Virus genome (UHGV): UHGV-1430915
DNA: 64,000 bases
Strand: one strand, 5' to 3'
Source: a virus
Made by a program: the position numbers and the translations under genes. Every line of letters begins with the position of its first letter. Positions within the stretch are counted from its first letter, which is position 1. The notes beneath the pieces are model-generated. The model ran no database searches. It saw only the letters and a program-made list of their open reading frames with translations, and was not told where the DNA came from. This document shows positions 1 through 64,000 of the stretch, piece after piece.

Positions 1-195
1 AATCCAAAAAACGCAGTATTGAGTGTTCCCGCTGGCGGCGGCATAATACCGGATCTCAGCTACTTCGTGCAAATTATTGTCATCGTCCAGGCCCACCAGA
101 TTATAAGCCTTGTAAAATCCACGATCACGGCGGCAGTTCTTGACATCAGAAAAAGAAAAGTCCGCATTATCAAAATTAAAGGTAGTAGTTTTCAT
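1..195 (-). CDS. hypothetical protein (N-terminal part; gene runs past window start)
   Basis: Minus-strand frame open from ATG at 195-193 (MKTTTFNFDNADFSFSDVKNCRRDRGFYKAYNL...) to position 1 with no stop; SD-like GAGGATAAAATC directly upstream. Missing from the ORF track because it has no stop in the window. Confidence 0.35.
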   Translation of the reverse strand, partial: MKTTTFNFDNADFSFSDVKNCRRDRGFYKAYNLVGLDDDNNLHEVAEIRYYAAASGNTQYCVFWI

Positions 196-259
196 GATTT
201 TATCCTCTTAGTGTCTTTTGTGCTTTTAGTGTATTTGGTGTCGGACTATATGTCAATAC

Positions 260-457
260 TTATTTTTTATTAAACCAGTGGTTGATCTGGCCTTTTGTCA
301 GGGCGCAACGATTAAGCTGTTGCCGGGTATAGCTCTGACCGCGACGGAATTTATAAAGGCCTTGCCCGTTGTTGATGGTTACGTCCACCTGGCAAACCAT
401 TTGATCGGTGACGGCCTGGTGAGTGTTGCGACGTACTTTAATTCCGTAGGCGTTCAT
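260..457 (-). CDS. hypothetical small protein (65 aa)
   Basis: ORF track; ATG at 457 preceded by the same GAGGATAAAAATC SD context as the gene at 195. Confidence 0.4.
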   Translation of the reverse strand: MNAYGIKVRRNTHQAVTDQMVCQVDVTINNGQGLYKFRRGQSYTRQQLNRCALTKGQINHWFNKK

Positions 458-717
458 GATTTTTATCCTCTCTGTTAATTAGTGTGGTGTTGTTCACCTT
501 GCGAGGGTAAGAATAACAGAACTATCCGAGCTGTCAACCATTAGTTAGAATTATTTTTTGGGCAGAATTCTCCAGCAGCCGCCACTGCCAGGTTAACCAT
601 CATTTTTGTACCTCCTCTTCAGTTGTTGCCTACCCTATAGCATAGCCCTGCCAGGCTGGCCCCGCCAGGTTGCAACGGTTAGCGCATCAGGTTAGAATTT
701 TTTTTTTTTGAAAAGTG

Positions 718-746
718 TTGACAGCGGCCCCGCCAGGTGGCACAAT
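718..746 (+). promoter_or_regulatory. sigma70-like promoter, rightward (TTGACA-17-CACAAT) with upstream T12 UP-element-like tract
   Basis: TTGACA at 718-723, 17-nt GC-rich spacer, CACAAT at 741-746; T-run 698-709 lies where an UP element would sit. Confidence 0.45.
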
Positions 747-781
747 ATACCTATCGAAAGGACGGCAGGCACCGGTGACGG

Positions 782-840
782 GGGAGACAATCACCGGGGA
801 TGGGCGCTGCATAAAATGAGAACGGTTATCATTATCATTT
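782..840 (+). repeat. conserved leader unit copy 1 (GGGAGACAATCACCGGGG ... GAGAACGGTTATCATT)
   Basis: 18-mer GGGAGACAATCACCGGGG at 782-799 is identical to 916-933; a TTATCATT-containing tail follows in both copies. Confidence 0.6.
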
Positions 841-861
841 AAAAATTTATGCAAAAAATCC

Positions 862-892
862 TTGCTTTCTTTGTCCTGTGTGATACTATAAT
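862..892 (+). promoter_or_regulatory. sigma70-like promoter, rightward (TTGCTT-16-TACTATAAT)
   Basis: TTGCTT at 862-867; TACTAT at 884-889 overlapping a perfect TATAAT at 887-892; A-rich upstream. Confidence 0.45.
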
Positions 893-915
893 AACAAGCC
901 GGGGCAACAGGGGCC

Positions 916-972
916 GGGAGACAATCACCGGGGGTGCCCGTTATTCTGCAAACGAGAATGATTATCATTCAA
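916..972 (+). repeat. conserved leader unit copy 2
   Basis: Second copy of GGGAGACAATCACCGGGG (916-933) followed by GAGAATGATTATCATT; sits just downstream of the 862-892 promoter, as copy 1 sits downstream of the 718-746 promoter. Confidence 0.6.
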
Positions 973-1010
973 AATTCTAAATGAGAACTTTTCGCATTTC
1001 ATAAATTTAG

Positions 1011-1022
1011 TTAGCATGCTAA
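1011..1022. promoter_or_regulatory. perfect 12-bp palindrome TTAGCATGCTAA (candidate operator)
   Basis: Exact dyad symmetry read directly in the AT-rich non-coding region. Confidence 0.3.
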
Positions 1023-1090
1023 TTACCTACCGTGACAATTCTATATAAAATAATACCTCCTTAAATATTTCCATATACGAATTTTAAAAA

Positions 1091-1267
1091 TCCATTTCCG
1101 AAAACGAAAAATCGATTTCGTCCCCAAAAATTTCAGGTCGAGCTCCGGAACGATTTCCAGAAAATCTGATTCAGAAAACGAAAAACAGATCGAGTACTAA
1201 GAAATTTATCGAGAAAAATTTTCAGAAAATTCAATCTTTGAAACGAAAAACAGATCGAGTACTGAGA
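1091..1267. repeat. three tandem ~65-bp direct repeats (iteron-like)
   Basis: Core GAAAACGAAAAACAGATCGAGTACT at 1174-1198 and GAAACGAAAAACAGATCGAGTACT at 1240-1263 are near-identical, with similar upstream CAGAAAAT segments; a degenerate copy GAAAACGAAAAATCGATTTCGTCC lies at 1100-1123. Confidence 0.6.
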
Positions 1268-1421
1268 GAGATGTATCAAAACCTACTGAGAATAATGGGC
1301 TTATTGTTATAAAAGGTCAAAGGTAAGCTGGGAAAGTTCTGGTAGAAGGGTGAGGGTATGTGCGGAAAATCTGGAATAGTAACTTAAAGTACGGTGCGAA
1401 CGATAGAATGAGCAGCACATC

Positions 1422-1529
1422 TTATCGCGCCTGTCTTGAAAAATCCATTTTAGTTTTCGATCCATTTTCTGATTTTCTAAGAATTTTAAAATATCCGACT
1501 AGGTAAAATATCAAAAGGAGGAAATCCAT
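1422..1529 (-). CDS. candidate micro-ORF, 35-aa hydrophobic peptide (MDFLLLIFYLVGYFKILRKSENGSKTKMDFSRQAR)
   Basis: ATG at 1529-1527, 8 nt after a perfect SD AAGGAGGA (complement of 1538-1545); hydrophobic N-terminal stretch; below the ORF-track size cutoff. The SD can pair with codons 3-5 (TTCCTCCTT) in a hairpin. Confidence 0.3.
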   Translation of the reverse strand: MDFLLLIFYLVGYFKILRKSENGSKTKMDFSRQAR

Positions 1530-1549
1530 TTTAGAAATCCTCCTTATAC
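1513..1549 (-). terminator. hairpin (8-bp stem AAGGAGGA/UCCUCCUU) downstream of the leftward operon ending at 1575; doubles as an SD-sequestering structure
   Basis: Inverted repeat read on the minus strand with a U-rich 3' flank. Confidence 0.3.
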
Positions 1550-1574
1550 TTGATGTGCCAGGGATTTTCAAGTA

Positions 1575-1904
1575 TCAATTGTCTTTGTTTTTAGGCTTGT
1601 GCATACGTAGAGGTATGGTCTTTATAACATTCCATCTACCCAACCCTTCCCAGTTCCAATTGTGAGCGTGATACCCGGTTATGCATGCACTGCTGGCGTG
1701 ATCATAAGCATAAGAGAACGCTATGCGAACCAGGTGGGGCCAGTCCCTCCACGGCTGTGGACCGTAAGCCTTTCTCCAACACCGACATAAACTAATTGTC
1801 TCAAGAATAGGTAGAATAACAAATCCATATACCGCCACCAAAATGGTCAGAGCAATGATTGTCAGGAATACATACCCTGCAGTTGAAATAATGATCTCTG
1901 TCAT
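1575..1904 (-). CDS. hypothetical membrane protein (109 aa)
   Basis: ORF track; N-terminal hydrophobic stretch IIISTAGYVFLTIIALTILVAVYGFVILPI; ATGA start/stop overlap with the upstream gene. Confidence 0.5.
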   Translation of the reverse strand: MTEIIISTAGYVFLTIIALTILVAVYGFVILPILETISLCRCWRKAYGPQPWRDWPHLVRIAFSYAYDHASSACITGYHAHNWNWEGLGRWNVIKTIPLRMHKPKNKDN

Positions 1905-2104
1905 TTGTCATCCCCTTTCTTACGGATATAGATGTGAGAGCCTGCTTGTACATAAATTTCCCGACCATCTTCTGCAAAGATGTGGAATATACGGTCGCCT
2001 TCGTATTCAATACGGGATATCTTCATAACGGTCTTCCCACCCGGAATGCGGATCTCATCACCAACAGCAATGTTCCATGCAGATTTAAGCTTAAACATCT
2101 GCAC
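1901..2104 (-). CDS. hypothetical protein (67 aa)
   Basis: ORF track; SD AGGAGGG upstream of ATG at 2104. Confidence 0.5.
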   Translation of the reverse strand: MQMFKLKSAWNIAVGDEIRIPGGKTVMKISRIEYEGDRIFHIFAEDGREIYVQAGSHIYIRKKGDDK

Positions 2105-2336
2105 CCTCCTTTGGGAGCTCTAACTCTGGCATAGCCATATACGCCACAACAGGGTTGTAATCAAAGTAGAAATGACCGTTAATTATCCCAGTTTTGTGGG
2201 CATAGTCACCAGATCCCGCAAGAACAATTTCGCAAACTCCGAAATCCACCTTGCCACTCTCATCTGCCATGGCTACAATATACTTTCCTAGAGGCATGTT
2301 TTTAACGCCGTCTACAAATGTCCACCCTTTGTTCAT
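2091..2336 (-). CDS. hypothetical protein (81 aa)
   Basis: ORF track; tightly packed in the leftward operon. Confidence 0.45.
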   Translation of the reverse strand: MNKGWTFVDGVKNMPLGKYIVAMADESGKVDFGVCEIVLAGSGDYAHKTGIINGHFYFDYNPVVAYMAMPELELPKEGADV

Positions 2337-2356
2337 ACTTTATCTCCTGCACTTTC

Positions 2357-2689
2357 TTAAGGTAACCAGTAAACAATTTCGCCTTTCAGTTCCATGTCGT
2401 TACCGACATAGATTTTCCAGCCATCTATTTTAGCCACTGCAGGAGTGAAGTCCGTAGAACCACTAACCTCTTTCCAAGTCCCGTAGTCAGGTTGCCAGAT
2501 ATAGAATCCACCTTCCTTGTCCCATGCTCCATATACCACATCGAGCAGGTTGCCCATTGCAACAATAGTAGGCCGTGGGAATAATACATCTACAGATGCG
2601 CCACAATTTCGGGTAGATTTTAAATTACAATCCCAAAAGATGTCTGCCAGTGTGGCGGCGATAGCTTTACGTCTTTCTAATGTTACCAT
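2357..2689 (-). CDS. hypothetical protein (110 aa)
   Basis: ORF track. Confidence 0.5.
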   Translation of the reverse strand: MVTLERRKAIAATLADIFWDCNLKSTRNCGASVDVLFPRPTIVAMGNLLDVVYGAWDKEGGFYIWQPDYGTWKEVSGSTDFTPAVAKIDGWKIYVGNDMELKGEIVYWLP

Positions 2690-2699
2690 GGTACGATAC

Positions 2700-2891
2700 T
2701 CACTTGTTGTTAAGAAGTTCTAAAACTTTCTGTTTTACTTTATCAATGTCTGTTGATTCAAAAACTGTGCGATATCCCCAACTTTGCCCATAGGAATGAC
2801 TGCAATCCCCGTAACACCATTGCTCAACTTGATAGTATTCAAGGAATGGGTGCTGTCTGACTATGATACCGTCTCGATTAAAAATTACCAT
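2700..2891 (-). CDS. hypothetical protein (63 aa)
   Basis: ORF track; consensus-like promoter immediately upstream (2923-2950). Confidence 0.45.
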   Translation of the reverse strand: MVIFNRDGIIVRQHPFLEYYQVEQWCYGDCSHSYGQSWGYRTVFESTDIDKVKQKVLELLNNK

Positions 2892-2922
2892 AATTTATCC
2901 CTCTCTGCTAGTCTATGTTTGT

Positions 2923-2950
2923 ATTATATACTGCAGTTTTCAGATGTCAA
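2923..2950 (-). promoter_or_regulatory. sigma70-like promoter, leftward (TTGACA-16-TATAAT)
   Basis: Complement of 2945-2950 is TTGACA and complement of 2923-2928 is TATAAT. Confidence 0.5.
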
Positions 2951-2954
2951 CCTT

Positions 2955-3149
2955 TTACAGGTTACTCCAGTATAATCGGCATTTGCATTTTGGGCAATGA
3001 GGTTCTTTTATGTAATAACCATCAGTCTTTGGAACACTTTTTGGTGCAGTTTTAAGATTGTACCGAGTAAAGCACCGGAAGCAGGTTACCTCTCCTACCT
3101 GTTGATCGTTTATCCACTCACCAGAGTAAAGCTCTTTCTTGTTTCTCAT
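2955..3149 (-). CDS. hypothetical zinc-ribbon protein (64 aa from MRNKKELYSGEW...)
   Basis: CxxC ... CPKCKC cysteine pairs; start moved to ATG at 3149 (SD GGGAGA upstream) so it does not overlap the gene ending at 3152. Confidence 0.45.
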   Translation of the reverse strand: MRNKKELYSGEWINDQQVGEVTCFRCFTRYNLKTAPKSVPKTDGYYIKEPHCPKCKCRLYWSNL

Positions 3150-3151
3150 AA

Positions 3152-3346
3152 TTATCTCCCTAGTCCTCTGCAATCTTCTACCAGAATCTCCAGCCAGAAA
3201 GCACACGGGAACACTTTGAGGATTGAATCTTTACTCGGCTCGGAAGTTCTTTTTCCATAGGGCAGGTAGAAATACCCTCCTGCAGATTCAAACATGGCTC
3301 CTTCTGTTGTATCTATCACAGCTAGAATTAGGATTTTAGTCTCCAT
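3152..3346 (-). CDS. hypothetical protein (64 aa)
   Basis: ORF track. Confidence 0.4.
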   Translation of the reverse strand: METKILILAVIDTTEGAMFESAGGYFYLPYGKRTSEPSKDSILKVFPCAFWLEILVEDCRGLGR

Positions 3347-3400
3347 AGTGCTCCCCTGTATTAATCGTTGTGGTGACTATACCACCTTAAAATATAGCTG

Positions 3401-3871
3401 TCAACACCCTTTGTACTCCACCACGATAATATCTATATCAAAAGTGGCAAGGTTAATAATGTCCTCTACATGTTCCCACTTCAAACCGCCTATGCCGCAC
3501 CCGATCTTAGGGATGTAGAATGGTAAAATCGACCCCTCAAATACTTCATTGACTCGCTCAAATCCTTTCAGTATTGAGAAATATTCAGCATTAGGTCCTG
3601 GATAGAACTGAGTATACAGATTTATTCCGTAGACAATACCTCTCGGAGATAAGTGCTCCCAACGGGAGAACGCGCCCAGTTTACTTAGGCAACCGTGCAT
3701 AGTCATTTTATCAGCTTCCAATGCTTGAGGGAATTCACGAGCAATCTGCTTTGCTACACCCTTCCCCATTGTGTGGAAGCAGTTACAACCGTGGATCAGG
3801 TGACCAGCACCGCTCTTAAAAAGGGAGATTAAATCTCCCTCTACAGTATCAATAATCACGATATTCCAGCT
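3401..3871 (-). CDS. macro-domain protein, Poa1p-like (ADP-ribose-processing)
   Basis: Motif LIHGCNCFHTMGKGVAKQIAREFP matches the Poa1p-type macro signature (IHxCNCxxxxGxGIAxQ...P) and is preceded by an IIDTVEGDLIS strand. Start likely the in-frame GTG near 3871 rather than the track ATG at 3940, which would overlap the upstream gene. Confidence 0.5.
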   Translation of the reverse strand, partial: SWNIVIIDTVEGDLISLFKSGAGHLIHGCNCFHTMGKGVAKQIAREFPQALEADKMTMHGCLSKLGAFSRWEHLSPRGIVYGINLYTQFYPGPNAEYFSILKGFERVNEVFEGSILPFYIPKIGCGIGGLKWEHVEDIINLATFDIDIIVVEYKGC

Positions 3872-4274
3872 CCTCTTCCACAATTTCAAAAAACTCAGTC
3901 CAGCACTGTGGCATATTGGAGTTACCGAAGTGGCTTTCATAGTAAAGGTTTTTACCGCTCGGAAGATAGAAATCTGTTACCTCATAAAATCCACAATCGT
4001 CGCACTCTCCCTCTTCAAACTTGGCCTTAATCTTAATACCAAGGAAGGTGAAAAGTTTATGGATATCTTCGGTCTCGAACTCCCAACTAATGTTGTTTTC
4101 CGCATCGGTGTAAAACTGGATCAGTAGGCCATCATCCATTTTTCCAAAATATTCTGTGAAGTAGCTCCCTTCCCAGAAGTCTTTGTGACAAATAATATCC
4201 ATGCGCTTGCCCATAATAAAGGTGTGGGCGTTTCGTGCATCGTCACGAATCAGTTTTGGCATTTCATAAATCAT
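3849..4274 (-). CDS. hypothetical protein (141 aa)
   Basis: ORF track. Confidence 0.5.
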   Translation of the reverse strand: MIYEMPKLIRDDARNAHTFIMGKRMDIICHKDFWEGSYFTEYFGKMDDGLLIQFYTDAENNISWEFETEDIHKLFTFLGIKIKAKFEEGECDDCGFYEVTDFYLPSGKNLYYESHFGNSNMPQCWTEFFEIVEEELEYRDY

Positions 4275-4339
4275 CGTAGTTCTCCAGGATCAATAGGTGG
4301 TGCTACAGGAAGATCATAAAACATGGCGATCACATTCTC

Positions 4340-4537
4340 TTACGCAGGAATTGCTTCAAACAGGCCGTTATCGATACCATCTTTCAAGTAAAGATTATAC
4401 TCTATGTCGGTATCTGTGTAAAGGGCAGCATCCAGCATTCTATCTGTGAGTCCATCCATTGGGTGGAGAAACCACCACCCACGCCAGTCAAAGTAACAAC
4501 CTGGTGCATCTTCTCTCACACGGATTCGATAAATCAT
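4340..4537 (-). CDS. hypothetical protein (65 aa)
   Basis: ORF track. Confidence 0.4.
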   Translation of the reverse strand: MIYRIRVREDAPGCYFDWRGWWFLHPMDGLTDRMLDAALYTDTDIEYNLYLKDGIDNGLFEAIPA

Positions 4538-4633
4538 GGGCAGTGGCCTCCTGTTAGTTACACATCCCAGTTTTCTTCGTTCATCACATCCTCCAGCTCT
4601 ACAAGGTTATAATTGCACACCTTACAACCTGTG

Positions 4634-5050
4634 TCAACAGAAAACTTCAACAAATTCTTCCACAGTTTTAATGTCGTGGGAAAAAGGTTTACGGCTATAA
4701 CGAGCAATAGCACTGTCAACCACCGCCCGGTACTCCAAATCTTCAGAATATTTCATGAAGCATTGCAATGTCTCTGGACAGATAGCCAGATAGCTCCACC
4801 ACCCCTCTTCAGATTGGTAGTCAAATCCCATACTCTCTAGCCACGAAGCGTATACACCTGCACCTTCCAGCCAGTGAGTATTTTCATCAAGGAACTTGTT
4901 CACAGTCATGTGAGCTTCTAAGCATTTATCCAACTCTTTTCCGTTAACCAGCCACGCACTGACAGTGGCGCATCCAAGGTCCACAGATTGGGTTGATAGA
5001 TTGTATTGGTCATAGTTCTCAGGTTTAACAATGATATCTTCTAATGTCAT
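4634..5050 (-). CDS. hypothetical protein (138 aa)
   Basis: ORF track. Confidence 0.5.
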   Translation of the reverse strand: MTLEDIIVKPENYDQYNLSTQSVDLGCATVSAWLVNGKELDKCLEAHMTVNKFLDENTHWLEGAGVYASWLESMGFDYQSEEGWWSYLAICPETLQCFMKYSEDLEYRAVVDSAIARYSRKPFSHDIKTVEEFVEVFC

Positions 5051-5068
5051 TTTTCAGTCCTCTCTATA

Positions 5069-5097
5069 CAAAAATGCCCCACCCTTTCGGGTAGGGC
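5069..5097 (-). terminator. rho-independent terminator (minus strand), GAAA-loop family
   Basis: On the minus strand GCCCUACCC-GAAA-GGGUGGGGC then a U-tract; the stem has a G.U wobble only on the minus transcript (C.A mismatch on plus). Confidence 0.6.
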
Positions 5098-5112
5098 TAT
5101 GTTAACTAGATG

Positions 5113-6339
5113 TTAAAAAGGTATGTCATCATCAAAGGCGTACTGTGCCGGATTCTGATCCATCGGGTCGTCTTCCGCATCATCTACAGGAGGAGCGTCT
5201 ACAGTGTTTTGCTGTGGGGCGGCTTCCTGTTTGGCAGCTTGAGGCTCTTGATGGTCAGTGGCTCCAGCACCGTTCTTGATCCAATCATACAACGGTTCAG
5301 CAAGATTAGTCAAGACATCTTTTGCCTCTGCAGTAATTGCTACTGCAAAATCATCAACTTTCGTTTTCTTGTCAATACGGCGACAAGCGTTCAATACCGC
5401 ATTACCAACACTGGCACCTACTTCATCTTCAGTTCGGTTAGTGGCTTGAGCGTACTCTTTCTTAAGCTCGATGGTGACCACGTGCAGTGTTTTAGCCACA
5501 TCTAAAGGGCTGTCAATCTTAAACCCGCGATCCAGGATGATCTGCAATGCATTGATACTGTGCCCTGTCTCTACACCGATGGGGTCGTAAGAGGATTTAC
5601 GCTTACCACCAGAACCTTGTGTACCGTTCTCTGCTTTAGGCGGGTAGGCCTTGAAGCCGCTGATAATATTCCCGGTATCTTTGTCAACAATAGCCGCAAC
5701 ACGACCGCCAACCACCAGGTCTTTAAGCTGCTCATCGGAGACAACCATAGCACCTTCGCCAATCTTGTGGTCATTGACAGTAACCACGTTACCAACAATC
5801 TGAGTCACATCACCATAGATGCGTAAAACGTCCTGATTGGCATTCTGCTGAGGTTTCTGCTTCTGGCCTTGTGATTGTGTGCCTTGTTGCTGTTTTTGTT
5901 GCTGTGGAGCTGCTGGAGCCTCTCCTGCCCCCAGCTTAACCATTTTAGCCAATGAGCCTTTGTAATAGGTCTTACCGTTATGCTCATTTGCCTTTAAAGG
6001 GATATTTACGATCCATCCTGGCGTTACTGTTTCCCACTTGTCATCAATTTTAACAGAGACGGAATCTTGATGACCTGGTTTGAGCAATTTATCACCCATG
6101 CTGATCCAAACTTCTTCACCACCTTGGAGTAGGTTATCAGAAGAATCCAGCTCAGAAATCAGTAAAGAGATGGTGTGGCTGGACTCAATTTTCTTACCTT
6201 GCCACACAGTGGTTTTAATACCTGTTGTGGGATCAGCACCTTTGATTGGCTTGATGCTGACACGTTTAATCATACCGTGAGCCAGTAAAACAGTTTCACG
6301 AGGATTCATCGGGTTGGCAAATTGTTGAATAACGCTCAT
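5113..6339 (-). CDS. replication/recombination-associated protein with an E. coli SSB-like C-terminal tip (DDDIPF); candidate ssDNA-binding protein
   Basis: C-terminus ...PAQYAFDDDIPF; Q/P-rich low-complexity linker in the middle; start set to ATG at 6339 (SD AAGGAGA, TAATG overlap with the upstream stop) rather than the track start at 6486. Confidence 0.5.
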   Translation of the reverse strand: MSVIQQFANPMNPRETVLLAHGMIKRVSIKPIKGADPTTGIKTTVWQGKKIESSHTISLLISELDSSDNLLQGGEEVWISMGDKLLKPGHQDSVSVKIDDKWETVTPGWIVNIPLKANEHNGKTYYKGSLAKMVKLGAGEAPAAPQQQKQQQGTQSQGQKQKPQQNANQDVLRIYGDVTQIVGNVVTVNDHKIGEGAMVVSDEQLKDLVVGGRVAAIVDKDTGNIISGFKAYPPKAENGTQGSGGKRKSSYDPIGVETGHSINALQIILDRGFKIDSPLDVAKTLHVVTIELKKEYAQATNRTEDEVGASVGNAVLNACRRIDKKTKVDDFAVAITAEAKDVLTNLAEPLYDWIKNGAGATDHQEPQAAKQEAAPQQNTVDAPPVDDAEDDPMDQNPAQYAFDDDIPF

Positions 6340-6749
6340 TATTTGTCTCCTTGTTCTTCGTTGGTGTTTGCTGTGTGTGCAAACCCTGCTTGAATTAATT
6401 TGTCCTGCACTTGAGCCAACAGGCCCATTGCAAAACTTGTCGTCCCAGAAAGGGCCATTAGCATATCTCGTTGCTGAGCTACCCAACCTAAGGCATAATC
6501 CAAACGACGATATTTTTCTTCTTCGCGCAGAGCCTGGAATAACTGTTCAGCCTCTGGTTGTTGTGTGAGCTCCTGAAGTCTCCCCATGAAAGAAGAAAGT
6601 ACCAGCAGAAGAGACACTTGATCTTTGCTTAACCCTAAGAAAAATTCTTGAGGTTGTTCTTGCTCGTTCATCGCAACCGACGTTTGATCGTTCATTTGTT
6701 CCATTGTGGAATCTCCGATTTTATTTGAACAACATAAAGGAGACACCAT
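6339..6749 (-). CDS. hypothetical protein (136 aa)
   Basis: ORF track; translationally coupled to the downstream gene. Confidence 0.5.
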   Translation of the reverse strand: MVSPLCCSNKIGDSTMEQMNDQTSVAMNEQEQPQEFFLGLSKDQVSLLLVLSSFMGRLQELTQQPEAEQLFQALREEEKYRRLDYALGWVAQQRDMLMALSGTTSFAMGLLAQVQDKLIQAGFAHTANTNEEQGDK

Positions 6750-6786
6750 TTTAGCATCTCCTTCTGTAAATTACAACAGGTATTTG

Positions 6787-7032
6787 TTAGCCAATTACTT
6801 CGAAAGTACCCCAACTCCCGTTCAGCAGGCAGGTGATCGGATCACCATCATCGTCAATTATTTCAAAGTTTTCAACATCCAGAATATGGTCATCGAACAC
6901 AATACTTTCGTCACCACCACCAGAAACAACAGTGTATTCCTTACCTTGAGTCAAGTTTTGACACCCTTTGCCACCAAAACCTACTTCAACACAACGTACT
7001 TTCTGTCCTGCGCGAGCAACTACTTCAGCCAT
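6787..7032 (-). CDS. hypothetical protein (81 aa)
   Basis: ORF track. Confidence 0.45.
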   Translation of the reverse strand: MAEVVARAGQKVRCVEVGFGGKGCQNLTQGKEYTVVSGGGDESIVFDDHILDVENFEIIDDDGDPITCLLNGSWGTFEVIG

Positions 7033-7049
7033 CTTAAGGTCTCCTGATA

Positions 7050-7370
7050 TTAATCGTCAAGTTCAAAATAGATTTTAACAGCTTCATCAAAGATTGGAAT
7101 CCCGATGTTGTTGATAAGCTGCCAAACTACCATATCTTTTCCTGGATCTGGGAGAATGTCAACCTTTCTCCATGCGCTGTATATCCAGTTCGGACCGCCT
7201 TCTGCACTAACTGGTAGATTTTCACCAGCTTCCTGTAGATACTTATACAGCAAAAGATATTCTGGGTACTCTAGAACACTATCTTCTGTAGTATACAGCA
7301 GTTCACGGTATACTTTCAAGAATCCTGTTGGGTTGATGTTTTCAGTCTTCATTTGCTGCTTCTCCTGCAT
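7050..7370 (-). CDS. hypothetical protein (106 aa)
   Basis: ORF track. Confidence 0.5.
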   Translation of the reverse strand: MQEKQQMKTENINPTGFLKVYRELLYTTEDSVLEYPEYLLLYKYLQEAGENLPVSAEGGPNWIYSAWRKVDILPDPGKDMVVWQLINNIGIPIFDEAVKIYFELDD

Positions 7371-7746
7371 TCATCAGATCTGCCATAGCGTCACCAACGA
7401 AGAGGACAACCACGTCGTTGACAGCGTCAGCATCATCTTTATTGATGTTGCTGAATTTGGGGCACACTGCAATGACCATATAGACCCCGTTGCCCAACTG
7501 AACAGTGCGTGTAGTGCACATCAGTGTGGTGCTTGTGCCTTCTTTAAAGGCAAATCCTTGCAGACGTTCTTCCAGAGAGTCACCTGTTGATTTCAACAAG
7601 GCAAGATCTCCCAGTGCGTAGGTAGTGTCCTCATAGGTCAGTCCAGAGGTCAATGTTGTCTTTCCATCAGAGACTATAATAACTCCATCGGCACCGTCAA
7701 GCTCAGAGGCTTCAAAGATATTAATATCCCAAATGTTTTTCATCAC
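7342..7746 (-). CDS. hypothetical protein (134 aa)
   Basis: ORF track. Confidence 0.5.
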   Translation of the reverse strand: MMKNIWDINIFEASELDGADGVIIVSDGKTTLTSGLTYEDTTYALGDLALLKSTGDSLEERLQGFAFKEGTSTTLMCTTRTVQLGNGVYMVIAVCPKFSNINKDDADAVNDVVVLFVGDAMADLMNAGEAANED

Positions 7747-8015
7747 GCTTCCTCGTCATCTAAGTAATCATCAAGAGAGGTGAAGATTTCACCGAAGTAT
7801 TCTAATACCTCCAGCTCTCTGGTGGTGCAACAAACATAATCTTCCTGGTCATCCTTGATAGTAGCCTCCTTACCTAGCACATCCACTTCAAATTCATCGT
7901 TTAGCAGGACGGCCCCTGTGTAAATTTTGTCTGCTGTGCAGTCCCGAAAAGCAGAGTCCTTCTCCAGATAGTCTGGCTTAACCTTGGCTTTAATTCGTTG
8001 ATATTGTTTGGTCAT
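7743..8015 (-). CDS. small acidic protein, paralog A of a tandem pair (90 aa from MTKQYQ...)
   Basis: Shares ...KPxx...AF(R/K)DCT...IY... and KDD(Q/E)xDxV(C/W)CT blocks with 8079..8333; start moved to ATG at 8015 (SD AAGGAGA) so it falls downstream of the promoter at 8047-8075. Confidence 0.5.
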   Translation of the reverse strand: MTKQYQRIKAKVKPDYLEKDSAFRDCTADKIYTGAVLLNDEFEVDVLGKEATIKDDQEDYVCCTTRELEVLEYFGEIFTSLDDYLDDEEA

Positions 8016-8046
8016 TGCTGTGGTCTCCTTTCGTTTTGATAGGGCC

Positions 8047-8075
8047 ATTATATTAGACCCCATCTCTATTGTCAA
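8047..8075 (-). promoter_or_regulatory. perfect-consensus sigma70 promoter, leftward (TTGACA-17-TATAAT)
   Basis: Complement of 8070-8075 is TTGACA, 17-nt spacer, complement of 8047-8052 is TATAAT. Confidence 0.65.
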
Positions 8076-8078
8076 GTA

Positions 8079-8333
8079 TTAATGCTCAGGTTTTACAAAA
8101 ACTACTTCGTTAACAGTGCACCAGACAGAATCCCCTTCATCATCTTTAAAGGTAAGACACTGGGCCGAGTTTTCCAACTCATCAAGTTCTTCTTGTGATA
8201 AATAGGTCCCTTCTTCCAGAAGGGCTTTTACCAGAGGGTTCTCACAAAACTCTGCTTCATAAATTGCACCGAGTGTGCAATCTTTAAAAGCTCGGTCATT
8301 TGCAACGCATTCTGGCTTCAAAGTGATTTGCAT
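8079..8333 (-). CDS. small acidic protein, paralog B of a tandem pair (84 aa)
   Basis: ORF track; motif sharing with 7743..8015. Confidence 0.5.
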   Translation of the reverse strand: MQITLKPECVANDRAFKDCTLGAIYEAEFCENPLVKALLEEGTYLSQEELDELENSAQCLTFKDDEGDSVWCTVNEVVFVKPEH

Positions 8334-8384
8334 CTTAGCAGTCTCCTCAATTATTTAAAAATCAAATCTCTGTTTGTGTGAAGT

Positions 8385-8413
8385 ATCTTATATCCAATCT
8401 TACTTCTTGTCAA
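8385..8413 (-). promoter_or_regulatory. sigma70-like promoter, leftward (TTGACA-17-TAAGAT)
   Basis: Complement of 8408-8413 is TTGACA and complement of 8385-8390 is TAAGAT; same -10 variant as the plus-strand promoter at 27527-27555. Confidence 0.5.
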
Positions 8414-8781
8414 TGGCTATTTTCAATCATCCACACAGGGTCGAGGTAAATTTGTTGGCGTTTTGCCCAATGACAAACTTCATTGTACATCTGAATCTCT
8501 TTGTCTGTCAATTCACGAATAGGCTCATCTATACCCTCATTTTTGTGGTAATCCCAGTCGGCATCGATTTCCCACAACCATGACTTACGATCTTCACGCT
8601 TACGCACACAGAAGTCCCCAGGACGGCCTGCCAGTGCATTTAAGAACTCGTTCTCCGCTCGCTCCTGAAGAATACTAAGGAGCAAAACGTTGGAGCATGA
8701 CCGTAAAATATGCTTCAGCTCACAATCATCGATCTCAACTTCAATACGTTGCTTGACTGTGTGGGTACCTTTTACTAACAT
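8410..8781 (-). CDS. hypothetical protein (123 aa from MLVKGTHTV...)
   Basis: ORF track frame; start moved to ATG at 8781 with strong SD GAGGAGG, removing overlap with the gene ending at 8792. Confidence 0.5.
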   Translation of the reverse strand: MLVKGTHTVKQRIEVEIDDCELKHILRSCSNVLLLSILQERAENEFLNALAGRPGDFCVRKREDRKSWLWEIDADWDYHKNEGIDEPIRELTDKEIQMYNEVCHWAKRQQIYLDPVWMIENSH

Positions 8782-8791
8782 TCTACCTCCT

Positions 8792-8986
8792 CTATACAAA
8801 CTCTGCAAGGGTTGTGTTGTTCACCGCACCGCAGTAGATGGAATATCCCAACCCATTAGGGTGCAGAAACCACGGCACACCTTGGTCATCCTTCACGTAT
8901 ACATCTCCATTTTCCGTGAAGGGCCAATACTCTTCCCCAAGGGTAAAATACCTACTCATACCTTCAGCCAGATACTTTACTTTCAT
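8792..8986 (-). CDS. small protein, member 1 of a tandem three-gene paralog family
   Basis: Shares the F..G..Y.V ... KDD(Q/R)G..W(F/Y)L ... G ... pattern with the two genes upstream. Confidence 0.45.
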   Translation of the reverse strand: MKVKYLAEGMSRYFTLGEEYWPFTENGDVYVKDDQGVPWFLHPNGLGYSIYCGAVNNTTLAEFV

Positions 8987-9210
8987 AGATCCTCTTCAAC
9001 AACTACAAACTTGGCAAGTAGGGTGGTCCCATAGATATGATACTCACCATTTGACAGATGGGAGATATACCAGGAGATACCGTCCTCGTCTTCGATCATA
9101 TTGTTCCTGCGATCCTTATCGTAATAAACCTTGTAGACCTTACCTTCTTCAAAGAATGACAGGTCTGTCATCTTTTCTTCTACAAACGTAGCTTTAACCA
9201 AAGTTGTCAT
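8983..9210 (-). CDS. small protein, member 2 of the tandem paralog family
   Basis: EEGKVYKVYYDKDRRNN...DGISWYISHL matches the family pattern; stop/start overlaps with neighbours. Confidence 0.45.
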   Translation of the reverse strand: MTTLVKATFVEEKMTDLSFFEEGKVYKVYYDKDRRNNMIEDEDGISWYISHLSNGEYHIYGTTLLAKFVVVEEDL

Positions 9211-9491
9211 TGATCTGTCTCCTTCTTGTTGAGCCGGAACACTGCAATAATAGCATTTCCAAGATGCAGTGTCAAATCATTCCCCAGATACCATAACATT
9301 CCACGGTCATCTTTAATGAAAGGGTAACAATCCGGTGCCTTCCAGACATTATACACTTTGCCGACCTGAAAGAAATCAGGCCCTGTTGGAATTTTAGTAC
9401 CGGGCCACACTTGGGACACCTGAACGCACTCTACCTGCATAATGACAGGGATAGTCATGGAGGTAAATGTTTTTGTTGGTTCTACTACCAT
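9207..9491 (-). CDS. small protein, member 3 of the tandem paralog family
   Basis: QVGKVYNVW...FIKDDRGMLWYLGNDL matches the family pattern. Confidence 0.45.
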   Translation of the reverse strand: MVVEPTKTFTSMTIPVIMQVECVQVSQVWPGTKIPTGPDFFQVGKVYNVWKAPDCYPFIKDDRGMLWYLGNDLTLHLGNAIIAVFRLNKKETDQ

Positions 9492-9542
9492 AAAAGTCTC
9501 CTCTCTTTGTCTAACAACACTTCCGTGTGTTGATAGTTTACA

Positions 9543-12320
9543 TTAGTGACAATCGCCCCAGTTACGACCGCACAAGTATTCACCTGTGATCTGGAACGGA
9601 ACGCCCATCATTTTAGAAGCCTGCCAGAAGCAATGCACCACCATTTCGCCCACAGGGCTCCAGATAAGTTCAAGCTTTCCGTCATCGTTCAAGATAGGAT
9701 CGTATACCGTATTTCCGTCCTTGTCAACCACTTCGTTTCCGTCCTCATCTTTGTGTGCCTTTTTGTACTTATGACCGTCGAACACATGAAGTTTAGCCTC
9801 TTGTTGGGCTTTAAATGTTTCCAGCTCTTCAATTGTGTCGAAGGTGTATACAGTTTTATACTTAGGGGTGTCAGGCACTTGAAGCTGATATTCGTCATGG
9901 TAATAAATAATACGACGAACACCTTCATCATACCATCCACGCTTCACCATTTGGTGGTGCATGAGGATTCCGACCAAGTCGCACAACGATGCACCGCCAT
10001 TTTGCTGATATGCATTAAGCAAAGAGTGTTTAGAGCGGGTCCAAATGGCATGCCCGTCAAAAGAGTAGATAAATTTCTTACCTGTTGCTTCCCAGAATTT
10101 CTCCAGATCCTCTTTGCGCCCCTTAAGACCTGGGTTGGCATCCCAGAGAGCATCAATTACTCTCTGCCCCAGTTCTGGAGAGATATCCAGCATATCTGCA
10201 ACTTTATCTTTTTGTGCCCCATACATAACCCCATACGTGATAGGTTTACCATCGTTACGAGACACCTCTCTACCTGCTACTTTTGTATATGCCTCAGCAT
10301 TGTTTTGGTGCGCGTCCCCGTTACTTACAACATCATAATACAGGCCGTTGTCAAACTCAAATGCACCCCAGGCCCCGATGAGCTGCTCTAAGTTGGACCC
10401 GTCAATACCGATCTCAAAGTATCCAGGAGGAACACCCCACAGACTACGCATCTCTTTACCCATAACCACTTTAGGAGATGGTTTAGGCATGTTTGCACAA
10501 ATACTATGTTTCTGTCTGGAAGTGTTTGTTAATCCAGAACTTTTAGCAGGAAGCTTGTGGTCAATCTTCAAACGTGGATGATTAAGAAGACCAGTATCAA
10601 CCTTATCTTCCTTGATTGGATCAAGGACCGATCTGCGGTTTCGCAATGATAACCACAAAACGATATCTTTAGCCATCTCTCCGTTCAATTTTTCAAGATT
10701 CGGGCACAGGTGTCCAAACGTATCTTTCAGTTGCGGAGAAGTAATAAGCGCTCTGGCTTTTCTACGTATCTTCCCAAACACTTCCTTTTTAATCCTTTCT
10801 GAGTTAGGGAAGCTTCGGAACTTATGCACAGTTGTCTGGAACTTGGCATCAGTTTTGTTCCAGAAGTTGATAATTAGATCACAATACTCTGACTCCAAAA
10901 GCTCGTCCATATATGCATATACTCGTGCATCAACATCTGCATCAGGTAAAGCTTTCTTCTTGCTGTCTTTAGTTACATCTTTAGTTCTCCACATTGTTGG
11001 GAGCCAACCAGCACTGATCAGGTATCGCTTGATGTCGTCCTGATTGCTGATTTTCATAGGTATCTTGCAGTCAGGCATTCGCTTCTGCTGTAGGTCACTT
11101 ATCGCCTGATCCATCAGCTCTTTAGGTAAAGGGTGTGGTGTAGAAGTTCCTTTGATATACCCCCTCAAGAAATCAGCCATCTTATCGGGGTCTTTACAGC
11201 CCATCTCTTCACACCATTTTATCCCCATCTTACTTACATCCCCTGTGGAGGTAAATGCTCGCTTAGGAGGAGCTTTGAACTCTAAAGCACTCATGTCCAC
11301 AGGGTAGCCAAGCTTGTCTTTTAACCATTTCCAACCATTATTGGAGATTGTCCCATCCTGGTTAAACGGCTTTTCAGGGAACTTAGGCCGCTGAGACATT
11401 GATAACTCTTTTAAAGGAAGTTGTGGTTCAACACGATCAGCGATCTCTTTCATCCACGCATCGCAACGGTCACGTAAAGCAATAGCCCCATCTATGTCGA
11501 AATACACCCCCTGTCGAGCCTGCAGCTCCATCAGGAAGTGCTGTAACATGCCTCGGCGTAATGCGTTCTTCCAGGTGATCTTCTTGAAGCCTTTCGGCTT
11601 CTCTTTGGCAGGATCGTACATAAAGTTCTGCATGTCAGATTTGCCGTAGAATACACCTTTTGATTCCGCTACCAACTCCTTCCAGAGCAACTCCTGAATG
11701 ATAACGTCCTCGAACACACGATCCACATACTTCCACAGCGGAAGCTCACGCCAGTCATCGATTTGAACTTTCTGGTTACCAAGGGCATAGCCCCATGCCA
11801 TAAGACCATGAGGTCCAACAGGCTGCATTTTCTTAGTAACTGGATTGAATACTGCGTCCGGACAACCTTTTGGCAAAGGGCGGTCAGGCCACAAGATTCG
11901 ACTCATCGCTAACGTATCAAACAGATTAACCTGGTGGTCGTTGATAGTTCCCATGCATTTAGGATCACGGAACATATCAAAATGAATACCGGATAATCTC
12001 TCCATCAGCATAAAGTCGTAGCTGTAGCAGTTATGACAGTTCAAAGCTGTAGGTGACCAGTCTGAGTTACCTGTAAGCCAACCCTCCAACTCTGAAAAAT
12101 CTGCTATGCGAACATCAAAATCTGTATAAAGGGTCTTCTTTGCCAGAATGAAGTTCTTAGCTTTCTCCACATCCTCTTCAGAGTAGTGTGTGTGGTCATT
12201 TAGAGGAAGGAACAGCATAAAACGGTTCTTATTCAACTCTTTAAACAAACCGCAGTGATAATAAAGATCTGGATCTTCCAGCAGGCCAGAGGCCTCAAAA
12301 TCGAAAGACCACATACTCAT
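9543..12320 (-). CDS. DNA polymerase, family A (T7 gp5-like, with 3'-5' exonuclease)
   Basis: Exo I motif FDFEASGL at residues 6-13 (the position it has in T7 gp5); motif A-like DGSNLEQL, motif B K..YG..YG, motif C YYHDE. Confidence 0.85.
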   Translation of the reverse strand: MSMWSFDFEASGLLEDPDLYYHCGLFKELNKNRFMLFLPLNDHTHYSEEDVEKAKNFILAKKTLYTDFDVRIADFSELEGWLTGNSDWSPTALNCHNCYSYDFMLMERLSGIHFDMFRDPKCMGTINDHQVNLFDTLAMSRILWPDRPLPKGCPDAVFNPVTKKMQPVGPHGLMAWGYALGNQKVQIDDWRELPLWKYVDRVFEDVIIQELLWKELVAESKGVFYGKSDMQNFMYDPAKEKPKGFKKITWKNALRRGMLQHFLMELQARQGVYFDIDGAIALRDRCDAWMKEIADRVEPQLPLKELSMSQRPKFPEKPFNQDGTISNNGWKWLKDKLGYPVDMSALEFKAPPKRAFTSTGDVSKMGIKWCEEMGCKDPDKMADFLRGYIKGTSTPHPLPKELMDQAISDLQQKRMPDCKIPMKISNQDDIKRYLISAGWLPTMWRTKDVTKDSKKKALPDADVDARVYAYMDELLESEYCDLIINFWNKTDAKFQTTVHKFRSFPNSERIKKEVFGKIRRKARALITSPQLKDTFGHLCPNLEKLNGEMAKDIVLWLSLRNRRSVLDPIKEDKVDTGLLNHPRLKIDHKLPAKSSGLTNTSRQKHSICANMPKPSPKVVMGKEMRSLWGVPPGYFEIGIDGSNLEQLIGAWGAFEFDNGLYYDVVSNGDAHQNNAEAYTKVAGREVSRNDGKPITYGVMYGAQKDKVADMLDISPELGQRVIDALWDANPGLKGRKEDLEKFWEATGKKFIYSFDGHAIWTRSKHSLLNAYQQNGGASLCDLVGILMHHQMVKRGWYDEGVRRIIYYHDEYQLQVPDTPKYKTVYTFDTIEELETFKAQQEAKLHVFDGHKYKKAHKDEDGNEVVDKDGNTVYDPILNDDGKLELIWSPVGEMVVHCFWQASKMMGVPFQITGEYLCGRNWGDCH

Positions 12321-12378
12321 ATACAGTTCTCCTTAAAGGGGAGGCGGTTGTACTACCCCTCCCACTCTTGGTTAAACA

Positions 12379-14457
12379 TTAAAAAGGTGTTTCGTCGTCT
12401 TCAAAACCCGGAACGTGGTTAGAGGACGGATCATCATACTGAAGATCTTCCTGTGTGTCAACAGGGTTAACAGCAGGAGTTATAACTTTATCAGCCACAA
12501 CCTTGCCCACAGGTGTTTCTACAACTGCATGCTCCTGATCCTCAAACATAGCTTGAGGTCTCCAAACAACCTCCCCACCTTCCCCGTCTGTAAACATCTG
12601 CATTTCTTTATCCCAATACCAATTGCTGGCATCGTGGAACTTGCCTGTGTGGGGATCCATAACTAGAGTGTCCGCAATACCTAAGGTTTTTGCTGGGCGG
12701 TTTTTAAGACCTACCAGCCGGACACGTCCACGGGAACGATCCACCATCTCCTCTGCCTCTACCCCGACAACCACCCAGCTAAGTTGCTCCAATCCGGCAC
12801 TACCGCGAAGGTTCTCTTTTCGTACAGGGTACCAGAAAGGTAACGGATTTCCATCCTTATCCTTCGGAGGTACAATCTCTGTGCGCTTCAGGTGAGCAAT
12901 CACCAAGATAAACACATTAAACTGCTTACAGAACGCGGCTAGTTGAGTCATAGCCATGTCAAGCTCTTTACGCTCATCCTTAACATTAAGCCCTGAAATC
13001 ACCATAGACAGGTGATCCAGCACAATGTAACGGCAGTGATACAGGCACACCATTTGTTTAAGCTTAGTGATCAGCTCATCTACAGGAATGGAGCCGAAAT
13101 GCTTGAACACTTTGATTTTTCCGGCCTTGGCCCAAGATTGATGAATCTCAGCGTGCTCCTGATCGGTCAGGAACTGACTGGGGTCTTCAACAAACTCTTT
13201 AACATCAAACCCCAGCTGGTTAGCGTACAGAGAGTTGATTGCTTCCTCAGGATCCTCTTCAAGGTGAATCAGGCACAGGCGATCATCCTCTTCATAATCA
13301 TCAGCTTTAGGGCATGTTGGATCCATCAAGTATCTTGCAATGCAATGTTCCAGCTTCTTGGCTACAGTTGTTTTACCACCGCCAGACGGGCCTGTCAGCA
13401 TCATCAAGGTGCCTTTGTGGAGTCCTTTCAGCATCTTCTGCAGTTTAGGGAACTCTGCACTGATATCTACGCCATTGGAAGTCTTCTTACGAAGAGATTC
13501 AATGGAGAAGTCTTCTAAATCAGATACAGCATCAGGCACATATTTGACTGGGTGACGGAACATGTTGACAATATCTTCCAGCTTTTTAGCCTTCAGCATG
13601 TCACGGATATCTTTTACACCATCAGGATCGTTTACCTCGCCAGGATATTCCACGTGGTAAACGTTGTCAGCCATCAAAAATGCTGCGATATTATGCGTAG
13701 CTTCAACACCTTTGATAACGTGTTTTTGCTTCTCTACCTCGTTAGCTGCATCGTTGTCCATTGCAAGGACTACTGTTCCGTAGCTACGGATAAATTTCTC
13801 ATTGTTCGCAAAAGTGTCTACTGCGTTTGCACACCCGCAGTTAATTCCAACAAAAGGCAGGCATGGTTTTCCTGCAAGATCGCCGCCGTTGATAACTGCA
13901 TCGATCCCATCCTGGACTTCTTTAGCCCACTGCTTCACCTTCGCTGGGGCTTTAGCATTGGTGAGAATTCCTTTTACTTGTACCTGATATGCAGCCTGCC
14001 ACGCTGCAATAACATCCCCTTCCCCCTCACAAACGTTAATCTGCTTGCGGTTGTTGGAGGATGCACACAGCTTTTGACCAAACATCTGGGAGTTGGCCTT
14101 TACTATGCCGACAACCGAGAAATGGCCCCTTTGCTCTTTAGGGATTGTCCAGTCACGCTTTTTAAAGCCAGATAGATTACCGTAGCGGTCGTAATACGGA
14201 AAGTAGGTGGCAGTAACAGTTACACCATCCTCTTGGGATAGCGATGATCGTACACCAAAATATTGTGCAGCCATCAGTCCAATATTTTGTTGTGGAACAG
14301 GGACAATTTTAGTATTTTCTAAAACAGTTTCTACAGTTTCAACTTCTTTTTCATCACGATAGTCTCGTTTCACACTTCCCCCACTTTTATACTTAGTTGC
14401 TTTCGGGTTTGGCTCACCGAAACGGTTGTATGCAGATGCCATGAATTTACTGCCCAT
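12379..14457 (-). CDS. bifunctional DNA primase/helicase (TOPRIM + DnaB-like; T7 gp4-like)
   Basis: TOPRIM acidic motifs CEGEGD and MDNDAANE; Walker A GPSGGGKTT; C-terminal acidic tail ending FEDDETPF. Confidence 0.8.
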   Translation of the reverse strand: MGSKFMASAYNRFGEPNPKATKYKSGGSVKRDYRDEKEVETVETVLENTKIVPVPQQNIGLMAAQYFGVRSSLSQEDGVTVTATYFPYYDRYGNLSGFKKRDWTIPKEQRGHFSVVGIVKANSQMFGQKLCASSNNRKQINVCEGEGDVIAAWQAAYQVQVKGILTNAKAPAKVKQWAKEVQDGIDAVINGGDLAGKPCLPFVGINCGCANAVDTFANNEKFIRSYGTVVLAMDNDAANEVEKQKHVIKGVEATHNIAAFLMADNVYHVEYPGEVNDPDGVKDIRDMLKAKKLEDIVNMFRHPVKYVPDAVSDLEDFSIESLRKKTSNGVDISAEFPKLQKMLKGLHKGTLMMLTGPSGGGKTTVAKKLEHCIARYLMDPTCPKADDYEEDDRLCLIHLEEDPEEAINSLYANQLGFDVKEFVEDPSQFLTDQEHAEIHQSWAKAGKIKVFKHFGSIPVDELITKLKQMVCLYHCRYIVLDHLSMVISGLNVKDERKELDMAMTQLAAFCKQFNVFILVIAHLKRTEIVPPKDKDGNPLPFWYPVRKENLRGSAGLEQLSWVVVGVEAEEMVDRSRGRVRLVGLKNRPAKTLGIADTLVMDPHTGKFHDASNWYWDKEMQMFTDGEGGEVVWRPQAMFEDQEHAVVETPVGKVVADKVITPAVNPVDTQEDLQYDDPSSNHVPGFEDDETPF

Positions 14458-15211
14458 TAATTCTTCTCCTTACTGCAGGCTCGTTTGCTAAGAATACAGC
14501 TCTTGCCCAGCCACGTGGTGTAAGGCTTCGAATCATCTTCGTCCTTGCACTCTTTCCACCTAGCTTAGCGTGTTGCATGGAATAACCACTAACCACATCA
14601 ACTATTTGCGGGACAGGTTTTGTGGCGGGGATTATAAATCCATTGCCTATCCAACCGCAAGTTATTTTTGGGTAGGCATCCCGTGGAGCTATAAATTCAG
14701 GAAACCAGGGGTTTACATCATCCTCCGGTAAATACCCGCCATAATCTGAAGGATGAAAACGGTAATCAGGTTTTCGCCACAGTGTGGACATAACTCCCAC
14801 AGGATTCTCTACATGCCACGGGCAATCGTAAATCTCTCCCAACTCTTCTGCAACCCGAGCATCTTTTACAGCATTAATTTGAATCAGAGGGTCCTTAGCC
14901 AGCTTTTTCTTAAAATGTGCAGCGCCTGATACTGCTAAATGCGTGCACGGAGGAAATGCAAGAATAAAGTCTGGAGCTGGGTACATGCAAAAAGTTTCTT
15001 GAGGGAACCACGGGTCAATCCAATAATCCACGTAGTGAATGTTGGGATGATCGGTTATCACCTCTGCATAACTGCCATGGTCAGCACCTTCTGCGTTAAA
15101 GCACAGGCACAGATATCCAGCTTTTGCCCAGTCAATAACTGCACCACCAGACCCGTCAAATAGACTCCACACAACACCTTTGTGGTAGTGTTCTTTGTAG
15201 ATAAATTTCAA
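14447..15211 (-). CDS. DNA (cytosine-5)-methyltransferase-like protein
   Basis: Motif I LFDGSGG, motif IV FPPCTHLAVSGA (PC catalytic dipeptide), motif VI VENPVG. Start is uncertain: the track GTG at 15241 lies inside the terminator hairpin, so TTG at 15211 with SD AGGAGA is preferred. Confidence 0.55.
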   Translation of the reverse strand: MKFIYKEHYHKGVVWSLFDGSGGAVIDWAKAGYLCLCFNAEGADHGSYAEVITDHPNIHYVDYWIDPWFPQETFCMYPAPDFILAFPPCTHLAVSGAAHFKKKLAKDPLIQINAVKDARVAEELGEIYDCPWHVENPVGVMSTLWRKPDYRFHPSDYGGYLPEDDVNPWFPEFIAPRDAYPKITCGWIGNGFIIPATKPVPQIVDVVSGYSMQHAKLGGKSARTKMIRSLTPRGWARAVFLANEPAVRRRINGQ

Positions 15212-15227
15212 TTTGCTGTCTCCTAAT

Positions 15228-15256
15228 GCAAAAAGCCCCACCCTTTCGGGCAGGGC
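15228..15256 (-). terminator. rho-independent terminator (minus strand), GAAA-loop family
   Basis: Minus RNA GCCCUGCCC-GAAA-GGGUGGGGC then U-tract; two G.U wobbles exist only on the minus transcript; near-duplicate of the 5069-5097 terminator. Confidence 0.55.
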
Positions 15257-15262
15257 CTAGTG

Positions 15263-15745
15263 TTAAACCCGGATACCTATTGTATACTCGGTGGATACCA
15301 ATGTCAAATCTAAATTTAAAATTTCTTGCATCTCATAGTATGCATCCAGAGTGAGATACATTTCCCCATCCTCTTCTACATACTTGTCGAGATGTTTGAG
15401 GCACTTTGGATAACTATCAAGGGCAGCTTTTAAGCACTCAAACTCCGTGCTGTTGATGAATCCTTCCATCTTGGCTACCCGTTCTGGAGTAACAATAGCA
15501 CTGTAGTGAGATTTAGCTTCCTGAATGCAATGGGTCCAAGCATCAACTTTCTCTTCAAAAAGCCCGAAGAATTTCTTTTTGGTGAGTTTCAGATTTTTTA
15601 AGTGCTTAAGCACTCGGTTGCCGATTACAGCCACATCACGAAACTTAAAGATAACTTTGTCGATATCCTCGCGGCCTATTTTCACAAAGCAGGCCTTGCA
15701 CATCTCGGGAGCAGCGTAGCCTACCTTCCACATAAAATCTGACAT
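15263..15745 (-). CDS. hypothetical protein (160 aa)
   Basis: ORF track. Confidence 0.5.
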   Translation of the reverse strand: MSDFMWKVGYAAPEMCKACFVKIGREDIDKVIFKFRDVAVIGNRVLKHLKNLKLTKKKFFGLFEEKVDAWTHCIQEAKSHYSAIVTPERVAKMEGFINSTEFECLKAALDSYPKCLKHLDKYVEEDGEMYLTLDAYYEMQEILNLDLTLVSTEYTIGIRV

Positions 15746-15757
15746 AACACTCTCTCC

Positions 15758-16153
15758 TTATTCCTGAAAAGCAACAATATCATATGCACTTGCAGATGAT
15801 CCTGGTGAAGAGTGACTCCAGTCTAGGTCATCAGAGTAGTCAGCATACTGTGCACCGCTACGTAGTTTGTATTTTACCCACTTACCTGGTGCAGGGTTTT
15901 CACCACCTTCCCATGTTTCCCAGCCTTCTGGTAGGCCATCCTGAGAGTAGTCGTCCACCTCACTAATAATCTTAGGGTTTGGCACCAAGATTCCTGCTGG
16001 TTCTTCCTTCTTAGCAAGTGTCCACACAATGTATGTGTCTGAACAGGAGCATGTCAGTAAAGTATACCCACTGTTCAGAACTTCTGAAAGCTCTTTTTCA
16101 GCATCTTCTAATTTGGTTAGGTGGTATTGGATAATCTTCACATCTGTAATCAT
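15758..16153 (-). CDS. hypothetical protein (131 aa)
   Basis: ORF track. Confidence 0.5.
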   Translation of the reverse strand: MITDVKIIQYHLTKLEDAEKELSEVLNSGYTLLTCSCSDTYIVWTLAKKEEPAGILVPNPKIISEVDDYSQDGLPEGWETWEGGENPAPGKWVKYKLRSGAQYADYSDDLDWSHSSPGSSASAYDIVAFQE

Positions 16154-16458
16154 CAGAAACCTCCTGTCTCTTCAGCAAATGCAGCCGCTGTTGTTGCTGC
16201 ATCCAGATAGGACTCTAGTTCACGTGCTGCCCGTTTGTAAATCGAGTGGCGCATATCGTTCGGCAGTTGGTGAAAATCCACCTCTTCTCCGTTGTGGTAA
16301 ACATGCACATCAGTAATCTGTCTAAATCCATAATAATCAACATCAGAATCACGGCACTCTGGATCTGGCAACTGGACAACTGCCTGAGCCTCTACAGTGA
16401 GCATATTGTCAAGTTCGAAATCGATTTCAAAAGTATATGGTTTATAACGCTTCATCAT
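16153..16458 (-). CDS. hypothetical protein (101 aa)
   Basis: ORF track; ATGA overlap with the downstream gene. Confidence 0.5.
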   Translation of the reverse strand: MMKRYKPYTFEIDFELDNMLTVEAQAVVQLPDPECRDSDVDYYGFRQITDVHVYHNGEEVDFHQLPNDMRHSIYKRAARELESYLDAATTAAAFAEETGGF

Positions 16459-16514
16459 TCGGTGTTCTCCTTATCTTGTGTTAAGAGTAGACCTCTCCTT
16501 CGATATTTTAAATA

Positions 16515-17858
16515 TTACTCTAAATCTTCTTCTGAGTCAAGCTTATCTTTCACAACTAAGTTCTGGGCAAGTTTGTAATAACGAAAGCCCCCACCACCTT
16601 GCCAGTTTACAGATTTAGAAATACCACTTTGATCTTCACCATCGATCACTTTTTGCAAGCGTGGAATAATATGGGTATGACAATGATCTCCTAGCTCAAC
16701 CGAGATCCAACGTCTTTTCATCTTGTGAGCTACAGCAGCAGTAGTCCCCGAACCGCCGAATGAATCCAATACTAAATCTCCTTCTCGCGTACACATTTCT
16801 AAAATCCGCTTCAAAAGCGCTTCAGGTTTTTTTCCATTTTTGAAACTAACGCCCCCTTCATTTGCTATTCCATTCCAACTAATGTCAGTCCAAACATCAG
16901 TTATTAGTTCAGCAGGCTGCATCTCACCGTCAATTTCCAAAAGCCTATTAGAATAAAAGACCATTTGCCTACCATTTGCGATATAAAAGCCTTCGACATC
17001 CTCATTTGGATGTACATAAACCTTATCCCTATCTTTCTTTGACTTCTCGATAGTTTCTTTTCTCTTTATTTTGGCACCACCGCCAATTGCAACGGATTGA
17101 AATACACGTTCTGCATTATCAATTGCAAATTGTGCTAATTCATCATCAAATGTATCAGGCAGTTTTTTCTTGGCTTCTTTTGTATCTTTATAGCCATTGG
17201 CCTTTGCAAACGCATCGGCAATACCGCACCACGTCCAACTTTTATAATGGTCATCTGGGTTTAATAGATATTTGTTATATCCCGTATCATACTCTTTAGG
17301 TATATAGATTTTGTTAAGTGGTTTCTTGGTACGATCTTTTGCATATACAAGCAAAAAGTTTGCTGTGGAGAAAACTGTAGTTCCTGTTGCCTTAAAGCCT
17401 GAAGGGCAATTTGTAGTCATCGATATGGTATTTAACTGATTTGCACGACCAAAAATCTCGTCCATCAAGACTTTTAAATAAGCCATTTCGCAGTCATCTA
17501 AGTGAACGAATATCACTCCATCATCGCTTAGCAGATTACGAATTATTTCTAATCTGTCCCGCATTAAGCCCAGCCAAATGGAGTGCTCCAGGCTATCATC
17601 GTAGTGCTCAAAATCCCTTCCGGTATTAAATGGCGGGTCTATGTAAACACACTTCACTTTGCCTGCATACTCTTGCTCTAGTGCCTTCAATGCCAGTAAG
17701 TTATCTCCAAAAATCAGTTTATTATCAAAAATATCGTTTTCGGTCACCTTTTTACTGGCGTGATAAGACTTGCTCGAATCTTCTAACAAAATGTGAGGCT
17801 CTAGCTTTTTGCGCTCGTTCTTACCTATCCAGGTAAGTTCTAATTTGGTTTTACTCAT
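16515..17858 (-). CDS. DNA amino-methyltransferase (N6-adenine or N4-cytosine; DPPF motif)
   Basis: Catalytic motif IV YIDPPFNTG; length and layout fit beta-class amino-MTases; target base cannot be told from sequence. Confidence 0.7.
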   Translation of the reverse strand: MSKTKLELTWIGKNERKKLEPHILLEDSSKSYHASKKVTENDIFDNKLIFGDNLLALKALEQEYAGKVKCVYIDPPFNTGRDFEHYDDSLEHSIWLGLMRDRLEIIRNLLSDDGVIFVHLDDCEMAYLKVLMDEIFGRANQLNTISMTTNCPSGFKATGTTVFSTANFLLVYAKDRTKKPLNKIYIPKEYDTGYNKYLLNPDDHYKSWTWCGIADAFAKANGYKDTKEAKKKLPDTFDDELAQFAIDNAERVFQSVAIGGGAKIKRKETIEKSKKDRDKVYVHPNEDVEGFYIANGRQMVFYSNRLLEIDGEMQPAELITDVWTDISWNGIANEGGVSFKNGKKPEALLKRILEMCTREGDLVLDSFGGSGTTAAVAHKMKRRWISVELGDHCHTHIIPRLQKVIDGEDQSGISKSVNWQGGGGFRYYKLAQNLVVKDKLDSEEDLE

Positions 17859-17919
17859 CGTTTGGTGCTCTCCTTAGTTTTTGTGGGGAGGAGTGCCTCC
17901 CCTTTATACTCACATCTTA

Positions 17920-18261
17920 CTACTCAAGGTCTTCAGAGTCAAGCTCAAAAAGAATCAAACTGTGCATGCCTGCAGAGAGATCAACACACCCTGCAACAAT
18001 AAGGGTTTGATAGTAAGGTTCAGCACCCTCAATATCTTCGTTAAAATCCACAACAAGGTAGTCACCTTTGTTAAAGGTGTATTTGTCCGATGTAAACGCA
18101 AAACCTGCCCAGTCCCCTACTGCAGGATCTTTATCAGTCACCTTTGTTAGCAGTAGATCTTTTTCACGAGATCTTTTAGTAAAATCGTGAATCACAACAT
18201 CCTTCTCTTCAGGAGTCGGATTGCCACACACGTAGTTAACGATATTTCTCCACAAACTCAT
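17920..18261 (-). CDS. hypothetical protein (113 aa)
   Basis: ORF track; 4-nt overlap with the helicase gene. Confidence 0.5.
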   Translation of the reverse strand: MSLWRNIVNYVCGNPTPEEKDVVIHDFTKRSREKDLLLTKVTDKDPAVGDWAGFAFTSDKYTFNKGDYLVVDFNEDIEGAEPYYQTLIVAGCVDLSAGMHSLILFELDSEDLE

Positions 18262-19628
18262 ACGTCCCCCTTTTCTGCTCTAGTTTCAAAATCTTTCCTG
18301 ACTTTCTCGTCTAAGCCAGGGAAAGTTGTATTATAAAACTCTACGACTCTCGGGTCAACAATAATATCCACCTCTCTTAATGGACGCAACAAGTTTATTC
18401 CTTGTATCGTCTTAACCCGACTCAAGGCAACATACGTCATTCCGGGAGAGAAAGCTCCGTTCTTTCCGAGGTCTAGGTTGTAACAATCTAACGTAAGTCC
18501 TTGACTTTTATGCGATGTTACTGCGTACCCAGATTTCAAAGGAAGTTGCTCATAAGACCCGATCACAACCCTCTCTATGAACTTCTCCATCTTCCTTTCG
18601 GCAATATTGTACCTCTGGGAAGGTTTGTACTCGTTATTCTCCCACAATCTTGGCTCAATTTCAACCTGTGTTCCGTCTTCTAGCTCAACTACTACGGATT
18701 TGGTCTTGAATTTTACCACTGTGGCACGTGTCCCGTTAACATAATACGGAACTTTGTGAGTAGGGTCAACATCGTTTGAGGTTATCATAACCTTCATCCC
18801 TATCTTCAGCCTCATTTCCTGCTCCACAGGTAGTGTGGAAGGGAACTTACCTTTCATTTTACCAATGTAGGTCTTCTCTGGGGCCTTGATGGCATCATAG
18901 AAACGTCTGTTCACCTCCTCTGCTTGCTTATTGGTGGCACAGATGGTCAAGGCATCTGTTGGGACACCACCATGATAGCAACGAGTGTTAAGCTCTGCTA
19001 CAACCTCTTTTATGCGACGACCTTCACGAACACAGTTCAACATTGTGGCGAAGCGAACAGATTCCTGACGGAACTGGTCTACTAAGGCTATGTTGTGAAG
19101 ATTAAGATCCTCCCAAGATTCTGTATAGCAACACAGGTCTGTGTGGTAGAAGTTGAAGTAGGCTTCTTTCTCCATAGAAGAGACAACTGGAGGTGCTTGG
19201 TAGAAATCTCCAAACAATAACACCTGAATGCCTCCGAAAGGTTTGTCATTTTTCCGAAGAAAGCGGAGTTTTCTATCCATCTCTATGAACTTGTCAGCAC
19301 GGATCATAGAGATTTCATCGATAATCAGGATGGTAAATGCCTTGCTTTTCAGAGGCTTTGCTGTTTTTGCCCTTATTGCTGTCCAGTCTGACTCCATGCT
19401 CACACCTGCGGCAAGATCGAAAGTTCGGTGCGCTGTTGCTCCATTAACGTTTAAAGCGGCTACCCCTGTCGGGGCAACCGTTATGCAAGAGTCTCCATAC
19501 ATGGACTGGATCATGTTGATAAGATATGTCTTCCCGGTTCCACCAGGTCCACTTACGAAGACATTCTCACCGCTCATGATTGCAACAAGGGCAGCATCTG
19601 TGCCTACATCGTACTGCCCTTTTTCCAT
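18258..19628 (-). CDS. SF1 DNA helicase, Dda/RecD/PIF1-like
   Basis: Walker A GPGGTGKT, Walker B IIDEISMI, C-terminal VTSHKSQG motif. Confidence 0.75.
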   Translation of the reverse strand: MEKGQYDVGTDAALVAIMSGENVFVSGPGGTGKTYLINMIQSMYGDSCITVAPTGVAALNVNGATAHRTFDLAAGVSMESDWTAIRAKTAKPLKSKAFTILIIDEISMIRADKFIEMDRKLRFLRKNDKPFGGIQVLLFGDFYQAPPVVSSMEKEAYFNFYHTDLCCYTESWEDLNLHNIALVDQFRQESVRFATMLNCVREGRRIKEVVAELNTRCYHGGVPTDALTICATNKQAEEVNRRFYDAIKAPEKTYIGKMKGKFPSTLPVEQEMRLKIGMKVMITSNDVDPTHKVPYYVNGTRATVVKFKTKSVVVELEDGTQVEIEPRLWENNEYKPSQRYNIAERKMEKFIERVVIGSYEQLPLKSGYAVTSHKSQGLTLDCYNLDLGKNGAFSPGMTYVALSRVKTIQGINLLRPLREVDIIVDPRVVEFYNTTFPGLDEKVRKDFETRAEKGDV

Positions 19629-20833
19629 TACGCCTCCTCGTAGATAATGTCGATAGTATTACCGTCGCGGTCAACCACGTACTCAATTGGGTCGCCATCT
19701 TTGCGCGATTCTGGAGCTACTACGATTTCGTAGCGGCATGCACGGCACTTGGCGCTGTTGTGTTGGTAAGGTACACTAACTACATCGGCAGGGTCAACCA
19801 TAACCGTCATCACAGTTCCGTAGCTCTTTGCATACTCTTTGCTGGCACAGTGCAGGCCATAAGAGCATGCAGCTTCCGGATCATCCTCTACAAAGTTACG
19901 AGGCATGGATACAAAAGCCCCCTGGTATTGTGGGACTTTACCACTGTGCCAATCCACCCACTTGTCGCCGTTAAACTGAACCCCTTTGTAGCAAATGATT
20001 CGACCATCTTCTGCAATCTGAATGTCGTTTGCCTGCATAAAATCGTAGAGCATGTTTACAGATTTTGCAGAAGGATTGCGTAGCAGGCGAACGAGGAATT
20101 TCACATAGCGGTCATCCAGTGTTCCGTCTGCATAATCTTTCTCAATTTTCTTTGCAATGGTGGATCGCATCTCTACACCGTAGTAGTAGAGCTTACCATC
20201 TTTCATGATCAGGTTGTCTGCAAGTGTGGTGAACTCATTCTTGCGTTCCAGCCAGACAAGGATTTCACCAATTGCCTCGTCATATTCCTGAACAGAGATA
20301 TGGTCGAAGACTTTCTGGTAAACTTCCTCACTTTCACTGCGGCGAATTTCAAAAATACCTTCGTTGCAGGTGATCTGGAGGAGTTCCCCGCAAATAACCA
20401 CCAAAGGCTCGATGCTTCGGGTCTGTTGCTGAGACACACTGCTCACCACCTCCAGCACCGGGTCTTTTACTTCTACTAAAGGTTCTTCTGACTTGATTGC
20501 TACCCCAGTGAACCCTACACCGTGAACAACACACAGTGGATATACCACACCCCAACGTTTAACGGAACCTTCTCCTAAATCTAAGATCATGGCGTACTTA
20601 CCGTTATCTTCCAGCCCATATCGAAATAAACGGGCCTCTTCACGGGTTTCAAAATCCTCACGGGTGTAGCAGACGCTGTCACGGTCAGGATCGAACAACT
20701 CTGGGGCACCTACTGCCAGTGTCCAGGTTGTGTTACCTTTCTCAATAGCGCATGTGAAACCCTTCTTCTCAAGCTCTGCACGGCGGTCACGTGCTTCTTT
20801 ACGAGTTTTGAAATGTTCGTAGATGAAAATCAT
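19628..20833 (-). CDS. hypothetical protein; possible rIIB-like partner of the upstream GHKL ATPase
   Basis: Sits immediately downstream of the rIIA-like gene; start moved to ATG at 20833 (SD AAGGAGA); no diagnostic motif seen. Confidence 0.4.
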   Translation of the reverse strand: MIFIYEHFKTRKEARDRRAELEKKGFTCAIEKGNTTWTLAVGAPELFDPDRDSVCYTREDFETREEARLFRYGLEDNGKYAMILDLGEGSVKRWGVVYPLCVVHGVGFTGVAIKSEEPLVEVKDPVLEVVSSVSQQQTRSIEPLVVICGELLQITCNEGIFEIRRSESEEVYQKVFDHISVQEYDEAIGEILVWLERKNEFTTLADNLIMKDGKLYYYGVEMRSTIAKKIEKDYADGTLDDRYVKFLVRLLRNPSAKSVNMLYDFMQANDIQIAEDGRIICYKGVQFNGDKWVDWHSGKVPQYQGAFVSMPRNFVEDDPEAACSYGLHCASKEYAKSYGTVMTVMVDPADVVSVPYQHNSAKCRACRYEIVVAPESRKDGDPIEYVVDRDGNTIDIIYEEA

Positions 20834-20843
20834 CTTGGTCTCC

Positions 20844-22826
20844 TTATTTGATGTTATTCTTTGTATCAATCAGTTCACGGTATTCAATCATAGCAGGAGT
20901 GTCCCAATATTTCAAGCCTACATGCTTCAAAAGTGGATATTTCTTTTCCAATCTTGCAATATAGGCCTTCCCGCACTTAACCCGGTTGGCGATTAAGATT
21001 TTGGCACGATGATTTAGCTCACCGTACTTCCACGTGGTGCTACCTTCCCACTTGTGGAAATGTGGCCGATAACTTCCAAAATCCTGCATGGGGATAATTT
21101 TACCTAACTGTCTGTACAGGCTGTCATATGAAGTTTCATTTGCTGCGCGAGTTAGTAAGAATTTCCAAGCATCCTCTTTCAACAAATGTTCCACATTCTT
21201 CTCTGTAACATATTGGCAATCAGGATCAGTCCAAAGCAGACGAGATTCCGACACCAGGTACAGATCTTCCCCTTCAGGAATCTGGAGTGCCGCACGCACA
21301 CGGTCATAATCTTGCTGGTAGATGTTGCTCATCTGCCCTAGCCAACAACTTCCGCGTTGGATATCCCCCTCATACGGTATGCAGTGCTTAATCTTCCTGA
21401 ACTCTGCCTTAGTAATACGCTCACGCCGGAAGTAACCATCCTTCTCAAGTTTTTTAACCCAATAGCCTGGTTCGTAACGGGTTTTGGTTTCACCTTTCTT
21501 CGTAGGTCGGCGTGGAAGCTCCGATAACAATTTGACCGTATCTGCAAAAAACGGATGGTGTGCCGCCTCTTTAAACTCTTTCACCAGATCCGTGTTACGG
21601 CAATAGAAAACGTTGCGTCCGGTAATCTCGCTTAAGTAGTTACACTTATTCCGGTTATATTTGCCGTCTCCGTCGTTAAATACTAAATAAACTCCCCGTA
21701 AGAATTCTACCTTTCCGTAGCAGGCGTAACCTATGCGGCCTTTATTTAAGCCGCCAGCGAAGATCTCGCAGTCCCCCAAATTTCCTAGCCCTGTTTCTTC
21801 CCAGCGGTCATACATAAAATTCTTACCGAAGATGTGCCCGAACACTCCACTGTTCTTCATCATCTCGCGTGCTTCTGAGGATGTTTTTGCTGTCTCCAGT
21901 TCTGCAACAACTTCTGCTCCACGAAGGCGAATGCCTTCTTTGACAAAAGCTTCCAAACGCTCTTGGAATCCACCATCGTCGTGACCTTCTATGGTCCATT
22001 CACGCCCTGGGTTAATATTGCAATCTCCGATAGGGATCTCTACACAAATTGCAGGATAATCTATTAGTGTCTCCAGGAACTTAGAACGGTAAGGTTGGTG
22101 ACCCATTACCACACGACTCTCGTCAGAGCTGGTATAACCCTTCAGGATGGTCATCTTCCAACCATCTTTTTCATAATAATACTGCGCCTCTACTTTGTCT
22201 CCCTCCAGCATCTTGCTCGTCATCGGGTCGGTGACAGTGAACGGAAATTTTGCATAGCGCAGGCATGATGCAATAGCGGTGCGATATTTCAGAACATGCT
22301 CTTTCTTAACATGAAACTGAACTTTTACCCCGTTGTGCTCTTCAGTCTTCCGCTCACGGATCTTGGTGACATTTGGGATACCCTGGTCCAAGAACAATAG
22401 GTATGTGCTTTCCACACCGTTGTGCACACTGATTACATCGAAAGTGTCCACCATGCTGAACGGGGCCTTTGAACCAACACCTTTATTGCCTACCAGAGCG
22501 TTGCTGTTGCGCTTGGTCGACTCACCGAGGTTCATGAAAGTGTTACGGACCATCTCTTCTGACATGCCTAATCCAACGTCCTGCACAAAGAAGTATGGTT
22601 CAAGGTCTGTAGGAGAGTGAATGATGATCGGTACATCACCTCGTCCAGACTCAACATGTGAGTCCACAGCATTGAAGATCGGTTCACGGCAGCTTGCCAG
22701 TACCTTATCTTCATAAATCCCTTTGATGATTAGCCCAAAAGTCTCTTTGTTCAGAGAAATTGATCCCCTGGTTACCTCCATATTCCCAGTTAGCACCGCT
22801 TTAGTTTCATTGCTGTTTACAATCAT
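20844..22826 (-). CDS. rIIA-like protein with N-terminal GHKL (histidine-kinase-like) ATPase domain
   Basis: N-box REPIFNAVDS, G1 box VQDVGLGM, G2 box GNKGVGSKAPF in the first ~130 aa; size and a downstream partner gene fit the rIIA/rIIB arrangement. Confidence 0.5.
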   Translation of the reverse strand: MIVNSNETKAVLTGNMEVTRGSISLNKETFGLIIKGIYEDKVLASCREPIFNAVDSHVESGRGDVPIIIHSPTDLEPYFFVQDVGLGMSEEMVRNTFMNLGESTKRNSNALVGNKGVGSKAPFSMVDTFDVISVHNGVESTYLLFLDQGIPNVTKIRERKTEEHNGVKVQFHVKKEHVLKYRTAIASCLRYAKFPFTVTDPMTSKMLEGDKVEAQYYYEKDGWKMTILKGYTSSDESRVVMGHQPYRSKFLETLIDYPAICVEIPIGDCNINPGREWTIEGHDDGGFQERLEAFVKEGIRLRGAEVVAELETAKTSSEAREMMKNSGVFGHIFGKNFMYDRWEETGLGNLGDCEIFAGGLNKGRIGYACYGKVEFLRGVYLVFNDGDGKYNRNKCNYLSEITGRNVFYCRNTDLVKEFKEAAHHPFFADTVKLLSELPRRPTKKGETKTRYEPGYWVKKLEKDGYFRRERITKAEFRKIKHCIPYEGDIQRGSCWLGQMSNIYQQDYDRVRAALQIPEGEDLYLVSESRLLWTDPDCQYVTEKNVEHLLKEDAWKFLLTRAANETSYDSLYRQLGKIIPMQDFGSYRPHFHKWEGSTTWKYGELNHRAKILIANRVKCGKAYIARLEKKYPLLKHVGLKYWDTPAMIEYRELIDTKNNIK

Positions 22827-23323
22827 TTATTGCGCTCCTTGTAGTAGATATGGCTCCCGAATTGAGCTGTCCTCTGCATCTTTTTTGCCCATTTCGGTCG
22901 TACTTTTGTTGTATGGTAGTGTGTTGCTCCGCCTGTTATATCCATAGCCATGTATGCAACATGGTTGTTATTATAGACCTTTAGAAGCATCTTTGCAAGA
23001 CTTTTAGCGTGATCCCATGAATCTTTTTCTGTCACCTTAAAAGTTTTGCCGTGGTTTGTCCACGAAAACTGGTTAGGTTGGTAGACAATCTTTCTTATAG
23101 TATCTGGGTATTTGGGGTGGGATTTCCTGTTTAGTGTGGCAAATCCGGATGCCAGCATACCCATCGTGCCATCCCCTCTAGCCTCCCTGTAGATATTGCA
23201 TGCTAGAATGTTTTCCTTAGTATCCGACGGCTTGCAAGTGTGATATACTTTTTGTTTTGGTGCTGCAACAACAGGCAGCGATAAAAATGCGCTCAAAATA
23301 ATAGCAAAGATTTTAATTTTCAC
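22823..23323 (-). CDS. secreted cell-wall hydrolase, SleB/CwlJ (Hydrolase_2) family; endolysin candidate
   Basis: Signal peptide MKIKIFAIILSAFLSLPVVAAP; catalytic-region motif NIYREARGDG...ATLNRK (EARG[DE] ... LNR). Confidence 0.65.
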   Translation of the reverse strand: MKIKIFAIILSAFLSLPVVAAPKQKVYHTCKPSDTKENILACNIYREARGDGTMGMLASGFATLNRKSHPKYPDTIRKIVYQPNQFSWTNHGKTFKVTEKDSWDHAKSLAKMLLKVYNNNHVAYMAMDITGGATHYHTTKVRPKWAKKMQRTAQFGSHIYYKERNK

Positions 23324-23334
23324 AATAGCTCCAA

Positions 23335-23360
23335 ATAGAAAATCCCCGCCGAAGCGGGGT
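23335..23360 (-). terminator. rho-independent terminator (minus strand), UUCG-loop family
   Basis: CCCCGC-UUCG-GCGGGG hairpin on the minus transcript followed by AUUUUCUAUUU. Confidence 0.55.
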
Positions 23361-23372
23361 GTGTCTTAGAAA

Positions 23373-23753
23373 TTAATCGTAGTGTGCCAAAATCTCTCCA
23401 TCGTTGCAAGTCCCCTCTACGAAGTTGTGAAGATTCATGCATTCATCTTGATAGAAGAATTTACCGCTTTTCAGCCGTAGACCAAACAACTCCGCATCTC
23501 CACGATGGCAAGCCTCTACAAGTTCATAGATTTCATACGGTAATTCCCCATCGTCATGGAAGAACCCCGCTTTATCGTTGACATAGATGAAGAAATAGTC
23601 ACTGCTGTCGCAAGCGTCCAGTATTTTAAACCAGATTTCATCCACATCTTTTTCTCGGATATCGATCACACAAGCGGAGCTGCATTCGTACTCCTTCTCC
23701 GGCTCCTCGGTCAATACCACCAAGTAGTTTCCCCGCTTACCTACTTTAGCCAT
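23373..23753 (-). CDS. hypothetical protein (126 aa)
   Basis: ORF track. Confidence 0.5.
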   Translation of the reverse strand: MAKVGKRGNYLVVLTEEPEKEYECSSACVIDIREKDVDEIWFKILDACDSSDYFFIYVNDKAGFFHDDGELPYEIYELVEACHRGDAELFGLRLKSGKFFYQDECMNLHNFVEGTCNDGEILAHYD

Positions 23754-23762
23754 ACAACCTCC

Positions 23763-24947
23763 TCAAGCTTTAGCTAAAATGGCGCTAAACTCTTCACCAA
23801 ACTCTTTTACAATCTTCATCAGGTTTGGGTATGCTTTGATCAGCTGAGCAACGATCTTGTCCCTGCCTTTACCAATAAGTAAGGCATTTCCTAAGGCGTT
23901 AGGTTTCATCATCGCCATAAAGACTGAGAATACAAAGTCTCGGTTCTCATCCTTGAAATTTTCCCAAAGGAAATCAAGGAAGTTTGCCACACAGCTGACG
24001 AGATCTTCGTCGGAGATACTTGCATTTTCCATCATATTACGAATAGCGATACAACCTTCAGACCCCAGAATCCACAAGATGTCTGGCTGCTTAGGACCTA
24101 CATATTCTTTGCAGCCTCCTGCCATAATCCGACCGATTTCTGGCAAGTTTCGTTTCTTGGTGTGGTAGGTCCAAATTTCTACCGCTGCAGTGTGACCAAT
24201 TGCACCTTGTAGAAGGACACGGGCCATAGCGTCAGAAATAATACCGCTGTCAAAATCGTGCAGGATGTCAGATGCAGCAACCCAAGATCGCGGTGTAGCA
24301 AAAGATGGACAATTAATCTCAGCCATGGCCTCATAATTATCGATGGCTGATGGGACTCTTTTCAGATATCCAATTACCGAGGAGTGCACCCCATTAAGGA
24401 ATGCATAGTCCTCAATAAACACCTCTGCACTGCTTGTAACTTCTACAATGATAAAGCGGTTAGCTAGAGGAGCTTCGAGCGCCGAAAGAACAGCACCGTC
24501 TGTAGCACGGTTACCTGCAGCTACAAAAACAGAGCCCTTAGGAAATGCATAGGTGCCGCACTTGTGGTCGAGCATAATTTGCATTGCAACCTTCTGCAGG
24601 TAGTTATCTGCATGAGTAAGCTCATCTAGAAAGATAATTCCGCTCCAGTCCGGATCTGCAGGCCAAAATTCTGGAATTGCAAACACTGTGCGTGTAGTCC
24701 CATCCGACTCTACAGGGATAGGTAGCCCAGATAAGTCAGCAGGATCTTTATCTGACAACCGCACGTCAACCAGGTTGTCATCTCGCTCACCGAACATATT
24801 ATCAGCAATCTGCTTCATCACCTGGCTCTTCCCCACGCCCATCGGTCCTAAAATCAGGACAGATCGGTTATGACGCTGGGCAAATTGAATAATAGCTGGC
24901 AACTCGCGGACAGTGATTTGACCACTTTCGAATACGTTTCTTGACAT
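23763..24947 (-). CDS. MoxR/CobS-type AAA+ ATPase (AAA_5)
   Basis: Walker A ILGPMGVGKS, Walker B IIFLDELTHAD, sensor region AAGNRATDG; 394 aa. Confidence 0.7.
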   Translation of the reverse strand: MSRNVFESGQITVRELPAIIQFAQRHNRSVLILGPMGVGKSQVMKQIADNMFGERDDNLVDVRLSDKDPADLSGLPIPVESDGTTRTVFAIPEFWPADPDWSGIIFLDELTHADNYLQKVAMQIMLDHKCGTYAFPKGSVFVAAGNRATDGAVLSALEAPLANRFIIVEVTSSAEVFIEDYAFLNGVHSSVIGYLKRVPSAIDNYEAMAEINCPSFATPRSWVAASDILHDFDSGIISDAMARVLLQGAIGHTAAVEIWTYHTKKRNLPEIGRIMAGGCKEYVGPKQPDILWILGSEGCIAIRNMMENASISDEDLVSCVANFLDFLWENFKDENRDFVFSVFMAMMKPNALGNALLIGKGRDKIVAQLIKAYPNLMKIVKEFGEEFSAILAKA

Positions 24948-25216
24948 TAGTAAAAGTCCTCTACTTGTGTGTAAGTGTTTTCAAAGTTTTCCAAAACAGA
25001 CATCACATCGGATCTGTCAATATCATACGCAACTCTCCAGCCATATGCAACCCTTTCTGCTGTTGCCTCTTCTGGCGCTAGTCGTCTGCTGGCATAAAAG
25101 AGTGTTGGAGTACACTTTCTTGCTTGCCCTCTAACTTTCCCATAATAATATCTGTGAATATCTTTGTCAAAATTTAATTCTTTTTCTGCACGAAGTTCGT
25201 ACTGCTGGTATAACAT
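24947..25216 (-). CDS. hypothetical protein (89 aa)
   Basis: ORF track. Confidence 0.45.
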   Translation of the reverse strand: MLYQQYELRAEKELNFDKDIHRYYYGKVRGQARKCTPTLFYASRRLAPEEATAERVAYGWRVAYDIDRSDVMSVLENFENTYTQVEDFY

Positions 25217-25260
25217 CTCTACTGCTCCTTAAGCAGCATCCTTGCCGCCATCCCTACCCA

Positions 25261-25641
25261 CTAAAATGCAGTCCGAATCCAGACAAGGTTCTTATCTGCC
25301 CAATCATAGAGGCAAGTCATTGCACTATTGAATTGCTCACACGGAGGGTAATCTTCTTCCATCTTGCGCATAGCAGAGCCTTGTGGGTAAAGCTCCCGTG
25401 CTGCAAACCACGCGTCGTAGTCATCAACGGTATCGAAGTAGTATACAACATCCTCCAACTCAGGATCGAACTTTGAACTATCAGGATCCAGCTGTTCAGG
25501 GAACTTGGAGCGTAACTTGCCAGCCACAATACTTGCCAACTCGCTAACATGTTTGTTGTCCCACTCTACCAGTTTCCCGTCTTCAGTTATGCGTCCTAAC
25601 CACTGATCATGAAGGTCAACTGTTGTCTTCCACTGGGCCAT
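25261..25641 (-). CDS. hypothetical protein (126 aa)
   Basis: ORF track. Confidence 0.5.
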   Translation of the reverse strand: MAQWKTTVDLHDQWLGRITEDGKLVEWDNKHVSELASIVAGKLRSKFPEQLDPDSSKFDPELEDVVYYFDTVDDYDAWFAARELYPQGSAMRKMEEDYPPCEQFNSAMTCLYDWADKNLVWIRTAF

Positions 25642-25643
25642 TA

Positions 25644-25901
25644 TCAGTCTACCTCTTCTTCTCGTTGCAGTTCAAGATACCCATAGGTCTGGATATCTTC
25701 AAAGGTGTGGAACTCTCCATCTGCCGCTAAGGCACGGACAACCTGGCATAGAGTTTTATAAGGTACTTTCTCCAAACCCATATTCAGCGCAGGAAAAACC
25801 TTATCTAAGTCAACAAAATATACAAACTGTAGCTCACCAGTTTCAAAAGGCGTATCTTCGATAAACATCTTCTCGGCATTAGTTAAGATTTGCACTTTCA
25901 T
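25644..25901 (-). CDS. hypothetical protein (85 aa)
   Basis: ORF track. Confidence 0.45.
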   Translation of the reverse strand: MKVQILTNAEKMFIEDTPFETGELQFVYFVDLDKVFPALNMGLEKVPYKTLCQVVRALAADGEFHTFEDIQTYGYLELQREEEVD

Positions 25902-26257
25902 TATTCTGCCTCCTCTTCTTTTTCTTCAGCATTAGTTTCAGTACCACCCCACTCTGGAGTTTCCACCTCGACAGTAAACTCACGCACTACACGGTAATTG
26001 CCCATGAAGCGCTCCACTTCTTCAAGGCTTATGGAGAGGCCATTGGCAACCAAGTCTGCAGCACCCTTCTCTACCAGGTAGTCCAGATTAGCTTCCAAGG
26101 CTTCAGGCTCAAACCCTGTCAATGCAATCATATAACCTTCCCCTTCATCAGGGAGGGCAATACAGCCCAACTGATTTTCTTTAAAAAAGCAGTGACCATC
26201 ACTATTGATTGGTTGCTCATTGCAGTAAATAGCTGCACGATAAGTAACTTTAGACAT
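25901..26257 (-). CDS. hypothetical acidic protein (118 aa)
   Basis: ORF track. Confidence 0.5.
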   Translation of the reverse strand: MSKVTYRAAIYCNEQPINSDGHCFFKENQLGCIALPDEGEGYMIALTGFEPEALEANLDYLVEKGAADLVANGLSISLEEVERFMGNYRVVREFTVEVETPEWGGTETNAEEKEEEAE

Positions 26258-26269
26258 TGATAGGCCTCC

Positions 26270-26548
26270 TTAGGCAACTGTCATTTTACATTCTTGAAAT
26301 TTTAGCACAAGACGGTGATTGTGTCTAGTGTCTAAAAAGATTTTTTCAACCATCAGGCACACGGTATAACCGTCTGTCTTGTTGACAACAAAATCCCCAG
26401 GGTGAGGGAGAATGTCCCCAGGATTGGGGAAACATAACCCGCTCAAGAAGGCATCATCGGTGGTGGACTTAATGGATTTCCACACACTATCTGCCTGAAC
26501 ATTCTCACCAACATAATATACACTACCACATGACTTCATCATAGTCAA
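26270..26548 (-). CDS. hypothetical protein (92 aa)
   Basis: ORF track. Confidence 0.45.
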   Translation of the reverse strand: MTMMKSCGSVYYVGENVQADSVWKSIKSTTDDAFLSGLCFPNPGDILPHPGDFVVNKTDGYTVCLMVEKIFLDTRHNHRLVLKFQECKMTVA

Positions 26549-27444
26549 ATCTCCGCGTAAATTAAACTGGAATCAGTATACTTCTTTAGTGGGTAAATAT
26601 CCTGTCCATAGATGCCGTCATTAAACACCTCATCTACCCAAAGGCTACACTTATATCCCATCATCTCTAAAACACCCATCTCTTCTTCGGTAAACTTATC
26701 ACCGCTCTTGCAAGATGTCAACACCTCATTCTGTACTCTTGCTACCTCGAAGCGATTATTGGCAATATCGCTATTGGCGATCAAATACTCACCTAAAGGG
26801 TGTGCGGCATTAAAGATGCACAGTGGGCGGTTGACGTAATAGTCTCCCGGTGTATAAAAATTGTTGAGATCCTTCACCAGAACATTCTTATCAGTCACTT
26901 CATTTATAACATCATGCATATCACACATCTTTATATGTTTGAGGATTCCATCCCCCATCACAAAATAAAAACTTGCTGAGACACTCTCGGCATAGATCTT
27001 ACTAGATCCGTTGTAGTTGTATTTTACGCGAATGCTTACAGGGGTTTTGCCTGTCGCGTTAGCCATCATCCAAAGGAACGGAAGTTCAAACTTCTCCTCT
27101 GAGGAAACAAAAGGTGAAGTTGCCAGAGATCGGAAACCACCAGAGAAGTTGAAAGTTACAGAGCCGCTCCGGCGATATGATACCGCATATTCTACTTTTA
27201 TATCGACATAGCCGTTGGAGTAAGTGTGGCCTCCATTATCCAGATATGTCCATTTATCAGATCCGGATACCAGCCTACGCTCAATAACCTTCATTACTAT
27301 AGGAATTAGCGGGTTGGTACAAACCGATTTTGAAGTAGCTTTATCATCCAAAGCCTCGTAAATTGCAGAAAGGATATCGCCTGCTGAGAGATTGGTTGTG
27401 ATATCTTGTTTCCACCTGGTGCTAAAACTGTTAAGATTTGCCAT
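26545..27444 (-). CDS. hypothetical protein (299 aa from MANLNSF...)
   Basis: ORF track frame; start moved to ATG at 27444 with SD AGGAG; first gene of the leftward block at the strand-switch point. Confidence 0.5.
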   Translation of the reverse strand: MANLNSFSTRWKQDITTNLSAGDILSAIYEALDDKATSKSVCTNPLIPIVMKVIERRLVSGSDKWTYLDNGGHTYSNGYVDIKVEYAVSYRRSGSVTFNFSGGFRSLATSPFVSSEEKFELPFLWMMANATGKTPVSIRVKYNYNGSSKIYAESVSASFYFVMGDGILKHIKMCDMHDVINEVTDKNVLVKDLNNFYTPGDYYVNRPLCIFNAAHPLGEYLIANSDIANNRFEVARVQNEVLTSCKSGDKFTEEEMGVLEMMGYKCSLWVDEVFNDGIYGQDIYPLKKYTDSSLIYAEI

Positions 27445-27526
27445 GATTAGGTGCTCCTGTGTTCGTTTTCTTTCGAATGGGTGCACTATATCGTGGATTT
27501 AGAGTAAAGTCAACACGTTTTTGAGG

Positions 27527-27555
27527 TTGACATCTTCCCAAGCACTTGATAAGAT
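27527..27555 (+). promoter_or_regulatory. sigma70-like promoter, rightward (TTGACA-17-TAAGAT) at the divergent strand switch
   Basis: TTGACA at 27527-27532, 17-nt spacer, TAAGAT at 27550-27555. Confidence 0.55.
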
Positions 27556-27586
27556 TTCTCCACCTACAGAGCACAAGAGACAACTC

Positions 27587-28576
27587 ATGAATCTTGAAAA
27601 ATATTATACACCAGAAGAGTTAGAGCGCCTGCTCAAAAAATATAGACGCAAACAGAATAATGCACGGAAACGAGATATAGAGTTCAACCTGTCATGGGAA
27701 GAATACCTCCTATTTGGTAAAAAACTTTTAGGAGATGGGGTATGCGACTATACCCTTATACCTTTCGACATGCACACAGATGAAAACGGACTGGGAAATC
27801 CTTTCTACCCATCTCTAGAGCGGATAGATGATGAAGGTCCTTATGCGGTTGATAACTGCTGTGTGGTGGGATTGAGATGCAACTCTCTAAAGGACTGTCT
27901 GGTAGATAAAAAGACCGCAGTCTTGATTAAAGACAAAACTGATCGAAAAATTGTCCAGCAGATGATGCTCCACCTGAGCGAAGAGCGCATGGAGAAATTG
28001 AAAGGTGATTACACTTTTGAAGATTTCATCTTGCAATATGGGACGGAAGAGGATAAACTGGCACTCTTTGACGAAGAATGGGAGGAAGATATGTCACCAA
28101 TGCAGGATTTTAAAAACTTCATGGCTAATCGTGGAGCCAACAAGCACATTTCTGACATCGTAAATGAGCCTATAACAGAAGAGATTGAAGAAATGATGCA
28201 ACAGGATCACGAAGAGGAAAAAGAGCCTCAAGGGGGCGAAGAAGAGCTTACAGAAGAGGTTCCTGCACTGCCTGACGATGTTGAGATTGCCAAAGCTTAC
28301 ACTTTCTATTGCCAGACGTTCTACGATGCGGGTATGAAAGTTGATTTGTCATTCAGCCAGTTTAAGAGCACATACATCCGAAAATGTTGTGCTTTAACTG
28401 GTGAGCGTCTCGGGGTCGGACTTAAACCACTATTAGTGACCGACTGGAATAAAGGTTTCACCAAGGGTAACTTTATGGTAGTATCTCCAATTATGGAGAA
28501 GGCTATGACAGACCTTATGAAGACAACTCGCATGACAATGACCGAGTTGGCTGGTATTTTCAAGCACGTTAAATAA
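27587..28576 (+). CDS. hypothetical protein with a degenerate His-Me/HNH-like cysteine-rich segment
   Basis: Start set at ATG 27587 (MNLEKYY...); segment GDGVCDYT...SLERIDDEGPYAVDNCCVVGLRCNSLKDC resembles an HNH/EndoVII zinc-finger spacing but lacks the catalytic His. Confidence 0.4.
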   Translation: MNLEKYYTPEELERLLKKYRRKQNNARKRDIEFNLSWEEYLLFGKKLLGDGVCDYTLIPFDMHTDENGLGNPFYPSLERIDDEGPYAVDNCCVVGLRCNSLKDCLVDKKTAVLIKDKTDRKIVQQMMLHLSEERMEKLKGDYTFEDFILQYGTEEDKLALFDEEWEEDMSPMQDFKNFMANRGANKHISDIVNEPITEEIEEMMQQDHEEEKEPQGGEEELTEEVPALPDDVEIAKAYTFYCQTFYDAGMKVDLSFSQFKSTYIRKCCALTGERLGVGLKPLLVTDWNKGFTKGNFMVVSPIMEKAMTDLMKTTRMTMTELAGIFKHVK

Positions 28577-28588
28577 TGACAGGGGCCA

Positions 28589-30070
28589 ATGGCCCCTTCT
28601 GGAGTTTTAATGGATAGCAGAAGTTCAGAAATCATTGCCGCACAAAAAGATGACGCCTTGCGAATGCTGCAGGCAGCACGCATGTATCTTCTTGAAAAGC
28701 TGCCGTTTTATGGCACACTGTTGTCAGGGTTGCAGTTCGTAGAAAACCACACATGGTGCTCCACTATGGCAACAGACCATAAACGCATCTACTACAGCCC
28801 TGAGTTCATTATGGGGTTGGCAGATGAGCGTAAAACCATTCTTAAAGCATCTCTGACTGACAAGCAGTTTGAGATGGCTGAGGTTTTCTATTCCCCAAAA
28901 TCTGTGAAAGAGGTGGCCTTTCTTCTGTCACATGAGGTGGGGCATATTATCTGTGATCATCTGGTCCGTGGTAAAAGCTTTGAGCCGGAACTGTTCAATA
29001 TTGCTTGTGATCACGTTATCAACACAGGTCTTGTGGTTGACTTTAGCAAGCCTCCTTGTGTTTTCTTCCCGAAGGGGAAAAGTACTGAGTTCGTAAAAGG
29101 TAAGCCTTTTGGCTTCTTAGCTAGTTGCTACTGTGACATGAGGTTCCATGGATGGATTGCTGAGAACGTTTATGCAGTTCTTGATAAGCAAAGAGATCAG
29201 AATAGCGGTAAAAGTAAGAACGGTAAAGGAGAGAACTCTCAAGGAGATAAACGACAAACCGATGATCACATGAGTGGGAACGGTGGAACTAGTGATGATC
29301 TTGGAAAGGCTATGGGGTATGATCAGCCACAGCCAGTGATCAGTCAATCTGATAAAGATCAAGCCATGCAGGACTCTGGTGACATGTTGGAAGCAGCAAT
29401 GCAAGCTTCCGGAGGTCGTTGCCCAGAGGCGGTGCGTGAGTTTGTCAAGAACAGAGGTAAGCCTGTAATCAATTATATAGACATCATTAAGCAACGTATG
29501 TTGTCCAAACGAAAGGCTGAACTAACCTACAGAAAACCTGGTCGCCGATCTGGGTCTTTGACCAGCACAATGCGAAAAGTTGGGGCTATAAAAAAGAATC
29601 AGCACGTTGTTGTTCCTGGTCGTAATCCGGAAAACACTATAGATATTGTGGTGGCTTTAGACGTTTCTGGGTCGATCTCACAAAGAACTTTAAAGAAAAT
29701 GTTCAATGAGATCACTGGGTTGTGCAATCTATATAAAGAGTTCAAGGTTACGATGTTCTGCTGGTCAACCGAGGTTGGAGAGGTTAAAGTATACACTCGT
29801 GGGAACATCGACGAGATGATCAACTATGAGGTCCACTCAACATGGGGCACAACAGCCGCTTGCGTGTTCAAGTATCTGGACGCTAACATACCAAATGCAA
29901 AAGATGTCATCGTCCTGACCGACCTATACTTTGAGCATAACTTTGAACAAAAGGCTGTTGACAACAAGTGGAAAAAGTACGATACTTTATGGGTTCTCAC
30001 CGAAGGGTATAATAAAAATTATATCCCAAGCTTTGGGAAAACTGTAGAATTGATCGAGTACGCTAAATAA
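28589..30070 (+). CDS. VWA-domain protein with N-terminal putative metallopeptidase (HExxH) domain; DUF2201/CobT-like, typical MoxR partner
   Basis: HEVGH zinc-binding motif; MIDAS motif VVALDVSGSIS. Confidence 0.65.
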   Translation: MAPSGVLMDSRSSEIIAAQKDDALRMLQAARMYLLEKLPFYGTLLSGLQFVENHTWCSTMATDHKRIYYSPEFIMGLADERKTILKASLTDKQFEMAEVFYSPKSVKEVAFLLSHEVGHIICDHLVRGKSFEPELFNIACDHVINTGLVVDFSKPPCVFFPKGKSTEFVKGKPFGFLASCYCDMRFHGWIAENVYAVLDKQRDQNSGKSKNGKGENSQGDKRQTDDHMSGNGGTSDDLGKAMGYDQPQPVISQSDKDQAMQDSGDMLEAAMQASGGRCPEAVREFVKNRGKPVINYIDIIKQRMLSKRKAELTYRKPGRRSGSLTSTMRKVGAIKKNQHVVVPGRNPENTIDIVVALDVSGSISQRTLKKMFNEITGLCNLYKEFKVTMFCWSTEVGEVKVYTRGNIDEMINYEVHSTWGTTAACVFKYLDANIPNAKDVIVLTDLYFEHNFEQKAVDNKWKKYDTLWVLTEGYNKNYIPSFGKTVELIEYAK

Positions 30071-30085
30071 GAGAGGATGTTATTT

Positions 30086-30346
30086 ATGGCAACAGAAGTA
30101 GTAATTAAAGCTGAACGCCCAGTTAAAAAAGCTATCAACACGTTTCCTGTAGGGACCATTGTGAGCATGATTACAGAGTCAGGTCGTGTATCTACACTGC
30201 TGATCGTGAAATCTGCATGCTCATCTTGTGTGTGGGCATATGATCTTGACGAGAAAGAACTGAAAGATTTTGTTGGAGAGCTGAAAGCAACAGAGCTTGA
30301 CGCTCGTATCGAAGTGTTTGGTGAAACTATGGAGGAAGAACAATGA
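30086..30346 (+). CDS. small protein, member 1 of a plus-strand tandem paralog trio
   Basis: Start at second ATG (30086, 9 nt after SD GAGAGGA); shares AE(R)P...F.(V/C)G(T/E)(I/V)V ... pattern with the next two genes. Confidence 0.45.
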   Translation: MATEVVIKAERPVKKAINTFPVGTIVSMITESGRVSTLLIVKSACSSCVWAYDLDEKELKDFVGELKATELDARIEVFGETMEEEQ

Positions 30347-30606
30347 CCACAAAAATAACCATTGCAGAACCGAAAGCTAACACGCAGCCTATCGAAAAGT
30401 TTAAATGCGGTGAGGTGGTAACATTCACACCTGACAATGAAGATGCTAAGATTTTCGCCATGGTCACAGCCGAGTGGATGTGTGACAACACCACACAGGT
30501 TCTGCGTTTTGACACCTATCTTACAGATGAAATCAGGAACGATAAGATCGTGACTGGTGTGGATACTGAGATTATTTTCTACAAGAGCTTTTTAGAAGGT
30601 TTCTGA
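30343..30606 (+). CDS. small protein, member 2 of the plus-strand paralog trio
   Basis: ORF track; ATGA overlap with the upstream gene. Confidence 0.45.
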   Translation: MTTKITIAEPKANTQPIEKFKCGEVVTFTPDNEDAKIFAMVTAEWMCDNTTQVLRFDTYLTDEIRNDKIVTGVDTEIIFYKSFLEGF

Positions 30607-30607
30607 T

Positions 30608-30841
30608 ATGGCGAAAATTCGTAAATTATCCAGCAATCAGGTTGTGAAAGACTTTGAATCTGGAGAGATTCTGTATGTTCGTGATGCAGATGACGAAGGT
30701 GAAGATCTTGTTATGCTAGTAGGACACGCTGAAGACGGATGCATCCAAGCCGTTTTTCTTGAAACAGCCATGGTGCACTGGATAGAGCTGGACCTGAAAG
30801 CACGAAAACCTAAAGCAGAAATCCTGATTTACGAAGATTAA
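30608..30841 (+). CDS. small protein, member 3 of the plus-strand paralog trio
   Basis: ORF track; FESGEILYVRDADDEGEDLVMLVG matches the family pattern. Confidence 0.45.
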   Translation: MAKIRKLSSNQVVKDFESGEILYVRDADDEGEDLVMLVGHAEDGCIQAVFLETAMVHWIELDLKARKPKAEILIYED

Positions 30842-30857
30842 CAAAAAGGAGAGAGCC

Positions 30858-31307
30858 GTGTTGAGCAAACGTGAATGCGACAGCATTAGCCTGAATTCTT
30901 ATAAGAAACAATGGTTTGGGGTGGAAGTTTGCCGACTGCGGCTAGGCTCCTACCTGAACTTCGTTTATTATGAGAGTGATAGTCGTATTGTTTCTTATGA
31001 AGTGTTCTACACCAAGAACACCTTCGAACTGCGCCGTAAAGTGGATGGTGGGAGAACTACCCCCCAGAATAATTGGGAAACTATCCTACCTACGGATGTT
31101 ATAGGAAGTCCCCTGAATGTATCTGAAGATGAAAATCTTATGGTTCATGCTATGATGGGACTTGACAGCTTAGAGCTGGCGATCTATGATATGTCCATCG
31201 AAGCAGTTAAGCTGGACTACATCGAAAACACTTTAGAGGAAGGTATCAAGAAGTTCCTCAGTGAGAAATTAAAAGACCACTTTCATAAGGAGCTATACCT
31301 GTTATGA
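30858..31307 (+). CDS. hypothetical protein (149 aa)
   Basis: ORF track. Confidence 0.5.
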   Translation: MLSKRECDSISLNSYKKQWFGVEVCRLRLGSYLNFVYYESDSRIVSYEVFYTKNTFELRRKVDGGRTTPQNNWETILPTDVIGSPLNVSEDENLMVHAMMGLDSLELAIYDMSIEAVKLDYIENTLEEGIKKFLSEKLKDHFHKELYLL

Positions 31308-31549
31308 AGACCCGTAAAGAACGTAACAAAATTTTACCTGGAGCTCTCGAACACCTGATGAAGTGCAGATCTATTTGGCACTCTGCCAAGGAAGGGCAGA
31401 AGGTGGTTGTGGTTAGTGACAATACCAACCCGTTTGGAGATTATACCACTATGATGGCTCCATATGTCCGTGATGGCGTTGTGGAAGTTGTCCCTTACAA
31501 TGGTCTGCATGAACGGCACTTTGAAAGCACTTTACTGGTGGAGCTATAG
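31304..31549 (+). CDS. hypothetical protein (81 aa)
   Basis: ORF track; ATGA overlap. Confidence 0.45.
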   Translation: MKTRKERNKILPGALEHLMKCRSIWHSAKEGQKVVVVSDNTNPFGDYTTMMAPYVRDGVVEVVPYNGLHERHFESTLLVEL

Positions 31550-31551
31550 TC

Positions 31552-32118
31552 ATGGCGGTCAATGTGGCTTACAACACAGGAAAGCTTGACAGAGACATTG
31601 GGTGTCTTGTCCTTTCAGATACAGAAGAGTATTGGGGTTATGGGTTGCTGTCAGACCCACACCCGAGCAACCTTGTATCAACAGTGCTATACCGCTACGA
31701 CCCTGTGCCAACGGTACACGACAAAGACATTCACGACCTTCGGATCAAGTGCCTAGAAGATCTGCTGGACAATGGTTGCAACGATCTGCGGGTAGCCAGG
31801 GAGAAGCTTACAAATATTCACAAAGAGGAAGTGATGAGCACTCTCAATAAGAGATCAGTGCACAAAAAGATGATGCTGAATTTTGCAATGGGTATCTACA
31901 TGGATGGGTATAAGGGAGGTGATCCGATTCTCAAGCTTCGCTGCCCAACACTGTGGGAAAGGGTGGTTGACAGCAAGGACGGTGCTGCCCTGCTTGAGCT
32001 ACACACTGCAGGTTGGATATGGCGGTATGTTGATGGATACCCTTTATGGGCATGTGGGCCTGGGGAATTTGTTGACAGGCCTAGTGCGGTGGTGGACTTG
32101 CTATTGCAGTTTGAATAA
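31552..32118 (+). CDS. hypothetical protein (188 aa)
   Basis: ORF track. Confidence 0.5.
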   Translation: MAVNVAYNTGKLDRDIGCLVLSDTEEYWGYGLLSDPHPSNLVSTVLYRYDPVPTVHDKDIHDLRIKCLEDLLDNGCNDLRVAREKLTNIHKEEVMSTLNKRSVHKKMMLNFAMGIYMDGYKGGDPILKLRCPTLWERVVDSKDGAALLELHTAGWIWRYVDGYPLWACGPGEFVDRPSAVVDLLLQFE

Positions 32119-32173
32119 AAGTGGGATATAAGGTGTTCATGCACCTACCAACAATACAACAAGAGAGACTGAA

Positions 32174-32449
32174 ATGACGAAAGAAGAAGCTGACGTATTA
32201 GATTTTGCACTGGAGGCTACGCAAGAGGCTCTGGTGTTAGCTTGGAAAATGAACCAGCGTGCTGCAGAATGCAACCGCCGAATCAATGAGATTCTAGGCA
32301 TGTCTATGTATGATTTCACTATGCATGCTGGAGAGATTCCTGAATTAACTGCAGAGATGAATGATCTTGACAATAAGATTAATATCATTCTGAAGACAGC
32401 AGAAACAACTCACCAAACCGCCCGTAAATTTATCAACGAGAAGGTGTGA
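32174..32449 (+). CDS. hypothetical protein (91 aa)
   Basis: ORF track. Confidence 0.45.
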   Translation: MTKEEADVLDFALEATQEALVLAWKMNQRAAECNRRINEILGMSMYDFTMHAGEIPELTAEMNDLDNKINIILKTAETTHQTARKFINEKV

Positions 32450-32916
32450 ATATGGACTACAGCTACTGCGGGGAAGAAGTTCCTTTTAATTACGGCAATC
32501 TTACCACGAGCAATCCATATGAGACTCGCCACGGCACGCACATCATTGCCATCGACTTTGATGGAACGTTTAATGCGAGCCCTTTCATCTTCTCCCGCCT
32601 GATCAGGGATCTGAAGAAGGAGGGGTGGACAGTCTACCTTGTGACTTTCCGATTCATTACTCAAGACAATGTAGACATTGAGTATTGGCGCAAGGAGCTC
32701 GATGTTGGTGTGTTCTACACAGGCGGTGTGCAGAAGGCAGCCTACTTGGCGCAGTTTGATATCTACCCAGATATCTGGATTGATGATTCTCCGGCATGTA
32801 TTCCGGCTAAGAATCAGTTAGAGTTTGCAATGAAGGAGATCGAGTATAAGTCTGCGGCTAAGCGGAACGGATGGCCCTTTATTATTGAAGATTACCCAGA
32901 TCCTGAACCGGAGTAA
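32446..32916 (+). CDS. HAD-superfamily phosphatase-like protein (possible 5'-nucleotidase/polynucleotide phosphatase)
   Basis: Motif I IAIDFDGTF (DxDGT), motif II LVTFR, Lys in GGVQKAAY, motif IV IWIDDSP. Confidence 0.45.
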   Translation: MNMDYSYCGEEVPFNYGNLTTSNPYETRHGTHIIAIDFDGTFNASPFIFSRLIRDLKKEGWTVYLVTFRFITQDNVDIEYWRKELDVGVFYTGGVQKAAYLAQFDIYPDIWIDDSPACIPAKNQLEFAMKEIEYKSAAKRNGWPFIIEDYPDPEPE

Positions 32917-32920
32917 GAGC

Positions 32921-33091
32921 CATGAGGCGAAGATATCATTACCTGATGTGGAAGTTATATCAAAATGCTGCCAAAGCCTATCATATCATGTTTGGCAATG
33001 ACGATCACTACATCATGTTACATCTCACCGCTATTGAGCATCACAATGAGTGGATTCATGCAATCGTGGCAGGTGATAAAGACTTTAAGTA
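32921..33091 (+). CDS. candidate small ORF (56 aa, MRRRYHYLMWKLYQNAAKAYHIMF...)
   Basis: Fills the gap between neighbouring plus-strand genes, GGAG upstream; below the ORF-track cutoff. Confidence 0.25.
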
Positions 33092-33142
33092 AAATATACC
33101 TCAAAAACGTATAGTGCGGCTTTCTAGATGGAGACTGATTAA

Positions 33143-33523
33143 ATGTGCAAGTGTAAATCCTACAATTGGAAAGTGAAAGGTGCCAAGCACCAAAATGTTA
33201 TCGTTGATGTGCCTAAAAAGCTCCGTGACGGCAAAAAACGTGTGTGCCTTGATAAGTGCATGGCTAAGCCTGTCATGAGTCTATGGGCGGCGGGATTGAA
33301 AACTCTAAACTGCTGCTGTGGTCATAACAAAGATGTTCCAAGTATCATTATCCCAGAAGATGCAGACCCTAAAGCTTATGCCAAAATACTGACCCGCTAC
33401 CCCAGCACCTTCCTGATCGGAAAATGGTGTCACGATGAACTTCAATGGTGGGTAGCATACGGTAGTATAGGTACTGCTTTTGGCTTCCCAGCTTTGTCAG
33501 AGCGCTATGTCAAAGTGTCATAA
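33143..33523 (+). CDS. hypothetical cysteine-rich protein (126 aa)
   Basis: ORF track; clusters CKCK, CLDKC, CCCGH suggest metal binding. Confidence 0.45.
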   Translation: MCKCKSYNWKVKGAKHQNVIVDVPKKLRDGKKRVCLDKCMAKPVMSLWAAGLKTLNCCCGHNKDVPSIIIPEDADPKAYAKILTRYPSTFLIGKWCHDELQWWVAYGSIGTAFGFPALSERYVKVS

Positions 33524-33627
33524 TAGAATTTAAGGCCTCAAACGAGGCCTGTGCCTTCATAAATTTCCCCACCCTGTGCGATTGCCTTCCTGAATAAAAT
33601 ACCCTCTCAGATCTCTTAAAATTAAGC

Positions 33628-33656
33628 TTGACACCAACACCAGATCTATATATAAT
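33628..33656 (+). promoter_or_regulatory. perfect-consensus sigma70 promoter, rightward (TTGACA-17-TATAAT)
   Basis: TTGACA at 33628-33633, 17-nt spacer, TATAAT at 33651-33656, after a hairpin AGGCCTCAAACGAGGCCT at 33533-33550. Confidence 0.65.
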
Positions 33657-33684
33657 TCTCACCAACCAAACAGAGGAGATCGTC

Positions 33685-34092
33685 ATGGATAATCTTGCAG
33701 ATGTAAATGTCGAAATTGTTAAACTAAAGTTCTTGGGCTTTCGAGACCCTTATTCTTTAACAGCCATACTAATGGATACTCACTTCACACCAGGTAAAGA
33801 GTACACTGCCTTCCGTTATATTTGCGGAGATCACGAATCGGCTTATAGTGTGAATACAAACCTCGGCGAGGGATATTTCATCAGAGATATCACAGATCAC
33901 TTGTGGGGTATGTGGGAGTTGGTGGGGGAAGAGAATAAATCCCTTCCTAAAGAGATTTGGGTGCACACCTTCCACACAGGCAAGTTTGGAGGTACGGAAC
34001 ATAAGTCTATCCACTATGATGAAGAAAGTGCCATCAAGCAACAAGCTGTGCTTGGTGGATCTGTAGAAAAATTTGTTAAATGCGAGGACTGA
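33685..34092 (+). CDS. hypothetical protein (135 aa from MDNLADVNVE...)
   Basis: Start moved to ATG at 33685 (SD GAGGAG) downstream of the 33628-33656 promoter; the track ORF start at 33628 would overlap the promoter. Confidence 0.5.
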   Translation: MDNLADVNVEIVKLKFLGFRDPYSLTAILMDTHFTPGKEYTAFRYICGDHESAYSVNTNLGEGYFIRDITDHLWGMWELVGEENKSLPKEIWVHTFHTGKFGGTEHKSIHYDEESAIKQQAVLGGSVEKFVKCED

Positions 34093-34095
34093 GAA

Positions 34096-34296
34096 ATGGC
34101 TGATTTTTGTAAAGATTGCTCTGAAGAGTTGTTTGGCTTTGACTGCAAAGATTTGGAAGGTCTGATCACTGAGGATCAGTGGAAGGAAGGCTATGCAGCA
34201 CCTGTTATTTGTGAAAGTTGTGGCTATACCTATGTTGACCATAAAGGTAAGCGCGTCAAGCCGTCTGAAGATGGGGCATGTTGGGAGTATTACTAA
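34096..34296 (+). CDS. hypothetical zinc-ribbon protein (66 aa)
   Basis: CKDC ... CESCGY cysteine pairs. Confidence 0.45.
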   Translation: MADFCKDCSEELFGFDCKDLEGLITEDQWKEGYAAPVICESCGYTYVDHKGKRVKPSEDGACWEYY

Positions 34297-34300
34297 CTAT

Positions 34301-34334
34301 AAAAAGAAAGGGGCCAAACGGCCCCCTTTTTTTA
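34301..34334. terminator. bidirectional rho-independent terminator between convergent gene blocks
   Basis: GGGGCC-AAAC-GGCCCC hairpin with an A-tract on one side and T7 on the other; closes the plus island and the leftward structural operon. Confidence 0.65.
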
Positions 34335-34346
34335 TTTACCCCCTTG

Positions 34347-37300
34347 TTAACGAGAAAAGGTTGCGTAGGCTTCTAGACGATACTGCTGGTCACCAGGGAA
34401 CATAACACCTATAGAGGCTGTCCCTAGAATCCTGCCTTCCTTTCCAGACTCCATTCTAAACCCTACCCATCCTGAACTCCTTGCAGCCTCGATGTTGTCG
34501 CTATACCCGAAAGTGGCAAGATCGTCAACACCAGCCCCAAACAGCAACTGAAGCTGACTTCTCGGAAGCCCTATAATTTCAGGAATATACGCACCAAAGT
34601 ACACCATCTGCCCTACCTTAGGACCGCTGCCGTACTCCATCGGTTTGCTTGTAGAGAAAGTCTTCATACCAGAAGTACCTGCCGGATTAGGGTATGCCCC
34701 GTTTGTTGCTGTACCTATCCACATTCTCCACTGAGGTGCCATCTGTCTGACAGTAAACGATGTTGAAGACGTTTTGCGGCCTGCATCATCTGTAACTACA
34801 AACTTTATGGTGACATTCCCAGTAGCTTTAAATGTTACCAGTCCTGTGGTGGCATCTACTGTTGCAATGTTGGTATTACTACTTTCCCAAGTCTTTCTAA
34901 TCCCGGCTACGTTGGAAGGGGTAATAGAAGGTTCCTGCATCTGCAGTTTACCACCAACAATCCCTATGCCGTTGCCCGGATTATACAGCGCACCAACCTC
35001 GTCTATAATGTTCCCTGCTTTGAGACTATACTTCCTTGAGAAGTTGTAGGTTCCGTTATAAGCGTGTGTCCCTGAGAAGGTGACATCTGCCTTCCCGTAA
35101 GAGATGCAAACCAAAGCATACTTCCTGTCAGGCAACGTTTCTCCAGTTTCTGGGTGAGTTTTACCTACCTGGAACACACTCGGGTCAGTGGAGTCGTGGC
35201 TATCACTGACGGAGCTTGGACCACCCATCAGCTGTGACAAGCAATTCCTTACCCATGTCCAGTTATTATCACTGGAGAAGTCCACAGTCAAATCAAACAC
35301 AACCCACTCATTCGGCTTCCACACAGGTGTTGCAATGGACTTGCCTACACCACCTCCTTGGAGGGTTGCCGACTGTTCGGTGATCAGGGCCGCATAGGCC
35401 AGAGTTCCTAAACTCAGAGTCTGGCTTGCTGTCCTCACTACCTTAGAATCAGCATCTGTGAAGTTGTTGATGATCTGGAATGTGCCATAAGTGTTTTTAC
35501 AGGTAATTCTGGCGTTCAGTGTGTCAATCTTCCTCACATCTGCCATAGCAGTGTTAGACACAGAGAAGTCAGAAGCTTTAGCTGAGTTTGCCGCAACAGC
35601 AGGATCAACGTTAAGAGTTGCGTTGAACTGGCAGGCAGGGGTAACCAGCAGCTTGTTATCACCTATTTGCTTCCATGAAACACTTTGAACAGGGAGATTC
35701 CATTTAATACCTGAGAAAACCTTAGCAACCCTTGGACCCAAAGCTCCAGTCCTGTTGTCTTTACAGCACATAGACATGGTGATCGTTGACGGAGTGGCCT
35801 GACCAAATAATTGCTGTGCTTTTGCAGAGGACATAGTGTAGAAATTGTCCTTGACAAACTCATCAGCGGCTAAAGATCCATCAGCCCTCCACCACTGAAC
35901 CTGATACCCTGTTTTGTCCCAACCACCGACCTGCTTCAAGTCCTCCCAGGAGATTTCTAGATCCCCAGTGGTAGGGTTGATTGCAGCAGTTCCCGGTGTT
36001 CCGGGTGACCACAATGGAATATCAAACCACGCTGGTTTAGCCGACTGCACTGCGTTAGGTCCTATTGCAGCAGCAAGTTGTCGACCCATCAATACGCGGG
36101 TATCTTTCACAAAACCCCACTCGATCATAGACCCAGAGTAACCTTCTTTCTTGTAGGCAGGAGATCCGTTCAAATGGATAAGTCGGCTTGTGCCAAAGTT
36201 ATATGCCCCGCCACCGTTATCATCTGCAAAATTGTATATGATTCTATCCCTAATATCTTTCCATGCCCTACCGCCAATCTCGTAGTCATGGTCATAGCAT
36301 CTTTGCAGCGTTGTCCAGCAAATGATTGCCATCCTTCTACCATTGCTGAAGCCGAAAGCCTGATCGTTAAGCTCTCTCCACAAATAGCAGTTTGTGGTCC
36401 ACATAGCTCTGTGGATGTTGAACCAGTTTATAGACCTGGCCGCGTTGTTATAGTCAGTGCCTTCTAGAGTAGGCCACACTGCATTAACCAGCATGTCCTC
36501 TGTCCCTGCATCTATCAAGAATCCTCTAACTTTCTTACCCATTCCTACTCTGTCCTTGGCAATCCATGTGCCAAATAGTTTCAGTTTAGGACCGATTACT
36601 GCATCCTCTGGATGCTCAAGAGAGACATACTTCAAGTATATTGTAGGATCACCGTAGGTGCCATCACAAACAGCTTTGTGCATGTTCTCACCAAGGTCCA
36701 GACGGATACCTGTAAGAGTTTTGGTAGTATCCGTGAGCTTATCTGTCAAATCAAACTCGTACCACCACCATCCGGCCCCAAGTAAAACTTTCTTGCAGCG
36801 CTTAGAGTCTGTGTCAGAGATTCTTTTATCTCCAGCATAGGGTGAGTCTGCAAACTTGTAGTGCAGAGCAACTTCAAAAGGATGTGTAGATGTTCCGTCT
36901 TCTGCAAGGACTGGCTTCCCGATCAGATCGCACTTAATAATCATCACGACACGTCTGTACCCATTAGCAACTGGAACGTCGAACGGATATCTCTCACCAT
37001 TCATATTCGCATGCACGGCTGCGAAATTTATATATGGGTCAACAGCGTTACCTAGAGTCTCAGGTCCCGGGATTATCTTGTACTTCTTGACCTGCCCCAT
37101 AATATAGTCGCTACCGTAGGTTGCAGCCTCGAAGCAAGAACCTGTATCAGGTAGTTCAGCAGGCCCCCAGAAATATGCGCCATAACAGTTATAAAACCAC
37201 TTGTTAGGGTCGTAGTTGTTCTTAAAGGTCTGAACCTCATTAGCCTGTTTCAACAAGAAAACCTGCGTATCTGTAAAGATTGCAGGATTCACCCTTGCCT

Positions 37301-39983
37301 GTCGATCAGCATATCCAGGTTGGTTAAACCACTGATTGCAAGAATAGTCCCTCATATAGTCATAATCAGAGTATTTGTTGTTTGCATCCTCGTTCCAACA
37401 CAAGTTCAGGTTGGTGCCGCCCATGCACACAATATATTCTTCAACATATTTATCACTTCTGGTAGGAACACCTATGAACCATCTGTTAACAGGCTCATCC
37501 CAAGCGGTGCGCTCATCTTTAACGCAGATCGCAATCCAGTCATGTGTCCCTGTTTTCTTGCACACATCTCGCTTCATACCGTAGTAGAATTCTTTAGTAT
37601 TTGGCTCAGGTGCGCTTATTAGGTAGCTCCACGCCTGGTCCGCATAGGTTCCATTGGTACGAGGGTCATGATCAAAAGCATACATGATGATCCTTTCCCC
37701 GCCAAGATGTTCACCAAGAGTAACTTTGATGTTCACATCCCCGTAACCGTTGCGAACAACATCCATATTATCAATAGAAATACCTCTAGGAGTGTAGGCA
37801 ATTTTCAGTGAGTTATCCTCACTGGTGCCACCAAGGGTAATCCCTATATTGTTTGTTGTCCCGTCGGCATATCTTACCGTTGCTTCCCAGCGTATTCCGA
37901 AATATCCTACGTCATGGCTGACAATTTTTAGTGTACGAGCACCTGGGTGAGGTTTTCCAGGATCAGGCCACGGGTCTGAGTGTTCGTGAACAGTCAACGA
38001 TGTCCCATTTTGTTCGTTGATCTGCAGCATTTTACCACCTCTGCCGTTGGGGTTGAACTCCCATAAGGCCTGCGTCTGCACCAAGTTATTGTAGGTATTT
38101 CGTCGCTGATCATAAATCTCTTGGGTAACATCATAAGTTACTGATCCAGCATCCATTCTATGGAGTCTGACCATATACGATGTATCCCCTTCTACTGCAG
38201 GTTGAGCCCCATTCAGACCAAAGTACACAGTGTCATTAACATGGAACTGTTTGTTTCTACCGACAGTATGCCACTTACCGTCAGAAGGATACGCAGGAAC
38301 TATGGTGTTCCAGTTCAAAGTCCTTGTCGTGTGAGTTCTGCCTGTGCCATGCTTGTCATGATAGGTTATTTTTACAGAGTACAGGCCACGTCTGTTAACA
38401 TTCCTGTTATACTGAGTAACAACAACTTCGTTGGCCCCGCCGTGGTTCCAGTTGGTGGAGAATTGGTAATTTGCATCTGTAACAACCGTACCTGCAGCAT
38501 TTACCAGTTCAATCTTGTCAATAATGAACGTAGCTCCCTCTGGCTGAGGCTTCAATTTCATCTTGACTGTGTCACCAATGTAAATATTGCTAACGCTGCT
38601 AACACCGTTAACGTCAAAAATATCATCAACACCCCAACTATCTACTGGGACATTTTTATACCAATTCTCAGGTACCTCCGTGAACCCTTGGCTATTAAGC
38701 CTGCCGCCAAACAGGTTATTAGAGCCTGCAAAACTTCCCCTTGGGATACCTGACCACCAAAGTTTACCATTAACAACAGTAAAGGTTCCTAAAAAACCTT
38801 CTCTGTGAATGCCTTGGAAATAAACACTCTCTGTCCAGCTAACTGGCAAACGTTGCTCAACATATTTAGCCGTAGCAACGGCCTGGTAATGAATAAAATC
38901 GGCACGGGGGTTATTGTTTGCAGATTGTGCGCCAATATCGTTGCACAGGTTTCGAGAGAAGCCACGATACTGCTTGGTGCCGTTGTTGAAGAAAATACCA
39001 CTGGTGCCATAGCCACGAGCCATTATTACTTCATGGGTGTAGGTGATATTTAATGGACGCCAGGTATCATCTCCCCAAACGTTTTGCCCGTAGAATACGT
39101 TAACAAGTTGTTGGTCATCAGGTCTGTGCATTCTTTGTGTTGCAACCACTGCCCCGTTCGGACCGCACATGAACCCTTTCCACTCCTCATCTGCAGGAAT
39201 TCCTCTCAAATCGTCACGGGTAATCTGAGCAGGAGGCCAAACAAGGTCGTTTCTGCTGTTGTTCCTCAGAAAGTCGTATCCCGCAATCCAGAAACCTCTA
39301 GGACCACCGAAAATAACAGAGTTATCATGCACCTCACAGTTGATGCTTGGGTTTTTCCAAGGACCTGTTTCAGGATTTTCCGATGTTTCACCAATCTTTA
39401 CAGGGGTTGCATGCTGGTTTTTATCCACATGCAAAGATCCGTAGGTGTTGTTACCAGATCCGTACAGGTTCAGTATGCCAGTGCCTTCTGCCTCTGCAAT
39501 AACCCAGACAGTGTTGTTAATACCACCCATCACCTCAACAAGGCGCTCTGGGTGTGTGTCGAGGTGCAACCCTTTAACAATCTGCTCAGGAAGAGGTGTC
39601 CACTCGTTTACGCAAACATCATTACCACCTGCCGCAGTGGATCCGATAAGACCTGCAGTGCAGCCGATGTAGAAAAACTGGTTATCAAAAGTCCGGATCA
39701 CAAACGCACGGTCTGCTCTCCACACATGATCAACATTCCAAGCTGTCTCGCTCGGGTAGTTTATAGGGCTACGATCCCCAGTGCGACACTCCCCGAACTT
39801 GTTATAACCCGTAATATTAAGCTGACCATTGTCAAAAAGTATAGCTAAGCTATTTACATAAGCTACTGTAGTGCTTGTACCGTCACTGTTGTCTATTGGG
39901 TATGACAGAACAGCAAGTTCCTTAACTCCACCCCTCTTATCGAGGAAATGACGACCAAGTTTTAGCAAAGGGATTGGAAGCAT
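34347..39983 (-). CDS. very large tail fibre/structural protein (1878 aa) with C-terminal Ig-like (Big_2-type) region
   Basis: Size and position at the end of the fibre cluster; segment NIATVDATTGLVTFKATGNVTIKFVVTDDAGRKTSSTSFTV resembles bacterial Ig-like domains. Confidence 0.55.
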   Translation of the reverse strand: MLPIPLLKLGRHFLDKRGGVKELAVLSYPIDNSDGTSTTVAYVNSLAILFDNGQLNITGYNKFGECRTGDRSPINYPSETAWNVDHVWRADRAFVIRTFDNQFFYIGCTAGLIGSTAAGGNDVCVNEWTPLPEQIVKGLHLDTHPERLVEVMGGINNTVWVIAEAEGTGILNLYGSGNNTYGSLHVDKNQHATPVKIGETSENPETGPWKNPSINCEVHDNSVIFGGPRGFWIAGYDFLRNNSRNDLVWPPAQITRDDLRGIPADEEWKGFMCGPNGAVVATQRMHRPDDQQLVNVFYGQNVWGDDTWRPLNITYTHEVIMARGYGTSGIFFNNGTKQYRGFSRNLCNDIGAQSANNNPRADFIHYQAVATAKYVEQRLPVSWTESVYFQGIHREGFLGTFTVVNGKLWWSGIPRGSFAGSNNLFGGRLNSQGFTEVPENWYKNVPVDSWGVDDIFDVNGVSSVSNIYIGDTVKMKLKPQPEGATFIIDKIELVNAAGTVVTDANYQFSTNWNHGGANEVVVTQYNRNVNRRGLYSVKITYHDKHGTGRTHTTRTLNWNTIVPAYPSDGKWHTVGRNKQFHVNDTVYFGLNGAQPAVEGDTSYMVRLHRMDAGSVTYDVTQEIYDQRRNTYNNLVQTQALWEFNPNGRGGKMLQINEQNGTSLTVHEHSDPWPDPGKPHPGARTLKIVSHDVGYFGIRWEATVRYADGTTNNIGITLGGTSEDNSLKIAYTPRGISIDNMDVVRNGYGDVNIKVTLGEHLGGERIIMYAFDHDPRTNGTYADQAWSYLISAPEPNTKEFYYGMKRDVCKKTGTHDWIAICVKDERTAWDEPVNRWFIGVPTRSDKYVEEYIVCMGGTNLNLCWNEDANNKYSDYDYMRDYSCNQWFNQPGYADRQARVNPAIFTDTQVFLLKQANEVQTFKNNYDPNKWFYNCYGAYFWGPAELPDTGSCFEAATYGSDYIMGQVKKYKIIPGPETLGNAVDPYINFAAVHANMNGERYPFDVPVANGYRRVVMIIKCDLIGKPVLAEDGTSTHPFEVALHYKFADSPYAGDKRISDTDSKRCKKVLLGAGWWWYEFDLTDKLTDTTKTLTGIRLDLGENMHKAVCDGTYGDPTIYLKYVSLEHPEDAVIGPKLKLFGTWIAKDRVGMGKKVRGFLIDAGTEDMLVNAVWPTLEGTDYNNAARSINWFNIHRAMWTTNCYLWRELNDQAFGFSNGRRMAIICWTTLQRCYDHDYEIGGRAWKDIRDRIIYNFADDNGGGAYNFGTSRLIHLNGSPAYKKEGYSGSMIEWGFVKDTRVLMGRQLAAAIGPNAVQSAKPAWFDIPLWSPGTPGTAAINPTTGDLEISWEDLKQVGGWDKTGYQVQWWRADGSLAADEFVKDNFYTMSSAKAQQLFGQATPSTITMSMCCKDNRTGALGPRVAKVFSGIKWNLPVQSVSWKQIGDNKLLVTPACQFNATLNVDPAVAANSAKASDFSVSNTAMADVRKIDTLNARITCKNTYGTFQIINNFTDADSKVVRTASQTLSLGTLAYAALITEQSATLQGGGVGKSIATPVWKPNEWVVFDLTVDFSSDNNWTWVRNCLSQLMGGPSSVSDSHDSTDPSVFQVGKTHPETGETLPDRKYALVCISYGKADVTFSGTHAYNGTYNFSRKYSLKAGNIIDEVGALYNPGNGIGIVGGKLQMQEPSITPSNVAGIRKTWESSNTNIATVDATTGLVTFKATGNVTIKFVVTDDAGRKTSSTSFTVRQMAPQWRMWIGTATNGAYPNPAGTSGMKTFSTSKPMEYGSGPKVGQMVYFGAYIPEIIGLPRSQLQLLFGAGVDDLATFGYSDNIEAARSSGWVGFRMESGKEGRILGTASIGVMFPGDQQYRLEAYATFSR

Positions 39984-40031
39984 TGTGTTCTCCAGATAAG
40001 AAAACCGCCCCGTCAGGAGCGGTCAGATATA

Positions 40032-41777
40032 TTAACGTTGTGCAATAACCACATCCACAATATCACCAACACCACAATATGTCAATTGTAGCAAGGTGAC
40101 ACTGTTGGCTTTGTTGTTAATAACAGGAGTAGCCGACAGTATGGCATATTTATCGTGTAAAGTCACGTTGTGGCCTACAGCATCCTGAATGACATAGATG
40201 ATTGCAGTGAACGGGTAAGGTTTATCTTCAGCCGATGTTCCAGGCCATTGCCCTATTGTAAAATCCCCTTTCGCGTGGACAACATACATATTGGCCTGCC
40301 CGTTAGGTGTCCATGTCCCACTAGCTGCGTCAGCCTCCTCTAAGTCAAACTCCACCTTCCCTGCATGGAAAGCAGGGGCAGTAATAGTTTTACCAGCTTC
40401 AATTTCTTGAGAGGTGGTTATCTTGCCACTGGAGTTAATGCCATTACAGACAAAGTTGACATTAGAGAAGTCTGGCAGCCACCCAGTCACTGTACCTGAT
40501 ATTTCAAGGTTGTGAAGGTAGGTGGTGCCAGTCCCTGCTGCGTTTAAACTAACATCTCCATTTACCTGCAAGTTTCTGGTAACGTTGCAGTTTTCAGAGT
40601 TTGCAGTTGTTGCAGTTAAAGTGGTGGTTGTCAGCTCGGTAATTACACCTTTGTTGGCTGTAAGTCCTTCTCCTTCAAAAGTGGCACGCTCATTCACCCT
40701 CAGAGTATTTAAAGATATGTTCTGGACAGATGCTGTGCCACGAATGACTATAGATCCGCCAACCTCTAAATCTCCATTGATCAGTGCATCTCCCGTGCTT
40801 TCAATATAGCTAGGGTAGATCATGGTGCCATCTACAGAGTAGGTTATCCCTGTAACGGTGCCTGTCACCTCAAGGTTCTTAACCCTGGTGGTCCCATCAA
40901 CCTGCAATGTCGGTTCGGTGGCTGCCTTCATGGCATTACCGCGAATGTACACGTAGTCAAAAAAGTTATTACCTAGACCATCAAAATGCACATCGTTGTT
41001 ATTAGCCACTGGTTTCCCAGAAGTTATAGTGTCAGCTATAACTCTGTGAGTTGATACTTCATGAGGTTGCAGCTCTGTGCTTCTCCAGTCTGCATGCTTA
41101 GGATCGCTCCACGCAAAAGTCAGTGTAGAAGTATTTGCCGTAAGGATTAGGTTCCTGAAGCGTGCAGTAGAATCTGCTCCATTAACAGGTCCGTGTAAGG
41201 TAAGGGTACCCCCAACTATAGTGTTAGCAAGTTCTGTAAGACCTTTTACCACCAAAGATCCTACAGTAACTTTCATCCCCTCCATGGCTTTAAATATGCT
41301 ATCCACATAGTCAACAACAAACTCTGTGTTTGCTATAGACTCGGACTTATCATCCATTGGAGGTGTAGGTACTCTCGGGTCACCTTCGAACCTTGGGCTG
41401 TTAAGTTTTGCGTAGTATTTTGCCATTACTGCAGAATCGGTGTATAATCTCCAGTTCGGAGATTGTGAAGGATCTGCTGGCATTCTAACTGGGTTAGATT
41501 TTGATGCTGCGGGAGCGTACCACCACTGAGGGCCTGTGTCTCCTTTAAACTCATAAAGTTGGTTAAAGACTGTTGTGGATGCACCATACGCCCAAGGGAT
41601 CGGTGGCGTTTTAAAATAAAGGTTGTCAAGCATGGCTTTTCGTACCGTAGGGATAGTGGTCCCATCCTCTACGACAACTTCATCCACAGCGTTACCGTTG
41701 ACAACCAAGTGCAAACGTTCAGAATCAACAATTACTTGATCTACCGCCTGCTCAAAGCTTGTCATGTCTTGCGCCAT
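40032..41777 (-). CDS. tail fibre/tail spike protein (581 aa)
   Basis: Fibre-like N-terminal anchor region, Thr/Gly/Asn-rich beta-type sequence, position in fibre cluster. Confidence 0.5.
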   Translation of the reverse strand: MAQDMTSFEQAVDQVIVDSERLHLVVNGNAVDEVVVEDGTTIPTVRKAMLDNLYFKTPPIPWAYGASTTVFNQLYEFKGDTGPQWWYAPAASKSNPVRMPADPSQSPNWRLYTDSAVMAKYYAKLNSPRFEGDPRVPTPPMDDKSESIANTEFVVDYVDSIFKAMEGMKVTVGSLVVKGLTELANTIVGGTLTLHGPVNGADSTARFRNLILTANTSTLTFAWSDPKHADWRSTELQPHEVSTHRVIADTITSGKPVANNNDVHFDGLGNNFFDYVYIRGNAMKAATEPTLQVDGTTRVKNLEVTGTVTGITYSVDGTMIYPSYIESTGDALINGDLEVGGSIVIRGTASVQNISLNTLRVNERATFEGEGLTANKGVITELTTTTLTATTANSENCNVTRNLQVNGDVSLNAAGTGTTYLHNLEISGTVTGWLPDFSNVNFVCNGINSSGKITTSQEIEAGKTITAPAFHAGKVEFDLEEADAASGTWTPNGQANMYVVHAKGDFTIGQWPGTSAEDKPYPFTAIIYVIQDAVGHNVTLHDKYAILSATPVINNKANSVTLLQLTYCGVGDIVDVVIAQR

Positions 41778-41786
41778 GATTTCTCC

Positions 41787-42053
41787 TTAAGCTTTTTGCT
41801 CTTCGTTTTTAACGTGGTCAGGGTGCTGGCAACCCCACCGGAGCGAGATGAATTTGCTAATAAGCTGGGGGCAAGCTACCGAAGGTGCGTATATCCACGC
41901 ATACCATTCAGGAAGCGTATCATTATACCCCATATGAATAAACACCCCAGTCATCACTGCCATGCCTATGTTTGACCATAGCTTAGATTGGGACACTTTC
42001 GTAGGGTCATCAGATGCCGCAACCAACCCCCATAAAAACTGAGTTAATTTCAT
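41787..42053 (-). CDS. small hydrophobic protein (88 aa)
   Basis: Hydrophobic segments (FLWGLVAA, IGMAVMTGVFI); sits between fibre genes. Confidence 0.4.
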   Translation of the reverse strand: MKLTQFLWGLVAASDDPTKVSQSKLWSNIGMAVMTGVFIHMGYNDTLPEWYAWIYAPSVACPQLISKFISLRWGCQHPDHVKNEEQKA

Positions 42054-42062
42054 TTACCCTCT

Positions 42063-43109
42063 TTAAGCATAAGATATCGTGATCCATTGACCGTTTACAA
42101 ATTTTTGAATAGCACCAGTCCAATAGTCACCTTGATACGGGTGTTTATAGGCGTAATTGCCGGAGCACATTACATGCCCAGGGTATACTCTTGATTCTCT
42201 GTAGGTGGTTCTGAAACGGTTTGCTATCCTTACATCTTCAACACCCATACTAGGCATAGGGATAGTAAGGTTACCACTGCTATCTGCGCTACTACCATTT
42301 ACCCTGCGGACCACGTTTCTCCCACCAACTGTTGCATATTGACCTCTGGCGGTTTTATCGTTACAATCTACTCTTCCACCTATTTGAGCGCTGCCGCAGG
42401 ATTGTTGTCCATTAACAGTGGCTCTTGGTATCGTTACCGCATTGGCATTTGCAGAGGAGCTTTTTGCATCATTGCATTCAAGATTTCCTTGGATAGCCAG
42501 TCTTGCACGGTTGGCAGTTATAGCATTGAGCTTCATAGCCGAAAACACAGGCTGCCCACCAGAAGGTTGAAATCTCCAACGGAAACCGTCTATTTGGTGA
42601 GAAGGATCATCAAGGTCTGTGCCGTCAGCGCCACCGATGTTGTCCATAATCCAGAAATCCATCATCGTCTTGTCTGGAGTTATGGTGGTATATATCGCCG
42701 CATTGTCTGTTGACGCAGATGCAAACTCAATTCTTTGAAGACCTAAAGTTTGAGTCTGGATCATTGTGTCTCCAGTCTTGTCAACATAAAGGTCATCCAT
42801 TTCTTCAGGCGAGTATACATTGAGAACTTTACGTGCAGCAGCTTTGTCTGGAACGTCTGCCAGATTATTAGTGACCCTTAAGAATCTATTATCCCATCCA
42901 GGGACAACATCTTCTGTTAAATGCTTTAGCCACGCAGAGAGCATATGGAGTTCAAAGTTAACAACTTCACATGCTATCCTTTGTGTCATATCCCAACCTT
43001 TCAATCTCTCTTCTTTGTTCGGTTGAGATTTGTTCAACTCTCCTGTATTTTCAAGCACAACATCCTGATTGGCCCAAATATCAAGAGGGATAACTGGTTT
43101 AGTCATCAC
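42063..43109 (-). CDS. tail fibre protein, paralog 1 (GDTM motif)
   Basis: KTGDTMIQTQTLGLQRIEF fibre motif; N-terminus PLDIWA and C-terminus VNGQWITISYA shared with 44122..45162. Confidence 0.55.
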   Translation of the reverse strand: MMTKPVIPLDIWANQDVVLENTGELNKSQPNKEERLKGWDMTQRIACEVVNFELHMLSAWLKHLTEDVVPGWDNRFLRVTNNLADVPDKAAARKVLNVYSPEEMDDLYVDKTGDTMIQTQTLGLQRIEFASASTDNAAIYTTITPDKTMMDFWIMDNIGGADGTDLDDPSHQIDGFRWRFQPSGGQPVFSAMKLNAITANRARLAIQGNLECNDAKSSSANANAVTIPRATVNGQQSCGSAQIGGRVDCNDKTARGQYATVGGRNVVRRVNGSSADSSGNLTIPMPSMGVEDVRIANRFRTTYRESRVYPGHVMCSGNYAYKHPYQGDYWTGAIQKFVNGQWITISYA

Positions 43110-43196
43110 GTTCTCCTGAGAAAATTCCTTAAGGACTATTTTAACACTTTAGAGAACAAAATGCAAGAACGGCATCCTTGCCGTTCTGACCTTTGT

Positions 43197-43511
43197 TTAC
43201 CTTTTACTATGCTCTACAAGCATGTGTAAAATCTTTTGCACATCAGCTCTGATACCGGAGACATCTGTCCTGACATCTTGCTTAAGGTCGTTAATATCGG
43301 CCTCTAGCTTACTTAACCGGGTCTCGATAATGGAATCAAGTCTATCTTTTGTAACCATGCTATTTTTCACTAAAATGAGGTCTTTCTCCAGCTCATCTAA
43401 CCTCTTGGAAATGCCTTTCCATTTGGTGTGCCACTGGTTGAAAGCCCATACACAGATCGGGACAACGGTACCCATGCAGATACCGTACAATGCCGCCAAA
43501 TCCAACTCCAC
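43197..43511 (-). CDS. small membrane-anchored coiled-coil protein (104 aa)
   Basis: N-terminal TM-like segment LYGICMGTVVPICVWAF followed by heptad-like LDELEKDL...LSKLEADINDLKQDV. Confidence 0.4.
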   Translation of the reverse strand: MELDLAALYGICMGTVVPICVWAFNQWHTKWKGISKRLDELEKDLILVKNSMVTKDRLDSIIETRLSKLEADINDLKQDVRTDVSGIRADVQKILHMLVEHSKR

Positions 43512-43522
43512 AACACCTCCTC

Positions 43523-44107
43523 TTAGAGGGTAGGTCGTTCCGGGAAGAAAATGTCAGGGGCTTTAGATGTATCTATTTCAAGAAGTTTTACCCTGTACAT
43601 TTTCAAATCTCTGATGTTGCGTTTCTGGTCATCAGTAAGATCATATTCAAGGTCAATCATGTCTTGATAGGCACCAATTCTAGCAGTAGCCCAAGCAAGT
43701 TCTGTCTCTATGACACCCTCTGCCTGTTGAACAAAGAACTCATTGTCTGCGACAAATTCATCACCAACTAAACGCAAAGCGTCGTGGTGGAGCATAATGT
43801 TTTCTGGTACCTCTTCTTTTTTGGCGATAACCACACGAAGACCTGGAGCAGGCCACAAGGCATCAGGCTCTTCTGTAGATGTCTTAAGAATACCCTTCTC
43901 GTCAACAAGTAGGAAGATACAGCCAGGATTTTCTTGTCGCAATGTTCGTGATTGGACATACCAATCGCCATCATCGTTACGTAAAAAATATCCAGTGTAT
44001 GCCGTGTAATCCTCCACCTCTTGAGGGGTAAGCTCCTTGGTCTCGTTGTTAGTGAAGTATTCGCCAGATCCCGGCTGGTAAAGTTTAAACTCTTGAAGTA
44101 TTTTCAT
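43523..44107 (-). CDS. hypothetical protein (194 aa)
   Basis: ORF track. Confidence 0.5.
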   Translation of the reverse strand: MKILQEFKLYQPGSGEYFTNNETKELTPQEVEDYTAYTGYFLRNDDGDWYVQSRTLRQENPGCIFLLVDEKGILKTSTEEPDALWPAPGLRVVIAKKEEVPENIMLHHDALRLVGDEFVADNEFFVQQAEGVIETELAWATARIGAYQDMIDLEYDLTDDQKRNIRDLKMYRVKLLEIDTSKAPDIFFPERPTL

Positions 44108-44121
44108 GCTAGTCCTCCGAT

Positions 44122-45162
44122 CTACGCATAATTAACAGTGATCCATTGACCATTTACAAGTTTTTGTAAAGGTCCTGCCCAGTAGGTTGAACCACGCATC
44201 TCTTTTTTATCACCAAAATGCCAACCTGTGACAACGTAGCCGTTGCGAACTGGAGATTCAGAAACACCATCAACAAGTCTTGCACCGATTCTGATATCCT
44301 GTACCCCTGTCTGCGGGATGGTGATCGTTACATCGCCGTTACCGTTAGCTGTCACTCCATTCACAGAGCGCACCACATTTCTGTTACCGACAACACAATG
44401 CTGGCTTCTTACAACCATACTGTCACAACTTGCGCCGCCATTAACATAAACGGACCCAGCTGTCAACTGACTAGCCACATTACAGTTGGTGAATGTTGCT
44501 GTGCTGCTAATGGTAAGGTTGTTACACCGCATGTTATCGACAACTTCAACATTACCTACCACTTTCAACAGCGCACGGTTAGCCGTGATCGCGTTCAGGT
44601 ACATCAAAGTGAACTCTGGATTAATGTCTGGCTGAGTTGGCTGGAATCTCCAACGAAACGCATCTACTGTAGATGTGCCACCATCATCAAACGCCCCAGT
44701 GTTATCACTTAACCCAAAGTCGAGAGTTGTCTTATCTGGACCAATAGTTGTCTCTATCCAAGCCTTATCTGTCTCGGCAGCTTTAAAGTTGATACGCTGC
44801 AAACCTAAGGGGCCTGTCATTGTATCGCCTGTAACTTTTACATACCTGGCGTCTGCCTCTTCCTTAGTAATAATCCCAAGGTTTCTACGGGCAACAGGAA
44901 TGTTCAAAAGATCACTTAGGTTATTATCACGTACCAGATAACGGCCTTCTTGGGCTGGGATCTGCTCGTCAGCAATATATTTTGCCCAAGTCCCGAGCAT
45001 ATTGAAAATATAGTTAAGTTCTTCACATGACGGCTTTTGACCAAGATCCCAACCTTTTCTCCACAAATCATCAATCGGGCGTAGCCTGTTCTGTCTGTGG
45101 GTGTTAGGCAGAACCTGATCCTCCTCTGCCCAAATCTCTAATGGAAAACTAGGTTTTGACAT
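44122..45162 (-). CDS. tail fibre protein, paralog 2 (GDTMTGPL motif)
   Basis: VKVTGDTMTGPLGLQRINF; conserved N- and C-termini with 42063..43109, divergent middle. Confidence 0.55.
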   Translation of the reverse strand: MSKPSFPLEIWAEEDQVLPNTHRQNRLRPIDDLWRKGWDLGQKPSCEELNYIFNMLGTWAKYIADEQIPAQEGRYLVRDNNLSDLLNIPVARRNLGIITKEEADARYVKVTGDTMTGPLGLQRINFKAAETDKAWIETTIGPDKTTLDFGLSDNTGAFDDGGTSTVDAFRWRFQPTQPDINPEFTLMYLNAITANRALLKVVGNVEVVDNMRCNNLTISSTATFTNCNVASQLTAGSVYVNGGASCDSMVVRSQHCVVGNRNVVRSVNGVTANGNGDVTITIPQTGVQDIRIGARLVDGVSESPVRNGYVVTGWHFGDKKEMRGSTYWAGPLQKLVNGQWITVNYA

Positions 45163-45174
45163 TTTATCTCCTGA

Positions 45175-47247
45175 TTATGAGAAGTCTGGCGGAACAACAT
45201 CTTCTACATACCCTTTTAGAGCAACCTGCCCCATGTGCAGAACGGTAGAATCTCTGGCGGTAACAGTGATGCTGTCAGACATTACTTGCGGGTATGCCCA
45301 CACATACTGTTTTACCTCAGGGTATCTGTACTCTATAGTTGCCATGTTTCCGCAAATACATCTCCATAAAAATTCTTGGTAATTCCTGGTTGGGTCGTAG
45401 CCATATACCGGAGCAAGCTCTTTGCTAGGAACGAACCCTGCAAGGTATTGTATTTCAGACGGCTTCCAACCTAACTTAACGATAGGTATGTTTACAGACT
45501 CTTTTGCCTTTTCAATACCTCCCTGCATCACCCAATCGTAGCACTCAGTGCAGAAGAAATCAAGAGCACCTGCTTCCTTTTTATATTGGTCAGCAAGGTT
45601 CAGTTTTTGCGTAAGCTCGGTTTCCATAATGGTGGGGAAAAACAGTAAAGCTGTCATCTGAGCCGATGCAGCGTGTGCTTTTATTGCCTTTGAAATAGCT
45701 GCAATACGAGCGCCAAGCTTACCACGACAAAATGCTACATACTTGTCATAAACACCGCCAGTTTTAGGATCGTCAATAGTCCCAATGTCTAGTGCATATT
45801 CACCAGTCTCATCATAAAACGCCTGCTTTGTAGGGTAGTCATAAATACAAGGCTTACGAGTATCGGTATTGAACCACCACCACGGTTCACCAATCTGCAT
45901 AATCACTGGCAGGTTGTTTCTCATAGCGGCTGATGCAAAATTCTTAAATACTGCAGTAAGGAAATTCATACCCTCTTCAATGGTTGGAGACAGGAGGTAA
46001 CTACAAGGTGTATAGCCTGTTTTAGCATAGTTATCGTTCCAGTCTCTCTGGGTCCATTCCAACGGACAGGCATCGCTATAAAGCTCAAAGCTTACAGACT
46101 GCATAACGTCGAAGTCATGTCGTTTGGCATTGTACATAAAATCATCATGCCATTTATAAGCTGCAGCGTTTAGAGCCCCTGTTTTGTTTATAGACCATTG
46201 GGTTCCTGACCATGTGTAGTCATAATAATGGCTCATACCAACATAATGATTTATGGTTCCGGTATAGCCCAGACGCTTGATATTGCTCAACACCCTTAAA
46301 GGGGATACGTTCCACATATCGTCATATGCTGTGCAGATCCCGACGTCGTGCTCTTTCACCTGGATATTGTTAAGTTGCATCATTTTCCAGCCTGTGTCCG
46401 GCTGAAGCAGATCTAGACGCAGCTCACACTCTACATTTTCCGTTCTTGGGTCTGTGCTATTACTTACCCAATCTTTAGGCATAAGCGGTATTAAAATCCT
46501 TCTCACCTGCCGAGGATCAACACCCATCATGTTGTTGTTCTGGTCCATCCCGACGCAGTCCTCGAAATCAATATGAATTTCTGCAACATTCTTATCCTCT
46601 GAGATGCTGACAGCATATTGAGCTAAAGGAACATAGATGATTGTACCATCAACAAGGTCTACAGTCATAATCATCTTTTCAGGGGTGGAGAAGTTGCTGG
46701 CATTGGTTATTGACATTCTGAACCAAAGCTTGGTGTTTCTCATCTCGTAGTGATCATCAAATCCAATGCCGAAATGGTCATACTTGTCAACTGTTTCCCA
46801 AATGCACCCAGCCATGCCTCCATATGTTCTTGACACTAAACGGTTAATACAGCAGTTATTATCCGCAACAATACAGGTGCTTTCAGTCTGCTGTGTGGTT
46901 GTAACCCAGTATCTTGGGTGAAACATTCTCTCCTCAACTGTATCCCAAGATATTCTGTCAAGATTCTCATCTGAAACTATTGTACATTTCGCTCTTTGTG
47001 TTCCAATCATAACCCCTTGGGAGTTTGATGAAAACTCCATAAAGAAGCTCCTTGGCAACCTGTTTGGCAATTTGTCAACAATTTCTACAGGGATCTCGAT
47101 ACTGGTTGCCCCAACCGGGATAGTTACATCGCCCTCAACATGATCATAATCCCTACCCGGAACTGCAGTATCCTGAACTGTGCGGTAATGAAACCGTGCA
47201 GCCATTGTAGAGTAATCACGGTAAGGTTTAAAAACAGCTGTTGCCAT
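45175..47247 (-). CDS. tail fibre/baseplate-associated structural protein (690 aa)
   Basis: Position downstream of the Baseplate_J-like and gpI-like genes; ATGA overlap with the upstream gene. Confidence 0.45.
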   Translation of the reverse strand: MATAVFKPYRDYSTMAARFHYRTVQDTAVPGRDYDHVEGDVTIPVGATSIEIPVEIVDKLPNRLPRSFFMEFSSNSQGVMIGTQRAKCTIVSDENLDRISWDTVEERMFHPRYWVTTTQQTESTCIVADNNCCINRLVSRTYGGMAGCIWETVDKYDHFGIGFDDHYEMRNTKLWFRMSITNASNFSTPEKMIMTVDLVDGTIIYVPLAQYAVSISEDKNVAEIHIDFEDCVGMDQNNNMMGVDPRQVRRILIPLMPKDWVSNSTDPRTENVECELRLDLLQPDTGWKMMQLNNIQVKEHDVGICTAYDDMWNVSPLRVLSNIKRLGYTGTINHYVGMSHYYDYTWSGTQWSINKTGALNAAAYKWHDDFMYNAKRHDFDVMQSVSFELYSDACPLEWTQRDWNDNYAKTGYTPCSYLLSPTIEEGMNFLTAVFKNFASAAMRNNLPVIMQIGEPWWWFNTDTRKPCIYDYPTKQAFYDETGEYALDIGTIDDPKTGGVYDKYVAFCRGKLGARIAAISKAIKAHAASAQMTALLFFPTIMETELTQKLNLADQYKKEAGALDFFCTECYDWVMQGGIEKAKESVNIPIVKLGWKPSEIQYLAGFVPSKELAPVYGYDPTRNYQEFLWRCICGNMATIEYRYPEVKQYVWAYPQVMSDSITVTARDSTVLHMGQVALKGYVEDVVPPDFS

Positions 47248-47933
47248 TAACCCTCCTGTCTAGTTGCGTTTACTGTAATACTTTCACAATAAATGGTTGT
47301 AGTGTCCCAATCAGGTCTTACGTCAGGAACATATAACAAAGTAGCCAGCCCACCAACCCCGAACTGATTTTCTTCCCACACTGATCCAAAGCCGAGAGCT
47401 GTAGAGTCCCCTTCAAAACCAAAAGCTTGCCCTTGCGACTCCGTAAGACGCAAATGACAAGGCAATGGCAGCATATCTAAGATTTGGTCGATAGACTGCA
47501 ATATGTCAAAGCAAGTTTTTCTAATGTTTATGTCAAACCTGAAATTGTCACCTTTCCACGTATCGAAATTATCTCTTCCGAACAACTGTCGTAAGGTGGA
47601 GATGACATCTTCGCGAGTACCACCTCTTGATGATGCTGCCTGCTGAATAATCAGCGTAGCACGAAAATCCGCGTCTGAAAGACCATTCCTAAGAATACCA
47701 AGTTGATTACCAACTTCGTCAAGGTATCTCCCGCTGGCATTGTTAAGCAATCTTCCTTCAGCCAAGCCTACCAGCATTTTATCAACATTCTCCAACCTTT
47801 TAAGGTATACGGTTAAGAATGTGACTAAATTAACCTTCTCAGCCAGAAAATCCCCAGGGAGGTAATCAAGACCTCCCTGAACAAAATCTGGCAGAGTGTG
47901 GATGTGGTTGACATCCGACTTAATCTCTGCCAT
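47247..47933 (-). CDS. baseplate-associated protein (228 aa; possible gpI-like)
   Basis: Position immediately downstream of the Baseplate_J-like gene; translational coupling. Confidence 0.35.
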   Translation of the reverse strand: MAEIKSDVNHIHTLPDFVQGGLDYLPGDFLAEKVNLVTFLTVYLKRLENVDKMLVGLAEGRLLNNASGRYLDEVGNQLGILRNGLSDADFRATLIIQQAASSRGGTREDVISTLRQLFGRDNFDTWKGDNFRFDINIRKTCFDILQSIDQILDMLPLPCHLRLTESQGQAFGFEGDSTALGFGSVWEENQFGVGGLATLLYVPDVRPDWDTTTIYCESITVNATRQEG

Positions 47934-47944
47934 ATCTCACCGCC

Positions 47945-49435
47945 TTAAATAGTTTGTTGGAAAGTTATATTACTTTCGTCTAGATCAAACACCTCAGTCA
48001 TGTTTGCAACAATATCGTTTGTGGTGTAAGCTTCATCAGAGGCCCCCACAGGTTTGACTTGAATTACAAGTCTGTTAAATCTGCCTATTGACACAGCAGC
48101 CGATGCAGCACCAACCAATTGGATATTGTACAACGTATCTGCAACATCCAGTCCGTTAACAACCTGCAAAAGAGCCTCTACAATGGCATCTTTTTCGGTT
48201 GTGGAAAGCGCAGCACCTGAGTAGGTAATTCTTACATCTAGGCGGTAGGTATTTGCCTTGGAGTAATAAATCCTTTCAGTCTGACCGTCTGATGTGGTAA
48301 TATCGTAGAAGATATTCCCATAAGTTCTGTTTGTGCAAGCTATGGTTTGATACAGCGCCTGACAGATATCCTCTGTTGCACCGCCAAACACCACCACTTG
48401 AAACTTATAAGGTGGTATACCTTTCGCATCCGTTTTATCGGTGTTGTTAGAGAACACTCTTACTTTCTCAACACCTTTCACCTCGCTTACAGCGCTAAGG
48501 ATTGCAGGACGAGTAGCTTTAGATGTCAGCTGTTTAGTGCTGGAAGCTCTTAAGCGATACTCCGAGTCCTTCTCAACATCCCTGCCCTCATTGAATCTTT
48601 CTCGGTTGGTAAGCTTGATAAATCCGCTGGGAGTAGGCGACATTGTTGTCACGGTTTCTGCCTCTCTCGACAGCTCACCAGCCTCGTTAGCGATAACATC
48701 CAGGGTGATAGTTCTTTCACCTACAATCGGAGATACTCTGAAATCTACTCTGCTATTAAGCCCAACTTGATCAAGATTCGAATTGTACCCTATCCACAAC
48801 GTTCCTGTCAACATATCGATCTGAATTAAGTCATCGTTCAACAGGGTTGTATTATCGACAATGAATTGCTTAATCTCACCGTAAAAGCTTGGCAAATCAG
48901 AAGAGTCCAGAGCCTTATCGGTTAAAACCAGACTTTTTGTTTTGATACTTCCGTCTGTCTGGTTGGTAATTTGAAAGTTGTATTTCCCAATTCTTAGGTC
49001 TGGAGCGTTTATTCTGTGAGCAATAAGATTTCCCGCCACCTGCACATCGTTGCTAAGAACAAAGTTGCCACTGTCCAGCGTATAAGTTTTGGAATCATAA
49101 ATCATATTGTACGGCACAGTTGTGTTAATTGTCAACTGGCAGGTACCTGACGATTTAGAACGACCTCTTCGGTAAATACCTTGCCTTCCAAGAAGTTCAT
49201 CAAGGTAAATACCTTCTGCCCCATACAGCGTCTGCGATGCGTACACAGATGCTGCCATAAGAATAAGTTGATACTCTCGCTCGTTGAAGATAGTGGTCAG
49301 CTTATCTGCAACGGAGTTACTCTGTACGTTGAAGTTTTCGCCAAAAGCACGGATCAGGCTTTGCTTAGTTTCAACGATTAGGTCATTTAGGGTTGGTATA
49401 ACGAAACCAGCCTCTGTCAATCCATACTTAGCCAC
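47945..49435 (-). CDS. baseplate J-like protein (gp6/gpJ family)
   Basis: N-terminal pattern YGLTEAGFVIPTLNDLIVETKQSLIRAFGENFN...AEGIYLDELLGRQGIYRRG is typical of the Baseplate_J family. Confidence 0.5.
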   Translation of the reverse strand: MAKYGLTEAGFVIPTLNDLIVETKQSLIRAFGENFNVQSNSVADKLTTIFNEREYQLILMAASVYASQTLYGAEGIYLDELLGRQGIYRRGRSKSSGTCQLTINTTVPYNMIYDSKTYTLDSGNFVLSNDVQVAGNLIAHRINAPDLRIGKYNFQITNQTDGSIKTKSLVLTDKALDSSDLPSFYGEIKQFIVDNTTLLNDDLIQIDMLTGTLWIGYNSNLDQVGLNSRVDFRVSPIVGERTITLDVIANEAGELSREAETVTTMSPTPSGFIKLTNRERFNEGRDVEKDSEYRLRASSTKQLTSKATRPAILSAVSEVKGVEKVRVFSNNTDKTDAKGIPPYKFQVVVFGGATEDICQALYQTIACTNRTYGNIFYDITTSDGQTERIYYSKANTYRLDVRITYSGAALSTTEKDAIVEALLQVVNGLDVADTLYNIQLVGAASAAVSIGRFNRLVIQVKPVGASDEAYTTNDIVANMTEVFDLDESNITFQQTI

Positions 49436-49506
49436 GTCACTCCTCCGGTATGAAAATCTCTACAAGGTATTTTACCAAATTTTGTAACAATAGTCAATCT
49501 GAGCAT

Positions 49507-49531
49507 AAAAATAAACCCCGCCGAAGCGGGG
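49507..49531 (-). terminator. rho-independent terminator (minus strand), UUCG-loop family
   Basis: CCCCGC-UUCG-GCGGGG followed by a U-rich tract on the minus transcript, just downstream of the gene ending at 49541. Confidence 0.6.
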
Positions 49532-49540
49532 CTTTAAAGG

Positions 49541-52500
49541 TTAGTCGTGAGACTCGTTCCAAGGTCCTTGGAAACTAGAGTTTGAACGACTTACTACAAC
49601 GGTAGGACAGGATATTGTGATGCCTGTCACGTTCCCTGTTGACCATGGCGTGTAAATTTCAACGATAATGTCTATGGTTTGTTCTCCAAGGCCTGTTATT
49701 CCGATAGCGCACATACCATCATTGTCGTTTCCGTACTTCTTACCAGCAAGGAGCTGATGACCAGCTATCCACGCATTCAGTTGAGAGTTGGCACGCGTAC
49801 CGTTCAGTTTAAAGAAGAATGTTACGTTCTTACCTTGGCCTTGCACGTTGTCCACATATCTCCACCTCCAACGGCAAACCCTTTGCTGGGAGTTATATAC
49901 TGGAGCACAATCTCCGTAAGTCCTGTGTGCAACAATCGCACCTTCGAACTGGTTAGCACGGATAACGGAAGCTTCTACACGTCCACGGAATGTACCTCCT
50001 GTTGCATCTATGGTGCCTCTAAAGCTACCATTATTGGCATAAACATCCCCACGGAAAGTGCCACTGGTAGCGTTAACTGCCCCTGTGAAGTTACCTGCAC
50101 TAGCGTTGATGTTACCTTTCACCCACACATCCATAAACTGGGCGTGTCCGTTCTTGTTAATATACCAACCGTATTTATGGTACCCGTTGCCATCGTAGTT
50201 GTTAGACGAAATTTCTTGTGCAATCTTGGCAGAAGAGATCGTCCCGTTCTCTATAAAAGCATCTTTCAAGAACGCTTGGTTGTTCTTGATTGCGAAAGCA
50301 AGGGTTGCTGTTCCATTTCCGGGGTTGTATACCGCAAAGTTGTTTGCACTAACCATGAAGTATGATTGAACTTGGCCTCCAGAGCCTTCCATGCCCAATT
50401 GGATACCTGCCACATACTTATTCCCTGCAGAGTCTACCTGTATTTTTGTGCCCCATTGAGCATTTACTTTGCCCTCTAAGTCTGTCACAGCCTTAGATGT
50501 TGTAGCTACTGCAGCTCTAAGCTCTGACACATCACCGACATCATCAATGATCTCCTGCTTAGCAACAGCAAGTTCTTGACGAATAGCTGACGCTGTGCCG
50601 TTAATAAGATCCACGGTTGCTTTGTTGGTATCGGAGATTGTAGCGTCCAGTGCTGTTTTTGTGGAGGTCAGCTTACCATCCAAATCCTTAATCGCCTGTT
50701 TGTTGGTAGAAATTTCTCCACGTGCAGAAGTTATCTGCTCCGACAGTGCAGAGGTTTTCTGATTCAACAAATCTGTGGTGGCCTTGTTGGTATTGGCAAT
50801 CAAGGTATTGAGATCAGTTTTTGCGGTAGTTATCTTACCATCAAGGGTGGTATAGTTCTTAGATACCGTAGCGTTTGTCTGACTGATCTTTTGATCCAGA
50901 GTTTCAGATGTCCTGTTGAGAAGATCCACTGTCGCCTGGTTGGTGCTTAAGATGCTTGCATCAAGTTCCGTTCTCTGGGTATTGATCTTGCCATCTAGAG
51001 TTTTATCTCCGGCAAGGTATCCGCTCTCCACACCACTTATTTGTTCTACCAACTCCCCTTTGGCTGCAACCAATTTCTCGTCTAAAGCCTCTGTCTTTTT
51101 GTTCAGAAGATCAGTGGTTGCTTTATTGGTTGTCTCGATCAGGGATGCCAGTCTTCCACTTTCAGTGTTCAGATCGTTGGTGAACTTGTTCTGTGCAGCA
51201 ACAAGTTTCCTATCCAGAGCTGTGATATTACCATTGACATCCTCAAACTTCTGAGTTGTCTCTGTAACTACCGCACCTATCCTATCTCCAAGTTGTTGGA
51301 ATGCCTCATCTACCCTTCCGTCCATGTACTTGTTAAGCTCTGTGACACGATTTTCAACCTCCTCGATAGAGGAATCTAAAGTGCTCATCAACTCTTTATA
51401 AGTTTCTGTCTTTTTAAATTCAGCATCTATCTGAGGCATCAAATCTTCAATAGAGGTGTAGCAGCGTGCAGCGCATTCTACAAACTGAGAACTACCAAAA
51501 GCGTTTGTGGTTCGAATATACCAATAATAAATCTTATCGTTCTGCAGACCTTCAGATGTCCAAGTTGAACCAACACCCATACGGGTAGCTTTTGAAGTAA
51601 CGGTTGCATCACTTGTGTCCGGCAACCTTGTCATACCAGATGTCCAAAAATCATACTGGGTGCTTACACTTGCTAAGTCCCTGCTGTGCGGAATCAAGGT
51701 GATAGCAAAGTATCCCTGCTTAACTTCTACAGAAACAGGAGCTTCAGGTGCTTGAATGTTGAACTCGCAGTAGGCTTCTGGAGATACACCACCCTTATAA
51801 GATGTTGCAGCCACGGTTGCTGTGTATGACCCTTTGGTCAATCCTTCTACGCGGACAAACTGCTCGACTGTTTGTGCTGTCCAAATAATCTCTCCGTTCT
51901 TTCTTACCTGCACAATATTTTGAGCATAAGTTCCAACGTTGTCCCAAGCCAAAACACCATGAGTTACTTCCCCAGCTTGAAGAACAGAGTATCTGAAGTT
52001 TTGCGGTTGAGCTACACCGGACGGGGATATCGGAATATCCACATCTCCAGAATCCGGAAGTTGCCCTGTGGCATCATTCCACTCTTTAGCATCTTGACGG
52101 AGTTTTACCTTGACACCGCCCTTTTTGGTGAACTCCCATTCAAGAACCCTCATTTCTTGGCCCACTATACCAATACTTGGAAGGTCCATCGTAACGTAAC
52201 GCCCAGGCTTAAATTTAAAACCCCGCATATTGCAGGTTACTTCAATAATCCTGCCAGCTCTGGCACGTCTTAAGAATATTGCGGAAACACGCTGAGCCTG
52301 ATAAGGACTGGTAACAAAACGATAATCTATATCAATTATCTTTCTTTCTCCGTCCTTCTCTACCCATTCAGGTACGAACACCGACGGGAAGTCTGTTTCA
52401 GAATACCCTTTGGTTGGACTGGTGAATCTTCCGGTTATTGTGTTTGATCTTTTGTCGAAGGAGGCTTCAGGATAGATCTTAACCTCACCGCAAACACAGT

Positions 52501-53392
52501 CCTCACTCAGTGTCATTGTTGCCGGGCCATAGTATGCACCTACCAGCAGACCATATTTGCCAGCCACATAGCTAAGGTCTGCACCACAAGCCTTCAGCAT
52601 CTCTGCCATAATACTTGCTGGTGCTTCGTCCATGTCGAACTCGCCATTAATGGTGTAACGGCGCTCACTGGTTCCGTCCGCGTTTTTTACAGCCTCGTCG
52701 CATATGTTGGCAGCTTCCTTGAAGGACTCCCAGTTGATGGTTTCGTCAGGACATTTAAGGTACGTTCTTAGATAGTCCAGAATCACCAAGGCAGCGTTAT
52801 TGGTATACACCTCTTTACTGATACGAGGATCATAACATTTTTTACCAACCTTGACGAGTGTAACGTTTGGCAACCCAAAAGGAAACTTGTTAGGGTCAAA
52901 CTTAAAGCTGGCACGTAGCCAACTGATCCCTCTACCTATCATGTCTGGTGACCACGAAGGGCAGTGTGTGCCCATGAAAGGATCAGAGGTTTTTCTGTCG
53001 TTATGTAGCTCCCAAGATACCAAATCCCCATATGAGGAAATAGGATTACCGTCGATAAGTATATCTTCTACACCTTCCAGAGGATGATTGGCAAGAACAA
53101 TAGCACAATGAAGGGTTCTGTCCCTGTCCTGCTCCAAAAACGCAAGCAATCCAGATGTGCGTGTCTTCCCATACACTACAGAGCAAGGTGCAGCAGAAGA
53201 TCTGAGAAGCTTTTGTCTATCTTGCTGACTTCTGTAAGATTTGTTACCTTCGAAAATCTTATCCAGGGTTCTGGTGGTAACAGTGTTCAGGCTGTCAGCC
53301 AGAGCTGCCTTGGATGCGTTCCAGTCATAGCTCGAAGATCTTGCAGAAGCAACGATGTTATCAATCATTGCAATTGGCATTAATACCTCCAA
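49541..53392 (-). CDS. central tail fibre/host-specificity protein (lambda gpJ-like), 1283 aa
   Basis: Long central coiled-coil heptad repeat region (ATTDLLN.KT.ALD.KL...) and a C-terminal segment (SYFMVSANNFAVYNP...AFLKDAFIENGTISSAKI) resembling the conserved J-protein tail. Confidence 0.55.
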   Translation of the reverse strand: MEVLMPIAMIDNIVASARSSSYDWNASKAALADSLNTVTTRTLDKIFEGNKSYRSQQDRQKLLRSSAAPCSVVYGKTRTSGLLAFLEQDRDRTLHCAIVLANHPLEGVEDILIDGNPISSYGDLVSWELHNDRKTSDPFMGTHCPSWSPDMIGRGISWLRASFKFDPNKFPFGLPNVTLVKVGKKCYDPRISKEVYTNNAALVILDYLRTYLKCPDETINWESFKEAANICDEAVKNADGTSERRYTINGEFDMDEAPASIMAEMLKACGADLSYVAGKYGLLVGAYYGPATMTLSEDCVCGEVKIYPEASFDKRSNTITGRFTSPTKGYSETDFPSVFVPEWVEKDGERKIIDIDYRFVTSPYQAQRVSAIFLRRARAGRIIEVTCNMRGFKFKPGRYVTMDLPSIGIVGQEMRVLEWEFTKKGGVKVKLRQDAKEWNDATGQLPDSGDVDIPISPSGVAQPQNFRYSVLQAGEVTHGVLAWDNVGTYAQNIVQVRKNGEIIWTAQTVEQFVRVEGLTKGSYTATVAATSYKGGVSPEAYCEFNIQAPEAPVSVEVKQGYFAITLIPHSRDLASVSTQYDFWTSGMTRLPDTSDATVTSKATRMGVGSTWTSEGLQNDKIYYWYIRTTNAFGSSQFVECAARCYTSIEDLMPQIDAEFKKTETYKELMSTLDSSIEEVENRVTELNKYMDGRVDEAFQQLGDRIGAVVTETTQKFEDVNGNITALDRKLVAAQNKFTNDLNTESGRLASLIETTNKATTDLLNKKTEALDEKLVAAKGELVEQISGVESGYLAGDKTLDGKINTQRTELDASILSTNQATVDLLNRTSETLDQKISQTNATVSKNYTTLDGKITTAKTDLNTLIANTNKATTDLLNQKTSALSEQITSARGEISTNKQAIKDLDGKLTSTKTALDATISDTNKATVDLINGTASAIRQELAVAKQEIIDDVGDVSELRAAVATTSKAVTDLEGKVNAQWGTKIQVDSAGNKYVAGIQLGMEGSGGQVQSYFMVSANNFAVYNPGNGTATLAFAIKNNQAFLKDAFIENGTISSAKIAQEISSNNYDGNGYHKYGWYINKNGHAQFMDVWVKGNINASAGNFTGAVNATSGTFRGDVYANNGSFRGTIDATGGTFRGRVEASVIRANQFEGAIVAHRTYGDCAPVYNSQQRVCRWRWRYVDNVQGQGKNVTFFFKLNGTRANSQLNAWIAGHQLLAGKKYGNDNDGMCAIGITGLGEQTIDIIVEIYTPWSTGNVTGITISCPTVVVSRSNSSFQGPWNESHD

Positions 53393-53817
53393 ACATCAAC
53401 AACGATAGAGTCTTTCATGTCGAACATAAAGATCCCCTTATCACCTTTCGCCCAAATCTGGTTGTTCCAGAACACACCCGCGGTGAGCCCGTTCAGACCT
53501 TCGAAAATAACAATATCGCCACGCTGAACCTGTTTAGGAGTATCCAGTCGAGTCAAAAAGAGATCAAAAATAGTAGGCAGGTGGGTGGTTTTGAAACGGA
53601 GCATGCACCATCTCTTGCTTTCCAACTCTGTTTTATACGTTCCTTCAAAGTTAGAAAGAAAATCTGTTCCATATTGGGCATCAACACATTTAGCCGCAAA
53701 AGTGCAACAATCGTGGAATCCCCATTCAAACTGGACGGTAGCTTCTTCGTCAAACACTTTCCACAATCTTTCTTGCCAGTCTACTAAACGAGGGTGTGTG
53801 CTCATTAAACCTCCCAA
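53380..53817 (-). CDS. tail-tip protein, possible NlpC/P60-like (gpK-like) fold
   Basis: FEWGFHDCCTFAAKCV and RGDIVIFEG segments resemble the NlpC/P60 Cys region; position upstream of the J-like gene. Confidence 0.3.
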   Translation of the reverse strand: MGGLMSTHPRLVDWQERLWKVFDEEATVQFEWGFHDCCTFAAKCVDAQYGTDFLSNFEGTYKTELESKRWCMLRFKTTHLPTIFDLFLTRLDTPKQVQRGDIVIFEGLNGLTAGVFWNNQIWAKGDKGIFMFDMKDSIVVDVWRY

Positions 53818-54371
53818 ATGATCGGGCGGCTTGCCACCTGATCCACATATTTAAAAAATCTGTCATTATCGTTTCTTGAGCTATGGCTCTCCTCTGTGTA
53901 TCGATAAGGAAAACCTCTTAACCAGCTGTTGAAGATGGAAGATATGGATATGGACAAAGCACTATTCTCCCCTGTCTGAATAGCCATGTCTGTTATAAGG
54001 CCGTCAAACAAGCCATTGGTTGTAACAGGTAAACCATTCTCCATAGCTGTGATATACAACGTGGCACGACAACCCGAATACTCTGTCTTCAGCAGATCAC
54101 CTACATACTTGGGATCAAATCCGTTCAATGTTGCTACCACAGATCCGAAGTTGGTGGCATCTTTCTCAGAAACAGCAGTCAATGTTGCTGATCCACCTAT
54201 CCCTATAAAATGTTGCCCCTCAATCACCACAACACCAGTTCCTGAGCACACCCTGACAGTCCCTGTTGGTAGCTCTAGCTTTGCAGCAATTAAGATCTCA
54301 ACACTATCAAGCTCCAGCTTTTCAAGAAATAAATTATCTAATGGCGCTCTAATCATCTTAGAAATCCTCAA
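53805..54371 (-). CDS. minor tail protein (188 aa)
   Basis: Position in the tail-tip operon; overlapping stop/start with neighbours. Confidence 0.4.
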   Translation of the reverse strand: MRISKMIRAPLDNLFLEKLELDSVEILIAAKLELPTGTVRVCSGTGVVVIEGQHFIGIGGSATLTAVSEKDATNFGSVVATLNGFDPKYVGDLLKTEYSGCRATLYITAMENGLPVTTNGLFDGLITDMAIQTGENSALSISISSIFNSWLRGFPYRYTEESHSSRNDNDRFFKYVDQVASRPIIWEV

Positions 54372-54948
54372 AGAAGTTGATAACTATATTATCACCTTTT
54401 TGCATAGCATCGACTTTTTGCTTAATTTTATAAATATCTCTGATATGAAACCTACCCTTTGGGGATTGAGTTATTATCTTCATAGTGTCCCCTGCGGCAA
54501 TAGGTTTTCTAAGTCTTGGAGATATGCTTATAACAGCAGACCCAACACCATCGCTGCGCACTGGAGCTGTTACCACTTTCAATTCATCGTTAACAGATAT
54601 TTTATCCCCAGCTCTGGCTATGTCTCTGTTTGGCTCCCATCCGACCGTCTTCAAAAAATCGTCGTTACCAGTAGGCCCAAGGGCGATTGGCTCATTATCT
54701 GTTACTGAGTGACCGTACGTTTTAATAAGAAAAATGTTCCCGTCTTTATACACCTGATCAACAAAGCTCTTAAGCTCTAGCAACTGTGACTCGCTGATAT
54801 TGGAAACCGTCAAAGTGCCTTTCCAGTTAGGTGTGGCATAGGTCACTTTTTGCGTTTTACCTGTAAACGGACTTTTAAACGTAACAATATCTGCCAGCAG
54901 CTCCAATCTAATATCTGGAAGGTATCTAGGCCTTTCCCATAAAAACAT
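54358..54948 (-). CDS. minor tail/distal tail protein (196 aa)
   Basis: Position in the tail-tip operon, first gene after the terminator at 55012-55040. Confidence 0.4.
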   Translation of the reverse strand: MFLWERPRYLPDIRLELLADIVTFKSPFTGKTQKVTYATPNWKGTLTVSNISESQLLELKSFVDQVYKDGNIFLIKTYGHSVTDNEPIALGPTGNDDFLKTVGWEPNRDIARAGDKISVNDELKVVTAPVRSDGVGSAVISISPRLRKPIAAGDTMKIITQSPKGRFHIRDIYKIKQKVDAMQKGDNIVINFFEDF

Positions 54949-55011
54949 TGTGCCTCCAGGTTAAACAATCATGATAGTTATTTTACCAGATTTTGAGTTA
55001 ATACGCAATAC

Positions 55012-55040
55012 AAACAAAAAGCCCCCGCCGAAGCGAGGGC
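55012..55040 (-). terminator. rho-independent terminator (minus strand), UUCG-loop family
   Basis: GCCCUCGC-UUCG-GCGGGGGC then CUUUUUGUUUG on the minus transcript; the stem is fully paired only on the minus strand. Confidence 0.6.
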
Positions 55041-55047
55041 AAAACAG

Positions 55048-58000
55048 TTACTTCAGTTTCTCTTGCAACCCAGTAACAACATCTGTCAATTTTTTAACCT
55101 GCTCCTCAAGGGCGGTTATTTTATCGTCTTGTTCCCTGCAAACCTGGACAAGCAAGCCTGTTACAGCTGCGTAGTCAACGTTATAGAACCTTTCTTCTGT
55201 TATCAAAGGAGTTCCATCTTGATCAGGGTTTGGGATTTCCTTCCTTTTCACGAAAGACCCTACTGCCTCTGGCAATGCTTCCATGACCTCTTGAGCAATT
55301 ACCCCCGCGTGAGGCATACCATTCTCTTTTAAAGTGTAGGTATAGCCCTTCATCTTACGGATAGCTTCCAGCGCGTTAGGAATAACCTCTATATTGTCCT
55401 TCAGGTCTCTATCAGAGCTCTGGCTCACAGTGGTGCACTCTACTACACCGTTGACAGCAAAATATCTTGACTTAGCCTCGTCTGACCTAGTGCCACAGTG
55501 GAATACCCAGCTAGAAGATGCAGCGTTGTCGTTTACCTGAAACTCAAGCACGTTCTTCCTGTCTGCGTTACCCCAATAGAACATTCTGCCTGTATTGGTA
55601 GGTAAGTTATCGGCGTTGCTAGAAAGACTATTAGCACCGACATGAATTTCCAGTTGATTACTGGTTTCACCAAAAGTGTAATTAGGTCTTAACTGAATGC
55701 CTTTACCAGCATCGTGTCTCCATTCTTCCCAAGTAAAGACATCGCCAACGTAGTTACCAGCACGAGTATATCTGTCACCAAAATAGGTGATATATTCCTG
55801 CACACAACCTTGAGGTCTGTTAGCTGTGTTTTTGTAAACAAGCAGTGTACCAGCGTACGGAGCAGGGTAGTGGCGATCTATTACAAGTGCGTCAGCGTTT
55901 GAACCTTGGTGATAGAAACCTTCACGGCTACCATCGTAGGCATTAAGGTCTTCTGTCCCCAGACCTTGACCACGGTGCTGAATAACTTTGTTCCACGCCC
56001 TGTGGTTACCACCCTCAATAGATCTGGTGTATAACTGATCAAGGCGACCAGCCATTTGGAAGGCATAGTTTCCAGAAAACGCCACAGACAACCCACCAAC
56101 AACCATCGAACCTTCTGGTCCGTTGACGTTGCCAGCCATTATTTTTGACGGGTTATTAGGTCCGAACTGGTTGTTCCAGTCTCTACCAGTATGACATACA
56201 AAACCACCTGGGGCTGAGAAAGTACCATCTTTGTTGAAGTTGTAGAATCTATGAGCTGTTCCCACAACATCTCGAACAATAACTTGACCAGCTTCTGGAG
56301 TAGACCTGAACTCTGCTTGGCCTTTAAGGCCAGCACCATTACCACATTTAGAGGTAAACGTGCCGTTAGTTAGATCCTCTGTTCCGTCAGATGCACACTG
56401 GAATCCCGCGTTAGAGAATAATGCCTTTCTAGGACCGCCGTAGCACAAATAGTCAAGACCGTCTGCCCACAGCTCGACTTTAGGCATGTTCGTTTTGCTC
56501 ATCACTGCATAGCGTTCAGGAGTCCCCAGGTAGTGCCACATAGTTCCACCACCAGTGTAGAAACCTGATGTTCCTTTGAACTCAACCAGAGGTCTGGTGT
56601 TTGTTACATCATCACCTTTGATTGCAAGACTCAAATCTGCAGATTCCAGAGGAGCACAGAACTTGACACCATCTTGGTTACCTGTCACGTTGCCTACTTG
56701 CCAATCAACCTCCCTGGTTGACACTTCTATTACAGTAGCGCCAGCATATACTGTAACAGGGAATGCACGTGCCTCTACATAGAATGCAACATACTCCTGC
56801 TTACCTCTGGTTGGAGACACACATCCGAGGATTGCTCTCTCGTTTTGGTAGAAATTAATAACCCCTTGGAAAGAATCACCTCTGTCTGTCCAGCCACCAG
56901 TTCTGTAGTGACACTGTAGTGTAGCACAGTTCATTGGGTCGCCGCCAGAAGAAGATCTGGTGACAATGGTTAAATCTGTCCCGATAGTTGCTGCAAAGTT
57001 GGGGTCAGTTCTGACGATAATAGGATAATACTTACCGTCCTGCATAGCTGCAGTTCTAGGCAGGTTTACATATGGTCTAGCGCCTGCTGCCAGAGGGATT
57101 CTGAATTGTGCTTGAGCATCCCCTACAGTCCTGGCACTGGTACCACCACAAGCTATCGGTAGTGGTTCCCATTTGGCTTTCCGGTTGTTATAAACACCCC
57201 ACTCAAGCGTCCCTTCACCTTGCTCGTCCATACCGCCATCCCAGATGACCATCTTGGCGGCTTTCTTAGATCCCCAGAAACCTCTTTCTGCTCCTGAACT
57301 GCGGATCCATTCTCCAAGTCCCCAGTTTGCCAGCTGACCGTTCAGATCACCAACCTGCATATATTTAGGACAATCTAAGACCCCATCCTCACGGAAGCCT
57401 AAATATCTATGAGTTTCAGATCCTTTTGCACCTTTGTGCAGGTGGATTGTTAACCACGCCTTATTGTCGTTTCTTACCTCGGAATAGATCCTATACCCAT
57501 GCTCAAGGACACCGTCAGCACTGTATTTGTCCCCGTTAACAATGCCAGATGCCGACTTGACATCAGCAGAGCTTTGAGATAGGTAAAGGTGTCCGAAGGT
57601 AGGAGAATTCCTAGACCCAAGACCGATGTGCGATCTAAAGGTCTCATCGTTACGAGGTCTGACCATCGGCTGCCATGCAGTCCACTGGTTTGTGTTGGCC
57701 TGATAGGTTCTCAAATACCAAACATCTACGTTAGAGAATGGGTAGTATTCCTGACGACAGCCTGTGCCGCCGTTAGCATTGTTCTGCCAAACAATTAGGT
57801 GACCCGCACCAGAACCCGCAGGGTAACCATTTGCCTCAGTTGCATTAGCAGTCATCGGCTGGTAGTATACACCATCCTGATTACCAGTCAGGTTATTGAT
57901 ATTGAAATTTGCCTCAAGGGCTGCACGTTGCTTATAGAAAGCTCCTAAGTTAATGCGTGCACCTGCGGCATCTTTGGCCCCTGTACCACCCTGCTCTATA

Positions 58001-58854
58001 GCAAGAGGCTGCCACGAGGCTGTTTGTTGGTTCCACATACCCCAACGGCCTGTTGCATCAAGCTGCAAGTACCCTGCTGTGTTTACATCATCCCCAGCAC
58101 GGATAACTGTTCTTGTTGGATTATTTGCCTCCAGGCGTTTAAATTCGTCACGAAGTGCTATTCTTTTTGTTGTTACCACACCGTTGGTTACTGCAATGGT
58201 ATACATGGCTCCGGAAGTAGCGCCACGGAAAATACCATCAACAGTTGTAGTATCACGACGAGATACCACACCGTTCAGAAATTTTTCACCAGCTGCTACG
58301 GAAGGATAGTTAGTGGTTCTTCCCTCTTCAATAACTGCAGGGCCAACAAAGTTGACAAGGTGAACAACATCACCTACAGTATGCACTGTGCCAAAATCTA
58401 CCCGCTGCGCAAGTGCTTTAGCATCATTGGCTGTCTTAACCGTAACATCCATTACATCCTGGACAGACTGCCCTTCGGCTGTCATAATCATAGACGCACC
58501 AATGGTAGACTCCAGCTCCTCCCTTAAGGACGGGTCTGTATACACCATCCAGGCAGCGTCAGTAATCCCACCGTCAGAGTATGGTGAAGACAGTGCAGGA
58601 ACAGTGTGTGGAAATTCGCCTTTCCAACGCAGGTAGAGGTCTTCCTCTTCGAAGTAGGCAAAATCCATTGGGCCGTTTAACTTACCACCTTCCTTAAAGG
58701 AGATTACATGAGAAACAGTCCCATCCACATGGACAACATCGCCAATTTTCACACGACGGGTCAGGTCTGGTTGTTGAACAACCAGGTAATCATCCTCTGT
58801 CACTGCGGTAGTGGCAGGAAGAGATTCAATTCTGACAACTTTAATATCAGCCAT
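55048..58854 (-). CDS. L-shaped-type tail fibre with C-terminal intramolecular chaperone (peptidase S74-like) domain
   Basis: C-terminal ~120 aa begins SDRDLKDNIEVIPNALEAIRKMKGYTY...AGVIAQEV and ends in a coiled-coil, matching the self-cleaving chaperone domain of T5 pb1/endosialidase-type fibres; N-terminus homologous to 61489..62157. Confidence 0.7.
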   Translation of the reverse strand: MADIKVVRIESLPATTAVTEDDYLVVQQPDLTRRVKIGDVVHVDGTVSHVISFKEGGKLNGPMDFAYFEEEDLYLRWKGEFPHTVPALSSPYSDGGITDAAWMVYTDPSLREELESTIGASMIMTAEGQSVQDVMDVTVKTANDAKALAQRVDFGTVHTVGDVVHLVNFVGPAVIEEGRTTNYPSVAAGEKFLNGVVSRRDTTTVDGIFRGATSGAMYTIAVTNGVVTTKRIALRDEFKRLEANNPTRTVIRAGDDVNTAGYLQLDATGRWGMWNQQTASWQPLAIEQGGTGAKDAAGARINLGAFYKQRAALEANFNINNLTGNQDGVYYQPMTANATEANGYPAGSGAGHLIVWQNNANGGTGCRQEYYPFSNVDVWYLRTYQANTNQWTAWQPMVRPRNDETFRSHIGLGSRNSPTFGHLYLSQSSADVKSASGIVNGDKYSADGVLEHGYRIYSEVRNDNKAWLTIHLHKGAKGSETHRYLGFREDGVLDCPKYMQVGDLNGQLANWGLGEWIRSSGAERGFWGSKKAAKMVIWDGGMDEQGEGTLEWGVYNNRKAKWEPLPIACGGTSARTVGDAQAQFRIPLAAGARPYVNLPRTAAMQDGKYYPIIVRTDPNFAATIGTDLTIVTRSSSGGDPMNCATLQCHYRTGGWTDRGDSFQGVINFYQNERAILGCVSPTRGKQEYVAFYVEARAFPVTVYAGATVIEVSTREVDWQVGNVTGNQDGVKFCAPLESADLSLAIKGDDVTNTRPLVEFKGTSGFYTGGGTMWHYLGTPERYAVMSKTNMPKVELWADGLDYLCYGGPRKALFSNAGFQCASDGTEDLTNGTFTSKCGNGAGLKGQAEFRSTPEAGQVIVRDVVGTAHRFYNFNKDGTFSAPGGFVCHTGRDWNNQFGPNNPSKIMAGNVNGPEGSMVVGGLSVAFSGNYAFQMAGRLDQLYTRSIEGGNHRAWNKVIQHRGQGLGTEDLNAYDGSREGFYHQGSNADALVIDRHYPAPYAGTLLVYKNTANRPQGCVQEYITYFGDRYTRAGNYVGDVFTWEEWRHDAGKGIQLRPNYTFGETSNQLEIHVGANSLSSNADNLPTNTGRMFYWGNADRKNVLEFQVNDNAASSSWVFHCGTRSDEAKSRYFAVNGVVECTTVSQSSDRDLKDNIEVIPNALEAIRKMKGYTYTLKENGMPHAGVIAQEVMEALPEAVGSFVKRKEIPNPDQDGTPLITEERFYNVDYAAVTGLLVQVCREQDDKITALEEQVKKLTDVVTGLQEKLK

Positions 58855-58889
58855 TCTTTCTCCTGAAAGGGGGCAAACAGCCCCCTATG

Positions 58890-61487
58890 TTAAAGGTACA
58901 ATCCACGGTATTGAGCATAAAGGCCCAGACCGCGAAGGATTTCGCCAGAGTGATAGCCTACCGGATCAGAAACTGCCCAGCAGCCATTTAAAACATTATC
59001 CCCATTAATAAAGTGGTGCTTTTGCAGTAGCTTCATACAGGCTTCTACAACAATATCTATTTGGGGTATTGTTTCTGAATACCCGCACAGACCTAGCCAG
59101 CAGCAACCTGCAAGCCATTCACCTACCACCCACATCCTATCTCCTCTATCTTGATAAGAGTATCCACCAGAGGTGTTAAAGTCTGTAGGCAAATTTCCTG
59201 AATGGGATGACTGGAATCTGTTGAGGAACCATGCCCATTTCTGGCAGAACAGGAATAGTCTTTCATCAACAGGCTCTTTATGTTTCTTGAGCTCATATAT
59301 TGTGCGGCACGCAGCAACAAAAGATCTTGACTGGAGTTTAGAGTTATCTACCATCTCCCACCAACCAGTCAACCCTTCATTACCTCTCTGCCATACATAA
59401 CGTGAGGCAACTGGACCCTCTGTCTTAAATGTATTGTTATACCAGACTTGAGAGTCATACAGAAAGCCTATTGTATTTGACAATCTATGGCGGTCTATGT
59501 TTTCTGCACCCATGCAGTAGACTGCTGGGTATTGCATACCAGGATAGGGCCAACTTGGCCTTTCCTCTAAGAGATAATTTTCCTTATCTATCACCTTTCC
59601 GGCAGGGAACACACCGGGAGTGTGCCTGTATGCACCTTGCTTGTAGTTTCTGACATAACAATCGCCAACCTTAGCGGTTGATTCTGTCTTGCTTGCCATC
59701 CATACACTAAACCAGATCAGGTAAGCATCCCTATCAGCAATATAAAATTGCGGCAGTGTGTTGACGCAATACAGATCAAACAAGCCATTTCCTATCTGCC
59801 TGTCGCTCAGACTGAAATCTACAGAGGTGATCCCTTTGGTGTTAGCAAAGAAAGGTTTAATCTCCTCTTCGGTGTGATGAGGTTGTGTAGGGTCTAGTTT
59901 AAAATCTCCCAGAGTAAGAGTTTCTGTTATCCATTGTCCATTAGTGGCATATAGATCAGCATACCATAACCAACGGTCTTTGTCAAGAAATTTGACCCTT
60001 ACCATCTCATCATCTGATCGATAAGTCACTGAGTTTAAAGAAATCTCTCTTCCAAAATTGAAAGTTACTTTGCCTTTTACTATATTGCAACGGGTGAAGT
60101 TGTCAGAGTGGTTGTAAATGTCGGTATCATACTGCATACTAACACTAGCGCCACCGCTTACGGCAATGTTTTCCTCTTTTGGCAAGAGATATGGGTTACC
60201 GTCTTTACCAACCACCTCTACAAAATCAGTAACCTTGGCAACTGTTTCTGTTACCTCTGCTCCTCCAAAAGGGACACCTATTCTGTACTGTTTTTTGTTA
60301 TTGTTGCCATCATTAAGGATGAAATGTGGCTGGAACAGAACCCCTTCTCCTCCTAAATTCATAACAATTTCAGCATCTCTGCCTACTTTGTATGTAGTCC
60401 CTTTTTGGATTATTTCGCAAGGCTGACGAGCGTTCATTCTAAAATTGATATACCCGTCACTGTCCCTGCTCATGACAGGAACTGTTCCTGCGACGAGACA
60501 AGTACCATCCGTGAACGGTGCCTTAATCAACGTAGTCTTTCTGAACAGCTTGTCGTAGGCGTTTATATCGCTGAAATTAAGCAACTTATTGTAAGACTGT
60601 TTAAACGCGGTGTAATACTTTTCCTCGCCTGTTAAGGTATAGAGTTGATAACAAGCGTCACACCACATCTCTTCCCCGTCTAACTCTGGGGCTTGATTGT
60701 CTGCAACCACGTTTATAGGATTTACAATTACAGGGGATCCAGCAGGTATCACCGATCCGCCTTGCTCTTGAGGCAATCTCACACAATAGGTAACCTTGTG
60801 GTTGCCTGTAACGCCCTTATCTTGCAGTTGGATTGTGCCGAACTCTGCAGACGTATGACCACTGTCGGCTATGCTACCGTTGGCCCAATAGCGGTTACCA
60901 TCCCATGCTATATACCACTCAACCCACCAACTTAATCCGGAAGTTGTCCAATTAGGATTAACATCTGTGCCGCCGTAAACATCAGAGTCTACCGTGTTTC
61001 TTCCTAAAACACCGTTATACGCCTGAAAAGCCTTGTCCAAGTATTCTCCCCATGTCGGGGATCCTGCTGGGATTTTTCCTCTACCTTTGTTAAAAGACAC
61101 AACCACATCTTTAAACCCACCATGTGATGGAACACCATCTGTGGATAACGGGTAGTGGGATAATCTTTGCATTTTACTTTCTACTGCATATACGCCCAGA
61201 AGATGACTGTTGTAGGCTTCCCAAGCCTCTTTGGCCCTATCTAAATAAAAATCACTTTTTGATGCCCTGTATGCCTCAATGTATCCCAGAATCAACACAG
61301 CTTGGGACTCATGCATTGCCCAATCATTATTTATCTTACTTCCTGACCAACCTGACGCTATAAGTCCATCCTGGTTTACCAGTTTGTTCTGTGTAGGGAG
61401 GTTGGTAATACCTGTGTTGTTATCGAGGCACTTCCTGTGCCCCTCGATCATCTGAAATACGTTATCAATGTTGTGTTGAATACGCAT
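58890..61487 (-). CDS. large virion structural protein (865 aa), function unknown
   Basis: Position between fibre genes; aromatic-rich. Confidence 0.45.
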   Translation of the reverse strand: MRIQHNIDNVFQMIEGHRKCLDNNTGITNLPTQNKLVNQDGLIASGWSGSKINNDWAMHESQAVLILGYIEAYRASKSDFYLDRAKEAWEAYNSHLLGVYAVESKMQRLSHYPLSTDGVPSHGGFKDVVVSFNKGRGKIPAGSPTWGEYLDKAFQAYNGVLGRNTVDSDVYGGTDVNPNWTTSGLSWWVEWYIAWDGNRYWANGSIADSGHTSAEFGTIQLQDKGVTGNHKVTYCVRLPQEQGGSVIPAGSPVIVNPINVVADNQAPELDGEEMWCDACYQLYTLTGEEKYYTAFKQSYNKLLNFSDINAYDKLFRKTTLIKAPFTDGTCLVAGTVPVMSRDSDGYINFRMNARQPCEIIQKGTTYKVGRDAEIVMNLGGEGVLFQPHFILNDGNNNKKQYRIGVPFGGAEVTETVAKVTDFVEVVGKDGNPYLLPKEENIAVSGGASVSMQYDTDIYNHSDNFTRCNIVKGKVTFNFGREISLNSVTYRSDDEMVRVKFLDKDRWLWYADLYATNGQWITETLTLGDFKLDPTQPHHTEEEIKPFFANTKGITSVDFSLSDRQIGNGLFDLYCVNTLPQFYIADRDAYLIWFSVWMASKTESTAKVGDCYVRNYKQGAYRHTPGVFPAGKVIDKENYLLEERPSWPYPGMQYPAVYCMGAENIDRHRLSNTIGFLYDSQVWYNNTFKTEGPVASRYVWQRGNEGLTGWWEMVDNSKLQSRSFVAACRTIYELKKHKEPVDERLFLFCQKWAWFLNRFQSSHSGNLPTDFNTSGGYSYQDRGDRMWVVGEWLAGCCWLGLCGYSETIPQIDIVVEACMKLLQKHHFINGDNVLNGCWAVSDPVGYHSGEILRGLGLYAQYRGLYL

Positions 61488-61488
61488 C

Positions 61489-62157
61489 TTAGATAGCTCC
61501 TGCGATGATCAGTGCCCCGTACCAAGTTAGTCCATTATCATATGTTTCCAACTTGAAAATGTCTGTTGCACCAGCTGTAAATGTTAGGATAGGATCTCTT
61601 CCGTAGGCCCATTTAACATTGTCAGGCCAATAAACTTTGTTACCACCAGAGGTCTGCGTTATGCATACAGTTATAGTTCTTGCCACTCCGTCGAGCCCTT
61701 CTGTTTGATTTTCAAAAGAGATTGTGGTGTTTGAAGTGAGCCGAACTTTAAACGTGTCTGCAACGTCAAGATCCATGTCAAGTTGACCACCAATAGAGCC
61801 GTAATCAACTATCCTACCTGAAGAAGTTGCAGCAAGCTCTCCAAAAACAGACCATGCTTTTGCAGACACACCTCCGGCACCCTCTACAGTGGAATCTGGG
61901 AGGATTATTTTAGGATAATCTCCATTCCATGTGTAGTAGCGCTTAGTTTCCGGATCATAAGCAAAATCCTTCTTGCTCTTAAGATAGCCGCCCTCTGTGA
62001 AATAAACTATTTTAGTAATGCTAAGATCATTGACAACATCATCAATCTTAGCCTTTCTTGTCCCGTCAGTCTGGTTGACAACCAAGAAGTCATCACTCAA
62101 GACTGTTTCTGCATCTTCAAGATCTGGGATTGGTATTGTAGGATAAGCTACAGCCAT
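61489..62157 (-). CDS. tail fibre-related protein sharing the N-terminal anchor domain of the L-shaped fibre
   Basis: MAVAYPTIPIPDLEDAETVLSDDFLVVNQTDGTRKAKIDDVV aligns with MADIKVVRIESLPATTAVTEDDYLVVQQPDLTRRVKIGDVV of 55048..58854. Confidence 0.5.
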   Translation of the reverse strand: MAVAYPTIPIPDLEDAETVLSDDFLVVNQTDGTRKAKIDDVVNDLSITKIVYFTEGGYLKSKKDFAYDPETKRYYTWNGDYPKIILPDSTVEGAGGVSAKAWSVFGELAATSSGRIVDYGSIGGQLDMDLDVADTFKVRLTSNTTISFENQTEGLDGVARTITVCITQTSGGNKVYWPDNVKWAYGRDPILTFTAGATDIFKLETYDNGLTWYGALIIAGAI

Positions 62158-62166
62158 GATTTCTCC

Positions 62167-62883
62167 TTAGTTAACATCAATAGCACGACCAGACTGGTTG
62201 GCAATAGCCTCATCATTAGAGGTAGCAATAACACCAGAATATTCGCGCTCATCTGGAGCAAGCGTCCAGGTATTGCGGTTAATGGTTTGTTCTGCATCAG
62301 TCATCAGCAGGTCTTTATCCTGAGTCAACAGAGAACCTACAGGGATCGGGTTTTCCATCTCAGGACCAGCATACTGGTTCCACCATGTAGCATCCCCGGT
62401 TCTAGGCAATCTGAAGTTGATCAGGTAGTACAGTTTATTAGCCCACTTAATCCAACCTTCATCATCACACAGAGAGGTTGCCCCGTCATCAGGCTGTGGG
62501 TAGGTAAACTGATCAAGACCTACGAAAGCCAGTCTTACAATCTCGTTCTCCTTGGTAACAACCTCAAAGAACGCTTGGTATGTTCTCGATCTTCGATCCA
62601 TAGTAGACTGGAAGTTTATGATGTTTAGCACATCTGGCTCTTGTCTTGCCACTTCCATAATCTTGTTATCAAGAACAGTCTTCATGACCTTCTTACTGAG
62701 AAAGTCCATATAGGGGAAGCCAAACAACTCATCAAAGTACCAGCTCCCCTTCCAGGTATTAAACCTCATCCACAGGCGCTGGCGCAGACTTACCTGGTTT
62801 GAATCTATCAACTCAAGACCTTTGTCTATCGCCAAATCACCTGTCTGTGGGTCCATCAATATATCACTATAAAGCGTAGCCAT
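62167..62883 (-). CDS. hypothetical structural protein (238 aa)
   Basis: ORF track; position in the structural operon. Confidence 0.45.
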   Translation of the reverse strand: MATLYSDILMDPQTGDLAIDKGLELIDSNQVSLRQRLWMRFNTWKGSWYFDELFGFPYMDFLSKKVMKTVLDNKIMEVARQEPDVLNIINFQSTMDRRSRTYQAFFEVVTKENEIVRLAFVGLDQFTYPQPDDGATSLCDDEGWIKWANKLYYLINFRLPRTGDATWWNQYAGPEMENPIPVGSLLTQDKDLLMTDAEQTINRNTWTLAPDEREYSGVIATSNDEAIANQSGRAIDVN

Positions 62884-62895
62884 GTAAGCCCTCTA

Positions 62896-63573
62896 TTAGT
62901 GCGGTCCACTTGTCTCGCCGTCAGGGCAAGAGTGGGTATGACCTTTATATTCTGCATAGAATGAGTCCAAATCCACACCAGCAGCCGTTATAATTCTACC
63001 TGATGGGTCTATTGTGGCACCATTCATTCTGATATTTCCATCCACAGCAGCTCGTAAATTGGCAGCCCCGTTAGTGAAAGAAAACTCCCCGCTACTGTCG
63101 CACCGTAATGTCCCACCAGGTGTTTGAAGCTCAAAATCACCAGAAGGCGTTAGCTTAAAATAAACCCTATCATTCCATAACTCTACATTATCAGGATCGA
63201 TCTGCAAAGCATTCGAGTCTGAATGAACAGAGGTTATTGCCCACCCTGGAAATAGGCCGTGAGTTTGTTGATCATCGTTATTGTTTTCATTTCTCTCTGA
63301 AAACTGCAACCCTACAACATCCCCAGCCTTAATTGGTAGTGTTAACCTTGCCTTCCCACTGTTTGCAGACATCACCTGGATTGGAACATCATAGATAAGA
63401 GGATATCTCTCAACATCTCCGTCATCAAACGTGGTTTCAGCTATCGGCTGCACGGCTGCAGAAGGGATACTGTAATCTACACTGACAACTCTGGCCCTGA
63501 TACTGGTGTGATAGTCCCTCATTATTTTTTCTATAAAGGATCTTACAGCAGCATCTTTCCTATTTATTGCCAT
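62896..63573 (-). CDS. possible baseplate central spike (gpV-like) with C-terminal HxH motif
   Basis: C-terminal YKGHTHSCPDGETSGPH resembles the metal-binding HxH apex of gpV-type spikes. Confidence 0.3.
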   Translation of the reverse strand: MAINRKDAAVRSFIEKIMRDYHTSIRARVVSVDYSIPSAAVQPIAETTFDDGDVERYPLIYDVPIQVMSANSGKARLTLPIKAGDVVGLQFSERNENNNDDQQTHGLFPGWAITSVHSDSNALQIDPDNVELWNDRVYFKLTPSGDFELQTPGGTLRCDSSGEFSFTNGAANLRAAVDGNIRMNGATIDPSGRIITAAGVDLDSFYAEYKGHTHSCPDGETSGPH

Positions 63574-64000
63574 TATACCTCCTCAGTTTTGTCAACAACT
63601 CCACCTATTGTTTCCCCAAGGCCAAGCTCTGTAGTGTAATCACCACCTTCTATGGTGCCCTTATGATGGACTGTGATCACCTTATAGAAGCCTGTGTATT
63701 GCCTACTTTTAAGATAAATGGTGGACTCTGGGAGGATAGCCCCGTTAAGACATGTGGTTACAGTAAGACCAACATCCTCTCTCGGGTTTTTCTTTTTCTT
63801 ACTTGTGCCACCTTTCGCAGCAGCTTTAGCTTTTCGTTTTTTAGCAGGTTCTGGGTTTTTAGGTGTGGGTGATCCGTGCATCCCAGACTCTGCACTTATT
63901 TCAAACACAGAGTCCTTGAACCTTTTTCCAACCTTGGTCCAATATAAAGCCCCGTCCTGAACGCTAAATGTTGAGTTTGTCAGCCTTGCAAACCTGCGGA
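63573..64000 (-). CDS. hypothetical structural protein, C-terminal part (start beyond window end)
   Basis: Frame stays open from 63908 to the window edge; the track start at 63908 is a GTG; Lys/Ala-rich basic segment KKRKAKAAAKGGTSKKKK. Confidence 0.4.
   Translation of the reverse strand, partial: RRFARLTNSTFSVQDGALYWTKVGKRFKDSVFEISAESGMHGSPTPKNPEPAKKRKAKAAAKGGTSKKKKNPREDVGLTVTTCLNGAILPESTIYLKSRQYTGFYKVITVHHKGTIEGGDYTTELGLGETIGGVVDKTEEV

Follow-up and report, generated by a model that had tools for sequence, protein, structure and literature searches.

The 64-kb stretch of the virus genome UHGV-1430915 that we analysed (the window) is that of a Vequintavirus, an rV5/FV3-like phage of E. coli, and it carries two genes that sequence comparison identifies as the gp24/gp25 module of phage N4, here split across a strand switch. 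The reading that we favour, with a probability of about 0.55, is that the pair forms an early-expressed remodelling and proteolysis machine of the gp24/gp25 type that is used for counter-defence. The evidence consists of gene identity, motifs, folds, linkage in other phages, purifying selection and published phenotypes. The finding is real, yet largely known already: this kind of system has been described, and the genes are labelled in public records as 'MoxR ATPase', 'metallopeptidase' and 'VWA-like' and, mistakenly, as 'HNH endonuclease', 'anti-sigma factor' and 'DNA repair ATPase'.

Both open reading frames have exactly the coordinates first noted for them. They lie on opposite strands in divergent units, 3,641 bp apart, in agreement with the roughly 3.6 kb given by the sequence-only reading, and the strand switch is real, since gene orientation and GC skew both flip at about 27.5 kb. 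The features of this region are:

23344..23359, minus strand: terminator-like GC-rich hairpin and T-run (CCCCGCTTCGGCGGGG then ATTTTCTATT)
23763..24947, minus strand: MoxR-clade AAA+ ATPase, 394 aa, orthologue of bas54_0063 and N4 gp24
24947..25216, minus strand: 89-aa ORF, neighbour of the ATPase gene, its stop overlapping the ATPase start (TAATG)
27485..27555, both strands: divergent control region with two sigma70-like promoter matches from a consensus scan (10/12 each)
27513-27485, minus strand: leftward sigma70-like promoter match, TTGACT-17-TATAGT (pattern match)
27527-27555, plus strand: rightward sigma70-like promoter match, TTGACA-17-TAAGAT with TG (pattern match)
28589..30070, plus strand: DUF2201 protein with zincin-like metallopeptidase domain and VWA, 493 aa in its longest form, orthologue of bas54_0055 and N4 gp25

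The ATPase gene is the seventh in the leftward unit, which runs on into rIIA, rIIB, helicase, primase and DNA polymerase, which supports the replication/early setting proposed earlier; the terminator-like hairpin lies downstream of a 126-aa ORF that comes after the ATPase gene. On our best reading of these patterns, the ATPase and DUF2201 genes are probably expressed early, from back-to-back host-type promoters. The 89-aa ORF has homologues in Vequintavirus only, and its counterpart in phage Bas54, bas54_0062, is without phenotype (log2FC +0.24; HIDEN-SEQ, 10.1101/2025.11.20.689424); it is a neighbour of the ATPase gene and at most a candidate member of the system. The 64-kb window contains no other VWA or MoxR paralogues, and no metalloenzyme or cofactor gene was found near the pair within it.

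The leftward gene product belongs to the MoxR/midasin/dynein clade of AAA+ ATPases, in keeping with the MoxR type proposed earlier. Its motifs hold invariant residues, with R220 likewise invariant in the 57-sequence alignment:

24825..24848, minus strand: Walker A, GPMGVGKS, residues 34-41 (G37, G39, K40 and S41 invariant in 57 sequences)
24621..24638, minus strand: Walker B, IIFLDE, residues 104-109 (D108 and E109 invariant in 57 sequences)
24456..24512, minus strand: sensor-1 N146/R147 to the ANRF-motif arginine R164 (N146, R147, N163 and R164 invariant)

From general AAA+ knowledge, we take N146/R147 to be sensor-1 and R164 to be the Arg finger. The MoxR assignment was made because of homologues and fold rather than by a direct HMM match. 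In Pfam, the window ATPase falls below every cut-off (16.9 bits against 22 for AAA_5, and 15.7 against 27 for bpMoxR) and has no AAA_3 match. Matches to AAA_5/AAA_3 at E ≤ 1e-3 are present in 28/57 aligned family members (best E 2.4e-9), none of these 28 coming from Vequintavirinae and all being more distant relatives of the window protein; homologues at E ~1e-45 carry AAA_3/AAA_5 (PF07726/PF07728), and bpMoxR is matched by 9/57. The family profile found midasin as its best match (2e-11), and the single sequence retrieved nothing from the PDB better than E 1e-4. The predicted fold is that of AAA+ clade 7, with a helix-2 beta-hairpin insert and a pre-sensor-1 hairpin, and the structures closest to it are MoxR, dynein or midasin. 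The earlier expectation that HMMs would recognise both proteins thus held outright for the VWA/DUF2201 protein, and for the ATPase by way of homologues and fold, whereas its direct AAA_5 score fell narrowly short. Both the AAA+ fold and the Rossmann-like VWA fold that were expected are present in the predicted structures (AF2 models, pLDDT 85 for both proteins).

The rightward gene product scores above the cut-offs of two Pfam families, DUF2201_N 'putative metallopeptidase' (PF13203; 99.1 bits against 23.2, residues 95-321) and DUF2201 'VWA-like' (PF09967; 40.1 bits against 26.4, residues 353-488). This order, with the peptidase-like domain N-terminal and the VWA-like domain C-terminal, is common to 61/61 word-index homologues, and the family comprises 15,018 clusters (50% identity) at E ≤ 1e-30. 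The gene likely starts at the second ATG (28610), giving 486 aa, a start favoured because GGAG lies 5 nt upstream and because the gene also begins there in GenBank and in the cluster representative; the first ATG (28589) is within a GC hairpin. The combination of an HEVGH zinc motif with a MIDAS-containing VWA domain, recognised in the sequence-only reading, was upheld by residues that are invariant among 54 homologues with identity down to 20%:

28931..28960, plus strand: zinc-binding/catalytic motif HEVGHIICDH (HExxHxxxxH), residues 115-124 (H115, E116, H119 and H124 invariant)
29222..29293, plus strand: disordered Gly/Ser/Asp/Lys-rich linker, residues 212-235, inside the N-terminal half (pLDDT <50)
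29660..29674, plus strand: MIDAS DxSxS (DVSGS), residues 358-362 (D358, S360 and S362 invariant)
29849-29851, plus strand: MIDAS T421, invariant
29921-29923, plus strand: MIDAS D445, invariant

The MIDAS is therefore complete (DxSxS with distal T and D), and the C-terminal domain has a predicted Rossmann-like VWA fold. The N-terminal domain is a putative zincin metallopeptidase, as suggested by the HExxH motif and third zinc ligand found family-wide. Whole-model fold searches matched VWA only, and a profile search of the PDB gave weak HExxH-region matches to M48/BepA/HtpX/MJ1213 (E 0.05-0.5), neither search finding a solved-structure relative of the N-terminal domain. A low-complexity stretch comparable to the linker is present in bacterial DUF2201 homologues.

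Gene order elsewhere supports the earlier suggestion that the two proteins are partners. In 69/72 informative viral loci (IMG/VR), the DUF2201 gene comes immediately after the ATPase gene, with both on one strand, and this adjacency recurs in N4 gp24/gp25, Certrevirus phiTE and a phage-like metagenome contig; in the bacterium Sulfurivermis fontis, too, the ATPase gene and then the DUF2201 gene are adjacent and co-directional. No conserved third gene was found beside the pair, and the module consists of two genes. Within the Vequintavirinae both genes are kept in 5/5 genera examined, and in four genera they occupy different transcription units, 3.6-4.6 kb apart, and the split is a stable rearrangement in these four. 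Purifying selection acts on both genes alike (dN/dS 0.02-0.04). We infer that the two proteins act together despite their split arrangement.

Close orthologues of both genes are found in phage Bas54 (Escherichia phage MaxBurger), which has the same gene order as the window: bas54_0063 is identical to the window ATPase at 390/394 positions (99%) and bas54_0055 to the DUF2201 protein at 477/486 (98%). These genes, annotated as a MoxR ATPase and a putative metallopeptidase, respectively, were covered by a transposon screen of Bas54 in a 2025 preprint (HIDEN-SEQ, 10.1101/2025.11.20.689424), whose data are the sole experimental phenotype for this orthologue pair. Neither gene is essential on K-12, where both accept insertions at about 94% of TA sites (60/64 for bas54_0063) with normal fitness (10.1101/2025.11.20.689424). 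On the UPEC strain CFE311, by comparison, bas54_0063 has a log2FC of -7.23, and its knockout is specifically sensitive to the cloned, plasmid-borne defence system DS-28 (10.1101/2025.11.20.689424). The ATPase is accordingly, by the literature on its 99%-identical orthologue, an anti-DS-28 factor, dispensable on K-12 and required against DS-28; the description of such phage genes as having no known role is thus outdated for the ATPase, and the suggestion that they remodel a host or phage complex fits this requirement. In the whole-strain Tn-seq on CFE311, which carries DS-28, bas54_0055 is also depleted (log2FC -2.20, adjusted p 0.009), as one of 27 significant genes (10.1101/2025.11.20.689424), and this depletion could reflect another feature of that strain. 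The preprint authors leave its link to DS-28 undiscussed and do not connect the two genes. Depletion is about 4.6-fold for mutants of the peptidase-VWA gene against more than 100-fold for those of the ATPase, which indicates that loss of its presumed partner leaves the ATPase with most of its activity against DS-28.

The machine that we propose would have two halves, the MoxR-clade AAA+ ATPase and a partner made of a zincin domain, a flexible linker and a MIDAS-bearing VWA domain. On the model of NorQ/NorD, CbbQ/CbbO and RavA/ViaA, we would expect the ATPase to form a hexameric ring that binds its VWA partner, with the VWA domain docking on the ring and placing a finger in the pore; cryo-EM of NorQ/NorD has shown the MoxR pore occupied by a VWA finger, together with remodelling of a linker, and a general docking mode has been proposed. 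The MIDAS may then grip an acidic residue of the target protein, and ATP hydrolysis would pull the partner, the target or both, remodelling the target so that it can be cleaved by the zincin domain. The target would most likely be a host protein tied to phage defence, and the presumed output would be proteolysis of a host defence component. Against DS-28 the ATPase would be indispensable, and the peptidase-VWA gene would contribute on the DS-28-carrying host. Core status in N4-like phages, more than 15,000 clusters and strong purifying selection are together atypical of a dedicated anti-defence gene, which suggests a more basic role for the pair, with evasion of DS-28 possibly indirect.

A broader and tentative version of this reading, to which we give clearly less than even odds, holds that the gp24/gp25-type module is a widespread phage unfoldase-adaptor-protease, in which the MIDAS captures host immune proteins including DS-28, the MoxR ring remodels them and the zincin cuts; the split would then be an ancient rearrangement. 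If true, the module would mirror, on the phage side, the MoxR-vWA-peptidase defence systems of bacteria, and a function could be assigned to two core genes of N4-like phages and of many jumbo phages. The split and the weaker peptidase phenotype would then mean that remodelling alone disarms the defence, proteolysis merely making this irreversible.

It is possible, if unlikely, that the split genes are uncoupled, with the ATPase countering DS-28 alone or together with, for example, the bas54_0140 family, and the zincin-VWA protein doing a separate job. Separate transcription units in four genera and the distance between the two CFE311 phenotypes (-7.23 vs -2.20) are in its favour, as is the second strong DS-28 hit in the screen, which is not the VWA gene but bas54_0140, encoding an unrelated 99-aa protein (10.1101/2025.11.20.689424). 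Against uncoupling, Vequintavirinae always retain the two genes as a pair, with active-site and MIDAS residues intact under the same low dN/dS, the distance between them stays within 3.6-4.6 kb, with a single divergent promoter region in between, and elsewhere they form an adjacent two-gene unit; moreover, depletion of the VWA gene on that same host is significant, and the window holds no further VWA or MoxR paralogue.

We consider it improbable that the pair acts in virion assembly as a chaperone/protease for the folding and trimming of structural proteins. Iyer et al. 2021 proposed this role for the MoxR and metallopeptidase-vWA pair of group 2.2 jumbo phages, drawing on the analogous MoxR-vWA system for tail development in Acidianus two-tailed virus. 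Although gp24/gp25 are core in N4-like phages and, in roseophage RPP1, have a second structural module close by, the tolerance of insertions and normal K-12 fitness of both Bas54 genes speak against such a role, and already imply normal burst size, protein processing and particles of a double deletion on permissive hosts. In addition, the pair lies in the early/replication arm behind predicted host-type promoters, outside the structural module, what the ATPase knockout shows is a sensitivity specific to a cloned defence system, and Bas54 encodes a separate prohead protease (10.1101/2025.11.20.689424). Least credible is a CobS/CobT-like or NorQ/NorD-like chelatase inserting metal into a metalloenzyme, given that Pfam and NCBIfam return no CobS, CobT or chelatase match, that the invariant HExxH peptidase motif is absent from chelatase partners, that no metalloenzyme or cofactor genes lie nearby and that the phenotype seen is defence evasion.

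Among known systems, the cellular MoxR/VWA couples are the best structural matches. NorQ/NorD, CbbQ/CbbO, RavA/ViaA and BchI/BchD belong to the same clade (helix-2 insert, pre-sensor-1 hairpin) and have a MIDAS VWA partner; however, sequence similarity is marginal, no peptidase domain is present in their partners, and they act on metabolic enzymes, with metal insertion or inhibitor release as the outcome. A phage-borne MoxR-like ATPase with a VWA partner is likewise seen in CobS/CobT of cyanophages and T4-like phages, but CobT is without the HExxH domain and the two proteins belong to other families. The CobS/CobT-like label of the sequence-only reading was dropped, as public labels are others and neither Pfam (at E ≤ 0.01) nor NCBIfam gave a match to CobS_N, CobT or CobT_C. 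The bacterial 'ternary' conflict systems, in which peptidase effectors are fused to vWA (Kaur et al. 2020), have an architecture that is established for conflict systems; they resemble the window in pairing a MoxR ATPase with a vWA-peptidase fusion in virus-host conflict, and bpMoxR is weakly matched here, whereas they are host defences with a third component (VMAP, iSTAND, FtsH or beta-propeller) and the window pair is a two-gene system on the phage side. In group 2.2 (Rak2/121Q-like) jumbo phages, a MoxR and metallopeptidase-vWA chaperone/co-chaperone pair has been described (Iyer et al. 2021), with the architecture of the window pair including the N-terminal metallopeptidase on the vWA protein; by tblastn, 121Q, PBECO4, K64-1 and GAP32 match both window proteins at about 24-28% identity. 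The virion-assembly role proposed for that pair is unsupported by the Bas54 data for Vequintavirus. The Bas54 pair itself, from another isolate of the same genus, shows essentially no difference from that of the window. N4 gp24 (AAA ATPase) and gp25 (vWFA), which are middle genes in N4 and among the 14 core genes of N4-like phages (Schitoviridae), are of the same families (profile matches at 1e-57 and 1e-84), have the same domain content and are expressed ahead of late genes; identity is about 27% between the ATPases and about 22% between the VWA proteins, and the N4 genes are adjacent and co-directional, whereas the window pair is split into divergent units.

We found the 8-kb stretch at 23000-31000 of the window to be 93-97% identical to 122 phage records, nearly all of them Escherichia Vequintavirus phages (rV5, FV3, BASEL phages), with phage S127 BCL3 as the best match (97.1%). 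Sixteen "Campylobacter phage" records (host C. jejuni) are also ~94% identical to the E. coli Vequintaviruses across the 8 kb, which suggests a wrong host entry or coliphage contamination more than a genuine change of host. No tRNA or Rfam elements were found in the window. The sequence-only reading had described a MoxR-type ATPase and a VWA/HExxH metallopeptidase partner separated by a strand switch. The observation was confirmed, with one ORF at 23763-24947 (minus strand) and the other at 28589-30070 (plus strand), and the core of the interpretation is supported. The pair is not new biology: the matching records already name the two genes "MoxR ATPase" and [quoted passage not shown], Iyer et al. 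have already described the same gene pair in phages, and one member, the ATPase, has recently been given a phenotype.

The 394-aa ATPase scored below the cut-off of every Pfam AAA model (AAA_5, 16.9 vs 22), and NCBIfam, PADLOC and single-sequence PDB searches recovered its P-loop/Walker A region only, the family scans remaining sub-threshold. However, its relatives at E ~1e-45 and 31-36% identity carry AAA_3, AAA_5 and sometimes bpMoxR domains, a profile of its family retrieved midasin as the top PDB match (2e-11), and its AF2 model (pLDDT 85) contains both the helix-2 hairpin insert and the pre-sensor-1 hairpin. Walker A, Walker B, N146, R147, R164 and R220 are all invariant in the homologue alignment. 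The MoxR assignment thus fails on the direct AAA_5 score and holds on relatives, profile and predicted fold; with this caveat, we accept the protein as a divergent branch of the MoxR clade.

The 493-aa partner scores above the Pfam cut-offs of both DUF2201_N (99.1 bits) and DUF2201 (40.1 bits); NCBIfam and PADLOC scans found nothing in it, and a single-sequence PDB search gave no match. Across 54 homologues, with identities down to ~20%, the zinc motif (H115, E116, H119, H124) and the full MIDAS (D358, S360, S362, T421, D445) are invariant. The bacterial subset of one homologue alignment (A2) is 91-97% identical. A Gly/Asp/Lys-rich linker (residues 212-235) is disordered in the predicted model. 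The gene probably starts at the second ATG (28610), which has a GGAG Shine-Dalgarno sequence 5 nt upstream; GenBank and the cluster representative begin there too. The first in-frame ATG (28589) lies within a perfect 7-bp GC hairpin (28581-28597, AGGGGCC-AAT-GGCCCCT), which might influence translation or mark where the transcript of the preceding gene stops. Many records, as well as PHROGs (phrog_1314), call this gene "HNH endonuclease", "anti-sigma factor", "homing endonuclease" or "DNA repair ATPase". An HNH domain is not detectable in the protein, and the names "HNH endonuclease", "anti-sigma factor" and "DNA repair ATPase" are incorrect for it.

Outside the Vequintaviruses the two genes are tightly linked. 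We searched 80 IMG/VR loci encoding a relative of the ATPase, 8 of them on contigs that end too early, and in 69 of the 72 informative ones the DUF2201 gene follows directly on the same strand (median gap 72 nt). At two loci other genes are inserted after the ATPase and the contig then ends; the sole split locus is that of Vequintavirus itself. A phage-like metagenome contig, the bacterium Sulfurivermis fontis and coliphage N4 likewise have the two genes side by side; in N4, profiles matched gp24 (ATPase, 1e-57) and gp25 (DUF2201, 1e-84); both are middle genes belonging to the 14 core genes of N4-like phages. Searches by tblastn gave 729 phage records for the ATPase and 489 for its partner, among them N4-like phages, Rak2/121Q-like jumbo phages, Atu_ph07 and cyanophage S-TIM5, and the DUF2201 family comprises 15,018 clusters at 50% identity (E <= 1e-30). 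This linkage argues clearly that the ATPase and the DUF2201 protein are partners, as had been proposed.

Examination of five Vequintavirinae genera showed where the split occurs. In Certrevirus phiTE the order on one strand is MoxR, HNH gene, DUF2201; the intervening gene (9226-9738) resembles a homing endonuclease and lies exactly between the two. Vequintavirus, Mydovirus, Seunavirus and Henunavirus share a divergent arrangement, with 3.6-4.6 kb between ATPase and DUF2201 genes. One unit holds the "anti-sigma-like" gene, in some cases small genes, and DUF2201; the other includes the ATPase and, further on, a cell-wall hydrolase and rIIA. Since adjacency is found in every outgroup, the split is derived, and since ATPase identity among the split genera is only 44-54%, it is also old; these comparisons indicate that it has been stably kept. 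Within Vequintavirus, dN/dS of the ATPase and VWA genes is 0.02-0.04, reflecting strong purifying selection. The features of the region in the window are:

approx. 18258-19628, minus strand: DNA helicase beside rIIB, orthologue of bas54_0068
23359-23344, minus strand: strong terminator-like hairpin (pattern match) after the ORF 3' of the ATPase
23373-23753, minus strand: 126-aa ORF between the ATPase and the terminator
25170-25142, minus strand: sigma70 match TTGACA-17-TATTAT (11/12), inside the 89-aa ORF directly upstream of the ATPase
26545-27444, minus strand: "putative alpha 1-3 fucosyltransferase", first gene of the leftward unit
27513-27485, minus strand: leftward sigma70-like match (pattern match)
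27527-27555, plus strand: rightward sigma70-like match (pattern match)
27587-28576, plus strand: 351-aa "anti-sigma factor", immediately 5' of the VWA gene in four genera

Because the two predicted promoters at the divergence stand back to back, the separation of the genes need not mean different timing, and simultaneous expression would be possible despite the split. The match inside the 89-aa ORF could be an internal promoter providing the ATPase with its own transcript. The leftward unit goes on to rIIA/B, the helicase, methyltransferases, a primase/helicase and DNA polymerase, in agreement with the early/replication setting that had been suggested.

Four types of neighbour were considered as parts of the system: the 351-aa "anti-sigma factor", the 89-aa ORF, the 126-aa ORFs and the "fucosyltransferase". 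All were rejected as components, because they accompany the pair in Vequintavirus and Mydovirus loci only, being absent beside it elsewhere, and showed no phenotype in the near-identical Vequintavirus Bas54 (bioRxiv 10.1101/2025.11.20.689424). The 351-aa protein has no Pfam match, and its N-terminal third shows PHROG similarity to endonuclease VII and Srd-type families. The "fucosyltransferase" had no Pfam match at E <= 0.01, and its label appears inherited and not supported. The 126-aa ORF next to the ATPase belongs to no known family and is conserved as strongly as the ATPase (dN/dS 0.01-0.035). The family of the 89-aa ORF (24947-25216; phrog_13164) is labelled "ATPase", yet lacks any ATPase features.

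Functional data come from the HIDEN-SEQ preprint, which reports transposon sequencing of Bas54 (phage MaxBurger, MZ501093.1; bioRxiv 10.1101/2025.11.20.689424). Its bas54_0063 is identical to the window ATPase at 390/394 residues, and its bas54_0055 to the VWA protein at 477/486. On K-12 both genes are non-essential, with 60/64 and 81/86 TA sites disrupted, respectively, while on the uropathogenic strain CFE311 ATPase mutants were lost (log2FC -7.23, adjusted p 0). When the two-gene system DS-28 was cloned, clean knockouts of bas54_0063 and of bas54_0140, a 99-aa gene unrelated to the pair, were specifically sensitive to it (bioRxiv 10.1101/2025.11.20.689424); bas54_0140 lies outside the window. 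DS-28 is a plasmid-associated, uncharacterised candidate defence system, for which our literature search returned the plasmid association only. The same screen shows depletion of bas54_0055, the "putative metallopeptidase", on CFE311 (log2FC -2.20, p 0.0009, adjusted p 0.009) and no significant depletion of its flanking genes; the authors comment neither on this signal nor on the MoxR-VWA relationship (bioRxiv 10.1101/2025.11.20.689424). The helicase gene, with bas54_0068 as its Bas54 orthologue, is a further conditionally essential gene of the window, non-essential on K-12 and strongly depleted (log2FC -6.32) on CFE311 (bioRxiv 10.1101/2025.11.20.689424), on which the main text of the preprint is silent. 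In Extended Data Table 8 of that supplement, the sheet "Data S6" bears the title K-12_vs_CFE303, but the command line and the input files given there belong to the CFE311 comparison and its values reappear in the following sheet, so that it yields no CFE303 result for these genes. Searches of the literature on DUF2201, rV5 with MoxR, CRISPRi-ART and another phage transposon study yielded no functional data on these genes.

The Bas54 genetics provide a first functional handle on this module, its ATPase being needed against plasmid-borne DS-28. In that screen the canonical partner of the ATPase, encoded 3.6 kb away, is depleted as well, which turns a single-gene anti-defence hit into a two-component mechanism that can be tested. 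Our analysis adds the recognition of this partner signal in published data, the grouping of N4 gp24/gp25 with the pair of the jumbo phages and with the Vequintavirus genes into a single module, and the dating of the split to four genera of one subfamily. The scope is wide: more than 15,000 DUF2201 clusters, two of the 14 N4-like core genes and a conserved pair in Rak2-like jumbo phages.

By analogy, we favour a reading in which the pair would be expressed early and act as a machine for remodelling and proteolysis, directed against a defence-related host target. Its main weakness is quantitative, as loss of the peptidase-VWA protein costs ~4.6-fold on CFE311 vs >100-fold for loss of the ATPase: remodelling by itself may account for most of the activity, the roles of the two proteins may be separate in part, or the effect of the peptidase may have nothing to do with DS-28. 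Functional uncoupling of the ATPase from the zincin-VWA protein is a less likely but serious alternative. Core membership, slow evolution and a very wide distribution are not usual in dedicated anti-defence genes, and evasion of DS-28 may thus be one effect of a broader activity in host takeover. A role in virion assembly is contradicted by the dispensability of both genes on K-12, their early location and the presence of a separate prohead protease. A chelatase or CobS/CobT role (the sequence-only reading had remarked that phage copies usually carry a CobS/CobT-like label) is contradicted by family scans (Pfam, NCBIfam) without a match and by the HExxH peptidase motif of the partner.

The remodelling and proteolysis machine is favoured because all parts of such a device are present in the window pair. 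In NorQ/NorD, a finger of the VWA domain sits in the pore of the MoxR hexamer, the linker of the VWA protein is remodelled by the ATPase, and client carboxylates are required; the window pair has the corresponding intact ATPase site, intact MIDAS and disordered linker. In bacterial conflict systems, MoxR-vWA couples whose vWA protein carries a fused peptidase are a known architecture, which the window pair resembles in the intact HExxH motif on its VWA protein.

Follow-up and report, generated by a model that had tools for sequence, protein, structure and literature searches.

A conserved rightward transcription unit with two exchangeable slots in a Vequintavirus related to coliphage rV5

The block of plus-strand genes analysed here is the transcription unit previously published as "genes 11-26" of rV5-like E. 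coli phages. It lies in a 64-kb window (the whole stretch of DNA that was analysed) that comes from a Vequintavirus sharing about 94% identity with phage rV5, and a single blastn alignment joins window positions 27451-34333 to rV5 6609-13484, collinear, in the same gene order and at 94.0% identity. Four transcription units were described in rV5, genes 11-26 being one of them (Kropinski et al. 2013, Virol J 10:76; GenBank DQ832317). Sequence comparison suggests that the block is for the most part a conserved operon, not a mobile cargo island, in which two small slots swap alleles between close relatives. It is likely, in our judgement, that the unit forms the rightward arm of a bidirectional early-gene region of Vequintavirus.

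Rightward coding is confined to 27.4-34.3 kb of the window. The non-nested long open reading frames fall on the minus strand at 687-27444 and 34347-63908, and on the plus strand only at 27587-34296. Across 27-34 kb the 2-kb windows show a GC skew of +0.07 to +0.17, and all others are zero or negative, save for +0.01 in the first; skew changes at the same borders have been reported in rV5 (Kropinski et al. 2013). The preliminary description of this DNA had presented the block as the only one on the plus strand of an otherwise leftward-transcribed genome, which holds inside the window but not genome-wide, rV5 having a second rightward unit, genes 82-163.

The signals recorded for the rV5 unit are P010, P011, P020, P025, t026 and t027 (Table S4 of Kropinski et al. 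2013), and bounding of the block by divergent P010/P011 and bidirectional t026/t027, as in rV5, was confirmed in the window. The divergent junction (27445..27586) spans 142 bp between the ATG of leftward ORF10 (27444) and that of ORF11 (27587), and holds back-to-back sigma70-like promoters whose -35 hexamers are 13 bp apart. The leftward promoter, P010 (TTGACT-17-TATAGT, 27485..27513, minus strand), matches the consensus at 10 of 12 positions, as does the rightward promoter, P011 (TTGACA-17-TAAGAT, 27527..27555, plus strand), which also has an extended -10 TG. rV5 has the same two -35 hexamers and the same leftward -10, and its rightward -10 is one base off (TAAGAT in the window, TACGAT in rV5). 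In phage PVP-SE1 a promoter is likewise annotated in this position, ahead of the Srd-like gene. A rightward promoter of this sequence had been placed at the start of the block; it is present at 27527-27555, but at 27444 itself the leftward gene has its start codon. The internal promoter, P025 (TTGACA-17-TATAAT, 33628..33656, plus strand), does have the perfect consensus first attributed to it, 12/12, and is one of three such sites in the whole 64 kb. A further promoter-like site (11/12) lies at 31162-31190, inside ORF17. Sites matching at least 11 of 12 positions in the sense direction number 10 in the left arm and two in the block; the region-wide count of promoter-like sites, 24 against 17.3 +/- 5.0 in shuffles, is not above expectation.

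Three hairpins accompany these promoters. The rightward unit ends at an intrinsic terminator (34307..34328, corresponding to rV5 t026 plus t027) common to the convergent tail-fibre gene, with a stem of 6-9 bp, six GC pairs and a T-run on both strands; it scores on both strands (fold z-scores -3.7 and -3.3), in agreement with the bidirectional terminator expected at this end of the block. Between ORF11 and ORF12 a GC-rich hairpin (28581..28597, plus strand; AGGGGCCAATGGCCCCT) covers the first in-frame ATG of ORF12; a 51-nt RNA here folds at -18 kcal/mol (z = -3.1), and the hairpin carries a terminator annotation in phage Murica. The third, at the left edge of the exchangeable cassette (33533..33551, plus strand; AGGCCTC-AAAC-GAGGCCT, -13.9 kcal/mol, z = -3.3), is without a T-run downstream. 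The unit shares with its rV5 counterpart the gene order, P010/P011/P025, t026/t027 and the skew flips. It differs in the -10 of P025, a perfect TATAAT here and TAGGAT in rV5 (10/12 match), and in ORF12, which is intact in the window but stands in the rV5 record as two genes, ORF12 and ORF13.

The first gene, ORF11 (27587..28576, plus strand), encodes a Srd-like protein with a degenerate HNH/EndoVII-like N-domain. An alternative start at TTG 27521 was rejected, as it lies beneath the promoter; the true start is the ATG at 27587. ORF11 matches phrog_3118 (E = 4.5e-111) and also the Srd anti-sigma factor, sigma70 decoy and endonuclease VII families of PHROGs at E = 1e-10 to 1e-13, with phrog_1400 (Srd) at E = 4.7e-10 and phrog_4592 (sigma70 decoy) at E = 5.8e-12; Pfam and NCBIfam gave no match. 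By BLASTP, T4 Srd aligns with residues 8-143, the N-terminal domain only (E = 2e-7 over 143 aa, 24% identity), and the same Srd segment matches residues 253-299 (E = 0.002), a second, weaker copy near the C-terminus. An alignment of T4 Srd with ORF11 and its homologues in PVP-SE1 and KPP-1 shows (S/T)xER(I/F)D, with no His, where HNH enzymes have their catalytic His, and one conserved Cys where CxxC is expected. Given the absent His and the single Cys, the HNH resemblance remains but nuclease activity of the HNH/endonuclease VII type is not predicted, and the degenerate HNH-like protein noticed at the outset can now be named as a Srd homologue lacking the catalytic His. T4 Srd, a postulated sigma70/sigmaS decoy, is described as a stimulator of RNase E that promotes the destruction of host mRNA (Qi et al. 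2015, as cited in PMC7430671). ORF11 shares with it a homologous N-domain of about 100 aa and the same His loss and, as srd does among the T4 early genes, comes first behind a sigma70-like promoter. ORF11 differs in being longer (329 aa; Srd 248) and in having an acidic linker and the weaker C-terminal copy of the Srd-N-like module. Its homology to T4 Srd suggests that ORF11 probably helps host shut-off via RNase E or sigma factors.

The second gene, ORF12 (28610..30070, plus strand), encodes a putative metallopeptidase and VWA protein. The VWA/HExxH protein recognised in the preliminary description is substantiated by two Pfam domains above their gathering scores, DUF2201_N (E = 4.3e-28; 99.1 bits, cut-off 23.2) and the VWA-like DUF2201 (E = 4.7e-10; 40.1 bits, cut-off 26.4), and by the presence in the translation of both motifs, HEVGH and a MIDAS-like DVSGS (DxSxS). 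The start at 28610, after GGAG, is more likely than that at 28589, which is inside the hairpin; it gives 486 aa, matching the annotation of Murica, RudolfGeigy and JEP1. ORF12 probably works with an AAA+ (MoxR-like) ATPase encoded on the leftward arm (23763..24947, minus strand), as its gene neighbourhoods in other phages suggest. In phiTE, N4-like ECBP1 and jumbo phage GAP32 the ATPase homologue adjoins the VWA homologue or has one small gene between; in this genus, as in Seunavirus and Mydovirus, the divergent junction lies between the two genes, which are separated by 3-4 kb (3.6 kb in the window, on opposite strands). The ATPase matches phrog_1297 (ATPase) at E = 2.4e-110, and its name, "MoxR ATPase", is taken from the rV5 and PVP-SE1 annotations. 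All of its matches to Pfam AAA families are below cut-off (AAA_5, 16.9 bits, cut-off 22; bpMoxR, 15.7, cut-off 27), and against solved AAA+ proteins the Walker A region alone matches. Co-occurrence of an AAA+ ATPase and a MIDAS-type VWA protein is shared with the MoxR AAA+/VWA systems RavA-ViaA, CbbQ-CbbO and NorQ-NorD and with the version in N4-like and jumbo phages. In contrast to those systems, the VWA protein here bears a HExxH metallopeptidase-like domain (DUF2201_N) at its N-terminus, the ATPase falls short of every MoxR Pfam cut-off, and in this genus the pair is split by a divergent promoter.

Downstream of the small-protein array described below, ORF17 (30858..31307, plus strand like all the genes that follow; phrog_6790) is a conserved backbone gene, 27% identical to PVP-SE1 gp215, which is placed directly 3' of the VWA gene. 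The small protein ORF18 (31304..31549; phrog_4868) has no homologue in the PVP-SE1, KPP-1 and phiTE loci. ORF19 (31552..32118; 188 aa) is genus-restricted, matching phrog_12232 only, with no Pfam, NCBIfam or cross-genus match, and is followed by another small protein, ORF20 (32174..32449; phrog_12604). ORF21 (32446..32916), also a backbone gene, resembles a minimal HAD-superfamily phosphatase. Motifs I-IV occur in order (D37-x-D39-x-T41, T67, K97, D113-D114) and are invariant in six sequences at 43-67% identity; the PVP-SE1 and KPP-1 homologues are 44-48% identical. The HAD phosphatase originally proposed is thus upheld at the motif level, with activity predicted, and a HAD-like domain was also noted by the Murica annotators; Pfam and NCBIfam HAD models gave no match. 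The AlphaFold2 model is mediocre (pLDDT 59) and has alternating strands and helices, and its best Foldseek hits in the PDB were the HAD-fold KdsC (3i6b) and the CopA P-domain (2voy), both weak (E = 9e-3 to 1.3e-2, TM about 0.4). The ordered motifs, and in the model the alternation of strands and helices, recall capless C0 HAD phosphatases such as KdsC and the phosphatase domain of T4 Pnkp; ORF21 is without a kinase domain, and no RNA ligase gene was found in the window. ORF22 (32922..33092; phrog_12006) is a His-rich protein of 56 aa (7 His, 0 Cys). ORF24 (33143..33523) is cysteine-rich (8 Cys, 6.3%) and probably binds metal, judging from a motif, MCKCKSYN...DKCMAK...CCCGHNK, that is kept across homologues at 55-91% identity; its AlphaFold2 model (pLDDT 51) was unusable. 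Several cysteine-rich small proteins had been reported for the block, and ORF24 and ORF26 (9.1% Cys) are the only two that answer to this.

The array consists of ORF14 (30086..30346; phrog_10698), ORF15 (30343..30606) and ORF16 (30608..30841), the most divergent member, all on the plus strand. Pairwise BLASTP found no match among the three. An hhalign comparison of the ORF14-family profile with ORF15 gave P = 4.2e-5 over 83 collinear columns, and for ORF16 the values were P = 0.014 with the ORF14 family and P = 0.023 with ORF15. Smith-Waterman shuffle z-scores were 3.25 for ORF14-15, 3.9 for ORF15-16 and 0.9 for ORF14-16; ORF16 aligns collinearly, and F20, G23 and I75 are invariant. For the tandem trio of paralogs claimed earlier, the profiles thus support homology of ORF14 and ORF15 and only weakly that of ORF16, and pairwise BLAST similarity is absent. 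The body of ORF14 (30097-30330) is also the first of two dimorphic slots, slot A: 69 records have the window allele, and in 44 it is replaced by two 87-aa genes that share 38% identity (E = 4e-11), and so are clearly paralogs, and that show 39-41% identity to ORF14.

Slot B holds the ORF25 cassette (ORF25, 33685..34092, plus strand). The window allele (33560-34070) is found in 89 records and the alternative in 30, with breakpoints between them at 33559/33560 and 34070/34071. The alternative cassette has a promoter of its own (TTGACA-18-TATTCT with TG) and encodes proteins of 109 aa and 72 aa, the latter 51% identical to ORF25 residues 13-82; the C-terminus of ORF25 (residues 91-135) matches other small PHROG families. 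ORF26 (34096..34296, plus strand; phrog_2210), a zinc-ribbon-like protein of 66 aa with six Cys arranged as two CxxC pairs, has a homologue in the Felix O1-like phage WV8 (rV5 Table S3, Kropinski et al. 2013) and is kept at 88% identity next to either slot B allele. The segment at 33560-34070 has the properties of a moron, namely its own promoter, discrete boundaries and a content that varies among close relatives. Like the morons of tailed phages, the cassette has its own promoter in both alleles and a terminator downstream, and its sharp breakpoints, just past a hairpin, delimit an exchange between near-identical genomes. It differs from them in that the phage is virulent, in that one allele replaces another instead of being present or absent, and in that its terminator is common to ORF26 and the whole operon. 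All four combinations of slot A and slot B alleles exist, which implies recombination.

Anti-defence genes are typically early, small and fast-evolving, a profile that genes of this block would fit, and it could be proposed that some or most of the small proteins are inhibitors of bacterial immunity, the best candidates being the ORF14-16 array and the ORF25 cassette. The array varies in both allele and copy number, its alleles being 38-41% identical in a genus otherwise at about 94%; the small-protein family, with 11 representatives among 1.84 billion, is very small and confined to its lineage; and the terminal cassette, with its own promoter, has two unrelated alleles that occur in every combination with those of slot A. 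However, identity of 95-100% within an allele class resembles the shuffling of two old alleles and not ongoing diversification. Scans of Pfam, PHROGs and NCBIfam found among the block genes no similarity to a named or characterised anti-defence protein, and the literature search found no paper tying Vequintavirus genes to counter-defence. The Vequintavirinae are moreover exceptionally sensitive to restriction-modification systems and are frequent targets of abortive infection (PMC8594841). An anti-defence role for the block may thus be considered, but we regard it as unlikely.

Far less probable still is that the whole 6.9-kb block is an acquired accessory module, imported as a unit and coming and going among relatives. 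Its inverted strand, its own promoter and terminator, its many small, lineage-restricted genes of unknown function and its two dimorphic slots could be taken to point that way, and the preliminary description had suggested comparing synteny with related phages. At least 80% of the block is present at 90-99% identity in 114 of the 122 matching phage records, and within the genus variation is limited to the two small slots. Seunavirus and Mydovirus keep the divergent junction and, at 27-48% protein identity, an ordered backbone of the Srd-like, VWA/metallopeptidase, gp17 and HAD-like phosphatase genes; in PVP-SE1 and KPP-1 the ATPase arm and the junction are likewise retained, and the genes run Srd-like, VWA, (gp17), HAD-like. 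The GC content of the block (0.43-0.46) resembles that of its flanks, the presumed functional partner of the VWA gene sits outside it, and the ORF and family scans revealed neither an integrase or transposase nor flanking repeats. Synteny largely refutes an acquired island.

As to expression, sigma70-like promoters occur all over the rV5 genome, late genes included (Kropinski et al. 2013). A promoter of this type is weak evidence of timing because rV5 has such promoters before late genes too, and a literature search for Vequintavirinae expression data found none; we infer early expression of the block solely from promoter consensus. Dependence on the host polymerase, and every biochemical function assigned to the block, are similarly predictions. 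The promoters of the block are of sigma70 type only. That the block encodes virion or assembly proteins, with the AAA+/VWA pair as an assembly chaperone, and is expressed alongside the neighbouring tail-fibre genes, is highly improbable. In favour of this reading are the 'tail protein' label that ORF17 carries in RefSeq and PHROG, the position of the block directly beside the lateral tail-fibre operon, and the part that MoxR/VWA pairs play in bacteria as maturation chaperones. Against it, the 19 proteins of the rV5 virion proteome include none of gp11-26, and the tail operon converges on the block with a terminator between them. The late-type promoter motif TGGTAAAATA is missing from the block (its only occurrences in the window, at 49477 and 54988, are in the tail region), and the ATPase-VWA pair of ECBP1 sits among RNA polymerase and nucleotide-metabolism genes, not structural ones. 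Of the host-takeover or anti-defence cargo first envisaged, there survives what looks like a non-structural unit of host-polymerase type with a takeover flavour (a Srd homologue, sigma70 promoters, none of the rV5 virion proteins); variable cargo and a match to known anti-defence do not.

With the block read as the rightward arm of a bidirectional early region, the sequence suggests that host sigma70 RNA polymerase would start at the back-to-back promoters at 27.49-27.56 kb. The leftward transcript would carry, among others, the AAA+ (MoxR-like) ATPase. The rightward transcript would deliver first the Srd-like protein, with its HNH-like domain, predicted to be catalytically dead, and its probable part in host shut-off via RNase E or sigma factors, and second the VWA/metallopeptidase, the probable partner of the ATPase of the other arm. 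Next would come the tandem array of three small, lineage-specific probable paralogs (four in other phages), then the minimal HAD-type phosphatase and a few small proteins predicted to bind metal. A second strong promoter would drive a self-contained terminal cassette, ORF25 and then ORF26, and rightward and convergent late tail-fibre transcription would end at the one shared bidirectional terminator. What is added here to the published unit is that, within the genus, it contains two dimorphic slots, one at ORF14 and the other formed by a promoter and the ORF25 cassette.

The rightward (plus-strand) block at about 27.4-34.3 kb of this Vequintavirus genome corresponds to genes 11-26 of phage rV5 (DQ832317), whose ORF numbers are used here, and aligns in one piece with rV5 positions 6609-13484 at 94.0% identity. 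The rV5 GenBank record already annotates ORF11-26, promoters P11 and P20 and two terminators, and Table S4 of Kropinski et al. lists P010, P011, P020, the internal promoter P025, t026 and t027. The unit has thus been in print, promoters and terminators included, since 2013. Megablast with 27000-35000 matched 122 phage records, 113 of which align over 80% or more of the query, with 90-99% identity. The matches comprise Vequintavirus phages of Escherichia (rV5, FV3, Murica and the BASEL phages) and 16 'Campylobacter phage' deposits (e.g. MG065644, MG065690 and MG065672). These last, unannotated and with Campylobacter jejuni given as host, are about 94% identical to the E. coli rV5-like block and are probably mislabelled, or represent coliphage contaminants of those preparations.

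ORF map and GC skew agree that this is the single rightward coding block, the remainder of the 64 kb being leftward; skew is +0.07 to +0.17 in the block and zero or negative in all other 2-kb windows except the first (+0.01). To call the genome otherwise leftward-transcribed, as the preliminary description did, is nevertheless to over-reach, since rV5 has four units and its genes 82-163 are also rightward. The divergent intergenic junction (27445-27586) contains two back-to-back sigma70-like promoters, a leftward TTGACT-17-TATAGT (27513-27485, minus strand) and a rightward TTGACA-17-TAAGAT with an extended -10 TG (27527-27555, plus strand). The latter had been recognized, but position 27444, from which the block had been counted, is the ATG of the leftward gene and not the promoter. 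That gene (26545-27444, minus strand) is labelled 'putative alpha 1-3 fucosyltransferase' in rV5, a label that stems from an old weak BLAST match; its product has no match in Pfam or NCBIfam and a function-less one only in PHROG. The internal promoter (33628-33656) is, as described, a perfect TTGACA-17-TATAAT, followed by a GAGGAG Shine-Dalgarno sequence and an ATG at 33685. Its -10 is the sole promoter difference from rV5, where P025 reads TAGGAT. The bidirectional terminator is a GC-rich hairpin (34307-34328) with T-runs on both strands, and with promoters and terminator found the anatomy of the block is confirmed.

Only three sigma70 sites in the window score 12/12. Two of them are minus-strand promoters of the left arm (2923-2950 and 8047-8075), accompanied there by eight 11/12 sites (3.4-25.2 kb, minus strand); all left-arm promoter sites are in the sense direction, and they are as dense as is typical in an early region crowded with small genes. 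GC skew is near zero over 1-2000, unlike the remaining left arm, and 1-686 lacks long ORFs on both strands. Neither tRNA genes nor Rfam families were found anywhere in the window, 1-686 included.

The proposal that the whole block is an acquired or variable island fails on synteny, as 114 of the 122 records carry at least 80% of it and its backbone is found in other genera. In PVP-SE1 (Seunavirus) and KPP-1 (Mydovirus) the layout is the same: the leftward arm includes the ATPase, and beyond a divergent junction, which in PVP-SE1 bears an annotated promoter, come rightward genes in the order Srd-like, VWA, gp17 and HAD-like. Identity to the PVP-SE1 and KPP-1 homologues is 38-40% for ORF11 (Srd-like), 43-45% for ORF12 (VWA/metallopeptidase), 44-48% for ORF21 (HAD-like) and 50-54% for the AAA+ ATPase of the leftward arm (23763-24947, minus strand); ORF17 is matched in PVP-SE1 only (27%). 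The ten other small block genes have no match in the PVP-SE1 and KPP-1 loci. On these alignments the block is best described as a conserved backbone with genus-specific filler.

Within the genus, variation is limited to two segments with sharp breakpoints. In slot A, the body of ORF14 (30097-30330), 69 records have the single gene of the window and 44 have two 87-aa genes, whose proteins share 38-41% identity with ORF14 and with one another. Slot B (33560-34070) is a promoter plus ORF25 in the window allele (89 records); the alternative (30 records) is a cassette that brings a promoter of its own, TTGACA-18-TATTCT, and encodes proteins of 109 and 72 aa. All four combinations of alleles exist (rV5 and the window, Murica, JEP1, RudolfGeigy), which points to recombination between the slots. 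Of the BASEL phages, RudolfGeigy combines the two-gene allele of slot A with the alternative cassette of slot B, and AlexBoehm matches the block of the window over its full length in a single alignment.

ORF11 (27587-28576), the first gene of the block, has a PHROG match labelled HNH endonuclease and weaker matches to the Srd, sigma70-decoy and endonuclease VII families. Its N-terminal 143 residues match T4 Srd (BLASTP, E = 2e-7), and the same T4 Srd segment matches residues 253-299 (BLASTP, E = 0.002), which suggests that ORF11 carries a second, degenerate Srd-N copy. Direct Smith-Waterman comparison of its N- and C-terminal parts did not detect the internal repeat, which is visible only through the T4 Srd intermediate. 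When ORF11 is aligned with its homologues from PVP-SE1 and KPP-1 and with T4 Srd, the HNH catalytic His position reads ER(I/F)D, so that 'degenerate HNH-like' was right and Srd-like is the best name. Kropinski et al. considered gp11 probably a Srd homologue. T4 Srd stimulates RNase E and thereby accelerates host mRNA decay (Qi et al. 2015, as cited in PMC7430671), and in T4 the srd gene has modA and modB as neighbours in the early region.

The block is probably early and non-structural, with a first gene of host-takeover type, and to this extent the suggestion of a host-takeover module stands, though not as something acquired or variable as a whole. In both the left arm and the block, sigma70 sites of at least 11/12 are oriented in the sense direction. 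The T4-late-like motif TGGTAAAATA, reported before rV5 late genes (Kropinski et al.), occurs in the window only in the tail region, at 49468-49477 and 54979-54988 (both minus strand), just upstream of the ORFs on that strand that end at 49435 and 54948. The block and the tail-fibre gene converge, and the terminator insulates one from the other. Against early timing, sigma70-like promoters are spread across the whole rV5 genome, and promoter-like sites around the block are, by raw count, no more numerous than expected by chance. No Vequintavirinae transcriptome was found in the literature searched. The rV5 virion proteome comprises 19 proteins (gp1, 27, 30, 32, 33, 36, 37, 41, 42, 43, 45, 49, 52, 53, 60, 61, 64, 133 and 228); ORF17 (30858-31307, phrog_6790), named 'tail protein' in RefSeq/PHROG, is absent from it.

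ORF12 had been described as a VWA/HExxH protein, and it has HEVGH and DVSGS motifs as well as both DUF2201 domains (Pfam DUF2201_N, putative metallopeptidase, E = 4e-28; DUF2201, VWA-like, E = 5e-10). Its family, phrog_1314, is named 'HNH endonuclease' in RefSeq/PHROG and 'anti-sigma factor' in some records; these labels and the 'tail protein' of phrog_6790 look wrong and propagated. In the rV5 record (7756-9217) the gene is split in two, ORF12 (441 aa) and, overlapping it, ORF13. Its counterpart in the window (28589-30070) and in most relatives is one intact ORF of 486-493 aa with about 98% protein identity, and the split probably reflects a frameshift or an error of sequencing in the deposit. 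Between ORF11 and ORF12 a stable GC hairpin, AGGGGCCAATGGCCCCT (28581-28597), encloses the first in-frame ATG of ORF12, at 28589; the likely start is 28610, after GGAG. The Murica annotators took this hairpin for a terminator, and it could be an attenuator of transcription or a gate on ORF12 translation.

The ATPase and VWA genes are on the same strand and adjacent, or one gene apart, in phiTE (Certrevirus), N4-like ECBP1 and jumbo GAP32, which probably ties ORF12 functionally to the ATPase outside the block. The pair of AAA+ ATPase and HExxH-VWA protein is shared with N4-like and jumbo phages. The ATPase matches PDB sequences through its Walker A region only, ORF11, ORF12 and ORF21 gave nothing meaningful there, and NCBIfam gave no match for any block protein. 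The literature searched yielded nothing on phage DUF2201 function. In phiTE (L004, 8475-8987) a small protein that bears the HNH-type motif DHINGN...N lies between the two genes, where Vequintavirus has the divergent junction. It is 17% identical to the Srd-like protein, with almost nothing in common in the alignment, and may be a homing endonuclease insertion.

The tandem trio of paralogs (ORF14-16) is only partly supported. Pairwise BLAST found no similarity among them. Their alignments are collinear from end to end (shuffle z = 3.25 and 3.9 for neighbouring pairs), and a profile of ORF14-type alleles supports ORF15 (P = 4.2e-5) and, more weakly, ORF16 (P = 0.014 to 0.023). Slot A belongs to an array of 3-4 copies of proteins of about 85 aa that is limited to this phage lineage. 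An exhaustive HMMER search with the trio profile returned only 11 representatives, rV5-like small proteins and two long multi-stretch proteins, of which at least one is a repeat protein, and so gave no link to a known family. Word-indexed homologue searches with ORF21, ORF24 and ORF14 found only close relatives, without Pfam annotation. For ORF21 as a HAD phosphatase, no homologue down to 43% identity departs from any of the four HAD motifs; its AlphaFold2 model is of mediocre quality (pLDDT 59), the best PDB matches of the model being HAD-fold proteins at E of about 1e-2 only. A role for ORF21 with RNA ligase 2 in RNA repair, as in T4 Pnkp/Rnl, is without support here, as the window contains no Rnl2 homologue. 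A second phosphatase-like gene, distinct from ORF21, lies in the left arm (3401-3940, minus strand), its product sharing 33-35% identity with the Tk.4-like 'putative phosphatase' of PVP-SE1 and KPP-1. Of the several cysteine-rich proteins proposed, ORF24, which has 8 Cys and a conserved CxC...DKC...CCCGHNK motif, and ORF26, which has two CxxC pairs, qualify and no other block protein does; the ORF24 AlphaFold2 model (pLDDT 51) was too poor for a fold search. ORFs 17, 18, 19, 20, 22 and 25 have function-less PHROG matches only.

For anti-defence cargo there is no evidence: no counter-defence gene from a Vequintavirus was found in the literature searched, and Vequintavirinae are reported to be exceptionally sensitive to restriction-modification systems (PMC8594841). 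Taken jointly, we consider it rather unlikely that slots A and B are recombining determinants of host range or counter-defence and, separately, that the ATPase and HExxH-VWA protein make up an uncharacterised early machine for remodelling or proteolysis. If the former were true, the alleles would differ in the host factor that they neutralise or avoid.

Because it mainly confirms published annotation, the finding in itself matters little. What is new is the two dimorphic slots with their frequencies, the support that profiles lend to the paralog array, the connection of ORF12 with the ATPase of the other arm, and several annotation corrections. It corrects labels propagated in RefSeq/PHROGs, 'HNH endonuclease' for the VWA/metallopeptidase and 'tail protein' for gp17. 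It singles out two naturally dimorphic loci, and as both alleles are already within phenotyped collections such as BASEL, comparison of genotype with phenotype would be cheap. It also draws attention to the phage AAA+/VWA-metallopeptidase pair, which is widespread and unstudied.

Follow-up and report, generated by a model that had tools for sequence, protein, structure and literature searches.

The window is the whole stretch of viral DNA analysed here, 64,000 nucleotides in length. Its nearest relative by megablast is phage S127 BCL3 (99.5% identity; 119 related records). Judged by this similarity, the source phage is a Vequintavirus, an rV5/FV3-like phage of E. coli. The locus carries two minus-strand ORFs for short tail fibres, A and B, with a 194-aa ORF and a 104-aa ORF between them. 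In the BASEL annotation, these genes appear as two short tail fibers and a tail fiber chaperone.

Fibre A (44122..45162, minus strand) has 346 aa and equals rV5 gp33. It follows immediately on the baseplate and NCTSP genes, the NCTSP gene being intercalated after the wedge genes, and the gene for the chaperone Tfa comes next. Fibre B (42063..43106, minus strand) equals rV5 gp30. It follows the gene for the 104-aa protein, TMcc, and has no adjoining wedge or Tfa gene. Translation of fibre B probably begins with the ATG at 43106, six bases downstream of an AGGAG. This start gives 347 aa, as in the deposited records. The GTG at 43109 (348 aa) is a less likely start.

After fibre B comes m88 (41787..42053, minus strand; rV5 gp29), a conserved small protein of 88 aa. 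It matches phrog_1322 (2.7e-32), evolves with a dN/dS of 0-0.06 and has orthologues in Av-05, PVP-SE1, BIS47 and phiTE. It is only weakly hydrophobic (maximum KD19 hydropathy 1.05), although annotated as a membrane protein. The m88 gene forms the downstream border of a variable slot, which holds fibre B in the window.

Chaperone, membrane protein and transcription signals

The 194-aa ORF (43523..44107, minus strand; rV5 gp32) encodes Tfa, a tail fibre assembly chaperone. Its residues 120-192 match PF02413 Caudo_TAP with 46.1 bits (cutoff 22.1; E=6.7e-12), and the full length matches phrog_136 (7.2e-36). The preliminary description had left this protein as a possible fibre chaperone or lysis-related product. 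The first of these is now supported and the second refuted. The dN/dS of Tfa is 0.05-0.08. The locus contains a single copy, adjoining fibre A, and fibre B lacks a dedicated chaperone gene. In BIS47, Tfa was exchanged along with the fibre tip. We infer that the single Tfa would fold both fibre trimers from their tips.

TMcc (43197..43511, minus strand; rV5 gp31) had been described as a membrane protein with a coiled coil, and both elements are found. The transmembrane segment spans aa 5-23 (KD 1.91). The heptad coiled coil has 74 residues, with hydrophobic residues at 15 of 22 a/d positions. The topology prediction, proposed earlier as a check, gives N-out/C-in, with an acidic N-terminal tip and four K/R after the transmembrane segment. 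TMcc matches phrog_5345 (1.1e-48), has homologues in 224 phage records and shows a dN/dS of 0.03-0.04. In every locus inspected, its gene comes immediately after that for Tfa. It is part of the late fibre operon, bounded by a predicted late promoter and a terminator.

Searches gave little about the function of TMcc. Curated families returned no match, and a word-indexed protein search with the single sequence found near-identical proteins only. A profile search found 175 homologues. Among the 120 matches listed, lengths are 85-123 aa, most lie on contigs typical of this phage group, and none offers a functional lead. For m88, TMcc and a 4-TM protein from related loci, Pfam, NCBIfam and PHROGs returned coiled-coil noise or families of unknown function, and nothing else. 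An XhlA-like haemolysin was rejected for TMcc, the match (16 bits over 20 residues) being taken as chance.

Homology with the Mu gp25 releasin was also rejected as unproven, with DUF2730 reaching E=0.12, in a full-length alignment, in one homologue only. Against PF10805, the window protein has no match, and the best score among its homologues is 13 bits (E=0.12), below the cutoff of 24.9. DUF2730 is not among the 25 families most matched by 80 TMcc members, and the hhalign probabilities are 0.4% and 5%. The two proteins are nevertheless alike in form. Mu gp25 also has about 100 aa, four residues outside, an N-terminal transmembrane segment and N-out/C-in topology. Both have a basic juxtamembrane stretch, a helical cytoplasmic domain of ~73-80 aa and late expression. 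Unlike Mu gp25, TMcc is encoded in a fibre operon and not near the endolysin gene, which in rV5 lies at 71.6 kb, about 49 kb from gp31. Judged against the releasin criterion (PMC9239132), the rV5 endolysin has no hydrophobic SAR-type N-terminal segment, and by our own reading of its sequence it resembles lambda R. The likeliest reading of TMcc is a late protein tethered to the inner membrane and absent from the virion. A role as releasin-like or holin-associated factor in V5-like phages is conceivable, though less likely than the two-anchor explanation of the fibres given below. To our knowledge, the holin of V5-like phages has never been identified.

An intrinsic-terminator-like hairpin with a T-rich tail (43156..43187, minus strand) lies between TMcc and fibre B. 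Its stem of 9 pairs is followed by TGCATTTTGT. The consensus fold of five sequences from three lineages has 7 pairs, 4 of them with compensatory double changes, and the tail TTGCATTTTG is invariant. This predicted terminator would close a transcription unit running from the baseplate genes through fibre A, the single Tfa and TMcc.

A late-promoter-like element (43123..43160, minus strand) precedes fibre B, with its core TGTTAAAATA at 43146-43137. It equals the late promoter P030, predicted by MEME in rV5 (Kropinski 2013), except for one extra T: TCCTTAAGG here and TCCTAAGG in rV5. The window has three copies of the motif TGKTAAAATA, all on the minus strand, where 0.39 would be expected. The core TG[TC]TAAAATA is kept in two related loci, L006 and L017. 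Fibre B is thus predicted to have its own terminator and late promoter, opening a separate late transcription unit.

Conservation and history of the two fibres

Fibres A and B align end to end (BLASTP, 43% identity, E=4e-95), and both match phrog_4465 over its full length (positions 1-342 of 342; 4.5e-171 for A and 1.4e-162 for B). By this alignment, they are true paralogues. The preliminary description had proposed two related fibre genes whose shared termini align significantly, and the full-length E value is far beyond chance. The motifs that it named are also present. PLEIWA/PLDIWA is found at residues 7-12 of fibre A and 8-13 of fibre B, and the fibres end in VNGQWITVNYA and VNGQWITISYA. 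The collar near residue 112 reads GDTMTG in fibre A and GDTM-IQ in fibre B, where it is altered by a 2-aa insertion.

The proposed pattern of conserved ends and a divergent middle is not what the alignment gives. Identity in a 30-aa sliding window runs from 27% to 63%, and the middle (aa 105-210) is the best conserved part, with 50-63%. The lowest values are at aa 46-90, 211-270 (with indels) and 300-335. At the ends, the conserved islands comprise only the first ~14 and the last ~12 residues. A shared, conserved N-terminal anchor with a variable centre is likewise contradicted: the first 110 residues rank with the most diverged parts (38% identity), and each paralogue is closer there to single-copy orthologues than to the other paralogue. 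The C-terminal tips of A and B are 45% identical in the window phage, and each shows deep conservation within its paralogue. Gene conversion was rejected as an origin of the shared ends because synonymous sites are saturated throughout. This includes the last 21 codons of A versus B and also the tips of the L017 lineage, which are 84% identical as proteins.

Homology shows three parts in the fibres. The N-terminal ~100 residues are a baseplate-docking joint as in the solved short tail fibre of phiTE, followed by a shaft bearing the GDTMTG collar, and the C-terminal ~60 residues make up a tip of the Mu gpS type. Residues 1-108 of fibre A match the phiTE fibre (9CUY, 1.5e-19), in which the docking domain is residues 3-92 of the solved protein. 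Residues 2-83 of fibre B match it with 2.3e-8 to 3.3e-8. The family profile matches 9CUY at both termini (N-terminus 1.9e-26, C-terminus 5.9e-6). With phmmer, fibre A matches Mu gpS 5YVQ (whole chain 1.4e-6; tip stretch 286-343, 0.0051), and fibre B alone gives no match. The family profile matches 5YVQ in the tip (2.3e-8) and in the collar region (0.0027), and it also matches Mu S' 8JU3. Fibre B keeps all the invariant family residues, including those of the N-terminus; in the tip these are G286, V287, R291, G308, V310, Q333, G338 and W340. The AF2 monomer of fibre A, from a 26-sequence alignment, is poor (pLDDT 59.8, pTM 0.31), too poor for structural conclusions. We used only its Foldseek match, and the sole significant one in the PDB is 5YVQ_A, at about E=6e-8 (6.2e-8). 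A literature search for an rV5-like baseplate structure found none.

Both fibres are under strong purifying selection. Fibre A is 98-100% identical across about 116 Vequintavirus records, with a dN/dS of 0.005-0.015. Fibre B is 92-99% identical across the genus, with a dN/dS of 0.05-0.09 and a non-synonymous rate about 5 times that of fibre A. Its most conserved part is the tip. The short tail fibres show no allelic variation. About 117 phage records carry an uninterrupted fibre B ORF, as do three lineages separated by saturated synonymous divergence.

The search for related loci among viral contigs gave 4 loci only. Two further, diverged lineages retain the two-fibre layout. In Av-05, PVP-SE1 and BIS47, the single fibre lies where fibre A does, and identity to single-copy fibres is 46-48% for fibre A and 38-39% for fibre B. 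Four single-fibre genera share the order STF-Tfa-TMcc-4TM-m88-LTF, with the 4-TM gene in the slot of fibre B. In another lineage this slot is empty, and tblastn finds no remnant of the 4-TM gene in the window. By position and identity, fibre A is the ancestral orthologue and the slowly evolving copy. On the same comparisons, fibre B is a lineage-specific second copy in a variable slot, evolving faster. It would be an old extra copy, placed after TMcc. The regional trees conflict: A and B form a clade in 183 of 200 bootstraps over the whole length and in 0 of 100 in the N-terminus. Fibre B may have arisen through duplication, through mosaic recombination or through import.

Anchors, tips and the reason for two fibres

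The two products of the locus are probably paralogous short tail fibres of an rV5-like myovirus that point downward, with different anchors, a shared Tfa and tips for the LPS core. Each fibre would be a homotrimer. A and B would dock through different N-terminal anchor types, so the virion would display both at once. The tips would bind the LPS core, which is the terminal receptor of phage LL12, mapped genetically; LL12 requires WaaC, WaaF and WaaG, and WaaP partly. The two fixed and different tips of the window phage would probably recognise two core epitopes. These would make irreversible adsorption more robust, not switch host range.

In the solved relatives phi92 and phiTE, each wedge has one short-fibre site. 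Fibre III of phi92 (gp147) is Mu-fibre-like and wedge-docked, with six copies per baseplate. A second short-fibre docking site, suggested by sequence divergence, may be present in the window phage. The text of the rV5 paper has gp30, gp32 and gp33 detected in virions. Its mass spectrometry Table S5 (19 proteins) contains no peptide of these three, and the gene table carries no flag for them, so the presence of both fibres in virions is undocumented. None of the experiments in the literature examined ties either fibre to a particular receptor or baseplate site or shows that it is essential.

The preliminary description had taken the fibres for alternative receptor-binding proteins. This holds in part. 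The tips differ, each being fixed, which fits two fixed receptor specificities. The low dN/dS of both fibres (0.005-0.09) and the L017 lineage speak against it. The N-termini of A and B are 38% identical in all three lineages and the tips are 45%, 45% and 84% identical, the last in L017. So alternative tips cannot be the whole reason for two copies: with near-identical tips and anchors at 38%, the lasting difference lies in the anchor and not in the receptor tip.

Accounting for this, a tentative explanation is that the two paralogues are kept for two different baseplate anchors and not for two tips. They would be separate sets at distinct docking positions, or one of them would be mounted on a lateral fibre. 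The receptor tip would then be a freely exchangeable module, the same on both sets in L017 or different in the rV5 lineage. We know of no solved myovirus of the subfamily with such a two-set arrangement.

It seems unlikely that A and B are interchangeable on the same baseplate anchor and differ only in the receptor-binding region, giving two host ranges through mixed virions or competition for six sites. The divergent tips, each conserved within its paralogue, would suit this, as would the first ~14 residues shared by A and B and the six short-fibre sites of the solved relatives. Two LPS chemotypes had also been suggested (Kropinski 2013). However, the docking domains are only 38% identical, each copy being nearer the single-copy orthologues. 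L017 keeps two same-tip paralogues under long-term selection, and there is neither allelic variation nor diversifying selection.

It is very unlikely that fibre B is not a baseplate fibre, being instead a branch or adaptor on the 581-aa fibre of the phiTE gp241 type or on the 1878-aa Ig-like protein. Other phages do have branched fibres, and here fibre B would be co-transcribed with m88 and these two genes from its own late promoter. Its faster evolution, diverged N-terminus and altered collar with the 2-aa insertion are consistent with a branch. Nevertheless, this N-terminus still matches the wedge-docking domain of phiTE and keeps the invariant family residues, and no branching site is known in the subfamily. 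Finally, a redundant or decaying duplicate without separate function, which the fivefold non-synonymous rate, the missing chaperone gene and the absence of fibre B from most genera of the subfamily might suggest, is close to refuted by its dN/dS, its intact ORF in about 117 records and three lineages, its highly conserved tip, and the promoter-like element and compensated hairpin conserved before it.

The rV5-like phages rank among the coliphages of broad host range that are isolated most often, and cocktails for therapy and biocontrol make use of them. Because irreversible adsorption is triggered by the short tail fibres, the choice between two epitopes and two structural positions is of practical interest. 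If two LPS-core epitopes are recognised, resistance by core truncation would be harder; the alternative is two structural positions.

Comparison with known fibre systems

The genes of the window are the same as rV5 gp33/gp30 with gp32, and as the short tail fiber pair with chaperone of the BASEL Vequintavirus phages. Identity to deposited records is 98.8-100% for fibre A and 95-99% for fibre B. The paralogy (42.3%), the chaperone, the homology with Mu S/U and a proposed LPS-core role have been published (Kropinski 2013; Maffei 2021, S5D Fig). Since genes, paralogy and chaperone are already described, the locus adds no new biology. The published accounts do not cover the two alternative states of the slot in sister lineages (a 4-TM gene, or no gene), the hairpin ahead of the promoter, the conflict between evolutionary signals in different parts of the gene, or the identical-tip lineage. 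The comparative details added here are a variable slot, a separate late promoter, anchors that remain different where tips may be the same, and a conserved membrane-tethered TMcc.

T4 gp12 is an analogue by role, binding the LPS core for irreversible adsorption, and not a family member. It uses gp57A and not a Caudo_TAP chaperone. HMMER searches of the PDB with fibre A, fibre B and the family profile, up to E=1 and 0.01, returned no gp12 chain. The rV5 paper reported HHpred matches to 1PDI (Kropinski 2013).

In phiTE gp236 (9CUY) and phi92 gp147, the N-terminal docking domain is homologous to that of the window fibres. Their short fibre gene follows the wedge genes and precedes those for Tfa and TMcc, as does fibre A. 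These fibres point downward, six per baseplate. Both phages have a single short fibre, compared with two here. In phiTE, a flagellotropic phage, the fibre includes a long coiled coil, and its distal domains are Ig-like. Similarity between the phi92 fibre and fibre A is confined to the two ends (38% coverage).

Mu gpS/gpU (5YVQ, 9KI1) resembles the window in the tip domain and collar region, which are homologous to those of the fibres here, and in the Caudo_TAP chaperone gene directly downstream, as after fibre A. The Mu fibre binds the LPS core, and the window fibres would do likewise. Mu alternates S/U and S'/U' by inversion of the G segment, whereas both genes here are complete, on the same strand and fixed. 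A Mu-type invertible switch was rejected, as the locus has no invertase ORF and no flanking inverted repeats; the longest arms around the fibres are 14-19 nt, scattered, with 78-86% complementarity. The window locus further differs in having one chaperone for two fibres, and its N-terminal docking domain is of the phiTE type and not of the Mu type.

Gene order at the short tail fibre locus

Across 7.3 kb, the locus shares 99.5% identity with Escherichia phage S127 BCL3. Phage records matched at 80-99% identity number 119, almost all of them from the genus Vequintavirus (rV5/FV3-like coliphages). The genes of interest all lie on the minus strand. In transcription order, they begin with a baseplate J-like protein (49435-47945, 496 aa; rV5 gp36), a baseplate protein (47933-47247, 228 aa; gp35) and an NCTSP/Calx-beta protein (47247-45175, 690 aa; gp34). 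Next are the first short tail fibre, fibre A (45162-44122, 346 aa; gp33), the chaperone Tfa (44107-43523, 194 aa; gp32) and TMcc, an ORF with a transmembrane (TM) segment and a coiled coil (43511-43197, 104 aa; gp31). The second short fibre, fibre B, follows (43106-42063, 347 aa; gp30), then the small ORF m88 (42053-41787, 88 aa; gp29), a further fibre (41777-40032, 581 aa; gp28) and an Ig-like protein (39983-34347, 1878 aa; gp27). The annotation of the BASEL phage WalterGehring gives these genes two 'short tail fiber protein' labels and one 'tail fiber chaperone', besides hypothetical proteins.

The two-fibre feature is already known. Kropinski et al. (PMC3606486) assigned gp32 to assembly and listed gp31 as a membrane protein with one TM. 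Maffei et al. found no notable allelic variation in the short tail fibres, of which phi92-like and Phapecoctavirus phages have one copy. According to the rV5 text (PMC3606486), virion proteomics detected gp30, gp32 and gp33. These three are absent from the 19 proteins of the deposited MS table, and no 'MS evidence' flag stands against them in the rV5 gene table (Additional files 3 and 5 of PMC3606486). For the related phage W70, proteomics gave hundreds of spectra for the short and long fibres and did not find the four intervening ORFs. From the gene numbering and the analogy with phiTE gp237-240, we take these to be Tfa and three membrane proteins.

The neighbouring genes offer further observations. 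The 690-aa protein carries Calx-beta, NCTSP_N and NCTSP TIM-barrel domains, as in N4 gp65, and is the counterpart of the fibre tied in the literature to the NGR/ECA primary receptor (phi92 gp142). Orthologues of the 581-aa fibre bear Pfam Phage_phiTE_241_N and _C, so this fibre corresponds to gp241, the long tail fibre of phiTE. Its BASEL label is lateral fibre, with a glycosidase domain. The m88 product is annotated 'membrane protein' (phrog_1322), yet its best 19-residue Kyte-Doolittle mean is 1.05, weakly hydrophobic, and this label may be wrong. The gene is strongly conserved (dN/dS 0-0.06). GC skew changes sign at about 26000-34000 of the window, positive at 28-34 kb and negative elsewhere; the change marks a block whose transcription runs the opposite way. 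Among the MG0656xx records, 16-21 are named 'Campylobacter phage', most with Campylobacter jejuni as host, and share about 95% identity with V5-like phages of E. coli at the locus. Their assigned host looks doubtful.

Divergence of the two fibres

Fibres A and B align end to end with 43% identity (E=4e-95). The preliminary description had noted duplicated fibres with conserved ends and divergent middles. The pair is real and every motif named is found in the fibres, but the pattern was mis-described and its interpretation is right in part. By 30-residue sliding identity, the peak lies in the middle (50-63% at aa 105-210), and the minima are at aa 46-90, 211-270 (with indels) and 300-335. At the ends, conserved islands are limited to ~14 N-terminal and ~12 C-terminal residues. 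Synonymous sites are saturated over the entire gene (pS about 0.83), including the last 21 codons, so the shared ends reflect constraint at the protein level. The same saturation rules out recent gene conversion as their source.

Both proteins match phrog_4465 'tail fiber protein' over their full length (1e-162 and 1e-171). In a search of solved structures, the N-terminal ~100 residues of both matched the phiTE short tail fibre 9CUY, where this part is modelled as the joint docking on the baseplate wedge. The C-terminal ~60 residues of fibre A matched the Mu gpS tip (5YVQ). A family profile built from 20 members made both matches stronger, giving 1.9e-26 (N-terminus) and 5.9e-6 (C-terminus) against 9CUY. 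Against Mu gpS it gave 2.3e-8 (tip) and 0.0027 (collar region), and Mu S' was matched too. For fibre A, the AF2 monomer model was of poor quality (pLDDT 59.8); its sole significant Foldseek PDB match was 5YVQ_A (E=6e-8). Homology shows both fibres to be of the Mu S type, with docking domains of the phiTE type.

The copies evolve at different rates. Fibre A is 46-48% identical to the single-copy fibres versus 38-39% for fibre B, and 98-100% versus 92-99% conserved within the genus. Its dN/dS is 0.005-0.015, against 0.05-0.09 for fibre B. The conservative copy is fibre A.

Two diverged metagenomic lineages share the layout of the window. One (L006-8) is 88% identical to it in A, 77% in B, 78% in Tfa and 85% in TMcc; the other (L017) is 74% identical in A, 45% in Tfa and 52% in TMcc. 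The two-fibre arrangement is old. In all three lineages, A and B are 38% identical over the N-terminal 110 residues. Their tips are 45% identical in the window and 45% and 84% in the other lineages, the last value from L017 (an ENA metagenome contig; paralogues at L017:116-1156 and L017:2190-3254). Synonymous divergence of the L017 tips is saturated (pS 0.8-1.0) and pN is 0 in the last 20 codons, so selection, not recent conversion, keeps them alike. The tip is also the most conserved region within each paralogue. What differs constantly between A and B is the anchor, not the tip.

Trees differ by region. A and B are sisters over the full length in 183 of 200 bootstraps, versus 0 of 100 in the N-terminal 110 residues, where each copy is nearer to the single-copy orthologues than to the other paralogue. 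At aa 111-210 they are mutually nearest relatives. These conflicting signals suggest that fibre B is either an old paralogue with a later shaft exchange, or a mosaic.

The fibre B slot and its transcription signals

Single-fibre genera (Av-05, PVP-SE1, BIS47 and phiTE; n=4) have the order short fibre, Tfa, TMcc, 4-TM protein, m88 and long fibre. In Phapecoctavirus, the place of TMcc after the short fibre and Tfa is taken by a 111-aa protein distantly related to TMcc. The slot between TMcc and m88 comprises 43110-43196 plus fibre B in the window. Its equivalents in related loci are L003:6949-7422, L004:6312-6785, L005:6847-7320 (Klebsiella phage BIS47), L014:8563-9021, L020 and L021. Its content varies by lineage: a 157-aa 4-TM protein (phrog_7451, Pfam Phage_phiTE_239), fibre B together with a terminator and promoter of its own, or no gene at all. 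One metagenomic lineage has it empty and another has the 4-TM gene, of which no trace is left in the window.

The 88-nt gap 3' of TMcc contains a hairpin with a T-rich tail. Compared across three lineages, four of its seven pairs carry compensatory double changes. The next element is TGTTAAAATA, which equals the rV5 late promoter P030 except for one extra T. The window has three copies of the late-promoter-like motif TGKTAAAATA versus 0.39 expected, all on the minus strand (43137-43146, 49468-49477 and 54979-54988). The first precedes fibre B and the second the baseplate J-like gene (start 49435). Judged from these sequence signals, fibre B would open its own transcription unit, placing the fibres in two late units.

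Chaperone, membrane protein and proposed mechanism

The 194-aa gene had been proposed as a fibre chaperone or lysis-related. The chaperone reading stood, through matches to PF02413 (6.7e-12, C-terminal 70 residues) and phrog_136 (7e-36). In this class, a variable N-domain binds the fibre tip and conserved C-terminal helices trimerise. There is one Caudo_TAP chaperone gene, and it adjoins fibre A. Tfa, TMcc and m88 are under strong purifying selection. In BIS47 (L005:5001-6526), unrelated sequences have replaced both Tfa and the fibre tip, the latter from about aa 280 onwards, and TMcc is kept (~33% identical to that of the window). This looks like a clean swap of a tip-plus-chaperone module, and TMcc therefore does not track tip type.

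The architecture described for TMcc was borne out: one strong TM segment (aa 5-23) precedes an unbroken 74-residue heptad repeat. The N-terminus is an acidic four-residue stretch and four K/R immediately follow the TM, a charge layout that predicts N-out/C-in topology. TMcc lies directly 3' of Tfa in every Vequintavirinae and Phapecoctavirus locus inspected (homologues in related loci: L003:6638-6952, L004:6001-6315, L014:8228-8566 and L013:6598-6933). Homology with Mu gp25 was not demonstrable (hhalign probability 0.4-5%; DUF2730 E=0.12, in one homologue only). The architecture is the same as in this releasin (99 aa, N-out/C-in, 73-aa cytoplasmic domain, late expression). The holin of V5-like phages is still to be identified according to the literature. 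The rV5 endolysin, encoded ~49 kb from TMcc, is without a hydrophobic N-terminus and, in our own reading of its sequence, resembles lambda R. We regard TMcc as a late, membrane-tethered, non-virion protein; a role in lysis and one in fibre or baseplate assembly are about equally likely guesses.

We propose that the single Tfa would fold both fibre trimers. Each paralogue would make its own homotrimer and use a different anchor for docking, so that both are displayed together. The LPS core may be what their tips bind, with two epitopes recognised in the rV5 lineage and a single shared one in L017. Genetic work on LL12 maps the terminal receptor to the LPS core: the phage needs WaaC and WaaF, plates at 1e-6 on WaaG mutants and depends partly on WaaP. 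The parts themselves are identified with near certainty. The proposal is weakest at the two-site and two-epitope steps, and we regard the whole package (fibre identities, shared Tfa, separate anchors and LPS-core tips) as somewhat probable. The short tail fibres studied here are homologous to phi92 fibre III (gp147), which occupies the wedge in a six-fold arrangement and is similar to the Mu fibre.
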